Positions 1-64,000 of a stretch of DNA of 64,000 nt are shown piece by piece (within the stretch, counting starts at the first letter, position 1; each line of letters opens with the position of its first letter). Location: positions 314,650,001 through 314,714,000 of the forward strand of contig OZ024741.1 in assembly GCA_964016885.1 (NCBI GenBank), read 5' to 3'. Source of the stretch: Eledone cirrhosa. Its lineage: Eukaryota. A program made the position numbers and the translations under genes. Below the pieces are notes generated by a model. That model was not told where the DNA came from, ran no database searches, and was given only the letters and a program-made list of their open reading frames with translations.

Positions 1-167
1 ACAAAATTGAATATTTGAGCGATATAACCATATAATATGGATCCGAAATTTAGTGGGACTTGAATCGGTGGTTTATGCAACATTTGTACTAAGAATTGTT
101 ATTTCACAATTGATTTAAATATGTTAAAAATCAAAAACTTACGGGAGCGATTTCATGACCTTCTAAC

Positions 168-169
168 AC

Positions 170-203
<34 letters not shown>

Positions 204-3200
204 GTTGTTATTCCTTGAATCTCAGTCATTGATGTTGGTTAACTGGAAAGTCCGTTGGATTGAATATCAAGCCACTACCTGCAGCCTCAGATATTCAGGA
301 CGTATCGGAAGTTCTTGCTGTTCCAAGCAAGCATGCCTTTTGAAGCGTTCCAAAAAGCGTGAAGGGGCCGATTTTCTTTAACCATCCCTGGAAACTTTTG
401 GAGATAGTCCCCAGTGCGCCTATGACAATCGGGATCACTTTGACATCATGGCAGTTCCAAATCCTTTTCACCTCCCACTTTAGGTCCTGGTATCGGTTAA
501 TTGTCTCCCTCTCCTTCTCTTGCACTCTCGTGTCGAACGGGCAGGCCACATCCACAATCAGGCACGATCTTTTTTCTTTGTCCACAACCACCAGGTCAGG
601 TCTATTGTGTTCCAGTTTTTTGTCCGTCTGTATCCTAAAATCCCACAGCACCTTCACCTGATTGTTCTCCATCACCGCCTCTGGCCTATGCTCATACCAT
701 TTCTCAGAATGTGGTAAATTGTTTACTTTGCACAGGTGCCAGTGGATCACCCTGCCCATCACATCGTGTCTCCAGCCCTTATAGTGGGTCTCGGCTAGGT
801 GTTTACACTCGGACACAATGTGAGCCACAGTCTCCTCTCTCTCTCCACAGATCCTGCACAGTGGGCTAGCCTCCTCCTTGTAGATATGGTGCTTCAACCA
901 CTTCGTTTTGAGGGCTTGCTCCTGCGCAGCCATTAGCATTCCTTCTGTAGCCTTTTAGAGGTCTCCTCTTCTCAACCAGTTCCATGTCTGTGGATCTCTA
1001 AATTCAGTTTTCTCAAAGAAGGTACTATGAAGGGATTTTCCCTTAAGGCTGCTCTTCCTCCTTGATGTTATTTCCTCCTTGGACATCCCCTGGCCTACTG
1101 TCCCCTCCTTCAGTACAGTTCTGAGCATTGGCTCCTTACTATAGGTCACGTATTTGTATAGGTTGTTTTTCTCCATCTGAACACAGTCCTCTATGCTGAT
1201 AAGACCTCTTCCACCCTCAGATCTCCTTAGGTAGAGTCTATCGACATCACTCCTCTTGTGGAACATGTTGTAGATAGTCAATAGCTTCCTAGTCTTGCTA
1301 TCCATTTCTTTTTGTTCAGCAACATTCCATCTCAGAATTCCCGCACTGTACCTAATAATAGACACAGCTCGGGAATTTACTGCGCTTATGGCATTTCTGC
1401 TGTTCAGATGTGACTTCAATACGCTCCTTACTCTCCGAATGTATTCAGTTCTTAACAATTCCTTCATTTTTTTGTTCTTTATGCCATCAGCCTCCAGAAC
1501 GCCCAAATACTTGTATCCTTCCTCAGAGTCAATTTCTTTTATCATCTCACCTGTTGGTATCTGGATCCCGTTACTTCTGCTCAACCTACCCCTCTTCATC
1601 ACAATGACTCCACATTTACCAATACCAAACTGCATACATATATCACTGCTGAAAATACGGACAGTGTCAACAAGCACATCCAACTCCTTCTCACTTTTCC
1701 CGAAGAGCTTAAGATCGTCCATGAAGAGGAGGTGATTGATGGTAAGCTCTCCCCTTCCCAACTTGTATCCTGCGCTCACTTTTCGCAGCATAATGGTCAA
1801 GGGCATCAGGGCAAGGACAAACAACAGAGGGGACAGACTATCTCCCTGGAAGATACCTCTCTTGATCTTCACGCTTCCCAAGGATACTCCAGTTGATGTC
1901 AACTCTGTCTCCCAGGACCCCATACTCCTGCCTAGCAACTGTCTGATGTTATCTGCCACCCTGAAGATCTCCAGGCTTTTGGTGATCCAGGAATGAGGCA
2001 CCATGTCAAATGCCTTTCTGTAGTCTATCCATCCCATGGCAAAATCAGTGTGTCTCCTCCTGCAATTCCCCATTACCATCTTATCAATAAGTAACTGGTC
2101 CTTTGTACCACGTGACTTCTTTCGGCATCCTTTCTGTTCGTCCGGTAACAAGTTGTTTGTGTGGAGGTGATGGTAGATTTCCTCAGACACAATGCTCGTC
2201 AACAGTTTCCACATTACGGACAGACATGTGATAGGTCTATAGTTGGTAACATCATTACCCTTGATTCGGTCTTTCATTATCAGAACTGTGGTACCTTTTG
2301 TCAACCACTCTGGCACCTCAGCCGACACCAAGCAGTAATTGAACATGGCCGTCAGCTTCGGGTGGAGGGATGTTAAATGTTTAATCCAATACCCCTGCAC
2401 ACCATCTGGGCCTGGTGATTTCCAGTTGGTTAGTTTTTTGGCCTGCCCCTTAAGAGTTTCAACTGTGATACTCAAATCAGTTTGTTGTTGTGCCTGCTCA
2501 CCGATCTCCCTCTGTACTGTCTCAATCCACCCTGCCTGGGCATTGTGTCTAACTTCCTGCTCCCATATTCCTCTCCAGAATGTTTTAGTTTGCTCCGCCC
2601 CAGGGATCAAGTCGTTGCCTCTTTCTTTCCCCTCAAGCTGTCCAAACAGCATCTTCTGGTTGTTGTCGAACATGCGGTTCTGTTTATACTGACTGACTCT
2701 GTTCTCGTATCGCCTGATTTTTGCACTCTTTGCTACAATGCGTTGCTTCAGTTCCTCTATGATAATATTTAGCTTTTTCCTCCTAGTTTTGTATTTTATT
2801 TCCAGTCTATTTTTAGTGCCTATGTTTTTTAGTGTCCCATTCAGTAGTGACTCAAGCTTTCCTATGTCATTTCTCATTTCCCCGATTTGCCCACTCAGTC
2901 GCTTCTTCCACCACGGCTCTGCTCTTTCTTGTCTGTTGTTTGCTCTCGCTTTTATACCATGTAGTTTCCTCACCGTATTTGCTGTTGCTTTGAGGATATT
3001 GTTGCACTGGTGAAGGCTCCTCGCCTCTAGATATGGGATGACTTTGTTTACCTTAGCTGTTGTTTCTTTTAACTTTTTCCTGTCTACAAATCTTAGGTTC
3101 ATAGGTCTCCAACTATCATTGTTCAATTCATCTACCACTAAATTTAGGATGTCAACCGAATCTTGTCCTAACCCGTCAGCATTCATCTCCTCAGTGGCCG

Positions 3201-3830
3201 TATCTCTGTTCCAGGTATTATTTATCTCAGTATTCAGATCATTGTCAGCTTCGGGTGGTTCCTCCGTTCTCAGGACCTCTTCACCTTCATTTCCCACTGG
3301 CTCGCTTGTCTGGCATACTACACCCGCCATCTCCAAGCCATTCTCTCTGCTCAGTTCCTCCAGTTCCAGCTCGCTTATCCATCCATTAGTTCTTATTACC
3401 CGAGCCTGCCCGGCCAATTTTTGTTCATCTAATTTAAATAAACCAATCTCGTTCCAGATGTTATGCATCCGTCTCCTGTAGCCCCTCTCCTTGGGGCTAC
3501 TTTTCAGGTAACATTGCATAACAGTTCTATTCAATTCTTTCGTCCAGTTGGTTCTGGCCCCTTTCCTTCTTCTCCTTCCTCCAACATCAGCAGTATTTGG
3601 TTGACAGTCAGGTTCCTGCTGCTGAGCCAGGGGGCACCTGTTGGGTGAGAGTCTGTCACATGACATTCTAGTCTCCATTTCACCGTTATTCGAACTGTTT
3701 ATGTTCGATATTTAAACACTCTTATCGAGGATTGGCGAATGTATGGTTACATATCCATCTGTGGATCCGCCATTCCACTTGGCTCTTGTGTGGCATTATC
3801 ACCACGCTGTATACGAACACACATAAACAA
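168..3830 (-). mobile_element. R4/Dong-clade non-LTR retrotransposon (RT + restriction-like endonuclease), near full length
   Basis: RT motifs KSPGPDG, NYRPITC, QGDSLSP, LFMDDLK, YKYLG; C-terminal CCHC (CRICGEREETVAHIVSEC), RHD, RPD, DVACP; the 3' end runs into a (TAA)n tract at 168-212. The 5' boundary is approximate. Confidence 0.93.
295..3678 (-). pseudogene. R4/Dong RT-RLE ORF interrupted by one in-frame TAA at 955-957
   Basis: ORFs 955..3678 and 295..939 are in the same frame (RRGDL*KATEGMLMAAQEQAL). There is a probable extra frameshift in the last few codons. Confidence 0.9.
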
Positions 3831-5426
3831 ACAAACACACAGGCAGAAGGGGCCCCAAAAATGAATAAGCATAAGTTTCATTGTAATGTAGTGTTCGAAT
3901 GTCTGACTTAGTTTTTGTTTTTTAAGTTTTAGATTTTCCCCCCTCTTCTCTGTCCGTCCGCCTGCTTCTCTCTTCATTCTTATTTTCTTTACGTTTTTTT
4001 TGTTTTGTTTTTTTTTTGTTTTTGTTTTTCTCTGTTTGTTTTTCTCGTTTTTTGCTGTTGTTGCTGTGCTGCTTTGGTTTTGTTGTTTGTTTTTCCTTTT
4101 TTCTTTTGAGTCTATCTATATATTTTGATGCCTTCCTCTTTTTTAGCAGTAGGGATTCTATAATGTGGTGGCAGCAGCCAGCTGGACGAAGTGGGAGATT
4201 GGCGGCGGTAGCGATACTGAGACAGTGGTGGTGGTGATGTCGATACCGAGGCAGTGGTGGCGGTGATGTAACCGTATTACTGTAGTGATGGTGCTGTAGC
4301 GGTGGTAGCAGTGAAGGAGTGAAGGGGTGGTGGCGGCGGTGATGGGATAATGGTTGTAATGATGGCCGTAGTGAGCGGTGGTGGTTTAGTGTACACAGGT
4401 GATGGGGTGGGTGGTGTATCTAGTTTCTGGTGTTGGTGAGTTTGGCTGTTCTATATAGTGTAGACAGAGGAGGAGGGGGGGGGGTTTCTTCTTCCATTTA
4501 TAGCCATTTTCTTTTTGGGATATACAGTGTACAATACAAAGTTGAATATTTGAATATTTGAGCCTTATAACGATATATTTTTGCTATACAAAAAAGTTTT
4601 TAATCTCATTGCTGTCAATTGTTTCTCTGAACTGGTAGGTCTAGAGATCGCTACCCGCTTATTTTCACGTTATTTGATCACCAATACAAAGTTATAACCA
4701 GTCACTTCATCGGAGCTTGTGAGAATGAAAAGAATATACAGGCATGGCTACTATATATAGTAGTAATGGCATTCAATCAGAAGAATAAAAACAATACTAA
4801 CAATGCTAGCAATAAATTATTTAATATAATCACAACATCAATCTAGGTGGGAAGTATAGTATATCTAAGATTTTAGCGTGTAAAACTAGCTGACATGAGG
4901 CAGATGTATACAATTGACATGAAGAAGCTGTCATGGGGTGTATTATATCTAGTGTAAAGATAAGCCGGTGTCTTTAAGCAATATAGGTCTGGTGGCCGTA
5001 AGAATCGTTTATTATCTGACAGATGAAGAAGTTATCTCTGTAGTGAGGATAATAATATTTATGTGGTCTATATTAGATGAAAGGATTGTCTAGCTTTCTC
5101 ATCGTCAGTAACATACATGTATAAGACAACATTAACAGGGTAGCAATATAATGGGCAAGTTAATACAGAGGTTAAGGAGGCAATATATATATATACATGC
5201 ACACAAACATATATATATATATATACATACACATATATACATACATATAAAGAGAAAACATGCTGACTATAATTATAACAGGAGGAAGGTAAAGTTCTGT
5301 TGTAGTAGTATTTTGAAATGTTCTTGGATTTAGGTTCAAGTGCTGAGAGCAGCTGAGAAGAGGTTTGTTTATATAACAATATTTGTTTCGAAACACGATT
5401 CCATATCAAAAGTCTCGCAAACCAAC

Positions 5427-5498
<72 letters not shown>

Positions 5499-6324
5499 GC
5501 CGGAGTATTGCTAAAACGCTTTCTCCGATATTGTATTTATTATTATTATATATATATATATATATAAATATATATATACATATATGTATATATATATATA
5601 TATATGGAGGAGATTATAGTTCACTTGAAGCATTATCTAATGAGGTATAAACGTTTGTATATGTATAATAAAGCCAAAACAATACAGGTATGGACATAGA
5701 ATAAAGAATGCAAATGCAAAAGATATTGTTGACAATTAGTCTTTTACCTTAGATTTATTTAAATGTCCTTAATTTTTGAGATAATATCTCTTCTTCAGAG
5801 GGAAGTAAATCTGTTAAACCAGTGTTCTAAATAGCTTGCGAAGTCATGCTGACAGGAAATGGTATAGAGTATCTGTTCTATCTCTAATGTCAAAGAGTTA
5901 AGATTAGGTGGATAAAGAGTAGTCTCCCTTTAAAAGTTTTTTTTTATATGCATGCCTGTTTAAGTGTCTGGGAGAATGCATGAAGGTGTAAGTATGTGAG
6001 TGTGTGAGTGTGAGAAGATATGTCTATACGTAAATGTGGGGGATAGATGTTATCTCGTGTTAGAACTGGTTTTGTGCGTGTATGTGTGAGAGAGAATAAG
6101 TGGAGGTGTAAGTGTGTGTGTGTGTGTGTGCGTGTGTGTGTGTGGGGTGTGTGTAAATATGGGGCTAGATGCTCTATCTAATGTATTTTGTGGCGTGATA
6201 TTGTTAGACTTAAGTTGAAATTTCAATACCTGTATATATAAATGAACATCAAGGAACAACATTTTAATTTATATGAGGAAACTGGAATTTGGTAGCGTAC
6301 AGTCTGTAGTTTAAATTCAAATAC

Positions 6325-6945
<621 letters not shown>

Positions 6946-7324
6946 TATATATATATATATAGTGATGGTGTGGTAAGATACCAAGTGGTGTTCAGTTCAA
7001 GCTGTCGATGTGGGTGGAGCTCAAACGTCGTACCCCTAACACTTTTCCTATATATATAAACGGAAAAAATGAAACGAAATTTTATTTCCCACTCTTAGTA
7101 CGGCTGTTACTTAAATATAAGTATGTACACGTACATACATATATGTATACAGACGTACAGTAGTATTATATATATATATATATACATACATGCACATATA
7201 TATGTACATATGGATTCACCGAACATTTATTATAATGCTCGGTGTGTTTGTAGACAAACATCCCGTATTAAGTCGTAGTGTCCAGCAACCATCGTTGCTC
7301 GTTTGTTCAACACTGACAAAGGAA

Positions 7325-7365
7325 CGCTGTACTAGTTTCAAGCTTATTAGCTATCGTCAGCAACG
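7325..7365 (-). ncRNA. Type I hammerhead ribozyme (copy 1)
   Basis: Minus strand: CGUUG CUGACGA U-AGCU-aaua-AGCU-U GAAA CUAG UA/CAGCG; stem I extends GGAA/UUCC across a bulge. Confidence 0.85.
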
Positions 7366-7740
7366 TATACCTTCCTGCCAGATTGTTGAACGTATATACT
7401 TACCTTATGCATATTAACGGCTGAGTAGCCCAATTTGCATATCGAGTGGGTTAATCGGCCGGGTGCACCGGAAACGATGAACGGAAAAAATGAAACGAAA
7501 TTTCATTTCCCACTCTTAGTACGGCTGTTACTTAAATATAAGTATGTACATGTACATACATATATGTATACAGACGTACAGTAGTATGTATATATATATA
7601 CATACATGCACACATATATGTACGTATGGATTCACCGAACATTTATTATAATGCTCGGTGTGTTTGTAAACAAACATCCCGAATTAAGCCGTAGTGTCCT
7701 GCAACCAATGTTGCTCGTTTGTTCAACACTGACAAAGGAA

Positions 7741-7781
7741 CGCTGTACTAGTTTCAAGCTTATTAGCTATCGTCAGCAACG
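7741..7781 (-). ncRNA. Type I hammerhead ribozyme (copy 2)
   Basis: Identical motif 416 nt downstream of copy 1. Confidence 0.85.
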
Positions 7782-7866
7782 TATACCTTCCTGCCAGATT
7801 GTGTAACGTATATACTTACCTTATGCATATTAACGGCTGAGTACCCCAATTTGCATATCGAGTGGG

Positions 7867-7966
<100 letters not shown>

Positions 7967-7973
7967 CCATATA

Positions 7974-8006
<33 letters not shown>

Positions 8007-8023
8007 GAAAAAGTTCAAACCCC

Positions 8024-8087
8024 CGACGGCAGAGCTCAAGCCGTTTCGATGGCTATTTCCGTCGAAACGGCTTGAGCTCTGCCGTCG
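8024..8087. repeat. Short fold-back palindrome containing an HHR 3' half
   Basis: CGACGGCAGAGCTCAAGCCGTTTCGA...TCGAAACGGCTTGAGCTCTGCCGTCG; each arm reads GAAA-CGGC...GCCG-UC. A related single arm is at 52077-52110. Confidence 0.8.
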
Positions 8088-8644
8088 AGGTAATGAACAT
8101 TTTCATATTACCCATGTAAATAAGCTCTGTAGCCTACATAGAGCACTTTTTTTTCTGTACCTTTCCGACGGAATTATTACATTTATAGAGCTCCAACCGG
8201 GAATGATCGAAGCATATTCTATATTACATATATAATTGGCACCTTCCAGCAGGATAAGTTGAGCACTATACAGTTTCAGGATATTAACCAACATACACCA
8301 CGGACGTTTATGAATTGGATTATTCTATTAAAAATATACCTACTCCTTCCAACACAAGCTACACATCTTATCGATAAAATTGAACAAGTCATTAAAAGAA
8401 TAAGATGGAAAGCCATGATTTACGATGTGCTGATTCCAATGACTACTTTGACATTAAATCCCGCAAATACCCACCTAGAGTTAAAGACATGGTCAATTTC
8501 GAAATAGACCTAGTTAATTTAATTAGTGAAATTAAATAGCAAATAATTTTCAATCAAAACTCTCTAACGATATTTCTAATTTTAAACACTCTACAAACGT
8601 TTCGTTTTTTCTGATAAAACTAAAACCTCTTTGAAGTAAATAAT

Positions 8645-8830
8645 TGTTTCTACTTTAGGCACAAGGCCAGTAATTACCCAGTGCGTTACTGGTACTTTAT
8701 TTTATCGACCCCGTAAGGATGAAAGGCAAAGTCAACCTTGGCGGGATTTGAACTCAGATCGTAAAGAGACGTAACTATGCTGGAAAGCATGGCGTCCGAC
8801 CCTCCACCGATACTGCCAATCCACCGCCCT
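8645..8830 (-). mobile_element. tRNA-derived SINE with 16-bp target-site duplication
   Basis: A box TGGCAGTATCGG, B box GTTCAAATCC, central GCCTTTCATCCTTACGGGGTCGATAAA...AGTACCAG (resembles the MetaSINE-type domain); TSD CTTTGAAGTAAATAAT at 8629-8644 and 8831-8846. Confidence 0.9.
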
Positions 8831-11062
8831 CTTTGAAGTAAATAATATTTCGTATAACCAACTTTTAACAGATAGCATTATCGCCAAATACCAAATAGCT
8901 AACATTAATACCTACAATATTATTAACAATGAAACTAAAGAACTAGCTAGTATTTTAAAAATAGATACCCGGATTGAAAGCCTAGCTAAACGTAAGGCAT
9001 ATATTATCCTTAAAGACCATAAATCAGACTTTACTAATCGACCTAACTGTAGACTAATTAACCCTGCTAAATCTGAAGTTTGCCTTGCGAATAAAAAAAT
9101 CTTAAGAAAAATAATACTTCAAATAAGAACTGTGACTGACTTATCACAATAGTTAAATACATCCTCTGTTATTTCTTGGTTTACTAATATACAGAGGAAA
9201 AATGTGTAGATTTACCCAATTTGATATTGTTGATTTTTATCCCTCTATCACTGAATCCTTATTAACAAAAGGCTTAGATTTTGCAAGAATTTTCATTAAT
9301 ATTTCTAAATTAGAAGAAGACGTTATCTTTCATGCTAGGAAAACACTACTCTTCGCTAATGAAAGTATTTGGGTTAAAAAACAAAGCCCTGAAAACTCTT
9401 TTGATGTTGCGATGTGCTCATATGATAGTGCTGATGTGTACGACTTAGTAGGATTATTCCGCCTTCACAACCTTAAAGAGAAATTTCCTTGCCATGATAT
9501 CGGCTTATACCGAGACGACGGTTTGGAAGTTTCTCATACCAGCAACGGCCATAACCTTGATAAATTCCGTAAAGATTTAATTAATACCTTTGCTAACCTA
9601 AACCTTAAAATTACTAGAGATACGAATCTTACTAATACTAACTTTCTTGATGTTAATCTTGATCTACTTACTGCCTCTTTTAAACCTTATCATAAACCGA
9701 ACGAGAATTTAAGATACATACACAAAGAGTCTTGCCATCCCCCTATAGTTTAAAAAAATATTCTTCCTAACATTAGCCGTAGGATTTCTACCTTATCTTC
9801 GTCTATAGACATTTTTACCAAAGCTGCCCCTTATTATAATAAGGCCCTCCATAACAGCGGTTTTACCGGACATATTAAATATTTACCAACTCCTTTCTCT
9901 AACACTAAACACAATAATAGGAAAAGAAAAATTATTTGGTTTACACCTCCTTCTCTCTAACTGTTAAAACTAATGTAGGAAGAAAATTCCTCGACCTCCT
10001 AGACAAACATTTCCCCCTAATCATAGATATAATAAGATATTTAATAGAAATATAGTCAAAATCAGTTACTCTTGCTGCCCATCAATGAAGACTAAAATTA
10101 CCAACTCTAATCGTACGAGAGTAAATCCAGGATGTAGTTGCAGGAAGCCGGAAGAATGCACATAACAGGGTAAATGAAATAGCAAATCCATTGTGTTTGA
10201 GGCCAGATTGTTTGACACCGATGATTAATATCCAGCCAGCCAGGAGTGAACGATATGTTCGCATGACTCAGGACAGATTCAAAACCAGATATTATGCATT
10301 TGTCGCTTCTTTCAAACACCCTGATAAAAGAGCAGGAACGGCGTTGGCAAATAAAGTGTGGGAATTTAAAGACAAATAAATTCTGTATACTTTTGATTGG
10401 TCTATTTCAGACAATTCAAGCGAATACCAAAGGGCACAAAGAAATGTTCTTTGTGTGTACTACGGAAAGAATTTAGAATTATCAAAACTTGAAAGCCCCG
10501 TCCACTTGCCTCAACTCTAAGACCGAGATCTTCAGATGTCCGCATCTGAAATCGCATCTACTTTTTAACTGGATTAACATTCCTACGATTACTCAACCAC
10601 ATTGAGCTTCTTCTTTACTCTTCACGCCTTCCACTCACCATGAATCTTATGAACTCATACATCCTAACCATATATACTTTTTCTCCCTCATCACCTTCGA
10701 TATACCTTTTTATTTTTATTTTTATAATTTTTTCAGTGAGTTATAATCCCGCTCCTACTTTCTACTTTACCTTTTACACATACACACCCACCACCTTGAT
10801 ACTTTAATCAGTTCACTTTTTAACCAGATACTCTCATCTAGATCTCATCACAAACCTTTTACAACACCTTTTTCCCTTACCTGTTCTTAATAATTGTGTT
10901 TATTATTTTATTTCAGTTTTACTCCCCTTTTGTCCTTACTTACCCACTAGATCTTTTATTGTACTTACAGGCTTATGTGTACATACATGTATAGTATCTT
11001 GATTCTTTATTTTATGTGTGTGTATGTGTGTGTCTGTGTGTATGTGTGCTGTGTGTATATAT

Positions 11063-11136
<74 letters not shown>

Positions 11137-11395
11137 GTGTGTGTGGGTATATATATACGTATATATATGTGTTTGTGTATAGATATGTGTGTGTGTGTTT
11201 GTATATGTTTATTATATTTATATGGTTATTTGTATGTGGTTACGTATATGTGTGTGTATGTATATATATATACATGCACACAGTAGTATGTATATATATA
11301 TACATGCAGTATATATATACATACAGTATATATATATATACATGCACACAGTAGTATGTATATATATATATATATATGCACACATATATATATGT

Positions 11396-11830
11396 ACGTA
11401 TGGATTCACCAAACATTTATTATAATGCTCGGTGTGTTTGTAAACAAACATCCCGAATTAAGACGTACAGTGTCTAGCAACCATCGTTGCTCATTTGTTC
11501 AACCCTGACAAAGGAACGTTGTACTAGTTTCAAGCTTATTAGCTATCGTCAGCAACGTATACCTTCCTGCCAGAAGATTGAACGTCTGAAAGTATATACT
11601 TTCCTTATGCGTATTAACGGCTGAGCAGCCAAATTTGCATATCGAGTGAGTTAATTGGCCGATAAAACGAAAACGATAAACGGAAAAAATGAAACGATAT
11701 TTCATTTCTCACTATTAGTACGGCTGTTACTTAAATATAAGTATGTATACGTACATACATATATGTATACAGACGTACAGTAGTATGTATATATATATAT
11801 ACATACATGCACATATACATATATGTACTT
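11396..11830 (-). mobile_element. Circularly permuted monomer of the ~416-nt HHR repeat (HHR at 11517-11557)
   Basis: Same unit as 7058-7866 but starting at a different phase; HHR stem I is fully Watson-Crick (CGUUG/CAACG); inserted in TA/TG microsatellite. Confidence 0.8.
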
Positions 11831-11833
11831 ATG

Positions 11834-11879
<46 letters not shown>

Positions 11880-12538
11880 TGTATATGTGTGTGTGTTTTT
11901 ATACGTGTGTATGAGTATCTACGCGTGGGTATATGTGTGTGTGTGTATGTGTGTGTGTATTTATGTATATATATATATTTGTATATGCACATCTCGTGTA
12001 TATGTTTATTTTAAAGTTGTTTTTATTCCCCTTCCCTCCACACCCTCATACGTATCGCTGTCAACACGTCTCCCTTTTCACTGTGTATATTTTTTGTTCT
12101 TAGTCATGTATTTATTTATTACTTCATGTATATGTATGTGTATGTATTTATGTCCCTGTCTGTAAACGCTAATACGCTTATGTGATAAAGTATATATCTT
12201 CGTACCTTTTAACTATATGTGCGTGGATTAGTGTGCCTGTTTACGTTCTGGATATTTATTTTTGTTATACATATTTATATATTTTTTCTACTCTTCTTTT
12301 TATACGTTTGTTTGTCAGCCTCATTTCATATTTCTTACATATTTTTGTTTTCAAATCCATATTTAATAAAAACACCATGTTTTTTATTCGTTCTCACGAC
12401 TGAAAACAGATAACATATCTGCTTTCAAGAAACCACTGGTAAATGAAATAATTATCTCATGTGTTTTATTAGATAACTAATAAGCTCTGTAGCCTACATA
12501 GAGCACTCTTTTTTCCTGTACCTTTACGACGGAATTCA

Positions 12539-12613
<75 letters not shown>

Positions 12614-12643
12614 TTCTTTAAAGGCTTCAATAATATTAAAGGC

Positions 12644-12681
<38 letters not shown>

Positions 12682-12690
12682 TTCTTTAAA

Positions 12691-12748
<58 letters not shown>

Positions 12749-12778
12749 TTCTTTAAAGGCTTCAATAATATTAAAGGC

Positions 12779-12865
<87 letters not shown>

Positions 12866-12868
<3 letters not shown>

Positions 12869-14220
12869 TTCTTTAAAGGCTTCAACCTCTCTATACAGGT
12901 TGAGGCCAATCTCTCGGTCCTTAATTACCTCGACGTTACCCTCAATGTATCGAATGGCTTGTATTACCCGTATAGAAAGCCGAATGATACGCTTAATTAC
13001 ATAAGTAAGCATTCCAACCATCCTGCCAGCATAACCAAGAACATGGTGAGAGACGTTTCGTTGAGGCTTTCTCGTCTATCTACTAACGAGCATATTTTCA
13101 AAGATCATTCCACTTATTACAATGAAGCTCTTGTTCGGAGTGGATTTGTCGATAAGATAGCATATACAGAGTACGAAAATAGACCTAGAAAAAATAGATC
13201 CCGTCGTATTTGTTGGTATAACCCACCATATAATATGGAGGTGGCCACACCATTAGCTAAGATCATTATTTCCCTTATTACGAAGCATTTTCCCCTTACA
13301 AATAAATAAAGTAAAATTTTTAATAGAAATACTATTAAAATTTCTTACTCTACGACTCCTAACCTTGCACATAACATCACAGCTTCAAATTTAGCTAAAT
13401 TACCTAGCCGTAGAAACACGCGCAACCCTGTAGTTAGTACTAATGTAATTGTAGGAATCGGGTTGATTGCCCACTATCCGGGAAATGCCTCTCTAGTAAC
13501 ATTGTCTACAAATGTAAGGTTGAAACACCCACGTCCCGTAGGGCCTACTTAGGGTTAACCGCCAATAGATTCAAGCAGCGCCTTTACATGCATACCCATT
13601 CTTTTCGGAACCCTCTAAGAAGGAATATGACGTCACTTTCAGCTTATATCTGGAGCTTAAAAGACAACCACACCCAATATAAGTTACACTGGGAGATCCT
13701 AGCTAGGGCAAGATCGTATAACGGAAATAAAAGACCATGTGACCTCTGCGCCGCTGAGGCCCTGGAAATACTCTACGCCAATGACCACATCTTAAACAAA
13801 AAATCTGAGGCAATTTCGGCTTGTAAACATAAATTGCACAAAACTTTCCTGTATTACAGCCCCACGTTATACCCTAACGGATAGTACGATCTATACGTGG
13901 ATATTTTACGTCTTGATGTGGTAGCTAAGTATATGTTTTGTTTATACCATTACTTATTTACATAGGGAACGTTTCCACGAACCAAAGTATCGTCTTCCTG
14001 TCTTCCTCCGGTTGCAACGTTTTTTGAAATTTCCACTTCTGCGTTTACAGATTGACTTTGTTAGTTTCAGAAGATCCCGTTAAGGGTGAAAGCAGCGATT
14101 CTTTGCTTAAACTTTAATCTGTTATTTTAATAAATATTTGCTCTACGGTTCTTATATATTTGATATATATTTATCCTTATCGAGCTCTCTTTTGATTTTA
14201 GTCTTCAAATTTATTATTAT

Positions 14221-14240
<20 letters not shown>
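12866..14240 (+). mobile_element. 5'-truncated Naiad-type PLE (RT thumb + GIY-YIG + pLTR)
   Basis: NYLDV, YPYRKPN, SNHP, WYNPP, CNCRNRVDCPLSGKC, YLGLT, CDLC, CKHK; HHR-like motif at 14063-14113. Confidence 0.88.
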
Positions 14241-14273
<33 letters not shown>

Positions 14274-14593
14274 TAATAGCAATAATAATAATGATAATAA
14301 TGATAATAATTATTTATTTGTTGTTAAATGTAAGAATATCAGTGATAAATAACGCTAAAACTGATAAATAGGGTTGCATTTTTAATATTGCTGAATGTAA
14401 TGTTGCTAATTATATTGATTGTTACTTCCATGTGGTTCCGGAACCATATACACAAATATAATCTCTCTGTATCATATAGTGTATCGATCTTAAAATTATT
14501 GATATGGTATAAAATTGTATAGTTGTTGTCTCATGTATATCTGTATGTACATAATGATATCTCCAACATTATTATCTATACTGATTATTTCAG

Positions 14594-14728
14594 CATGTGA
14601 TCCTGGAACATTTGGTATCGGTTGTAAAAAGTCATGTAATTGTTGGAACAACCTGCCCTGTGACAAGCGAACTGGAAGATGTCCAAGTGAGTGTAAAAAA
14701 GGTTATATGGGCGAGGACTGCCAACAAG
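14594..14728 (+). CDS. EGF/laminin-EGF repeat exon 1 of a multiple-EGF-domain protein
   Basis: ttattttcag|...|gtattt; 135 nt, phase 1-1; CDPGTFGIGCKKSCNCWNNLPCDKRTGRCPSECKKGYMGEDCQQ (8 Cys). Confidence 0.9.
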
Positions 14729-15488
14729 GTATTTGCTAAAGATGCTACGTATTTACTATATATATATATTGTTATATTTGGGGAGAGTCATATTGTCATA
14801 ATATTATTTAATTTATTTAAATAAATTAAATAAAAATGGTGTAGGCATTACAATACAACGGGAGGAAACATAATAGTACCACTTATGATGTCACAGATGT
14901 GTGACGAAAATAAATTGATAGACTATATATACGTATATATATTTAAATTTGTATTTTTAACCGTTGGTCAATCAATGATAAACATTGAGTGCCAGATAAA
15001 TTAACTATAAAGATATAAAAGATACAGAACCTAAAACCAATCCAACCAATATAGTGCCTGTGTTCTATTATTATTTCTGGCAATATTATAACAATATGAC
15101 CCTCCCCAAATATAACAATATTTGTTTCAACACACGATTTCATATCAAAAACCTTGACAAACATGTCTCTATTTTACCAAACATCGTCTCTATTTTATTT
15201 TTCGGTCTTTGTTGGTGAGGAGTGAAGTTTTTTTCTGTTTAATTGCATGTAAGGAACATTTTCACATATCCTATGGTTTTTCGTAGGTCAGCAATATCTT
15301 TTTCTACTTTAGTTATATATGATGGTATTTTTGTTGGTGTTTTCTTCTTGTTAATATCTCTGCTGTCACCAAGATAATGCTTCACTGTCGTTGCTAAGGC
15401 ATATCAACAGGCGTATATTCGCCAAAATGTCGGAGATTTTATCCGTCGTAAATATTCCTCCCCTATTTCGTCAATAACACGTCATTAT

Positions 15489-15840
15489 ATTGGCAGTATC
15501 GGTAGAGGGTCGGACGCCATGCTTTACAGCATAGTTACGTCCCTTTACCATCTGAGTTCAAATCCCGCCGAGGTTGACTTTGCCTTTCATCCTTACGGGA
15601 TCGATAAAATAAAGTACCAGTAATGCACTGGTAATTGCTGGCCTTGTGCCTAAAGTAGAAACAATTATTTGTTTTTTTTGCCATGCTTTCCAGCATAGTT
15701 ACGTCCCTTTACGATCTGAGTTCAAATCCCGCCGAGGTTAATTTTGCCTTTCATCCTTACGGGGTCGATAAAATAAAGTACCAGTAATGCAGTGGGTAAT
15801 TGCTGGCCTTGTGCCAAAAGTAGAAACAATTATTTGTTTT
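15489..15840 (+). mobile_element. Two tandem tRNA-derived SINE copies
   Basis: 15489-15678 and 5'-truncated 15680-15840; same family as 8645-8830. Confidence 0.9.
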
Positions 15841-16093
15841 TTTTTGTTTGTTTGTTTTTTATTAAATATTGTCTTTTTAATACGTTCAGCAAGAGAAATG
15901 TTTATACATATATTAATTTCTCTCTGGCAGATTTCGTCGAGGGAAATTTTCAATTGTTTATACTTTTGATTAATATCATTATCGATAGTATTTTCCACAA
16001 CAGTCGAGGTAGACTCGGAAGGTACACGTGGTGACAACTTTCTTAGATTATCATTAATATTTCTTCAATTATTATTATTATCGATAGTGTTAT

Positions 16094-16315
16094 AGGGCGG
16101 TGGATCGGCAGTATCGGTAGAGTGTCTAACACCATGCATTGCAGCATAGAGTTATGGCCCTTTATGATCTGAGATCAAAGCCCGCCGAGGTTAACTTTGC
16201 CTTTCATCCTTACGGTGTCGATTAAATAGCGTACCAGTCACGCACTGGGGTCGAATTAATCGACTTCTCCCTCCTCCAAAATTGCTAGAATTGTGCCTAT
16301 ATAAGAAACCATTAT
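16094..16315 (+). mobile_element. tRNA-derived SINE, longer subfamily
   Basis: Same head and core, plus GGGGTCGAATTAATCGAC hairpin segment; imperfect flanking repeat ATTATT(A/T)TCGATAGTGTT. Confidence 0.88.
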
Positions 16316-17041
16316 TTTCGATAGTGTTTTCCCCAGCATTCTAGGTAGACTTAGATGGTACAAGTGGTGTCAAATTTCTTACAAGCATAGTTATTTCAAG
16401 GCACTGTACGTACTGGCTACCATGAAATCTAGTAGCATGGCGACAGGTAGCACGTGCTGTTGATTCCATGTTTGTTGTGGGGGACTTACAATTATTAATA
16501 TTTATCTTATTTTTACGTTCGACAGACGTCGTTTGTTGCCGTAATTGTTTCGCTGTGAAGTGATTTAGCTCTGAGTGTATTTCGTCGCAGTGTAGCTTCA
16601 TTCTGTTCATATAGTCAACGGAGGGATTGTTTTTTGCCATTTTATAACATTTAAATAAATCATCATTAAGTTCGCAACTCCAACAGAAATGCGATTTATA
16701 ATCTCTGTTTCTTCTGTAGCTACAACTGAATACATTCTGTTTACCTTTCTCGTTTTTCTTCGGTATTCCACTAAAGTTGTTGTTGTTGATGTTATGTTCA
16801 GCCATGCTGTTTGTCGCAAATCCTTGTAAAAGGAATTATTTATTTAGTCAGATATCTCTACGAATTCGAATAAATTATGTCTTCAGTGCATATATTTAGA
16901 AGGATATTCAGTTATTAAACATGACTGGTAGTTGTGGCATTACTGTCGGAGATAGTTTTCATCTTAAATTAAATGAATAGTCTCCCACACCAAACTATAC
17001 GATTGATCGCGTTGACTGAGTATGTATGCATGTATGTATGT

Positions 17042-19130
17042 TCTTCTGGTTTCATAATTTCACAATTTTTTCTCAATAGAGAAAGAATCGGTTTCTAACA
17101 TAGTTACAAGACCCTCTCATTGGAATTTACATAATATCAACTAGGTAGATATGTATGCATGTATGTGTAGGTATGGATGTTATTTGATGTGTAGATGTGT
17201 ATGATTTGAGTAGTATGTTGGCATGTGCGTACGCTTTGTATCTGTACATGTGTATATGCATTTATTAGATGCAAACGTTTTGGAATGATTTACATAATTT
17301 TACTGTTCCATTAATGGATGTTATTTATAATATCCTAACTAGTTGTGTTCTTTCTGTTTCTGTGAAGCCCAGCTTCTCAAGATTTGTATTGAGGCAGTTC
17401 CTAGCATATCCCAGTGCCCCAATAATTACAGGCATACATCTGAAGGTATAGTCAGGGTGCAGTATCTACAGATTTCTCATATACTTCTGCATAAATATTC
17501 TCCTTTTCGCTAATCTTTGATATTATATTGTCATCTGCTGGGCAGCTAACTTCCACTACTGTGCATGTCTTCTTTTCGCTATCCCATATCATTATATCTG
17601 GTCTATTATGTCTGCAGTTTATTAGGGTTTTTACTGGAACATTCCTCTAGTACTTTTTCATATTATGTATATGTATGTCTTCCACATTGCTGTAGCTTTT
17701 AAAGTGCTTATTATCGGGGCTACCTTTTCCACAGATTCCATTGTACAGTATTTTGGCCAGTACATCATGCTTCATAGGTAGATAGTACCGTGATGACATC
17801 TTTGGACACGGGTTACATCTTCGGTATTAATTCTGCAGAATCTGCACTTATGGTCATATCTAAGTGTTTTAACTGCATCCCTATCTCTTTTGTGAATCAT
17901 GTATTTCGTGTTGATTTCCTTTTCTTCGATTGCAAAAGCGTATCCTTGAAAGTGGGAGCCAATATAGCGGTTGTTGGTCCAAGATACACTATTTTGTTTA
18001 TCTATATTACTCACACTCTGGAACTTTATGGCAACATATCCATGCATGAATTTTTGCTGATAAGCATGCAGTTTTTCATCCATGGATTCACTGCGGTACT
18101 GCTGAGCAACCTCCCTGGGTGTGAGTTTTTGATTATCACACAGGGAATATCTTTCAAGGAGTTCCTTCCCAACTCTCATGTCCTTATCTGTTTCATGCCG
18201 ATAGACTTTCTCGTGAAACGAGCTCCTACGCTTTGAGGTTCATAGATGTTGGAGGGATATGATGCGATATTCAAATGTTGTCTGGACTGATGTTAGGCCT
18301 CTGCCTCCCTGCTTACGTTTCAAGTAAATGCGGTCTATGTCACTGTAGATGTGAACGTTTCCAGTGTATTTTTCGAGTCCTAACGTCAATTGCTCGGATT
18401 TCGTAAATCGTCCAATTGAAGATTTCAAACGTTGGTATTAGGTCAGGCACAGCAAACACATTGTGAGCCACTGCTTGATTGTGCGCAGAGAGTTCCGATG
18501 ACCATATTTTTCTTAATCGGGTGTAATATTTCCTGGTTACGCGTTCCTTGTTACAGATACCATTATAGTATATGTTCTCATCTATCCCCAGGTATCTGTA
18601 ACATTCCTCATCAGATATAAGTGAAACAGTTAGGCCATTGATGTCAATGTTGCTAGATTGGGTTGTTGTTTTTCCCATTTTACAATCATATATGAACATT
18701 TATCTTGACCAAATTCCATTCCTATATCCTATGAGAATGTGGTAAACATGTCAAGATGTTTCTTCATCCCATCTATGTTCTTGGCATAGAGTTTCAGATC
18801 ATCCACAAATAAATTATGGGTTAGGTTCGTATTTCTGTATTCCTGTGACCCAATGATATGTCCTTGACATTTCTAGAGCCGAAAGGACAGGGGGTTTAAT
18901 GACAGATAATTAATATCACAGATGCTTGTTCATCTGTGATGATGTTATTATTTTCATAGTGATCTTGTGGGAATAGGTTCAGGCAGGCTGCATACGACGT
19001 ATACATCAGGTTCTGGCATGCAATGGGCCGGTAGTTTTTTGCCAAGTGGTTGTCTTTCTTCTTGGAGTCCAGTATTGTTTGTCTTAATATCAACCATACT
19101 GGTATAAGTGTATCTCCCTTGAGAACTTGT
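17042..19130 (-). mobile_element. 3' half of a decayed R4-clade LINE (RT-RLE pseudogene)
   Basis: NYRPIACQN, FVDDLKLYAK, YRYLGI, DIDRIYLKRKQGGRGL, CRFC, RPDI, VEVSCP, PVIIGALG across frames; (CATA)n-like tracts at both ends. Confidence 0.88.
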
Positions 19131-19482
19131 GTGTATGTATGTATGCATTTATATATATTCAGTGTATAGTATATATCTGTGTGTGTGTCTGTTTATTTAA
19201 ATGTAAGAATGTCGCAAATATGGTAAAATTTTGTAGGATTATATGTTTAATTTTCTTATGAAATTGTTTGTTTCTTGCATAATGTTTTTAACATTGCATT
19301 TAACTGAACTAAAAATCCATGTATATATTATAGAGGATCAATATAATATTCAATAAGTATACAAGTTCATATGTTTATCACAAGACCACATTAATCTTAA
19401 AATTTGGTATAAAATTGTATCATTGATATCTGTATGTAATTAATGATATCTTTAACATTATCATATATATTGATATTTTCAG

Positions 19483-19611
19483 AATGCCCAGTAGGAAAGT
19501 TTGGTATTAATTGTGAAAGCACATGCCATTGTATCGACATATACTGTGACAAGCGAAATGGAATATGTTTATTTGGATGTAATGAGGATTTTATTGGTTT
19601 CAATTGCCAAG
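19483..19611 (+). CDS. EGF repeat exon 2
   Basis: tattttcag|...|gtatat; 129 nt, phase 1-1; CPVGKFGINCESTCHCIDIYCDKRNGICLFGCNEDFIGFNCQ. Confidence 0.9.
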
Positions 19612-19806
19612 GTATATCATAAAGTTGTTACATATTTACTATAATTACTATATACATACATATATATATATGTGTGTGGTGTGTGTGTGTGTGAGTGTGT
19701 GTGTTTGTATGTGTGAGTGTGTGTGTGGGGGGGGGGGCGTGCATGTGTTTGTGTGTGTGTGTGTGTAAATATGATGTTTCATATAGAAATCTTATATATA
19801 TTTCAG

Positions 19807-19941
19807 AATGCCGAATAGGAAAGTTTGGTGTTATGTGTACTGAGAAATGCCATTGTATCGACAACATTAACTGTAACCAGCAAAATGGAAGATGTTCAGA
19901 TGGATGTTCTGCAGGTTATATTGGTGACAATTGCCAAGAAG
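19807..19941 (+). CDS. EGF repeat exon 3
   Basis: atttcag|...|gtatat; 135 nt; CRIGKFGVMCTEKCHCIDNINCNQQNGRCSDGCSAGYIGDNCQE. Confidence 0.9.
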
Positions 19942-20400
19942 GTATATTATAAACTTGTTACGTATTTACTATACTCACACACAGAGACACACACATACAT
20001 ACACACACACACTCACATACTCACAAAAACACACACACTCACACATATATATGTATATGTATATGTTTGTGTACACAAACGGCGGACAACAGATGTCACG
20101 TACCGTTCCTCTCCGACTAAAAATGTTCCCCCTCGGAAAAAATCCTAGTTGATGGATGTGAAATCGGGAATATAGGGACAATTAAATATCTTAAAGTGTA
20201 ATTCTATCGCGTGCTTTTATTTTTACACTCTTTCCTACCTTCCTCTACACACTATACATCTCATTCTACAATTCCTCCTACATCTCTGTCCTCACCGCCG
20301 GATTCTATTACTCGGAGATTTACCCATCTGCATTGTTGAGGCTTCCAAAACGAGCAATTTTTATTATTATTCCACAATGCTTCAAGCAAACTTCATCACA

Positions 20401-20447
<47 letters not shown>

Positions 20448-20484
20448 CCATGTGCAACCAGCAGTATTCTTCTCCCCATTTTTT

Positions 20485-20515
<31 letters not shown>

Positions 20516-20520
<5 letters not shown>

Positions 20521-20740
20521 TAAACGGAATAGAAAATGCTGACAAATTGTTCACAGTTGAAAAATGGTTTAATTAGGAATAAAAGAGTATTAGTGATTGT
20601 ATGGGTTAGTATTCAGTTGTGGTTTAAAGTTTTTAAGTTTTTACCGGTTGCGCATTTCTAAATGCTTTTCAAAAATAATTTTGAGATAGAGTGTCCGTGC
20701 TGTTTGCTCTGATTTTGAGATAGAGTGTCCGTGCTGTTTG

Positions 20741-20745
<5 letters not shown>
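20516..20745. repeat. Dispersed repeat, second copy at 27477-27675
   Basis: Near-identical ~200 bp starting TTGGTAAACGGAATAG directly after (TA)n in both copies. Confidence 0.85.
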
Positions 20746-21100
<355 letters not shown>

Positions 21101-21369
21101 TTAGGTATAGGATAATCCTAGATGTAGTAATGGTACATTGTACATTTAACCATTCTGCTCTGAGCATACAGTGGTCACAGCATTTGATATTTGAGTTCTG
21201 CAAATAGTTGTAAATTTGCACATAGCATAACTAGGCTGTATAACCACCGTGGAAACATTTGTAAGCACACGGAATAAATTACCTTTTTATGATGTCTACC
21301 TGTTATTATTCATTCTTTATATATACATATATATATATATATTATATATTATATACATACATATATATA

Positions 21370-21441
<72 letters not shown>

Positions 21442-21784
21442 GTATAAGGGTGCACTGTTTGATAACCACCAGAGTCATAAACGAAGATCGTTGAGATTTA
21501 CCCGCCCTTACGTCTGTTGGAAATCGCCATATGGCCCTTCCTCATCAGCCTCCATTCATAGCTGAAGACTTTCAATTGTTTATTAATATAATACACCAAA
21601 CCAGAGGTCACCCATTGGGTGACAATCACTTTGAAAGTTGTTTTTTTTAAAATCATGTTCACTTAAAAATAATTTTTAGATGATTAAAATATACGCAGAC
21701 ATGTATATAATGTGAAATGAAACTGGAAGGCCCATATATATATATACATGTGTGTATGTGTGTATATAAATGTGTGTGTGTAAT

Positions 21785-21881
<97 letters not shown>

Positions 21882-21979
21882 GAGAGGGGGGGGGGTATAT
21901 ATGTGGGTGTCCGTGATCTATATACACTGGTCATAGATATACACACATATATATATACACAACAACGCCACCAGCTCTA

Positions 21980-22018
<39 letters not shown>

Positions 22019-22161
22019 GCTCCCTCTCTCTCCCTCTCTCTATGTCCCTCTTTCAATCTATTCTCTTACAATCACTATCTCTTTCTCTCTATCTTTCACT
22101 CTCTTTTGTGTGCGTGTGTGTACATATGATGTTTAATATAGAATTCTTATATATATTTCAG

Positions 22162-22293
22162 AATGCCCAGCAGGAAAGTTTGGTGTTGCTTGTAATGGGA
22201 CATGCAATTGCCTCAACAATAGAAACTGTGACAAGCGAAATGGATCATGTTCAGATGGATGTTCTGAGGATTTTATTGGTTTCAATTGCGAAG
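22162..22293 (+). CDS. EGF repeat exon 4
   Basis: atttcag|...|gtatat; 132 nt; CPAGKFGVACNGTCNCLNNRNCDKRNGSCSDGCSEDFIGFNCE. Confidence 0.9.
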
Positions 22294-22472
22294 GTATATC
22301 ATAAACATGTTACCTAATTACTATAATTACTATAAACACACACACATATATATGTGTGTGTGTGTGTGTGTTTGTGTGTGTGGGTGCGTGGGGGGTGCGG
22401 GTGTGTATGCGCATGTGTTTGTGTGTGTGTCTAAATTTGATGTTTAATATAGAAAGCGTATATATATTTCAG

Positions 22473-22607
22473 AATGCCAAATAGGAAAGTTTGGTGTTAA
22501 TTGTACTGAGAAATGCCATTGTATCCACGACTTTCAATGTGACAAGCGAACTGGAAGATGTTCAGATGGATGTTCTGCAGGTTATATTGGTGAAAATTGC
22601 CAAGAAG
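22473..22607 (+). CDS. EGF repeat exon 5
   Basis: atttcag|...|gtatat; 135 nt; CQIGKFGVNCTEKCHCIHDFQCDKRTGRCSDGCSAGYIGENCQE. Confidence 0.9.
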
Positions 22608-22817
22608 GTATATCTTAAAGTTGTTACGTATTTACTACACACACACCCTCACACACACACACACACAAACACACACGCACACACACACACGCACGCACAC
22701 ACTCACACACACACATGTATATATATATATATGTTTGCGTGTGTATGTGTGTGTGTTTGTGTGTGTGTGAATATGTTTGTGTGTGTATGGAAATATGATG
22801 TTTAATATAGAAATAGC

Positions 22818-22910
22818 TTCTACGGGACTAGAATGGTTTCATCCAAAGAAATCATCAGGAAACGACTCCTGATGATTACGTTTGAATGAAATAATTCTAA
22901 CAGTTCTAGA
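22818..22910. repeat. Degenerate head-to-head double-HHR palindrome (family of 52291-52413)
   Basis: TAGAATGGTTTCATCCAAAGAAATCATCAGGA...TCCTGATGATTACGTTTGAATGAAATAATTCTA. Confidence 0.75.
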
Positions 22911-23033
22911 TGTATATATATATGTATATATATTTATTTGTATATATATATATATATATTATATATAAATATATAAATATTAAAACAATGAAATTAAACA
23001 AAAAACGGTTAATTCATAGTAAAACTCATTATT

Positions 23034-23282
23034 TTACGATCGTTTCTGGGGTTTAGTTCTCCGTATGTCGATTCTATTATTGATCTATGTAAATGATTTT
23101 ACAAAATATCATAGTAAGAGAATATAGATAAGTCTTCACTACCCAAAAATATTTTCTGAAGACGGCGGGTAGTGAAGACGTATGTATATTTTCTTAGTAT
23201 GATATTTTGTAATATATTTTACATAGATCAATAATAGAATGGACATATGGGGAACTAGAACTACACCCCAGAAACAACTCGT
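23034..23282. repeat. Fold-back repeat derived from a long-stem-II HHR
   Basis: Arms ~23042-23144 and ~23167-23275; CTGAAGA core at 23156 and GAAAC at 23271; related to 60924-61068. Confidence 0.7.
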
Positions 23283-23638
23283 ATTTTTCAGTCATATTCA
23301 CTTGAAGATGTTTTTTTTTTTTTTAATAATTAAAATATCGTCTGTACTTAAAGTATAAACAACTTGTATTTTTGAAAACATATTCACTGACAAATCACTG
23401 AGAAAAAATTTGTATGTATTTTTTAAATCCTATTCACTTAAAAATAGTTTTTGAATAATGAAAATATTGTCTATGTCCTGTTTACGCCAAACATATTTTA
23501 TTGCGTTTGTAATCCCTTTTCACGGTAATTTTAATTCCTGAGTATTTTCCCATTATGCATCATTTTGACTATTTATGAATGTTTGTAAGGTTATGTTACT
23601 TTCGGAGTATTTTTCCATTATGCAACGGTTTGGCTATT

Positions 23639-24467
23639 TATGAAGATACCCGGAAAAACCACATATCTCGGGAACGCATGCTTCAAATTACTCCAAACTT
23701 GATATTTTTCATTTGTATTCCTATTTCAGGGTGAGATTCCTTTCAAATTATTCTCCCATTATGCGCTTTTTTGGCTGTATTACATAACAGACAATGAAAC
23801 AAGCAATCACAGACTTTTAGTATTATATTGATAGACTAGAACCCACGTGACTCGTTGTGTCACGTTCACTTAAAAATGATTTTTAAATAATTAAAATATA
23901 CACAGACATGTATATAATGTGAAATGAAACTGGAACGCCCATATAGAAACGTGTGTGTATGTATATATATATAGATGGGTGTGTTTGTATACGTATATGT
24001 CTATATATGTATGAGTGTGCGTATATATATATGTGGATGTCTGATCTATATGCACTTGTTATAGACACACACACATATACACATACATAGACACACACAT
24101 ATATATATGTATACGCACAAAGTCACACATATATATATATACATATACAACTACAACACCACCAGCTCTCTTCCATTCTCCTTTTCTGTCTTCTCTTCCT
24201 CTCTCTATGTCTCTCTGTCAATCTACTCCGTCACAGCCACTATCTCTTTCTCTCTATCTTTCTCACTATTTGTTTATGAAGGTACCCAGAAAAACACCAT
24301 TTCTCGGGACCCCGTGGTCCGATTTATGCGAAACTTGATTTATTCCATGTGTATTGGCATTTCAGGGTCAACTTCCTTTCAAAGTATTTTCCCATTATGC
24401 GCCTTTTCGGCTGAATTACATTACAGACAAGCAAGCAAGCAATCATATACATTTAGTAATATATAGA
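23639..24467 (-). mobile_element. Non-autonomous Helitron pieces (two 5' segments and one 3' end)
   Basis: Homologous segments 23639-23835 and 24276-24467 begin TCTAT/TCTGTCTAT on minus; 3'-type terminus hairpin ACGTGAC..GTCACGT + 5 nt + CTAG|T at 23836-23865. Confidence 0.65.
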
Positions 24468-27205
24468 CAGATAAATTTCTTTATTAGCCACAAGGGCACA
24501 AAAGAAGGGGACAAATACAAATGGCGAGTTTACATACAGGTATATGAAAATAAAACTATTAATACAATAACAAATAACAATTGAAATCCCCAATAGGGGG
24601 GAGGTGTTACACAAGGGTTGTACACACCCTGAACAAATGTACAACCCTCATCTCCAGGAGCACCAAGAGTGAGTACTCCCTTCCTCTCTTCCTCTTTTTT
24701 CTCAACCTACAGGCTGATATAGAGAGAAGGCCCAACCACTCGGGCCATCTTTTCCACATTCACCCACCTTTTATAAAATTTGCTGGGGTACAGCACCTCT
24801 CTCTCCATCCTGATTCTTCTTCGAAAATGATATTTGAAAAAACGAATCGGTTGACATCAGCCCTTTTATCCTCGTCCACCATATCTGACCTCAGCCCTTT
24901 TAACCTCATCCACCATATAACCTCTTTCACCATAGCCATAATACATAGGAAAACCGCCTCTCCCTGGTTTTTTCAAGCGGTTTGATCATGACAATGGACT
25001 CGGTGGTCCCACCCGCGACAATAGTCGTTCTACATAGCCCCACAGGTCGGTAACGCCCGGGCAGTGTACAAATGCGTGTGCGACGGTTTCCTCGTCGCGC
25101 AGGCATCTAGGACAGATCCTTTTCGAAGAGTCCCTACCCGGGCGCCCGTGTTTGTAGAGCTTGTCTCGAACTGGTAGAGCTCCTCGGTAGCACTGCCAGG
25201 GACTTTTGGAAGTTGTCCATTGGTGCCGGGCGGAAGGTCCTACCGAACAGACTGGCCATTTCGTCCTCCTCTACGCCTGGAGTTTCTCCGAGCGTGTCGT
25301 CGCACTTGCTGCGGACCAACCCTCTATAAAATGTCAAAGTGGAATCTCCACTGATCGCCGAGTCCGTTTGCCAAAGGATTGTGAGCGCCTGAGCACATTC
25401 GATGTGACAGTCTCCCATTTTCCTCGGTCTTTGCTTGATCCAGGTCTGCAGCTCGGTCAGCGAGACGAGTCGTGGGAAGGCTCGCCTCACGAACGGCACC
25501 CACACCGGTTTTCTGGTGAGGAATACGTGGAAGTGCCACAGCCTGAGCGCGTGTTTGCGCATCGTCAGGCACGGCATGCCCAGCTTGAAGGGTGTTGGCA
25601 ACAGATGAATCTTCTCACCAAAGGAGCGCGTTTCTTCCAAAGGAATTGACAGAGCGCGCGATCCATTTTGGTGGGCGTTTTGGCTGGCCAAGGCACGACG
25701 GTCAAGCGGTAGTAGATGACGGACGCCATAAAAGTGTTCGCCACCTCCGCTCGGCATTTCAAGGATAGTTTGCACTCGACCCACTTCTGGGTGAGCGCAA
25801 ACACCTTGGCCGTCACCTCGTTCCAGTTCTTCTTCACCTGGAGGTCAGGACCAAACCAGACCCCGAGCAGCTTTACCGGTCCTTCCGTCCAGCGCCCGAC
25901 GACGTCATCGGAAGGCATCGGTTTACCTCTCTACGTTCCGAGTTGCAAATCGACGGATTTGTCCCGGTTCAGCTTCGCTCCTGTGAACTGTTCGTATTCC
26001 TCCAGTAAGGTGCCGATCTCCCCGATTTGCGAGGTGCTCGACACCATTACCGTCATGTCGTCGGCGTAGGCCGACGCCACATTTCGCAGTTCCGGTTCCA
26101 AAGGGATGCCCTGCAATAGCTCCAACTTCTGCAGTAGTGGCTCGAGAGTCAGTACGTACAGAAGGGAGGAGAGAGGGCATCCCTGTCGGATGGATCGTAT
26201 GATATTGAACGGCTCCGAGAGGTAGCCGTTCACCTTGAACCTTGAGCAGATATTGCTGTTGTGCATTGCAGCAATCCAGCCCCTGGACACACGACTGAAG
26301 CCTGCAGCCTCGAGCACCGCATCCAGGTAACGATGGTCAACCCTATCCAAAGACTTAGACTGATCCAAGTTGATCAGGGCCCCACCGAAGCCGGGTTTAC
26401 ACCCTACCCTCTCTATGATGTATCGCATGAAGTGAAGGTTGTCGTGTATGGACCTGGTCGGGATTGCGCATGTCTGCGCTTCTCCCACTAGGTTTTCGAC
26501 GACGAGCGCCAGCCTCTTTGCCAACACCTTGGCCAAAATCTGTAACTCTGTGTTGAGCAGAGTTATCGGCCGGAAGTTGCCTATGTCATCCCCCTTGTTC
26601 TCGTCCTTCCTGACTAACGTGATTACGCCCCTGGTCAAGGAACTGGGAATTCTCCCGTTCTGCTGCCAGTTGCAGTAGACCGCTTCCAGAAGACCGGCGA
26701 ACAAGTACGGCATTGCTACGTAAAATTCGTAGGGTAGACCGTCGAGACCTGGAGATTTGCGTTTGCCGCATTGGCTCAGTGCATCCCCTTATCTCAGCGG
26801 CCGAAATCGGCCTTTCGCAGAACTTCGCCTCGCTGTCCGAGAGTCGCGGTAGGCCGTTGAGGTATGAACCGAAATCTATAGCCCCTCCCGGCGAGTTGCC
26901 CTGCCCGAACCGTTGAGGAAAGTGTCGCTGAAAGGCCGCGCACATTTGCTTCGGCTCACGTATCACGCGTCCGTCTTGGTCCTTGAAAGACAGAATCGTG
27001 GATTTGTTGCCATATTTTTCGCCTCCGTCACTCGGGCCCAGCTAACAGCTTTGGCTCCCTCTTCCCCAGAGCACGTATTTTGCTTCTGACAACGCAGCCT
27101 TCATGCTTTGCGTCGAAGAACTGGTCCAAGGCCGTTCTCGTCGTTAGCATGCTGGCTTCTCTGCCACTCCTAAGTGCCTCTTCTACTTTATCTACCAGTT
27201 CTTTT
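24468..27205 (-). mobile_element. 5'-truncated Tx1/L1-clade LINE (frameshifted RT)
   Basis: NFRPITLLNTE, IRQGCPLS, AYADD, KLLGVWF, CPRCLRDEETVAHAFVHC; AATAAA near the 3' end. Confidence 0.92.
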
Positions 27206-27422
27206 CGGTCGTATTTCTATGTAACACTATCTAACACTAATATATAGACAGTTAGATAGATAAACATACCGCGTATCGCTAGATATCCAACATACAGATA
27301 AGTATATGTATAAAGCTATGTTAGAGACAGCATTTTAATTTTCTAAGCGGGTAGCGCAGCATACTACCCTTCCGTATTTATAATTATATATAACTCATAT
27401 AAAAGTATAAATACTATTATTA

Positions 27423-27481
<59 letters not shown>

Positions 27482-27960
27482 TAAACGGAATAGAAAATGC
27501 TGACAAATTGTTCACAGTTGAAAAATGGTTTAATTAGGAATAAAAGAGTATTAGTGATTGTATGGGTTAGTATTCAGTTGTGGTTTTAAGTTTTTTAAGT
27601 TTTTATCGGTTGCGCATTTCTAAATGCTTTTCAAAAATAATTTTGAGATAGAGTGTCCGTGCTGTTTTCTCTGATCTGATTAGTTTTGGGAATTCTACCT
27701 GTTTTTATGTTAAAAAAGTGGCTCCAGTGTTATTTTTGTGTTGCAAAAATGCTTGTGGTCAAAACAATTTTGTTTGGTCGGTAGAGGTCATGTGAATGTA
27801 AAAAGTTGATTTTGCGCTAAGACTGTTTTTATGTTAAAATGTTAAGAAAGTGGCTCCAGCAAAAATTATTGGTCAAAACAATTTTGATTGGTCGGTAGAG
27901 GTCATGTGGATAAAAAATTGGTTTTGCGCCAAGATTGAGAAATGACTCTTTCACAACAAA

Positions 27961-28045
<85 letters not shown>

Positions 28046-28118
28046 AGTAGTAGTAGTAAGGTGTTCGATGCTGCGACAATGGCCAGCAGCGATGTGTGTC
28101 AAATGGCTATTAAGATAA

Positions 28119-28149
<31 letters not shown>

Positions 28150-28311
28150 TGTGTGTATGTGTGTGTGTGTGTGGGTGTGTGTAGCAGAGTCATTCGAAGG
28201 TCAAAAGATATTTTTCAGCTTTTGTCTTATACGGAGAAGTGCGTGTGTGTGTGTGTGTGTCTGTGTATACGTCTCTTTGTATGTTGATGTACGCGTGTGT
28301 ATGTGTTTGTG

Positions 28312-28345
<34 letters not shown>

Positions 28346-28495
28346 GGTGGACCAGTATTTTTTCCCCCTGGTAAAATGGTGTACATTATTCGATTTTTTC
28401 AGTAAAATCTTTTCTCTTAATAGAACATCAAAAATCTTAACAATAAAAGGTGTGAAATGATATTCACTATATATATATACACACACACATACATT

Positions 28496-28532
<37 letters not shown>

Positions 28533-28673
28533 TACATACATATATATGCACATATATTTTTTGTATTGCACCATAGAGCATGTGTGTTTACGTGTGTCAT
28601 TGTGTTTATATGTGGGTAGAGATGTGTGCTGATGTAGGTATGTATGTTGACGTGTGTATGTTGTGGGTTCGTC

Positions 28674-29119
28674 TTAGGGAGAAGTGTTTAGACGGGGTCC
28701 GTATTTGTTAATGAAGTAAGATTCCTTGCTGATGCGCTGGGTGTGGGTGGCATTATCTTTAAATTTGTAGAGGGGAAAGATTCTGAAGTTGGGATGATTT
28801 TGGGCGGCACAGGTATCAATGTGTTCACTCAGTGGTATTTTCCTGTATTCCCGTATTTTAATTTGGGATCTATGGACAGTCATGCGTTGGCGGAGGCTGT
28901 TTTTGGTCTGGCCTATGTATTGTTCTCGACAACCTGAACAAGTTAATACATATATTAGATTTTCCGATGCACATGTGAAATTGTGTTTTACTATAAAACG
29001 TTGTCCATCTTTGAAATAGAATTCCGAACCCTCTATTAGGTTGATGCAAATGCCACAGTTGGGTCTATCGCATTTTTTTACTGTGGGTTTCGTTGTTGTG
29101 GTTGGCAGTACTTTGGCAT
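28674..29119 (-). mobile_element. GIY-YIG endonuclease fragment of a non-Naiad (Neptune-like) PLE
   Basis: Open frame KCDRPNCGIC...FTCASENLIYVLTCSGCREQYIGQT...RMTVHRSQI...LSEHI...KESYFINKYGPRLN. Confidence 0.85.
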
Positions 29120-29728
29120 GTTGTTCATTTGTTCAACATTGATAAAGGAACGTTGTACTAGTTTCAAGCTTATTAGCTATCGTCAGCAACGTATACCTTC
29201 CTGCCAGATTATTGAACGTCTGAAAGTATATACTTTCCTTATGCATATTAACGGCTGAGCAGCCTAATTTGCATATCGAGTGAGTTAATCGGCCGGGCGC
29301 ACCGAAAACGATAAATGGAAAAAATGAAACGAAATTTCATTTCTCACTCTTAGTACCGCTGTTACTTAAATATAAGTATGTATACGTACATACATATATG
29401 TATACAGACGTACAGTAGTATGTATATATATATACATGCATGCACATATATATATATATATATATATATGTACGTATGGAATCACCGAACATTTATTACA
29501 ATGCTCGGTGTGTTTGTAAACAAACATACCGAATTAAGCCGTACAGTGTCTAGCAACCATCGTTGCTCATTTGTTCAACACTGAAAAGGAACGCTTTACA
29601 AACACACCGAGCATTGTAATAAATGTTCGGTGAATCCATACGTCCATATATATATATGTGTGCATGTATGTATATATTTATACATACTACTGTACGTCTG
29701 TATACATATATGTATGTACGTATACATA

Positions 29729-29732
<4 letters not shown>
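29117..29732 (-). mobile_element. Longer-than-unit copy of the HHR repeat (period 442 nt) plus inverted tail; HHR at 29151-29191
   Basis: GTTCAACA recurs at 29131 and 29573; inverted segment 29595-29732. Confidence 0.82.
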
Positions 29733-29818
<86 letters not shown>

Positions 29819-29839
29819 TTATATATATATATATATGTA

Positions 29840-29904
<65 letters not shown>

Positions 29905-29905
<1 letters not shown>

Positions 29906-30082
29906 TGTTTCTACTTTTTGGCACAAGACCAGCAATTACCCAGTGCAATACTGGTACTTTATTTTATCGACCCCGTAAGGATGAAAGGCAAAGTTAACCT
30001 CAGCGGGATTTGAACTCAGAATGGAAAGAGCCGTAACTCTATGCGTCAACGCAGGGCGTCCGACCCTCTACTGATACTGCCA
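29905..30082 (-). mobile_element. tRNA-derived SINE with (TTA)n tail
   Basis: Same family as 8645-8830; adjoins an (AAT)n tract. Confidence 0.9.
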
Positions 30083-30083
30083 A

Positions 30084-33000
30084 ATAAAAGAGAAAACGCA
30101 GGTAAGCTTTATAAAAAAAAGGATTTTATCCAGGTATTTACGACCGTTTCATTGGTAAGCGCAACCTCATATCGCTATACTGCTAATACCAGCCAATCGA
30201 TAATAACTGTTATTCACCACCAAATTTTCAAAATAATGATTAAGTTACTTGTAAAAGGTTCTTAATATATAAAAGAAAACATTTTTTTGGAACGTATTAA
30301 CTAGTATAGAGAGAGAGGAAGGGGGAGAAGTGTTAGGAAGTAGAGGGACAAACGGTGATGGAGAGAGGGGTAAAGATGGAAGGATTCCTCGATAAGTTTT
30401 GATTTGTAGACTTGATGTCGTCAATTTACAGTGTAGGGAGTTAAAGAGAATTGAATTGTTCATCGTGGGAGGGAGAGAGAGAGGGGGAGGAGAGATAGAG
30501 AGATAAATATATATGAAAAAGGGGAAGAGAAAATGAAGAAAAGAAAAGAAAAACAAAAAAAAGAAGGAGAAGAAAAGAAGAAAACGAAAAAAGAAAAATG
30601 GAATGAAGGAGGAGAGAGGGACATAAGTACTGGTTACTGTGGGTAATTAAAGTGGTTCGATTCAATAAGAGGGTAGAAAGTCTTAGTATATGCAGTTTGT
30701 CAGATGGTAGTAGGAGGTTAAGGGTTCGATTTGCACTTGTAGTGCGAACATTTTTCTTTAAGTCTATGGTTGCAATAAATTGATCTTTCGATTTTATTGT
30801 TGAGTAACTTATTCTTCGAACTCAAAATGTGGAACAGTTTAAGGTCACATAACCGACAGTATCTCATACCACTCCGATATGCCGGCGCGTTCGATAATTT
30901 CTTCCACTTCAGGGTGTATTGATGGTTACTTTCCCTCAATTGCCAGGTCTTGTTCGCAAGGGTAGTTACATATTGATGCTGGGAATGTTTCATTGCGTCA
31001 CGATGTGTATACCAACGAGCTTTAAATATATTCCCAGTCGGTCCGATGTAATACCACTTCTGCTTGTCTGATTCGACCGTGCATTGGTAAACCAGGTTAG
31101 ACTGCATACATTCAGTATGCAATGGACAGGTATCAGGTAGGTGGCAATTACAAGTTTTGTCATGGGCAACTTTGACATTATTGGTTGGCTGCGATGCCTG
31201 TACAAGTGCGTTACGTTTTGTTTGTCTTCTAGTGGGTGGTTGTGCATTAGATATTCTGTTGTGTTCGATGGTAATTGTATTGTTATTGTTATAAATTTGT
31301 GTTCTGGTGTTGTTACGTATCTTTTTAGCGTTAAGTATCTTAACGTGTGCCTCTATGCTTGGTGCAGTGGAGTAAGAGAGTCTGATAGATTTAGTGTTAA
31401 GGATTTTACTGTATCTATGTGAATCTGGAAAGTGCTTATTTATTCTTCTAAAGAAGGTAGGTTGGTACCAATAGAGGTGTTAAATATAGGGTTATACCAA
31501 ATATATTTTCTATTGCGTGACCTGTTTGATTTTGATGTTGTACTTCTATGTTCAGTATAATTGGTAGTTCTATGCGTAAATGCGTGTGTGCGTGTGTTTC
31601 TGGAGTTTATGTTATACCTATTCGTGTGTGCTTTGCGGAGGCTTTCATCTCTATATTCTACTCTATCTATGTGGCCTGCCTTATCTAGTGCAGTATTGTA
31701 GTACTCCGCGTGTTCCTCGAAGATTTGTCGGTTAGACGCGAGGCGGGAGATCCTAAGGGATAAGCTGCGTGGAACGGATTTAATTATGGAGAGTAGGTGG
31801 TTCGAATTACACTTGATGTATGCTAAGTTTTCATTATTCTTGTGAAAAGGTATTATAAGTCCCGTATTTAGCTTAAGCGCCGCGTCTAGAAAGTTAACTA
31901 TTTTAGTGCTATATTCATACGTTATGCTAAGGCCTAGTTTGCCAATAGACTTTCTAATATTCTTGCGCAGTCTTACTATGCTCTGGTCATTTAGGTTCTT
32001 AACTAGAAGAAGGGCGTCGGCTCTGTAGATTCCACCCTGAAGGTCACTAAATTCCTTATGTAAACTATGGGCTATGTAAATACCTACTATATCCGTGACC
32101 TGAGCCGAGACATTAGCCCCCATCGTGATGTCAAAGTTATCTAATCTATCCGTACGTTCCCAATAGGCGTTTTCAAATTTAATTATTGTTTTCCTAGCAG
32201 CTAATATAATTTTTATCTCGTCGACTGTCAGGTCATAATTGGCTTTGGCGAATTCTAAGGCTTTATTCAAGGTATTGGGTGATATAGAGGATTAATAGTC
32301 GTTAATGTCAAATTGCATAAACTTAGATGCTTTTTTGTTAGCTATACTATTAAACCATTTAATTGTTTCGGTAGTGTTACCCATAGTTTAATCACCAGTT
32401 TATTCTTCATTTGTGCTATTACTCTGTCTAATATATGTTTATTAATTTTCCCAATGTCTGATTTGGGCGGGCATATAAGTATAATTGTGAGGTTATAATC
32501 AAAATTTACCTTATGGTCCTTGAGATTTAATGTGGGGGTACATGGCCTAAGTCGCTCAGCTCTATCCTCTATTCATAGGTGTTTGACTATATTGTGTGCC
32601 TCGTTGTTGATGTTTATCAGTGCCGTCTCGTTAGTTTTTCTACATTTCCTATGTAATTACTTCCATATGAAGCTATTATATGTATTAATATCCATCGTAT
32701 ACACATTTGAGGTTTTGTCCGCTTTGACAATAATTCCATTGGTAGTTCGCAGTTTTCTCTCCCTCCCACTATAAACAATTTAATTCTCGTTAACTCCCTA
32801 CACTGTAAATTGACGACATCAAGTCTACGAGGAATCATTCCATCTTTATCCCTCCCTCCATCACCGTTGGTCCCTCTACTTCCTCACTCTTCTCCCCCTT
32901 CCTCTCTCTCTATACTAGGAAATACGATTTTTTTTAAATGTTTTTTCTATATATTAAGAACCTTTTAGAAGTAACTTATTCATTATTTTGAAAATTTGGA

Positions 33001-33450
33001 GGTGAATAACAGTTATTATCGATTGGCTGCTATTTGCAGTATAGCGATATAAGGTTGCGCTTTCCAATGAAACGGTCGTAAATACATGGATACAATCCTT
33101 TTTTTGTAATGCTTACCTGTGTCTTCTCTTTTATTGTTTATACTCCAAGATTGAACGGGATTTACTAACCAGATTCTTGCAAACTTGTGGAGTTACCCCT
33201 AACCGTACGTTGGAAACCCTCCAAGAAACTGGCTATCTGAAACACGAACTGGATTTCAATAAGCAAATTTCCGCTTTCCTAACTATATATATATTGATTT
33301 TTCCCTGGATTTCACTAAATTCTGTTGGATGAATCTATATCCTGATTCTTTTTGAGTTGAGTTTGAATTATTTTTCCCACATCTTACGTTAACTATTTTT
33401 CACTTTTTGACGCTATAGTCACTTATATATTATGGAATACTGTTGGCTTT
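30084..33450 (-). mobile_element. Degenerate Naiad-type PLE with inverted pseudo-LTRs
   Basis: LKDHK, FDITMG, GGIYRAD, NFLDA, WYNP, YIGPT, CRLC; inverted repeat ~30084-30460 / ~32774-33135. Confidence 0.88.
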
Positions 33451-34064
33451 TTGCTACAATATTTTCCATACCTTTCATTTATATATATATATATATGAAA
33501 AACATGGGGAGAATAATACTGCATGGTTGCACATGGATTACATATTATAAAATTAGTCCCTCATCAGTGATTTGCCAACGATCATTGGTATTTCATCGCA
33601 TTAAAAATCATAAACCTCAGGTTGGTGCGAGCAATAACTAAAATAAGCTATTGGGACAAGTGAAACGCGTAAAGCGAGTGAGACAAGTAAACAACATAGG
33701 AGGAAAAGCTAACCGAAGATGGGAAGAAAAACAAGCAACATGGTTATCCGATCAGCATAAGCTGGGTGAATTTCATGAGCGCTCAGGAAACAGACCTTTC
33801 GCTGTGAAGGGGATGTGAGAAAGAAAGAATCCCTCTCCTAGCGAACGGGAGGAAGTGAGAAGGGGAGAAACAGAGAGTGAGGGAGTGGAAGTGCGTGGAG
33901 GAGATCAGTCGAGAAAAAGTGTTAACTGACAGAGGGGACGAAAGAAGGTAAGAGAAATAGAGAGAATAGGGGAGCAGTAAGAGAGAAAGAGAGAAACAGA
34001 TAATCGCAGTTTAGGTAAATATAGGAAAAACATGGGGAGAAGAATACTGCATGGTTGCACATGG

Positions 34065-34122
<58 letters not shown>

Positions 34123-34143
34123 TACATACATTTATGAATATAA

Positions 34144-34235
34144 CATATATGCCGGCGTATAAGTAGATCCGGCGCATAGGTCGACCTCTGAAACTCTGTG
34201 GTCTGATTTTGGATTAGGCCTATATAGGCCGGATA
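34144..34235 (+). mobile_element. Possible Tc2/pogo-type DNA transposon terminus
   Basis: CATATATGCCGGCGTATAAGTAGATCCGGCGCATAGGTCGACC resembles reiterated Tc2-type TIR motifs (recognised from memory); the partner end was not found. Confidence 0.4.
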
Positions 34236-34727
34236 AAACAAACCCCCAAAAGTAATGCATTACCATCTCCCCAGCCGTAGATAAGCTTGCCGTTGATTAA
34301 CTGCACAAAATATAAAATAGGGAAATAAACACTAAATAGTTGTAAAATAAAAATTCTTGTGAAGAAAATACAATTTGTAAAATTTATTTTACAGTTAACA
34401 AAATGATTTAACTGAACTGTTTTATTAGTAAACATCAGGTTACCACACCGTTACTCGATACGCGGTAATTTTAAAAACCTAAAATTTCCTTATCCTCAGT
34501 TTATTAACATTACATGGCGATACAACTTTACTTTCGGCAATTTTTGTTTCGCGGGGAAATTTCCATAGGTTTTCCGATAGTTTAGATAATTCTAAGACAC
34601 ATCTTCTAACACTTCAGTCGTAAGTGAGTTCTAACTGACTGAGGAAACCAGCCTAGCGTAAACTTAACGAACCTATGGTAACCTAACCTATAAGCTATGG
34701 AAAGTCATTGATATTATTATAATCTCT

Positions 34728-34775
34728 AAACAGACTTAAACAGACTTAAACAGACTTAAACAGACTTAAACAGAA
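34728..34775. repeat. 10-bp tandem repeat (AAACAGACTT)x4.6
   Basis: Directly visible. Confidence 0.95.
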
Positions 34776-34914
34776 ATAATTGTGATGGGGTGCTAGAGTA
34801 AGTGGTTAACAACACGTGTTAGACAGCCAGTTTCACTGTTTAACCGTCAGTGGTAATGGTTCCTACTTCATATTTGGCGGACAAGTCGACCCTGGTTTTG
34901 GATAGATATGTTAG

Positions 34915-34954
<40 letters not shown>

Positions 34955-34960
<6 letters not shown>

Positions 34961-35076
34961 AGGTGTCGGAACGTGACGGCTGATCTCACCTTATCTTAAC
35001 AGCTAGTTATATACTTAGCTGCCACCACGTTGAGAAACACGTTGAGATCAGCCGTCACATTCCGACACCTTATTAT
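34955..35076. repeat. Fold-back insertion with ~35-bp inverted ends in (TA)n
   Basis: ATAATAAGGTGTCGGAACGTGACGGCTGATCTCA...TGAGATCAGCCGTCACATTCCGACACCTTATTAT; another left end starts at 35246. Confidence 0.85.
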
Positions 35077-35079
35077 ATA

Positions 35080-35251
<172 letters not shown>

Positions 35252-35499
35252 GTCGGAACGTGACGGCTGACCTCTCCTTATCTTAACAGCTCGTTAGCTA
35301 GCTCCAGGCTCTCGAACTAATTGTTCAAACCGTAATAGCTTAGTCCTCGGATACTGCTTCATTATAATAGAGTCATACTCTACTATCCCAAGTATCGTGT
35401 ACTCTGTAGAGTAATGGTCTAACGAGTTTCAATATGGTTCTATCCTGATATATATATATATGTTTTGAAATATATATTTGGTCGGGTGTCAAGTGTAAT

Positions 35500-37315
35500 G
35501 AAAGTCGGGTGCTGCACCATATTGCGAATAGTGGTTTTTAGTCACAGCGGACTAATGCAACGTTTGTTAATACTTCGAATAAACCTTATCGTAAAGCAGA
35601 TCCATGTTATTCTTCACTCATTTATTATTAATACTCCAGGAACCACTTACCTAGGAACTGTCTTGAATCAGTCACCTGAACACCGCAACTAAGTAAACTT
35701 CTTATTGAGTGAAACAAAGCCCAACGTTAAAACTATTCTTGATACAGAGTACTCATAACTTCTAGTTGGATTTCCTTAAATGATACCTCGTTAACTTATA
35801 TAATTAGCTCCCACCAAGTTGAAGAAAAACTTTAAAGCCAGGCATTAACATGGAAAAGCACAACATAGACATGTCACTAAAATTTTACCTATACCTACAA
35901 ACAGGGATTATACACTCGGCATGATACAGCGCACCAGTGATTTTAACCATCGAATCCGATGGAAAGCATATCATTACGTCAATGGACACACAATTGATAC
36001 TGAGGAAAACACTAAAGAGCAATACGGATTTAAATCTTGCAAAAACCCACCAAGTAACACCCAGCTTGACACATTTGAACTCGACCTCATGAACATGATA
36101 AGTGGAATTAAGTTTTAAAGAGACACACTGGTAACAACAACCTGCCGAACAACATCAATGCACTTTTGAAAAAACTACGCAATACTGACGGAATTATAGT
36201 TAAAGGAGACAAAAGATCGAACGTATACACCATGAGCCTAGACACCTACAACAGCTTTATACGCCTTGAACTGCACAAAAAATACAGGAAAACCTTGAAG
36301 CTACAATTGTGGACATCAACAACGAATCACACATAATATCAACGAATCACACATAATATACCACAGTATAATAAGACGCTACTAAACAGCAAATTCAAGC
36401 GGACAATTGTCTATAGGCACAAAGCCGCTAGTACATTTTCGAATAACAAACCGAGATAAACAAATTCTGTCCAGCAATCTCATTTTCCATGTAAACAAAA
36501 CAACTCCGTGGATTTATAGTGTCTGCAAAATTGGCGCCAATGAACCACTTTAACACCTCCTTAAACAAATAAAGTGCAGTCACGTAAGAGTGCAAGCTTT
36601 CTTTAACACTTCAAAAGTTACTTCACCAACCAATAGAAAGCAAGAATAACCGGCACTTCCGAGGTTATTATGTATTTTTTCTTTAAAGGTACATCCCTTC
36701 AAATCCCTTATCTCACATACAGCATCAATCACCCTTCATAGCCAACATCATCACCATCAATCTTCACCTCCCCATTAAGATTACACTTTTCAAAATTACC
36801 CATCTGTCATCATTATCTCTTTGTTTTATCTTTTTATTTCACCTTATCCAACTTTATTACACTGTCAGCATTATCCTTTCGTTTCATCTCATCCCATGTT
36901 ATTACACCGTCCAGTTACTTTGTACCCTCACTTCCCAACTTTACTTTCAACTCTACCGGTACTTTTTATTATTATTTTTTTAATATTGTTACAATCACTA
37001 TTATTTTTTTACTTTTTTATCATTTTTCTTATATTGTCTTTTCACACCACTTTTTTTCATCTTATTATTATTACTATGTGTTCATGGTTTTATACTAATA
37101 TCATCCTCTTCACTATACTTTCCTTTTTATTATTATTCATGTTATTTTTTATGTATCTATAAACACTCGTGCACTCGTGCACTAATACACACAATTGTCA
37201 ATCGGAGTGGTGCCGCGGCACACTGCGATTGGCGGTTTTTAGGCACACTGAAACATTTGTTAATACTTCGAATAAAACCCTATTGTACAGCCGATCCGTG
37301 TTATTCTTCACTCCT

Positions 37316-37320
<5 letters not shown>
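35500..37320 (+). mobile_element. Internally deleted Naiad-type PLE with terminal direct repeat
   Basis: N-terminus HRIRWKAYHY...YGFKS.KNPP...FELDL, KGDK, then jumps at ~36360 to a C-terminal-like LLNSKF..RHK; ~65-bp direct repeat at 35561-35626 / 37254-37319. Confidence 0.72.
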
Positions 37321-37368
<48 letters not shown>

Positions 37369-37661
37369 TATAAATTATGTCCTTAGAATCATTTGATAAG
37401 ATATATACTCAATTTCCTCTCCCAATTACATAATCAACAACACAACAAACCAATTAAACCAGGCTATAAGATTAAAAGGCACCTGTGAAGAAATAATAGA
37501 TAAATAAACAATAGCCATTTATTCGCGATCAACAGCCATAGAATATTTACCCATTATTTCAATAGCACGTGGAAATTGATTAAATATATCGTCAACCATA
37601 CACAATTAGGTATACAATTAAAGTTAGAAGAAAGAAATGCATATACACATACCAGGATTAC

Positions 37662-37735
37662 GTTTCTACCCTTAGGGTTTCATTCGCTTTCGGAAATATC
37701 CTATCAAGGATAAATTCTCGAGCTCATCAGGAAAC
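37662..37735 (-). ncRNA. Type I hammerhead motif
   Basis: GUUUC CUGAUGA GC...UAUCCU-ugau-AGGAUA...GC gaau GAAA CCC-uaa-GGG UA/GAAAC; perfect 5-bp stem I; 4 extra nt before GAAA. Confidence 0.7.
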
Positions 37736-38073
37736 AAACTCACTTGGACAAAGATTTTTCTTAAATGATCCCCGCCAGAAAGGAATTCAAAATGGCTAAG
37801 AACTGTGACGTGGCAGTGGTCAAATCAGAAAGAATGTAATTGGTGCCTTACGGCTAGTAGGCTGGTTGCTAGAAAGCGCAGCCTAATATTGCCCAAATTG
37901 CATCTCAACCTTATGGGAGATTATCAAATATAAGATGTACATATACACAAACTAGACATAGTTATAGATATGTGTTTGTCAACCATTCACGATGTGGCTC
38001 AATGATGAATTAATAAATTAAATAATCAGACCAATATACTATAAATTATGTCCTTATATATATATATATATAA

Positions 38074-38732
38074 ATGAATATATGAGAGGGATGAACACTG
38101 ATACAAGTATGCATGTGTTCGAATTGTAAATGACCAAGTTAGCTAGGTTGAAAAATACTAATTCAAAATAATATGTTTTGACTGTCTCGATTTAAAGTAA
38201 TAAATCAATAAAAATAACAAACGTATATTGGCAATGCCCGTGATACCCGGACAAATTCTAAATTTGTTTAGCAACAATTAATAAGTGAAAGACTATTTGG
38301 AGTTTATAACTCAATATATGATATTCTCGGCTCCATTCGTAGAGCTAATTTTAGTCCCATAAAACCGACTGCTATTTTTAGCGTCACGAGTATGAGATGA
38401 GTTAGGCGCTGTGACATGTGCGTTCAACAACACATATTTCTCAGTCGTATTAAGTATTTTGAAGTGAAAGGTACGAATTTCCTGGATACCCGCAGAAGAG
38501 CACAGGGATAGTGACTTTCATTTAATAATTGTTGCGAAACAAATTTAGAATTTGTCCGGATATCACGGCCATTGCCAGTATTGTTTTGTTATTTTTATTG
38601 ATTTATTACTTTAAATCGAGACAGGCAAACCATATTATTTTAAATTAGTATTTTTCAACCTAACTAACTTGGTCATTTACAATTCGAACACATGTATACT
38701 TGTATCGGTGTTCATCCCTCTCATATATTCAA
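38074..38732. mobile_element. MITE/fold-back element with ~210-bp inverted arms
   Basis: 38074-38290 is the imperfect reverse complement of 38514-38732. Confidence 0.8.
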
Positions 38733-38902
38733 TTGTATTACACGGCACGGAAATATTCCCTTCTTTGAGCTATTTAATTGTAAAAGATTATTTCGAGTTT
38801 ATAACTCAATATATGATATATATATATGTTATTTTATAATATATATATATATTATAAAATAACAGGAGGCTGGACTGGTGTAAATCCTTGAAAGGTTTAT
38901 TA

Positions 38903-38958
38903 TACTATGATCATTTCAATGACCGGGTTCAGTATGAATTCGGTGACATTATCAGGTA
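38903..38958 (-). ncRNA. Type I hammerhead motif, G8A core (probably inactive)
   Basis: UAC CUGAUAA ...ACCG..UUCA-uac-UGAA..CGGU... GAAA UGAUCA UA/GUA; palindromic stem III. Confidence 0.6.
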
Positions 38959-40000
38959 ATTCAAAATATAATGAAGGAATATAACAGATAAAATCCATGG
39001 TGCTGAAAATCATGGTGGTCAAAATCAGAAACAGGAGGGCGACCGACAATTTAGCAGCTTCTTCCTCTGCCAGTCGCCCTCAAGTGTTGATTATTAGGTC
39101 TACATATGACCATCCGGTGTGGAGGCGCAAGTTTTAATGTACTACTACAATCCCGTCAGATAGAAATGTCAGCCCTGAGGTCACGCGTAAATGAGGCTGG
39201 TCAGGCATGCTCAAAATTGCCGCGAAGAATGTTTTGTCCAAGAACAAATATCTTCAACAGACACACACATAGGAATTAAAAAGGGAGAGAGCGTGTGTGA
39301 ATGTGAGAGATAGAGAGTGTGTCGGAGAACGAAAACGAGAGAGAGATTGACAGAGAGAGTGAGAAAGAGAGTGTGCGTAAGTGATATAGATATTACATCA
39401 AGGTTGACCACACGGAATGATCAGATCTATCCAGTGGTGAACCAACAAACCCAAATAAATAAATATATATATATATATATAATGGATCGAGAGATTCCTA
39501 ATCTTCATTAAGACATCTCTCTAGGAGAAGGTCACTCCGATATAAACCCTGCGAATGATGTAGACCAGTTCTACTTTTAGGTCAAATGCATTCGAAGTTC
39601 AGAGAGTGGGATTGGCTCCGTGGAAAGCGTTTCATCGCTTAAAATATGTTTAAGCACTTGATAAGTGACATTTTTTGCGCTGCATGGTATTGCTGGCGAT
39701 AGACAAGTCCATACCGTGGCTAAAAATCCATGTCCGTGATGCACATGCTTAAGTATCAAGCGATGGCATTATTCAAAATCGAGTTGCAGCCATCATATAT
39801 ATATTAATAAAAGATCGGATGCCATATTCAGTTGATTTAGGTTTATTAAAATCCGTTATAGATATATCGCTGAGGATTATTTTTTATTAATATATAATGC
39901 TCCTGCTTGCACCATTTATACAGGTCGTTGAGCGGTTCTTTTTCTTCTAGTTCACAAACAATAGACCATAATGTGCGGTTAAACCCATACTCTAATTATA

Positions 40001-40070
<70 letters not shown>

Positions 40071-40074
<4 letters not shown>

Positions 40075-41236
40075 CTTGATCACCTTGACCGACTAGTCTG
40101 TCGGGCGTCCATTCAGCGCCGCTCCTCACAGCACGCCGTCCATTCCTCTCTGGATCGTGCTTTCCTCATCCATTTATTCCCAATCGTATTCTTAAAATCG
40201 TGACTCCACCATCGTGGAGGCCTTCCGAGTGGTCGTTTCCGCTCGCGCGGGTACCACTCGGTAACTGCGCGGGTCCACCGATTATCGGTTAACCAGGCGA
40301 CGTGTCCAGCCCATCTGAACTTGCTGCACATATATTCCGTGATGACGTCCCTCACGCCGGACTTCTGTCTGATGACTTCGCTCCTGATGTGCTCTCTCAA
40401 CGTGATTCCTAACATTGATTTCTCCATGGATCTTTGAGCCGTTACCAGCCTCTGCTCTTCTCTCTTCGTTGTAGCCCAAGTTTCACTGCCATATAACATT
40501 GCAGATAAAACTGTGCTATTGAAGAGGTTGGCGTGGGTGGTATTGTCCAACCTCCCCTTGAGCACATCCGTTATGCCGTTGAACGCCTTCCATCCGACCC
40601 TTACTCTCCGCGAGATCGCCCTTTCAATGTCTCGGCGCATGTTCACTTGTTGTCCCAGGTAGACGTATTCCTCCAACCTCCTCTATTTCATAACCGCCAA
40701 CCACCATTCGACCTGTTGGTACGTTTTCGGATCGCATGAACTTCGTTTTCATGCGGTTCATCTTGAGGCCTACTGCAGAGCTTTTGATATCGAGCTGCGT
40801 CACCATAGTCTGAAGCTGTCCGTGGTTTCAGCGATGAGTACGATGTCATCAGCGAAACGGAGGTGGGTAAGTATCTCGCCGTTGATGTTGACACCGCCTT
40901 GCCAATCAATGCCTCTGATGATCTGCTCGAGACACGCGGGTTCTCACGTCATCTGGACGAACAGCAACCGAGAGAGCAAGCCGGCTTCCGGAAAAACTAC
41001 AGCACGATGGACCACGTATTTACTCTGACAAAACTGCTTGAGCGAGCAAAATATTACAAGATGCCTCTTTGCGTCGCGTTCGTAGACTACGAGAAGGCCT
41101 TCGACAGCGTCGAAATTAGCGCAGGGCTGAACTCGCTGCAGAGGCAAGGAGTCGAGGCGCAAAACGTTCAACTGCTCAGGGAGGCTAGTTCCGGATGCAC
41201 CACCGACATAGCTCTGCTGTCATCACCCGTACGCTG

Positions 41237-41238
<2 letters not shown>
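40071..41238 (-). mobile_element. RTE-clade LINE 3' fragment with 5' inversion
   Basis: Minus strand: HLRFADDI, YVYLGQ, RWAGHV, RPLGRPP, tail (TCAAGGTGA)2. Plus strand 40938-41235: EQAGFR, FVDYEKAFDSV. Confidence 0.92.
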
Positions 41239-41270
<32 letters not shown>

Positions 41271-41277
<7 letters not shown>

Positions 41278-41486
41278 AAGTTTGTCCTCATCAGGGTAAA
41301 CAAACAAAATGGTTTAAGCAGCAGCTTAAACCATTTTGTTTGTTTACCCTAGCGTCCCCTTTATTTACGTGCCCCAACGACTTTTTTTTAGCCGTTGCTC
41401 GCACCAACCTGAGGTATATGGCCTTTAATGCGACGAAATGCCTACGACGGTTGGATGGCCACTGATGAGGACAAACTTTTTCATAT
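41271..41486. repeat. Nested fold-back insertion
   Basis: 24-bp inverted ends TATGAAAAAGTTTGTCCTCATCAG; internal 27-bp perfect hairpin at 41293-41350. Confidence 0.85.
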
Positions 41487-41518
41487 GTAACCCATTTGCA
41501 GCGCAGCAGTTGCATTAT

Positions 41519-41562
<44 letters not shown>

Positions 41563-41567
<5 letters not shown>

Positions 41568-42300
41568 CAGAGTGGCCCGGTGTGGCTCGGGCTTCTAAAC
41601 ATAGATTCGCATGTTTATCCCTCCTTTCTGAAACAGTACAGAGAAGTACAAAATACCTCGGCCTCAGGGTGGTGTCTATATATTGTGCTTAGGCAAATAA
41701 TTTTCCATTAAGATTTTCCAAAAGCATGTAATTGCGTTCCCTCTCTCTCTCTTTTTTTTTGCTGCTGTTGGTGTGATAGCAGCCGTTGGTCGTACTACTA
41801 ACACAGTCTTCTCATTCTTCAGCCAACTGGTATATTCCCTTCTGCTTTATGTACCTAAACAGTGATTGTAGCACCTCCTTGTCCACAATGTTCCTTGTTC
41901 TTCCGTGCCGAGCATATACAAAGAGATTTGTCTTGCTTCCCACTCTTGAGAAGCCAACGTATAATTGCCCGTGTGAAAAACATGACTCTTCCAAAAGAAG
42001 ACCAGCAACAGCTAGGGCCTGAGCTTGGATTTGTTGTTAGACATTGCAAAGCTGACACGGTTCGGCGAATGGTTCGTTGGTTGTCTGTTTTAAGTGCTCC
42101 TCTGGTGGCAGTACATTCAGCATCTTGCGACCGTCGAATAGCAGATTCCACTGATGATTCGTTTGCTCGCCTTGTTCTTTTTCTTGCCGTTTTCGCAGTA
42201 TTTAGGCCAATGAAGTATCTCTTCCTTCGAGGCATGACCTAAAAGCAAGACGAGTACACTAATACTAACTGGTAGATTAAGGAGTAAACTTGACAGTGAT
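41563..42300 (-). mobile_element. Internally deleted Helitron (RepHel N-terminus joined to helicase C-terminus)
   Basis: CFSHGQLYVGFSRV...TRNIVDKEVL (PIF1-type helicase end); basic N-terminus MPRRKR preceded by ttttag acceptor; 3' hairpin GCCCG..CGGGC at 41575-41592. Confidence 0.82.
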
Positions 42301-42637
42301 GCATGTGATTTCCGAACCGTTCTCTATGTAATTGCTGGCCTTGTGCCAAAAGTAGTGGGACATCTTGGGTGGCATATCGGCAGTAACAATGACGATAAGC
42401 TGTCTGCGCTTTTGTGCAATAAATACATTTGTTTATATTTTGTTTTTGTGTATGTAAAAATATCTGTACATGAATATATATATGGTCAACCGCCAAGAGG
42501 CTGCTTTCGGTTATTTATCAAATATTTCTTCATAGGAGCCTTTATTCTTATAGCCTGGTCTAATTGACTTTTTATATGGTTAATTATGATAATTGGAGAG
42601 GAAATTGTATATATTTATCTAATAAGGACATGATTTA

Positions 42638-42680
<43 letters not shown>

Positions 42681-42689
<9 letters not shown>

Positions 42690-45600
42690 ATAAATGGAAA
42701 CTATATTTATAAAACCATATTTATTTCATTATATATATTTCAGGGATATCATATTAACAATATGCTATGCCTTCCTCAGACAAAATACAATATAAACAGT
42801 TTTATAGATAAATAGATTTGACATACCGTAACAACATCGACTTGTATTTGAAAAGTTGAATTGGCAGTGAAAAAATTGTACACAGAGAGAAAGAAAGAGA
42901 GAAAGAGGAAAGAAAGACAGAAAACGAAGAAAAAGAAGAAAAAGAAGAAATGCATGGAACAAAATAGAGAGATGGAAAGATAGATAAAGAGAAGAACTTC
43001 ATGTAAAGAAACAGAGAGAGATATATATATATAGAGAGAGAGGAAATAGAGATAGATATATATATATAGAAAACTAGGTAGTGGTACGTCCGTTGAGTAA
43101 ACGTATCAATGATACATTTATTTATTTATTTATTTATTTAGCTCTAGTATTAATGTAAGGGAGATATATGTAGTTAGGATAGAAACCAGCTGTTATATAG
43201 AGAGAAAAATTAAAAATAACCAGACATAGGCGAGGCATAAAAACCCTATGTTTTAATGTAGAGGTATTAGTATGTATAAAAACCAGCCACCATATTGCAA
43301 ATATCAGTATTCCTGAATGAGACATGTATCCATAATGTGTGAAAAGTAATGATCTTATGTTTAGTTTTTTTTTAAAAATTCATATGTTTATGTGATAACT
43401 ACAAACATCTATGTGAATTTACATGATCAACTCTGCAAACACTAAGTTCACGGAAAACATTCTCATTGTGCTATAAAAATTTAAGTATACATATATGTGT
43501 ATATATATACACACAAATATATATAGAGTCAATATTATTACTATTCCTGTCTTTACTCTACAAGATTATCTATCGAGCAGAAATAGAGAGCAGATTTCAA
43601 TATACTAATAAAGATATATATACTAATAAAGATATATACTAATAAAGATATATATCAGAAACAAAAAACAACAATAATAATAAGAATAAGTAATAATAAA
43701 ATAGAAAACTAAAAAATATTACGAAAGAATATTACATATTAAAAATATTACATATTAAAAATATTAAAAATAAAATATTAGAAAATACTACAATAAAAAT
43801 AAACCACAAAGATCAACCCTACTATAGTAAACTCTGTTCAAAAACGTATCTCTAGGATCTCGTCGAATAGAAAGATTTTCGACGAAAAAGCCCAATACTA
43901 CAATGAAGCATTAGCTAGAGCAGGATATGCTGATAAGATTATGTACATAGATAATAATAGACAAACTAAACAAAATAACAACTATTTTAATTACGGCAAC
44001 AACCTTAACAACTATAATAGAAAGCATTACAATAATTCCAAAGGCCAAAAAAGAAATAGAACTAGGAACATAATTTGGTTTGCCCCCCTTTCTCACTAAA
44101 CATTAAAACCCACATCGCTAAACTATTTTTTAAAGCTCTTGATAATCGCTTCCCTAAAACACATAGGTATCACTCAATTTTCAATAGACATACAATAAAA
44201 TTAACCTACTCATCCACCAAAAATTTAGCACAAAATATTAATAGAATAAATAATAGGAACTTAAAACCTAGTGATAATAGCATAAATAATATACAAGTTA
44301 ACAAATGTAACTGTAGAGATAGATCTAAATGTCCGTTAAATAACAACTGCTTAGTTAAAAATATAGTATACAATTGTAATGTTAAAACTGACTCTAATTC
44401 TTTTAACTACGTCGGTTCCACATCGACGGAATTTAAACTTCGCTATAATAACCACAAGAATTCTTTCACAGATCCAAGCAAAAAATCTTCAACGGCACTA
44501 TCAGGCGTACTCTGGCAACTTAAGCTAGATAACGTTAGATATTCGACGGCTTGGAATATAGTCTCAAGAGGGATTCCTTTTAATTCATCCTCTGAGACAT
44601 GTGACCTCTGCGCAGAGGAGATATTCTTTATACTAAAATCTAAAAATTCCCTTAATCTACGGACAAATTTATTCAGTTGCTGCAAACATAGATTAAACTC
44701 AACGTTTAAATATAAATTTAAATTTAAAATGTAGTATATTTAGTTTGATTTATAATTATATGGGAAACTAGCCGATAAATCTTTGATTTCTTCTTTTTAT
44801 TCTTTTTATTTTTATGTTTATTTTTATTTTTATTTTTATTTTTTATTTAAACATTCTTCATGAAAAATTAAGCTACCCTAAAAGGTGATGCTCCAAATAT
44901 TTCGAATAAACGTTACACTAGATAAACTTCTATATTAAATATAAGAACACATGTCGACCAAATGGACATCCTAAACTTTTTGAAATGATCTTTGCTAGAT
45001 GCGATTTGATAGATAATTTTTGGCTTTATCTGTTTTTCGACTCTGATGCTTATAATGAACTTGGCAATATATTGTCAATTAATTTTGAAGGGTTGATCTT
45101 TGTGGTTTATTTTTATTATTGTAGTATTTTCTAATATTTTATTTTTAATATTTTTAATATGTAATATTTTTAATATGTAATATTTTTAATATGTAATATT
45201 CTTTCGTAATATTTTTTAGTTTTCTATTTTATTATTACTTATTATTATTATTATTGTTGTTTTTTGTTTCTGATATATATCTTTATTAGTATATTGAAAT
45301 CTGCTCTCTATTTCTGCTTGATAGATAATCTTGTAGAGTAAAGACAGGAATAGTAATAATATTGACTCTATATATATTTGTGTGTATATATATACACATA
45401 TATGTATACTTAAATTTTTATAGCACAATGAGAATGTTTTCCGTGAACTTAGTGTTTGCAGAGTTGATCATGTAAATTCACATAGATGTTTGTAGTTATC
45501 ACATAAACATATGAATTTTTTTTAAAAAACTAAACATAAGATCATTACTTTTCACACATTATGGATACATGTCTCATTCAGGAATACTGATATTTGCAAT

Positions 45601-46297
45601 ATGGTGGCTGGTTTTTATACATACTAATACCTCTACATTAAAACATAGGGTTTTTATGCCTCGCCTATGTCTGGTTATTTTTAATTTTTCTCTCTATATA
45701 ACAGCTGGTTTCTATCCTAACTACATATATCTCCCTTACATTAATACTAGAGCTAAATAAATAAATAAATAAATAAATGTATCATTGATACGTTTATTCA
45801 ACGGATGTCCATCTACCTACTTTTCTCTATATATATCTATCTCTATCTATTTCCTCTCTCTATATATATCTCTCTCTGTTTCTTTACATGAAGTTCTTCT
45901 CTTTATCTATCTTTCCATCTCTCTATTTTGTTCCATGCATTTCTTCTTTTTCTTCTTTTTCTTCGTTTTCTGTCTTTCTTTCCTCTTTCTCTCTTTCTTT
46001 CTCTCTGTGTACAATTTTTTCACTGCCAATTCAACTTTTCAAATACAAGTCGATGTTGTTACGGTATGTCAAATCTATTTATCTATAAAACTGTTTATAT
46101 TGTATTTTGTCTGAGGAAGGCATAGCATATTGTTAATATGATATCCCTGAAATATATATAATGAAATAAATATGGTTTTATAAATATAGTTTCCATTTAT
46201 TTAATATTGTAAATATACTCCAAATACTTGTCGAGTGCTTTTATATCAGTTATAAATATTTACTAGTTGTAACCCAACAATTTAAATATAACTTTCC

Positions 46298-46300
<3 letters not shown>
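42681..46300 (+). mobile_element. 5'-truncated Naiad-type PLE with ~1.13-kb inverted pseudo-LTRs
   Basis: GIY-YIG ORF 44075..44734 (CNCRDRSKCPLNNNC, YVGST, CDLC, CKH); inverted repeat 42681-43820 / 45089-46208. Confidence 0.92.
46103..46168 (+). ncRNA. Type I hammerhead ribozyme (antisense twin at 42722-42787)
   Basis: UAUUUUGU CUGAGGA AGG..CAUAUU-guu-AAUAUG..CCU GAAA UAUAUA UA/AUGAAAUA. Confidence 0.82.
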
Positions 46301-46347
<47 letters not shown>

Positions 46348-46349
<2 letters not shown>

Positions 46350-46517
46350 TAAAATAACAGATTAAATTTTAAGCAAAGAATCGCTGCTTTCACCATTAAA
46401 GGAATCTTCTGAAACTAAAAATATCAATCTGTGAACGCAGAAGTAAATATTTCAAAAAACGTTGCAGCCGAAGGAAAACAGGAAGACGATACTTTGGTTC
46501 CTGAAGACGTTCCCTGG
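46348..46517 (-). repeat. Solo pLTR fragment of the 12866-14240 family
   Basis: Reverse-complement match to 13964-14135, including the CAGAAGA HHR-like core. Confidence 0.8.
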
Positions 46518-46667
46518 AAATGAACGGAAAATAGCGAAGATAATAGCTCACCAATGAGATTAATGTTTCATGATGTTGTAATGCAAACAGCCAGACATAC
46601 AGATATTATAAGGCCACGACGTTATAGCTATGTACCTATCTAAAACGACAGACTAAGGAAGAGAGAG

Positions 46668-46848
46668 AGAGAGATTGCTAACCGGCGCCTAACACGCCTT
46701 TAACAACAGAACATTGAAAAATAAAAGCTGCAGTTAATATCTTTAGACCGCAAGGAATATATAATTACAAGTATGAAGTCAATCGGATTATAAACGTGGA
46801 TTTGTATAGACTTTGCAAAAATTACGACACACACACACAGAGACGATT
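46668..46848. repeat. Dispersed ~180-bp repeat, inverted copy at 52482-52660
   Basis: High visible identity on opposite strands; both lie between (GA)n and (TA)n. Confidence 0.85.
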
Positions 46849-46867
46849 TCAGTATTATATATATGTA

Positions 46868-46923
<56 letters not shown>

Positions 46924-47405
46924 GGAGGTGAGTTTTATTGTAGTACAATAAAGCAATGCAGATATCGGATAAGAAGCACTCTACAGTTTGTGGGACTGGA
47001 GTATGCATAATATAAGATCAAAAGATGGTTAAAGGAGTTCAATATATTTTATTATGCGCATTTCAAAAACAAACATCATCAAACAATAATATTTGTGTTT
47101 TCATCAGATAAAACAGGAGAACATGATATGAAGGCTAAAAAAACACTTGTTGATAGTGCAGTTTTAAATCAACATATGAAAAGTGGTTTTAGATTGATGT
47201 GTGATATTGGGAAAAATATTTTATTTAGAGAGGGGGGGAGAGAAAAGGATGAAAATAATCATTTCTAAACACAACAACAAAATATTAAATACTAAATCTC
47301 TTCCTTCCAATATTGAATCTCCTACATTTACTTGCTCCTTAACGGTTTAGCGCTTACTCTCATATTGGATACCTTTTGATGGTCCTTCACCTCTTCTTCT
47401 ACAAC

Positions 47406-49808
47406 ATGGATTATTACAACATAACCAATTCTACTAAAGACATTCCTATACCTGGTAAATCTGAATTCACCAAACTTCTTATTGAAAAAACTGACTCCTT
47501 CGTAAGAAGACTTAGATGGACAGCCTATTTCTATGACCAGCGCCTAAAAGGGAACTTTCATACCAAAGAACACAACTTCCTCGATCATCTTTTTAATTCC
47601 AGACGAAATCCTCCTTCCAACAAAAATCTAGCACAATTCGAGGAAGAATTAACTAAAATTATAAAAAATCTTAAATTCAAGAGATACCCTTACAAAGGAC
47701 AAGAGCACCTTGTAAATCTCAAGAACACAATCTCTAACCTAAATTCCTCAAAAAATGTTTTAGTCCACTCTGACAAAACCAATAACCTATATGGTATTTC
47801 CAAGGATAATTATAACAACCTTATCCTAAAGGAACTTAGGAAAAAGTATCGTAAAACCAACCATGAAAATTTAGAATGCATAAACCTTGAAGCCTATGAG
47901 ATTATGTCAAAACTTGGCATTGAAAAAAAGACCGAACCATTCCTCCCAAGAACTCCGAGGATAAATCTCAAGGATCACAAAAACAATTTTCGCACTGAAC
48001 TACCTGTTAGATTAATCGCCCCCTCTAAATCTGATCTGGGGGTTGTTAGTAAAGCCATCTTGGATAGGATTATCCCACAGGTTAGTTCTAATTGCTCTTC
48101 TTTAAACCTAAATTTATGGTTTGGTACTTCTGAAGTGATTGGCTGGTTCAACAAATTGGATAATAAAAACAAACTAAAATTTATTCAATTCGATATTGCC
48201 AGCTACTATTCCTCCATTTCGCCTTCACTTCTCAATAATGCTCTATCTTTCGCACTTAAATATTCTGACATCACCACAGATGAACTTCACATCATCCTCA
48301 CCGCACGTAAAACCATCCTAGAGTTCAACAACGAATATTGGACCAGAGCCGATACCTCTAACAACTTCGACATCACAATGGGAGCATCCGATTCATCCCA
48401 ATTGACTGATTTAATTGGTATCTTCATTTTGAACTCTTTGAGTCGGAAAATTCCTCAACTTCGCGGTGGAATTTATCGTGACGATGGACTCTTTACTATC
48501 CTAAATTGCAATATAGTTAAACTTAATATTATTAAGAACAATATACGTAATCTCTTTAACCAACATAACCTAAAAATTGAATTTGATAATAGTACCAAAC
48601 TAGCTAATTTCTTGGATGTATCTCTTAATCTTGACACTGGCCTATATTACCCTTACCATAAAAACAATGAGAATCTTAATTATGTTAACTTTAAATCTAA
48701 CCATCCTACCAATATCAAGAATGCTATAGTTAATAATATTGGAAATAGAATATCTAACATATCTTCTAATAAAAACATCTTTGATGCTAACGCCAATTAC
48801 TATAATAACGCACTTTCTAAAGCCGGCTATCCAGATAAAATCAAATATAATAAAGAAACAAATTCTAGGAAAACTTACAGTAGAATATTTAATCATAACC
48901 ATTCCAATAATTTTAATAAAAGACCTAGATACAAAAACATAATCTGGTATAATGCTCCTTTCTCCATCTCTATTAATAACAATATTCCTAAATTATTTTT
49001 TAGTGCCTTAAATAAATGCTTCCCTCCCTCACATATTTATAGTAAAATATTTAACAAACACACCATTAAATTTTCGTATTCTACATCCTCCAATATTTCC
49101 AACATCATTTCTAAACACAACAACAAAATATTAAATACTAAATCTCTTCCTTCCAATATTGAATCTCATAATAACAATAATAGTACTCCTGACGTCATTG
49201 TAAACCCTAGGCTAACTTCTGTAAACCCAAATGCAACGTCAAACACAACTTCGCTAAATGTTCATAATCCAACTCTAAATCAAGAAACTATTATTCCTAT
49301 TATTCCTATCGCAAACAACTTCTCCAATCCAATTCCTTCTATAGATAACACTAGATCACTCATTAATAATCTCTCTAATTGCAACTGCCGCATTAAAAAT
49401 AAATGTCCTCTCAACAACCATTGCCTCGATAAAAACTTAATTTATGAATGTAAAATTATAACTAGCACCAACTCCTTCACCTATTTTGGCTCCACTTCCA
49501 CCTCTTTTAAAGCTCGTCTCTATAATCATCATTCATCTTTCAAATACAAACTTAAAAGAACTAACACTGCTCTCTCAGAACTCATATGGTCCTTAAAAGA
49601 CAAAAACATTAAATATAACATCTTTTGGAAAAAGATTTCTTCTGCATCCTCGTAATTGAACAGTTCTCTATCTAAAATCTGTAATCTCTGCCTAAATGAA
49701 AAATTTACCATTATCTCTAACCTAGAATCCATAATAAATAGACGCTCGGATTTGTTTTCCATCTGCCTGCATAAATTCCATAGAACTTTTCACAAAGTAT
49801 ACAGTTAA
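47406..49808 (+). pseudogene. PLE RT-GIY-YIG ORF with one premature TAA (49653-49655)
   Basis: MDYY...KDIPIP, RRLRW, SDKT, LKDHK, FDIASYY, DITMG, IYRDDG, NFLDV, SNHP, CNCRIKNKCPLNNHC, YFGST; the same frame continues after the stop (LNSSLSKICNLC...CLHK), where the sister copy has Tyr. Confidence 0.92.
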
Positions 49809-51040
49809 TATTCAATTCTTTATCAATTTAGAATCTTTTCTCAAAGGCACATATACATACACCTCTTTAAAATATACCCATCTACCTTACTTTAAAGGGC
49901 ATTATACACTCTATAGTACTCGTTTACTCATTTACCTCATCCTATCTTCTCGTAAAACAATAACATTTGTTTTTGACATTTTGAATATTCATCCGCAATC
50001 ATTATTATTTTTTTTCCCTCTATCATAAATCTTTTTAATCTCAATTTCATCCTTAATTTATTATTATATATTTTTTTTAATATATACTCATATATTCTTT
50101 AAAATATACCCATCTACCTTACTTTAAAGGGCATTATACACTCTATAATACCCGTTTACTCATCACCCTCATTATATCTCCTCGTAAAACAATAACATTT
50201 GTTTTTGACATTTTGAGTATTCATCCGCAATCATTATTATTTTTTCTCTCTATCATAAATCTTTTTAATCTCAATTTCATCCTTAATTTATTATTATTTT
50301 TTTCTCCCCATCAACGAACTCATTATTAATACATATGAATTCAATATAAAAACTTTAACTTCACATTATTTTTCTCAAATCCTATACATAAACTTTTTCT
50401 CTTTGCTAATTTTAAAATTCCTACATTTCTCCTTTTGAATATTCACCCACAATTATTATTTTTTTTCTCTCTATCTCCATACATAATCTCCCTTCGTTAT
50501 TTTTTTCTCTCTATCTCCATACATAATTTCCCTTCGTTAATTTTCAAATTCCTTTAATTTATACATTATCTTCCAACGGTTCCCAACCTCTCTATATTAA
50601 AACATTATATCTTTTTCTCAGTTATAAAAACTATCTCTTTCTCTCTATCACCCATCTCTCCCTTTCCACCTTCACTCTCATCTCCTCCCCTTTTTTTCAT
50701 CCTTTCCACCCCCACCCCTCCCTAAATATAATATATTTTTTCCTCGCACATATCCTCCCTTCGTTAATTTTCAAAATTTTTAATTTATACAGTATCTTCC
50801 AACGGTTTTCAACCCCTCTATATAAAATATATCTCCTCTCTGTTATAAAAACTATCTCTTTCTCTCTATCACCCATCTCTCCCTCTCATCTCCTTCCCTT
50901 TTCATCCTTTTCTCTCCCCCCCTCTCTAAATAAAATATTTTTCCCAATATCACACATCAATCTAAAACCACTTTTCATATGTTGATTTAAAACTGCACTA
51001 TCAACAAGTGTTTTTTTAGCCTTCATATCATGTTCTCCTG

Positions 51041-51107
51041 TTTTATCTGATGAAAACACAAATATTATTGTTTGATGATGTTTGTTTTTGAAATGCGCAT
51101 AATAAAA
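51041..51107 (+). ncRNA. Type I hammerhead ribozyme (antisense twin at 47047-47113)
   Basis: UUUUAU CUGAUGA [~16-bp stem II, loop GUUU] GAAA UGCGCA UA/AUAAAA; palindromic stem III AUGCGCAU. Confidence 0.9.
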
Positions 51108-51139
51108 TATATTGAACTCCTTTAACCATCTTTTGATCT

Positions 51140-51327
<188 letters not shown>

Positions 51328-52290
51328 GATATTAACAAATGGAAACTATATTTATAAAACCTGTTGGAAGCTCCCGGATAGTGGAGTTGTAGCTTTAATT
51401 ATATTATTAGGTAAGTTAGTATTGGATATTTTTAAAATAAGCCGTTGAGTTACGGTGAAAGAGAAAGATAGAGAAGGAAAGAGAGAGAATGAGCGGCACA
51501 AGAGAAGGATAGAGAGAGAGAGGAGACAGAGAAAGGAGAGAGAACGAAAAACTCTAAGTCATATCTTGTTGAGTTATCTTAACAATTGAGATGAAATGAA
51601 TAAATAAAATTAGAAATGTTAATAATCATGAATGGAATATACAGATATAATATGAGAAATTTAACCATTGTTTAAATATGAATAGATGTTTAGTTAATCA
51701 GTTAAATATTGAGATCAATATATTAAAAATTGGGATCTATATATTATATAACACGTATACACACGCAAAAATACATACATATAAATATATATACACACTT
51801 ATAAAAATATATATACATATCTAACTACGTATATAATATATACATACAAAATATAAAGGATTCTTTAATTTAAGATATAGGAATCTTATAAAATCAGAGA
51901 AGGAAAATTACGTTATATAGTTATATCAATGTTACAATTGTTAAGATATTAAAGGAAATTTTTACTCCAAATATTTGTTGAGTGCTTTATATCAGTTATA
52001 AAAATATTTGCTTGTTGTACCCCAACAATTTAAATATAACTTTTACATATATATATATATATAGGAACGAGTAGGACCCCGACGGCTGAGCTCAAGCCGT
52101 TTCGACGGCTAATTCTACTACCCTAAGTATTGAGTACTCTGGTGCGTTATGGTCCACCTGGTTCCTTACCACATTTTCTTCGTTATATATATATATATAT
52201 ATATATATATAGGTAAGTTATTCCGGGTTGAAACGGAGGTAACCACAGTAAGTAAGGTACACAATACATAACAGAGTATAAAAGTTTTAA

Positions 52291-52413
52291 TATAGATGAT
52301 ATTCTACTGGACTAGAACTGTTTCATTCTTTAGAAATCATCAGGAATCTGGACAGATTCCTGATGATTTCTAAGGAATGAAACAGTTCTAGTCCTGTAGA
52401 ATCTCATCTATAT
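52291..52413. repeat. ~120-bp palindrome made of two head-to-head HHR-like cores
   Basis: Centre CAGGAATCTG-ga-CAGATTCCTG; each arm reads CUGAUGA U-UUC-uaa(a/g)-GAA-U GAAAC-aguucua-GUC. Confidence 0.85.
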
Positions 52414-52428
52414 CTATCTACCTATCTA

Positions 52429-52485
<57 letters not shown>

Positions 52486-52650
52486 TCTCTGTGTGTATGT
52501 CCTAATTTTTGCAAAGTCTATATAAATCCACGTTTATACTCCGATTGACTTCATACTTGCAATTATATATTCCTTGCGGTCTAAAGATATTAACTGCAGC
52601 TTTTATTTTTCAATGTTCTGTTGTTAAAGGCGCGTTAGGCGCTGGTTAGC

Positions 52651-52765
<115 letters not shown>

Positions 52766-53109
52766 ATCCCTCTCTCTCTCTATATATATATATATACATA
52801 ACGTGACGACATTATAGACAACATAGAAGTTAAAATAATATCGAAACATAGAAATGACCCAACAGGCAGGCAAATCAGAGAAGCAAGTGAAATAGAGCTT
52901 AGAAAAACAAAGTTAAACAGAAAAAACGAATGGAATAACAACAACAAGCATACCCAAACAAACAATACTGACTTAAAGGAAATATAAATAAATAAATAAA
53001 TATATAAAATTAAAATGGCGCAAACATTACAATACAATACAATAGGTGGAAACATGATACTAGTACCACTGATGATGTTGCTGATCTGCACCGAAAGAAC
53101 TTTGTTAGA

Positions 53110-53178
<69 letters not shown>

Positions 53179-53314
53179 TATCTGTATTTTTAACCGTTGG
53201 TCAATTAATGATAAACATTGATTGCCAAATAAATTAACAATGGAGATATCAAAGATACAGAAGTGAAAACAAACCAAACAGTGAGTGTGTTATGTTATTA
53301 TTTCTGCCAACATC

Positions 53315-55950
53315 GTTCGACATGAAACAAAATATGCTCAAAACGAATGCAATAAACATTTCAAAAAGAAATTAAGATGGATGAAGGAGAAAAAACTAGA
53401 AGAGAAGAGAAAAGAAGGCTTCCAAAAATACCCTGATAAACTCGACAATATCTGTATGACAGATGTCGTATTACCTACAGACTTTACCAAAGCCCAGACA
53501 CTAAATATATATATGCTAACACTTTAACCAGTGAAACAGAACAACAGGTTCTACAACACCCACCAAAATATGCAAAATACAAGAAGATAAATTCAGTCGA
53601 ATTGATGTCGGCGGTAGAAAAATCTTTCACGAAGATACATTGGAATGCGAAAAGGAATAAAAACAATACGGACAACAACAATAATAACGAAAGTAGTAAG
53701 ATAAACAATACCTTTGACTATAGAAATAACAGCTATAATAATAATAGTCATAACAATAACAATAGCAGGAATGAGGAAAATAATAATACTAATGGAAATA
53801 GCAGGAGCATCAACGTTAACGATAGACAAGACAACAACAACAGCCAACGCAATAATAATAATAGAAATAGCAGAAGCAGCAACGTTAACGGTAGACAAGA
53901 CAACAGCAACAACCACAATAATAATAATAGAAACAGCAGGAAAAGCAACGGTAACGATAGACAGGACAACAACAATAAAAACCACAATAATAATAATGGA
54001 AATAATAGCAGTAGCAACATTAACGATAGACACAACAACAAAAACAACCACAACAAAAAGAAGAAACCTAATAAAGGTAACAACCACAATGGTAGAAATA
54101 ACAGTAACAACAACAATAACAATGGAGAGAACAACAACAATACATCTAACAATAATAATAATATTAACGGTAGGAACAACAACAACCATAATAACAATAA
54201 TAGTAACACACACAACTATGACGATAGATTTAATGACAACCCCTGAGAGAACCTATTCTTCAACCCAGCTGACAAAATGTATAAGATGAACAAAATTTAT
54301 CACACTAAATTACCTTTTAATAAAATAGTTTGTATATCACAACAAATAGATGACGAAACGGGTACATTTTACCATAGCTAGAAATAAACTTAGACAAGCA
54401 GTAGACCGATATACTAAGAGACAAAGGCGACCAGAAATCCAACAACTTGAAAGGAAACCTGTAGAAGGCCTAATTAGCCTCAAGCAGCGCACAAGGGATG
54501 GTGAGGCAGTGTGTCTACCGACACATAAATCTGGTAGGACGTCAATAGACAGCATGCCGAACTATACCAAGTATATGCAACCCCACATCATGAACAAGAG
54601 CGAAACAACACAACAAACACATGAGGGGAGAGAGAAGATCATCAACGCTCACATGATGATGTAGACCGACATCCTAACGCCAAGCAGAGGCACTGCCAAC
54701 AACTTCCAAGCGTCTAACAATGACATACCAAACTTGTATGGGTTCCGCAGAGACCACAATACAGCCGACGACCCGACGACAGGACCACTAAGACATGTAT
54801 GCGGAGCCAATATTGCTAGCAACTACAGGATCTCCTACTTTCCCTTCGATGGTTATACACCCCATAATTAAGATGTCCCCAGATGTATGTGACAGTACAG
54901 AAGACCTCCTCAGCAGAATCAATGAGTGCAACAAAAATAAAAGCTTATCTAACTGCATCGTAGGCATTATTGATGTAGTATAACTGTACCCATCCATTAA
55001 CATTGACTTTGCTGTGGTAAAATGTGTGGAAATAATCAATGAGAGCGAGGTGGAGTTCAGCGACGTCGACACAGATGAAATGGGCCTCCTACATAGACTT
55101 ACTTATGACACCGAGTACCTAGACAACCATGACCTTATCTACTTCTGCCCCGGTAGACACATAATAGGTAGGCACCTCACCATAACCTCAATGGCTACAA
55201 AAAGACTCCCATGGGAGTGTGGAATGGATGGACCAAAGCCATACGGACACCCCAAAACAATGATCAGGTGAGAAAATTGGTCGCGCATGCAATAGGGGCT
55301 AGTATTAAAACTACCCTAAAAGACTATATGTTTAAATTCAATGAAAATATCTACACCCAGAATGAGGGAGCAACCATTCGCGTCAGCATAGCTGGTAATG
55401 TTGCCAATTTATTTATGGTATGGTGAGAAAGGAGACACAAATATCTCCTAGGAGAGAGCTCCATAGACCTCGTTATGTATTCTCGTTACGTAGAGGATAT
55501 TAATATAGTAATAAGAACACCACACCCCCACAAGTGAGTACTAATGAACGTGATTTAGAGTATAGCACAATATAAAGCATTCCAGCAGATAGCTAATTTC
55601 ATACACCAGAGTATAACTGTAACTGTTGACTACCCTTCGAAACACCCTAACAATAGACTGCCTGTATTAAACACGGAACCCTGGATTAACACTATAACCG
55701 GTAGGTCCCAAATCTCCACTCACACTATGCGAAACCCATGTCCTCCAAATACCTGATACTCAAAAACTCAGCTATGTCCAGTAGTGCCAATTTTAATACT
55801 CTGATCAAAGACTTGGTAGGAGTGATGAAGAACGTGTCCCGCATGTGCGACCGAACCGAAATGGAAAGACACATCCAACACTTCACCAAGGCAGTTCTCT
55901 GGGTACAACCAAAGAGACAGAATCTGAGTATAAAAAGGAGCCTAATAATT
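53315..55950 (+). mobile_element. Degenerate PLE of a different (non-Naiad) lineage with an Asn-rich tract
   Basis: PT(H)KSG, PNLYGFRRDH, D..LYPSI, IYTQNEG, RYVED, LPVLN, HYAKPM across broken frames. Confidence 0.78.
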
Positions 55951-55978
55951 TTAGGTATATTTAGGTATTATATTTAGG

Positions 55979-56671
55979 TATTAAGAGGTGTGAAAATATA
56001 ATATTAAAATAAAATAAAATAAAGTAAAATAAAATTAAATGATTTATAAGCGTAGAAGACAAAATAATGTCATAATTTGTTTACATAGAATGAAATTGAA
56101 AAATGTGAGAAAAATGTGTCAAGAGATCTTTATGTGAAAAAATATATATATATGTGTAGAAGAAAATAAATGAGAGTAGTCAAACCATGTCAAAAATTAA
56201 AAGTTTACTATTAAAAATAATAGGTTATATATAAAAAGACTATAGATTATATAGAAAAGAAATTATATATGTGGGAAAACTATTTAAATATTTAAATATT
56301 AATTTAATCCACAAGTAAATAGAGGAAAATGTTATAATTATTTAAGCGTAGAAAAAAGCGTAGAAAAAGCGTAGAAAAAGCGAAAAAAAAACGAAGACAT
56401 ATGACGTCATAATTTGTTTACAAAATCTACGAAGAAATATGATGTGATAAAAGAGGAAAGGTGAGCGGCTTAAAAATAGTGAGAAGAAAGAAAATAAAGA
56501 AACATTATATATGAACTATTTAAATAATATTTTGTATCACCACGCAGATAAAGGAATTTGCTAGAGTGATTTAAAGCGTAGAAGAACATATAACTTCATA
56601 GTATGTTTATAACTTTGTAGAGTGTACTGAAATATGCGAGAAGAAATGTAAAAAGAGATTTATGTAAAGAA

Positions 56672-56705
<34 letters not shown>

Positions 56706-59700
56706 AAAAATGTTTTAACCTTTATTCGTGGAATAAGATATAGGGTATTAGCTGTATACTTTGTGAAAGACCTAAGAGATTTATGGATGCAGAGAGTAAA
56801 TAAATCGGTGCTTCTATTTATTATAGAGTTGAACTTCGAGATAATGGTAAACTTTTTAGCTAGACATAAATTACAAGCCCTAGATATGGAAGCATTAGAA
56901 TATGGAGAAGCATTGCATATTTTACGCCAAGAAATTTTGTAATTAATATTTTTGTCTTTTAAGGACCAGATGAGTTCTGAGAGTGCAGTGTTTGGTCTGT
57001 TAAGTGGATATTTAAATGAGGAAGAATGGTTATATAGTCTTGCCTTAAAGGAAGTAGAAGTAGAGCCAACGTAGGTATAAGAATTGGTACTAGTTAGCAC
57101 CTTACATTCGTATACTAGATTTTTATCGAGACAGAAATTATTAAGAGGACATTTAGTTCTATTAGGGCAGTTGCATTTACGATTAATGTTATTAACAGAG
57201 TTATTTGCAAGTGACCCAGAATTAATTATAATAGGAATTGTAGTGGTGGAATTAGCTAAAGGATGTGCTAATTTTTCCTGATTTACATTACTATTTGAAG
57301 CATTCATCAAAGTTACGTTTGACGTCGTATTTATATTTAAGTTATCTTGTCTAGAGTTTACATTGACGTCGGGCCTTACAGTGTTATTATTATGACACTC
57401 AAGGTTGGATGCATATGAGTTATTATTTAGTATTTTAGTATTAATGTTAGATAATGTTAGAGATGTTGGAAGTGGTGGAATATGAGAATTTAATGGTATG
57501 CTTATTAAAAATCTTGCTATAAATATGTGAAGGAGGGACGCAATTATCTAACGCCCTAAAAAATAATTTAGGGATATTACTAATAAGTGAAAGAGAGAAT
57601 GGAGCGTTGTACCAAATGATATTGTTATACCTAGATCTCCTCTTTATGTTATTGGTATGCTTATAACTAGCTATATTACGATAAGTTGTGCCAAGATTGG
57701 TTTCTTTAGTGTTTTAATTTTGTCTGGATATCCAGCCCTAGATAGCGCATTATTGTAATAATTGGCGTTGGCATCAAAGATAAGTTTATTAGAAGATAGA
57801 TTAGAGATTCTTTTTTCAACATTTCTGACTATAGCAGTTTTAACATTAATAGGGTGGTTTGATTTAGAATTTACATAATTTAGGTTCTCATTATCCTTAT
57901 GGTATGGGTAATATAGGCCGGTATCTAGATTAAGGGATATATCTAGGAAGTTAACTAATTTAGCGTTGTTCTCAAATTCAATTTTTAGGTTAAGGTGCTT
58001 AAATAGTTCAAGTCTTGATAATATTAAGTTTTACTATGTTACAGTTTAAGACAGTAAAAAGGGCATCATCACGATATATTCCACCGCGAAGTTGAGGAAT
58101 TTTCCGATTTAAAGAGTTCAAGATGAAGATTCCAACCAAGTATGTTAATTGCGCTGAATCCGACGAACCCATGGTGATGTCAAAATTGTTGGAAGTATCA
58201 GCTCTTGTCCAATATTCATTGGTAAATTCCAGGAGAGTTTTTCTTGCGGTGAGAATGATGTTCAATTCATCTGTAGTGATGTCCGAGTATTTAAACGCAT
58301 AAGAGAAAGCCTTGTTGAGGAGTGAAGGCGAAATAGAAGAATAGTAACTGGCTATGTCAAACTGAATAAATTTTAGTTTGTTTTATTATTCAGGTCATTG
58401 AACCAGTCTATCACATTAGAAGTACCCAACCATAAATTTTGTTGAGAATTAGAGCAAACCTGTGGGATAATTCTATCCAAGATGGATTTACTAACTACCC
58501 CCAAATCGGATTTAGAGGGGACAATTAGTATTACAGGCAATTCAGTTCGAAAATTTGATTTGTGATCTTTCAGATTAATCCTTGGAATTCTTGGGAAGAA
58601 TGGTTCTGTTTTTTTCTCAATACCAAGTTTAGAAATAATCTCAAATGCTTCTAAATTAATAGACTCAAGATTATCGTGGGTGGTTTTGCGATAATTTTTC
58701 CTTAGTTCTTTAAGGATAAGGTTATTATATTTATCTTTCGTTATGCCGTATAACTTGTTTGTTTTGTCAGAATGAACTAAAACGTTTTTAGAAGATTTAA
58801 GGTCGATAATGTTATTCTTAAGGTTGATAAGGTGTTCCTGGCCTCGATAAGGGTTTCTTTTGAATTTAAGTCCTCGTATAATTTTAGTTAATTCATCTTC
58901 AAAATGTGCTAGGTTTTTATTGAAAGGAGGATTTCTTCTAGAGTTAAATAATGAATCAATATTATTAAGTTCCTTTATATAAAAATTTCCTTTTAATCGC
59001 TGGTCATGAAAAATGCAATCCATCTAAGCCTTCGCAAGAAAGAGTCTGTTTTTTCAATCAAAAGTTTGGTGTATTCAGTTTTTCCCGGAATATGTATGTC
59101 TTTAAGTGAAGTTGTGATGTTGTGGTAATCCATGTTGTAAAAGAAGTAGAGACCATTAATGGTATCCGATATAAGAGTTAGCGCTCAAATAATCAACAAA
59201 CAGGTTAATGTAGGAGGTGAGTTTTATTGAAGAACAATAAAACTATGCATATATGGGATAAGTAACACTCAACAGTTTATTGAATTGGAGTATATATAAT
59301 GCTTCCATATCTAGGGCTTGTAATTTATGTCTAGCTGAAAAATTTACCATTATCTCGAATTTCAACTCCTTAATAAATAGACGCACCGATTTATTTGCTC
59401 TCTGCATCCATAAATCTCTTAGGTCTTTCACGAAGTAAACGACCTATATCTTATTCCACGAATAAAGGTTAAAAAAATGTTTACACATAGATATATATAT
59501 TTTTTTTACACAAATCTCTTTTTACATTTTTCCTCGCATATTTCAGTACACTCTACAAAGTTTTAAACATACTATGAAGTTATATGTTCTTCTACGCTTT
59601 AAATCACTCTAGCAAATTCCTTTATCTACTTGGTGATACAAAATATTATTTAAATAGTTCATATTTAATGTTTCTTTATTTTCTTTCTTCTCACTATTTT

Positions 59701-60644
59701 TAAACCGCTCCACTTTTCCTCCTTTATCACATCATATTTCTTCGTAGATTTTGTAAACAAATTATGATGTCATATGTCTTCTTCGTTTTTTTCTTCGCTT
59801 TTTCTACGCTTTTTTCTACGCTTAAATAATTATAACACTTTCCTCTATAATTTTTTTTATATATAACCTATTATTTTTAATAGTAAACTTTTAATTTTTG
59901 ACATGGTTTGACTACTCTCATTTATTTTCTTCTACACATATATATATATATATTTCACATAAATATCTCCTGACATATTTTTCTCATATTTTTCAATTAC
60001 ATTCTATTTAAACAAACTATGACATCATTTAATTTTATTTTACTTTATTTTATTTTATTTTAATAATATATTTTCACACCTCTTAATACATTTTTTTTAG
60101 TTTATAAACCCTAAATAAATAATATACCTAGTTTCTATATCTGTAATCATAAACCTCATCAATTCATTAATTTATTTATTTATTTAGTAGCCGTATATAT
60201 TTTTTCCACCCGTTATTTACAGCTGTTTTTCAGTTTTGACAGCGTTTCCCATTTAAAAGTCTCTATCCCTCTCCTTTCTCTTTATCTCACCTCCTTCCTT
60301 CTTAAACTTTTCCTCCGTTATTTTCTCCTTCTTTTTCCTTTTCCCACTTCCTTCCTTTTTCCAATCTTCTATCTCCTTTTATATTTTTATCATATGTTGA
60401 CTAGACACTTTCTTGTTCACAAGTGTTTTTTTAGGCATCATATCATGTTAGTTTATTTTATCTGATGAGAACGCAACTATCGTCCCAGGATGATATTTGT
60501 TTTTGAAATGCGCATAATAAAATATATGGAACTTTTTTAACCATATTTTAATTTCTTCTTATATATACTCCAGTTCAATAAACTTTTGAGTGCTACTTAT
60601 CCGATATATGCATAGTTTTATTGTTCTACAATAAAACTCACCTC

Positions 60645-60648
<4 letters not shown>
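55979..60648 (-). mobile_element. Naiad-type PLE (frameshifted sister of 46921-51146) with inverted pLTR
   Basis: ATG at 59133; ORF pieces 58373..59023, 58008..58265, 56660..57310; inverted repeat 55979-56896 / 59298-60089. Confidence 0.93.
60455..60523 (+). ncRNA. Type I hammerhead ribozyme, homolog of 51041-51107
   Basis: AUUUUAU CUGAUGA ..UAUCGUC-ccag-GAUGAUA.. GAAA UGCGCA UA/AUAAAAU. Confidence 0.88.
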
Positions 60649-60733
<85 letters not shown>

Positions 60734-60923
60734 GAAAAATCTACCAAGAGTTTACGGTAGTGTCCAATCCGTATGAAGAACTCAATGTATTCCGGATATC
60801 ATGGAAAGAAGAGATGTAATGAAAATCCACTTTCGGTGAAAGATAAACGGTATACAGAGTCAAGATAAAATATTAAACAAATAATGAACAAACAATTCCT
60901 TATATTAAACAAAAAAAGTTCAC

Positions 60924-61068
60924 TATTTAACGATCGTTTCTAGGGTATATATGTGTTATAATTGGTATGCATATTCAACAGATCTATGTACAAAATTATA
61001 CAAAATTATACAAATTATCAAGATTAAATATACATACCTAACTCATATATACGCCGTCTTCAGAAATA
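60924..61068 (-). ncRNA. Type I hammerhead motif with ~115-nt stem II
   Basis: UAUUU CUGAAGA [GUAUAUAUG/CAUAUAUAC, GGUAUGUAUAUUUAA/UUGAAUAUGCAUACC hairpin] GAAA CGAUCG UU/AAAUA. Confidence 0.68.
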
Positions 61069-61478
61069 ATGAAGTATATTTATTGATAATAACAACAATT
61101 CAAAATATCAGTTCAAAATTGACCAATGAAAACACAAAGGGTTAAAAGCAGTTTGGTGTGTGTATATACATGTAAAAACCTTATACATATTTTACAATAA
61201 TGTGTGTATAATTTGTATGTGCATACTAAAAAGATGGATGCAAACACAAAATTTCAAGGTTAATATCTCTGTAAGCTTAATGCGCTGATAAGATGCGCAA
61301 TGATACTTATGGAGTCAAGTATATAAATATATTTTTTTCATACTCACACATATCAGTATAATCACACATACATGCGCGTATATGCATAAATATACACATA
61401 ACCACGAACATACAAACACACACACTCCCCCACTCACATTTATATATGTGGATATAAAATCATAAGCAAATAGAAATT

Positions 61479-61894
61479 AAGTCACTCACATAAAACACTG
61501 GCACACACATTTCAAGATCAAGATACAGAAATTAGGTGGGAGGGGGGGAGGGGTCAGTATTAAATTGTCAGACCAGACTGCCTAATATAAATGTATCTAT
61601 AAATTAAGAAAAATAAAAAAATAAAAACAATAAAATATAATAAATATAATATAATGTACATACACATACAGATATACATACACATACATACATGTACGCG
61701 CACATAGAGATATTTACGCATACACACATACACACATACCTATACAGTCATACACACACATACATTTACACGAACATACACATACACATATAAAAAGAGA
61801 TATATATACACACACACACACGCGCAACACATACACACATACACATATATATAAAAAATAGATAATAAAGATATATATCCATATATATATATAT

Positions 61895-61947
<53 letters not shown>

Positions 61948-62425
61948 TATACACATACATACATAAAAATACATATATGAGCATGTAAATATGAATGTAA
62001 GATTGAGTGTGTATATATGATTGTACATACATATGTATGTATATATATGTATATATATGTATTATATATGTATGTGTATGTGAATGTGTGGTATGTATAT
62101 GTGTATGTATATGTATAAATGTGTATGTATGTGTATGCTTGTATATAGGAATATATATATGTGTATATATGTATGTATATGTATATGCGTGTTTGTATGT
62201 ATGTGTATATGTGTTGTGTATATATTTGTATGTCTCTCTATTTATATGTTTATCTTCGTATCTATGTGATATATGTGTGTGTGTGTGCACGTATGCATAT
62301 GTATGTGTTTGTGTGTGTTTGTATGTGTGTGTGTATATATGTGTATGTGCGCACACTCACATACACATATATATATATATATATGTGAGTGTGTATGTGT
62401 GTCTGTGTGTGTGTGTGTGTGTGTA

Positions 62426-62473
<48 letters not shown>

Positions 62474-62474
62474 G

Positions 62475-62505
<31 letters not shown>

Positions 62506-62595
62506 GGTGTCTATGTGTGAATATATGTCTTTATTCGTATGTGTGTATTTATGTATGTATATATTTATGTGTATGTATGTATGTGTATATATGTA

Positions 62596-62662
<67 letters not shown>

Positions 62663-62983
62663 CTTTATTATTATTGTAATATAACTTATGTGTATATGTG
62701 TATAAGTGAGGTTGTGTATGTATATATACTATGTGTATATATAAGAGTAATGAAATATATATATATATATATATATGTGCATGTCTGTTTTTTATTATGT
62801 GTGTGTATATATATATATGTATGTGTATATATATATATATATATATGTGTACGGGTGTGTATGTGGATATATATATATATATATATACATGTGGGTGTTT
62901 GTATGTGTATTTATGGTGGTATGAGTGTGTGGATATATATGTTTATATATATATATATGTATATGTATATATATATATGAGTC

Positions 62984-63045
<62 letters not shown>

Positions 63046-63385
63046 GTATGTGTATGTATGTGTATGTGTATGTATATATATGTGTGTGTTTGTATGTGTG
63101 TATATATATATATCTCTATTAATGCGTGTGTGTATGTATATACATATGCGTTTTTTTATTATTATTTTCATTTGTATGTCTGGGTTTGGTGAGGTGGTAT
63201 TGTTTTTTAAGTGTATACACATATATGGAAGCGTATGTATTTATTTATATGAGTATAAGTAGGTGCATATGTATGTATGATTATATATCTAATTCTATGT
63301 ATGAAGGTACATCTATATATATATATATATATGTATATGCGTGTGTATGTAAGTTGTGTGTGTATGTATCTTTATGTCTATGTGA

Positions 63386-63439
<54 letters not shown>

Positions 63440-63528
63440 CGATGTGCGTATATGTATGTACATCTATATACATGTATGTGTGTATGTATGTGTATGTATA
63501 TTTAGATGTATGGGTATGTATGTGTATA

Positions 63529-63585
<57 letters not shown>

Positions 63586-64000
63586 ATATATATATATATG
63601 GATATATATCTTTATTATCTATTTTTTATATATATGTGTATGTGTGTATGTGTTGCGCGTGTGTGTGTGTGTATATATATCTTTTTATATGTGTATGTGT
63701 ATGTTCGTGTAAATGTATGTGTGTGTATGACTGTATAGGTATGTGTGTATGTGTGTATGCGTAAATATCTCTATGTGCGCGTACATGTATGTATGTGTAT
63801 GTATATCTGTATGTGTATGTACATTATATTATATTTATTATATTTTATTGTTTTTATTTTTTTATTTTTCTTAATTTATAGATACATTTATATTAGGCAG
63901 TCTGGTCTGACAATTTAATACTGACCCCTCCCCCCCCTCCCACCTAATTTCTGTATCTTGATCTTGAAATGTGTGTGCCAGTGTTTTATGTGAGTGACTT
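61479..64000. repeat. Long inverted repeat enclosing TA/TG low-complexity DNA
   Basis: 61479-~61965 is the near-perfect reverse complement of ~63505-64000; may run off the window end. Confidence 0.9.

Follow-up and report, generated by a model that had tools for sequence, protein, structure and literature searches.

Metazoan non-LTR retrozymes are described as low-GC, non-coding tandem repeats with a unit of 150-450 bp and one type I hammerhead, and the family studied here resembles them in these features, in its size of about 10,000 units and in sharing its genome with PLEs (PMC7229834, PMC7761336). What moves animal retrozymes has so far been argued from shared ribozymes, co-occurrence and homology to the pseudo-LTRs (pLTRs) of PLEs. 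The relevant section of a retrozyme review states that no motif in these repeats identifies the mobilising element (PMC7761336), and a circular template has been proposed for them (PMC7229834). That PLEs move retrozymes is an already published hypothesis, supported in 2026 by pLTR homology: Li, Clavereau and Pollet (bioRxiv 10.64898/2026.07.22.740005) regard retrozymes as non-autonomous PLE partners, as we do here, and their case rests on co-occurrence and pLTR homology in vertebrates, whereas ours rests on insertion anatomy and pLTR homology was not found. The terms “tail”, “initiation”, “template” and “target site” are absent from the main text of that preprint. PLE insertions themselves are characterized by a tail at one end and an inverted, 5'-truncated copy (PMC8557442, PMC3846280). 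In experiments with a purified Anolis PLE, both strands were extended, two internal start sites defined the tail, and ribozyme cleavage was not needed (PMC11167929).

We analyzed a stretch of 64,000 nucleotides of Eledone cirrhosa DNA (the window) that contains a fusion of a PLE and a retrozyme; its 20-nt junction pattern occurs a single time in the 3.0-Gb assembly. The PLE part is a 1.64-kb 3' piece on the minus strand (27479-29121), and both outer ends of the fused locus adjoin (TA)n. The (TA)n target at the PLE 3' end (27424-27478) forms the left edge of a 6.6-kb insertion stack in one ancestral microsatellite. Next to it lie the 3' UTR/pseudo-LTR of the family, which we call PLE1 (27479-28673, minus strand), with a tail-less (“core”) end, and the C-terminal part of the PLE ORF (28674-29121, minus strand), which encodes a CX4CxxC linker and a GIY-YIG domain with CCHH residues and is 5'-truncated at 29121. 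The original prediction implied that the PLE part starts at 28674, which is the start of the coding part; the element itself starts at 27479. Its description of an uninterrupted GIY-YIG frame was accurate: the minus-strand frame at 28674-29132 is open over 152 aa from stop to stop and matches the Pfam GIY-YIG domain (E 2.5e-7).

PLE1 is a young family. Among the 40 of 1,254 candidates that were scored, at least 17 other copies show 100% identity across 520 nt, and its 30-nt end motif has 8,254 exact matches in the assembly. Other copies (e.g., L089) extend into a 784-aa RT-EN frame with RVT_1 and GIY-YIG domains and 1,133 homologues. The CX4CxxC linker and CCHH residues, read from the PLE1 translation, are those expected of EN+ PLEs, and the CX2-5CxxC linker before the C-terminal EN, a mark of Neptune that is shared with Nematis, is present. 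So are a pLTR partial tandem, an inverted 5'-truncated copy and a tail at one end; the upstream pLTR is reached by read-through in six copies (L085, L088, L089, L242, L243, and L248). Judged by its sequence, PLE1 is an EN+ PLE of the Neptune/Nematis type, the two clades not being separated here. Like the described members of these clades, it combines a C-terminal GIY-YIG with CCHH, the CX2-5CxxC linker and the pLTR partial tandem with an inverted 5'-truncated copy, a 40-nt tail at one end, a microsatellite target and microhomology at the 5' junction (PMC8557442, PMC3846280). It differs from them in lacking a canonical hammerhead in its pLTR (none was found by a motif scan for canonical cores), a feature common in EN+ PLEs though not universal, and in an extra frame of 455 aa. 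This frame is conserved in full-length PLE1 (L085, L088, and L089), where it occupies 4774-6138 of the oriented copies in the PLE sense; the 784-aa frame follows at 6072-8423 and overlaps it by 67 nt in a different frame. As descriptions of the family give it a single ORF, the 455-aa frame may reflect a programmed frameshift, an intron or an additional ORF. A further fragment of the PLE1 3' end, 196 nt long and 98% identical, lies at 20519-20713 of the window.

The retrozyme part begins with a direct arm on the minus strand (29120-29595) that comprises 36 nt plus one unit and lacks its normal start, namely the initial ~250 nt counted from the tail site introduced below. The repeat period is 441-442 at the locus and 416-442 in the family, with one hammerhead motif in each unit, in agreement with the predicted array of more than one unit with period 442. 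The type I hammerhead motif (29150-29192, predicted cut 29156|29155) is on the minus strand, like the GIY-YIG frame, again as originally proposed. Further along the direct arm is an internal copy of the 56-nt “tail” (29311-29367, minus strand), bounded by the tail site at 29311 and the core site at 29367. An inverted arm of 144 nt then follows on the plus strand (29595-29738); it matches 29367-29520 and begins at the core site, where it adjoins the (TA)n/(TAA)n of the right end (29739-29905). The direct and inverted arms carry one common rare allele (29499/29616). When an identical donor of the retrozyme arm was sought, the best other copies reached 98% among those scored, which were 40 of 1,263 and 40 of 967 candidates. 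The 36 nt beside the PLE junction (29120-29155) contain a cluster of four C-to-T differences from the common family letters; the first three occur together only at this locus and the first two together in 3 places, and the cluster possibly arose by deamination of an exposed single strand. Two more retrozyme copies are found in the window, at 7056-7868 and 11312-11841, the former having a tail-site start on (TA)n and about 1.9 units.

We take the motif at 29150-29192 to be a hammerhead, going by the general consensus and numbering as well as its fold. It has a 6-bp stem I, a 4-bp stem II flanked by U.U, a short helix III with a palindromic loop, and a GUA triplet. Stem II of canonical hammerheads is closed by a purine-pyrimidine pair. 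Here, the hammerhead core and stems are present, but U.U stands beside the core at stem II, and Rfam detects no hammerhead at this motif at either its gathering or E-value thresholds. The core is intact in most family copies. Core columns differ by 2.9% and other columns by 2.2%; because the core is no more conserved than the rest, there is no sign of selection on it. In free folding against shuffles, the 101-nt ribozyme region did no better (z -0.48), the 51-nt motif gave z -0.77, and the whole monomer folds stably (z -7.9), in part owing to an AT microsatellite. No recurrent ORF fusion point that would link the retrozyme to a coding sequence was found in 109 + 45 = 154 other loci. By its sequence, the repeat, with its short tandem non-coding unit and a predicted type I hammerhead in each, fits the definition of a non-LTR retrozyme.

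Two junctions delimit the direct arm. At the PLE-retrozyme junction (29117-29121), the original prediction saw CATG microhomology. PLE copies match up to 29121 and most retrozyme copies read CATCG, and therefore the exact overlap is only GT (29120-29121), or 5/6 if the adjacent CAT is included with a 1-nt bulge; CATGTTG was read at this position in 1 of 115 contexts, namely this locus. The head-to-head junction between the arms (29594-29599) spans the second predicted cut (29597|29596) and shows T-x-TAC homology. The direct arm does stop 1 nt short of this cut and then inverts, as had been noted; since the TAC after the cut fits both arms, the position of the junction is no finer than 29594-29599. 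No TSD is readable, the flanks being (TA)n. Among the pieces listed from 4 of 24 sequencing runs, no read or contig spans the PLE-retrozyme junction, which proves nothing either way.

Evidence on how the retrozyme moves comes from the family as a whole. We assembled an unselected sample from the first 100 motif matches on contig C1, which gave 60 loci and 101 arm starts; a long array (L112-L120) and overlapping duplicates were left out, and two insertions are counted twice (L222/L223 and within L202). Of the 101 retrozyme arms, 86 begin at either of two fixed sites, which are separated by 56 nt, and most of these starts adjoin (TA)n. Tail-site starts account for 44 arms (unit positions 155-166, with 39 at 156, corresponding to window 29311) and core-site starts for 42 (unit positions 207-223, with 33 at 212, corresponding to window 29367); the other 15 arms have lost the normal start and abut varied DNA. 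A head-to-head inverted pair was present in 31 of the 60 loci. When both ends of a pair were canonical, one was a tail and the other a core end in 26 of 27 unselected and 38 of 39 motif-selected pairs (64/66), and none of the 66 was core/core; 26 further pairs have a non-canonical end. PLE1, with its 40-nt tail, behaves likewise: tail and core ends were complementary in all 14 pairs from 40 copies and all 6 from 30 unselected ends (20/20). In a second, hammerhead-bearing PLE family with a tail of about 59 nt, two pairs were complementary and one was core/core (L086, beside a PLE1 end).

These data argue that the retrozyme family carries the PLE “tail” insertion fingerprint, and we put the probability of PLE-type integration of this retrozyme at roughly 90%. 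Unlike metazoan non-LTR retrozymes as described, the copies are scattered as partial multimers, have (TA)n as their target, start at two fixed sites and carry arms arranged head to head. With PAc Poseidon in vitro they share two internal RT starts that define a tail, the use of both strands and an AT-rich target (PMC11167929). PAc showed no strand difference in start site and no target homology; here, in contrast, pairs almost always have one tail and one core end, and 3-5 nt of A/T at each site are homologous to (TA)n. We did not find this combination of tail, paired ends and target for a retrozyme family in the literature searched, mostly without subscription papers, repeat-database entries and the supplements of the 2026 preprint. 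A family of about 10,000 units that bears a fingerprint described as PLE-specific, with exact predicted start sites, provides evidence on the machinery that moves retrozymes. The presence of young, open-frame PLE families in the same genome, together with the published in vitro PLE assay, makes the question open to direct experiment, and the rule of one tail and one core end constrains how PLE inverted repeats form.

The original prediction attributed the end of the direct arm to an RT that ran off a self-cleaved 5' end, a claim to be judged by whether ends are enriched at the predicted cut genome-wide. No enrichment was found. The pre-cut motif occurs 9,968 times, and 36 occurrences diverge in the three letters that follow the cut slot. 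Inspecting 30 of these revealed 20 true ends (two of them the arms of one locus), 3 forward jumps and 7 indels or substitutions, which amounts to about 24 ends in 9,968 units where 32 are expected. At a control position 45 nt further, the only one counted genome-wide, 20 of 8,047 diverge, of which 16 proved to be true ends, with 26 expected; the ratio of cut to control is 1.2 (p 0.63). Expected numbers derive from a rate of one end per 263 nt in 75 unselected arms; a first estimate of 1 per 460 nt was dropped, as it was biased through selection on the motif. For ends 4-3 nt before the cut, there were 53 raw matches, and 21 of 30 inspected were true ends, 12 of them in the subfamily covered by the denominator, yielding about 21 observed and 21 expected; this is 1.6 times the level of the single control (p 0.19), and there may thus be a small excess. 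Even with all raw matches counted, the share of passages that terminate at the cut is no higher than about 0.9%. The unselected arms agree: 1 of 101 ends falls within 5 nt of the cut, the ends being spread over the unit, and 0 of 101 starts fall within 10 nt of it. Furthermore, about 91 cases of cDNAs reading through a cut site were counted in the 60 loci, which does not support the in vivo cleavage that had been suggested. If ends were placed uniformly, about 1.4% would fall in a 6-nt window, and the family has some 10,000 units; the junction at the cut in this locus is likely no more than a chance coincidence. The locus itself is outside the set of 36, because the letters after its cut slot match the consensus. 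It is ordinary in this genome, and it does not demonstrate in vivo cleavage.

The proposed snap-back fares no better. The inverted arm at our locus ends on TA, at the fixed start site of the family, and the contents of sister arms often differ: in 7 of 33 pairs, each arm has at least 20 nt absent from its sister, so that neither can be a snap-back copy of the other. Sister arms are nonetheless related, having 27 rare alleles in common in 9,886 columns (2.73 per kb), 14 times the frequency between loci (350 in 1.8 million columns, 0.19 per kb). Their divergence in unselected loci is about that of tandem units (3.4% vs 3.6%); an unmatched comparison, dominated by long arrays, gave medians of 4.2% for inverted arms and 1.6% for tandem units. 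The simplest reading, which we consider likely, is that two cDNAs are primed on one RNA from both target strands. A PLE-type RT/endonuclease would nick both (TA)n strands, and a single uncleaved retrozyme RNA, probably circular, would serve to prime two cDNAs at the two fixed internal sites, 56 nt from each other. Both cDNAs would read through ribozyme sites and stop at random, and the joining of the two 3' ends head to head would create the inverted pair.

L1 twin priming is a comparable process, in which both target strands prime on one RNA and an inversion results, with a variable second site and non-overlapping arms. The retrozyme pairs likewise imply two strands and one RNA, and are unlike L1 in that both sites are fixed and the arms overlap. 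We marginally favor a circular template. Read-through and the similarity of tandem units fit the circular-template proposal for retrozymes (PMC7229834); an uncleaved multimer may be the template instead, as read-through fits it too. Taken together, we tentatively suggest, at somewhat less than even odds, that PLE enzymes copy retrozyme circles by twin internal priming, with one fixed site per nicked (TA)n strand, past the ribozyme junction. If true, internal initiation would explain the target-primed reverse transcription of an RNA that has no 3' end, PLE inverted repeats would generally originate from strict tail/core pairing and not from self-priming, and the fused locus might be a captured hand-over between a PLE RNA and a retrozyme circle.

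How did the PLE and the retrozyme become joined? The two retrozyme arms belong to one insertion, because the right arm shares a rare allele with the direct arm. Given the core start of the right arm, the left arm of that insertion would normally begin at the tail site. The outer ends of the fused locus are core/core, the PLE left end and the retrozyme right end both being core, and do not obey the tail/core rule for single insertions. In paralogous segments on the same contig, 27238-27478 is joined almost directly to ~34090, which indicates that 6.6 kb (27424-34067) are stacked in one (TA)n; in one paralog, this TA is occupied by a different PLE. The core/core ends and this stack make two insertions likelier than one template switch. 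We therefore lean towards two separate insertions in a (TA)n hot spot, joined by short microhomology with the loss of about 250 nt. In the second step, the young PLE would have inserted at the flanking (TA)n beside the retrozyme pair, and its truncated 5' end would have been joined inside the left arm, either at the time of integration or through a later deletion, with loss of the tail-site start. Other hetero-fusions exist: at L018 (2232-2560), PLE1 is joined to the second PLE family, also core/core, and at L232/L268 (L268 reverse, ~1040-1875), an old third PLE family is joined to the retrozyme with the same anatomy. Private changes (7-8 in 1,268 for the PLE and 3-8 in 339-375 for the retrozyme) lean to an older retrozyme, with p between 0.01 and 0.71 depending on the counting rule. 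Against two insertions, neither an empty nor a retrozyme-only allele of the exact site was seen, and the paralogs predate the whole stack; moreover, the two parts have the same orientation, as a template switch predicts, and a core/core pair is also seen in L086.

The original prediction envisaged a single RT jumping from PLE RNA to retrozyme RNA. The same-strand fusion is real; the jump is the second-best history and in our view an unlikely one. A left cDNA made on PLE RNA would have switched at GT/CAT to a co-held retrozyme RNA and been joined to a second cDNA primed at the core site, all in one event. This would account for the common orientation, the direct fusion without filler and the (TA)n at both outer ends, and it agrees with the ages of the two parts, which are not clearly different, with direct jumps inside PLE1 (L012 and L020), with a weak 15/18-nt likeness near the two 3' ends, and with the reported ability of PLEs to move other sequence in trans (PMC3846280). 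It is opposed by the core/core ends, which occur in 0/66 retrozyme and 0/20 PLE1 pairs, by independent insertions stacked at this TA, and by fusions that are not specific to this family pair (L018 and L232); an event that draws on two different RNAs is not necessarily subject to the tail/core rule. Run-off from a self-cleaved 5' end followed by snap-back on the RT's own cDNA is improbable even here and largely refuted as a general mechanism. An arm that stops 1 nt short of the predicted cut, an inverted arm contained in the direct arm with a rare allele in common, the 1.6-fold ratio just before the cut, and the self-priming proposed for PLE inversions (PMC3846280) are consistent with it, and are outweighed by the lack of an excess of ends at the cut, the stop of the inverted arm at the fixed core start and the ambiguity of the junction over 6 nt. 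Both families have thousands of near-identical copies, and with no listed read or contig across it, the junction might be suspected to be an assembly artefact between two abundant repeats; the clean microhomology, the private changes found in the PLE as well as the retrozyme, and the recurrence of this anatomy at L018 and L232 render this very improbable. Less probable still is that the repeat is the pLTR of an autonomous PLE and the locus an internally deleted element. Many Xenopus retrozymes are homologous to PLE pLTRs (bioRxiv 10.64898/2026.07.22.740005), but full-length PLE1 has its own, different pLTR with no match to the repeat, the 109 + 45 other loci show no recurrent ORF fusion point, and arm ends are scattered. 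This reading is refuted for PLE1; a rare autonomous PLE with the repeat as its pLTR may exist elsewhere in the genome.

As for the mobilising partner, predicted to be a Neptune-like PLE, the family-wide evidence makes PLE-type machinery very likely and does not single out this PLE family. Counting junctions, as had been suggested, revealed no further fusion of the retrozyme with PLE1 in 39 other PLE1 copies or at 30 further PLE1 ends, and L232/L268 is a fusion of this kind that involves a different PLE family. A motif shared by the 3' ends of PLE1 and the retrozyme was rejected as proof of partnership, as 95 of 2,000 shuffles score equally and the comparison was post hoc. Tail length was also discarded: at 56 nt, the retrozyme is nearer the second PLE family (~59) than PLE1 (~40), which identifies nothing. 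The second PLE family is inserted in a young PLE1 3' UTR (L243, 1285-1420) and beside retrozyme ends (L136, L201, and L205), and for this reason it is both recent and a candidate partner.

The surroundings of the locus contain other repeats. The region from about 21400 to 40000 of the window is one segmental-duplication unit of 75-90% identity, with paralogs on contig C2 at 311.04, 311.18, 311.83 and 312.16 Mb that lack both a LINE-like RT piece (~24477-27237) and the 27424-34067 stack. Within the same (TA)n stack, 30220-32999 is a decayed element with inverted ends of 92-95%, and the minus-strand frames at 30718-31479 and 31440-32291 look PLE-like by eye, with no Pfam match. An abundant short interspersed repeat, often found after TA/TAA runs, is present at 29895-30083 and 15516-15844, with a 164-nt tandem at 15.5 kb. 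Other hammerhead-like motifs, belonging to several families, are located at 22858/22869, 37730, 42779/46111, 47107/51047, 52343/52360, 53069 and 60462. Some of these form pairs on opposite strands, separated by 3.3-3.9 kb, and may mark the limits of whole PLEs with inverted pLTRs.
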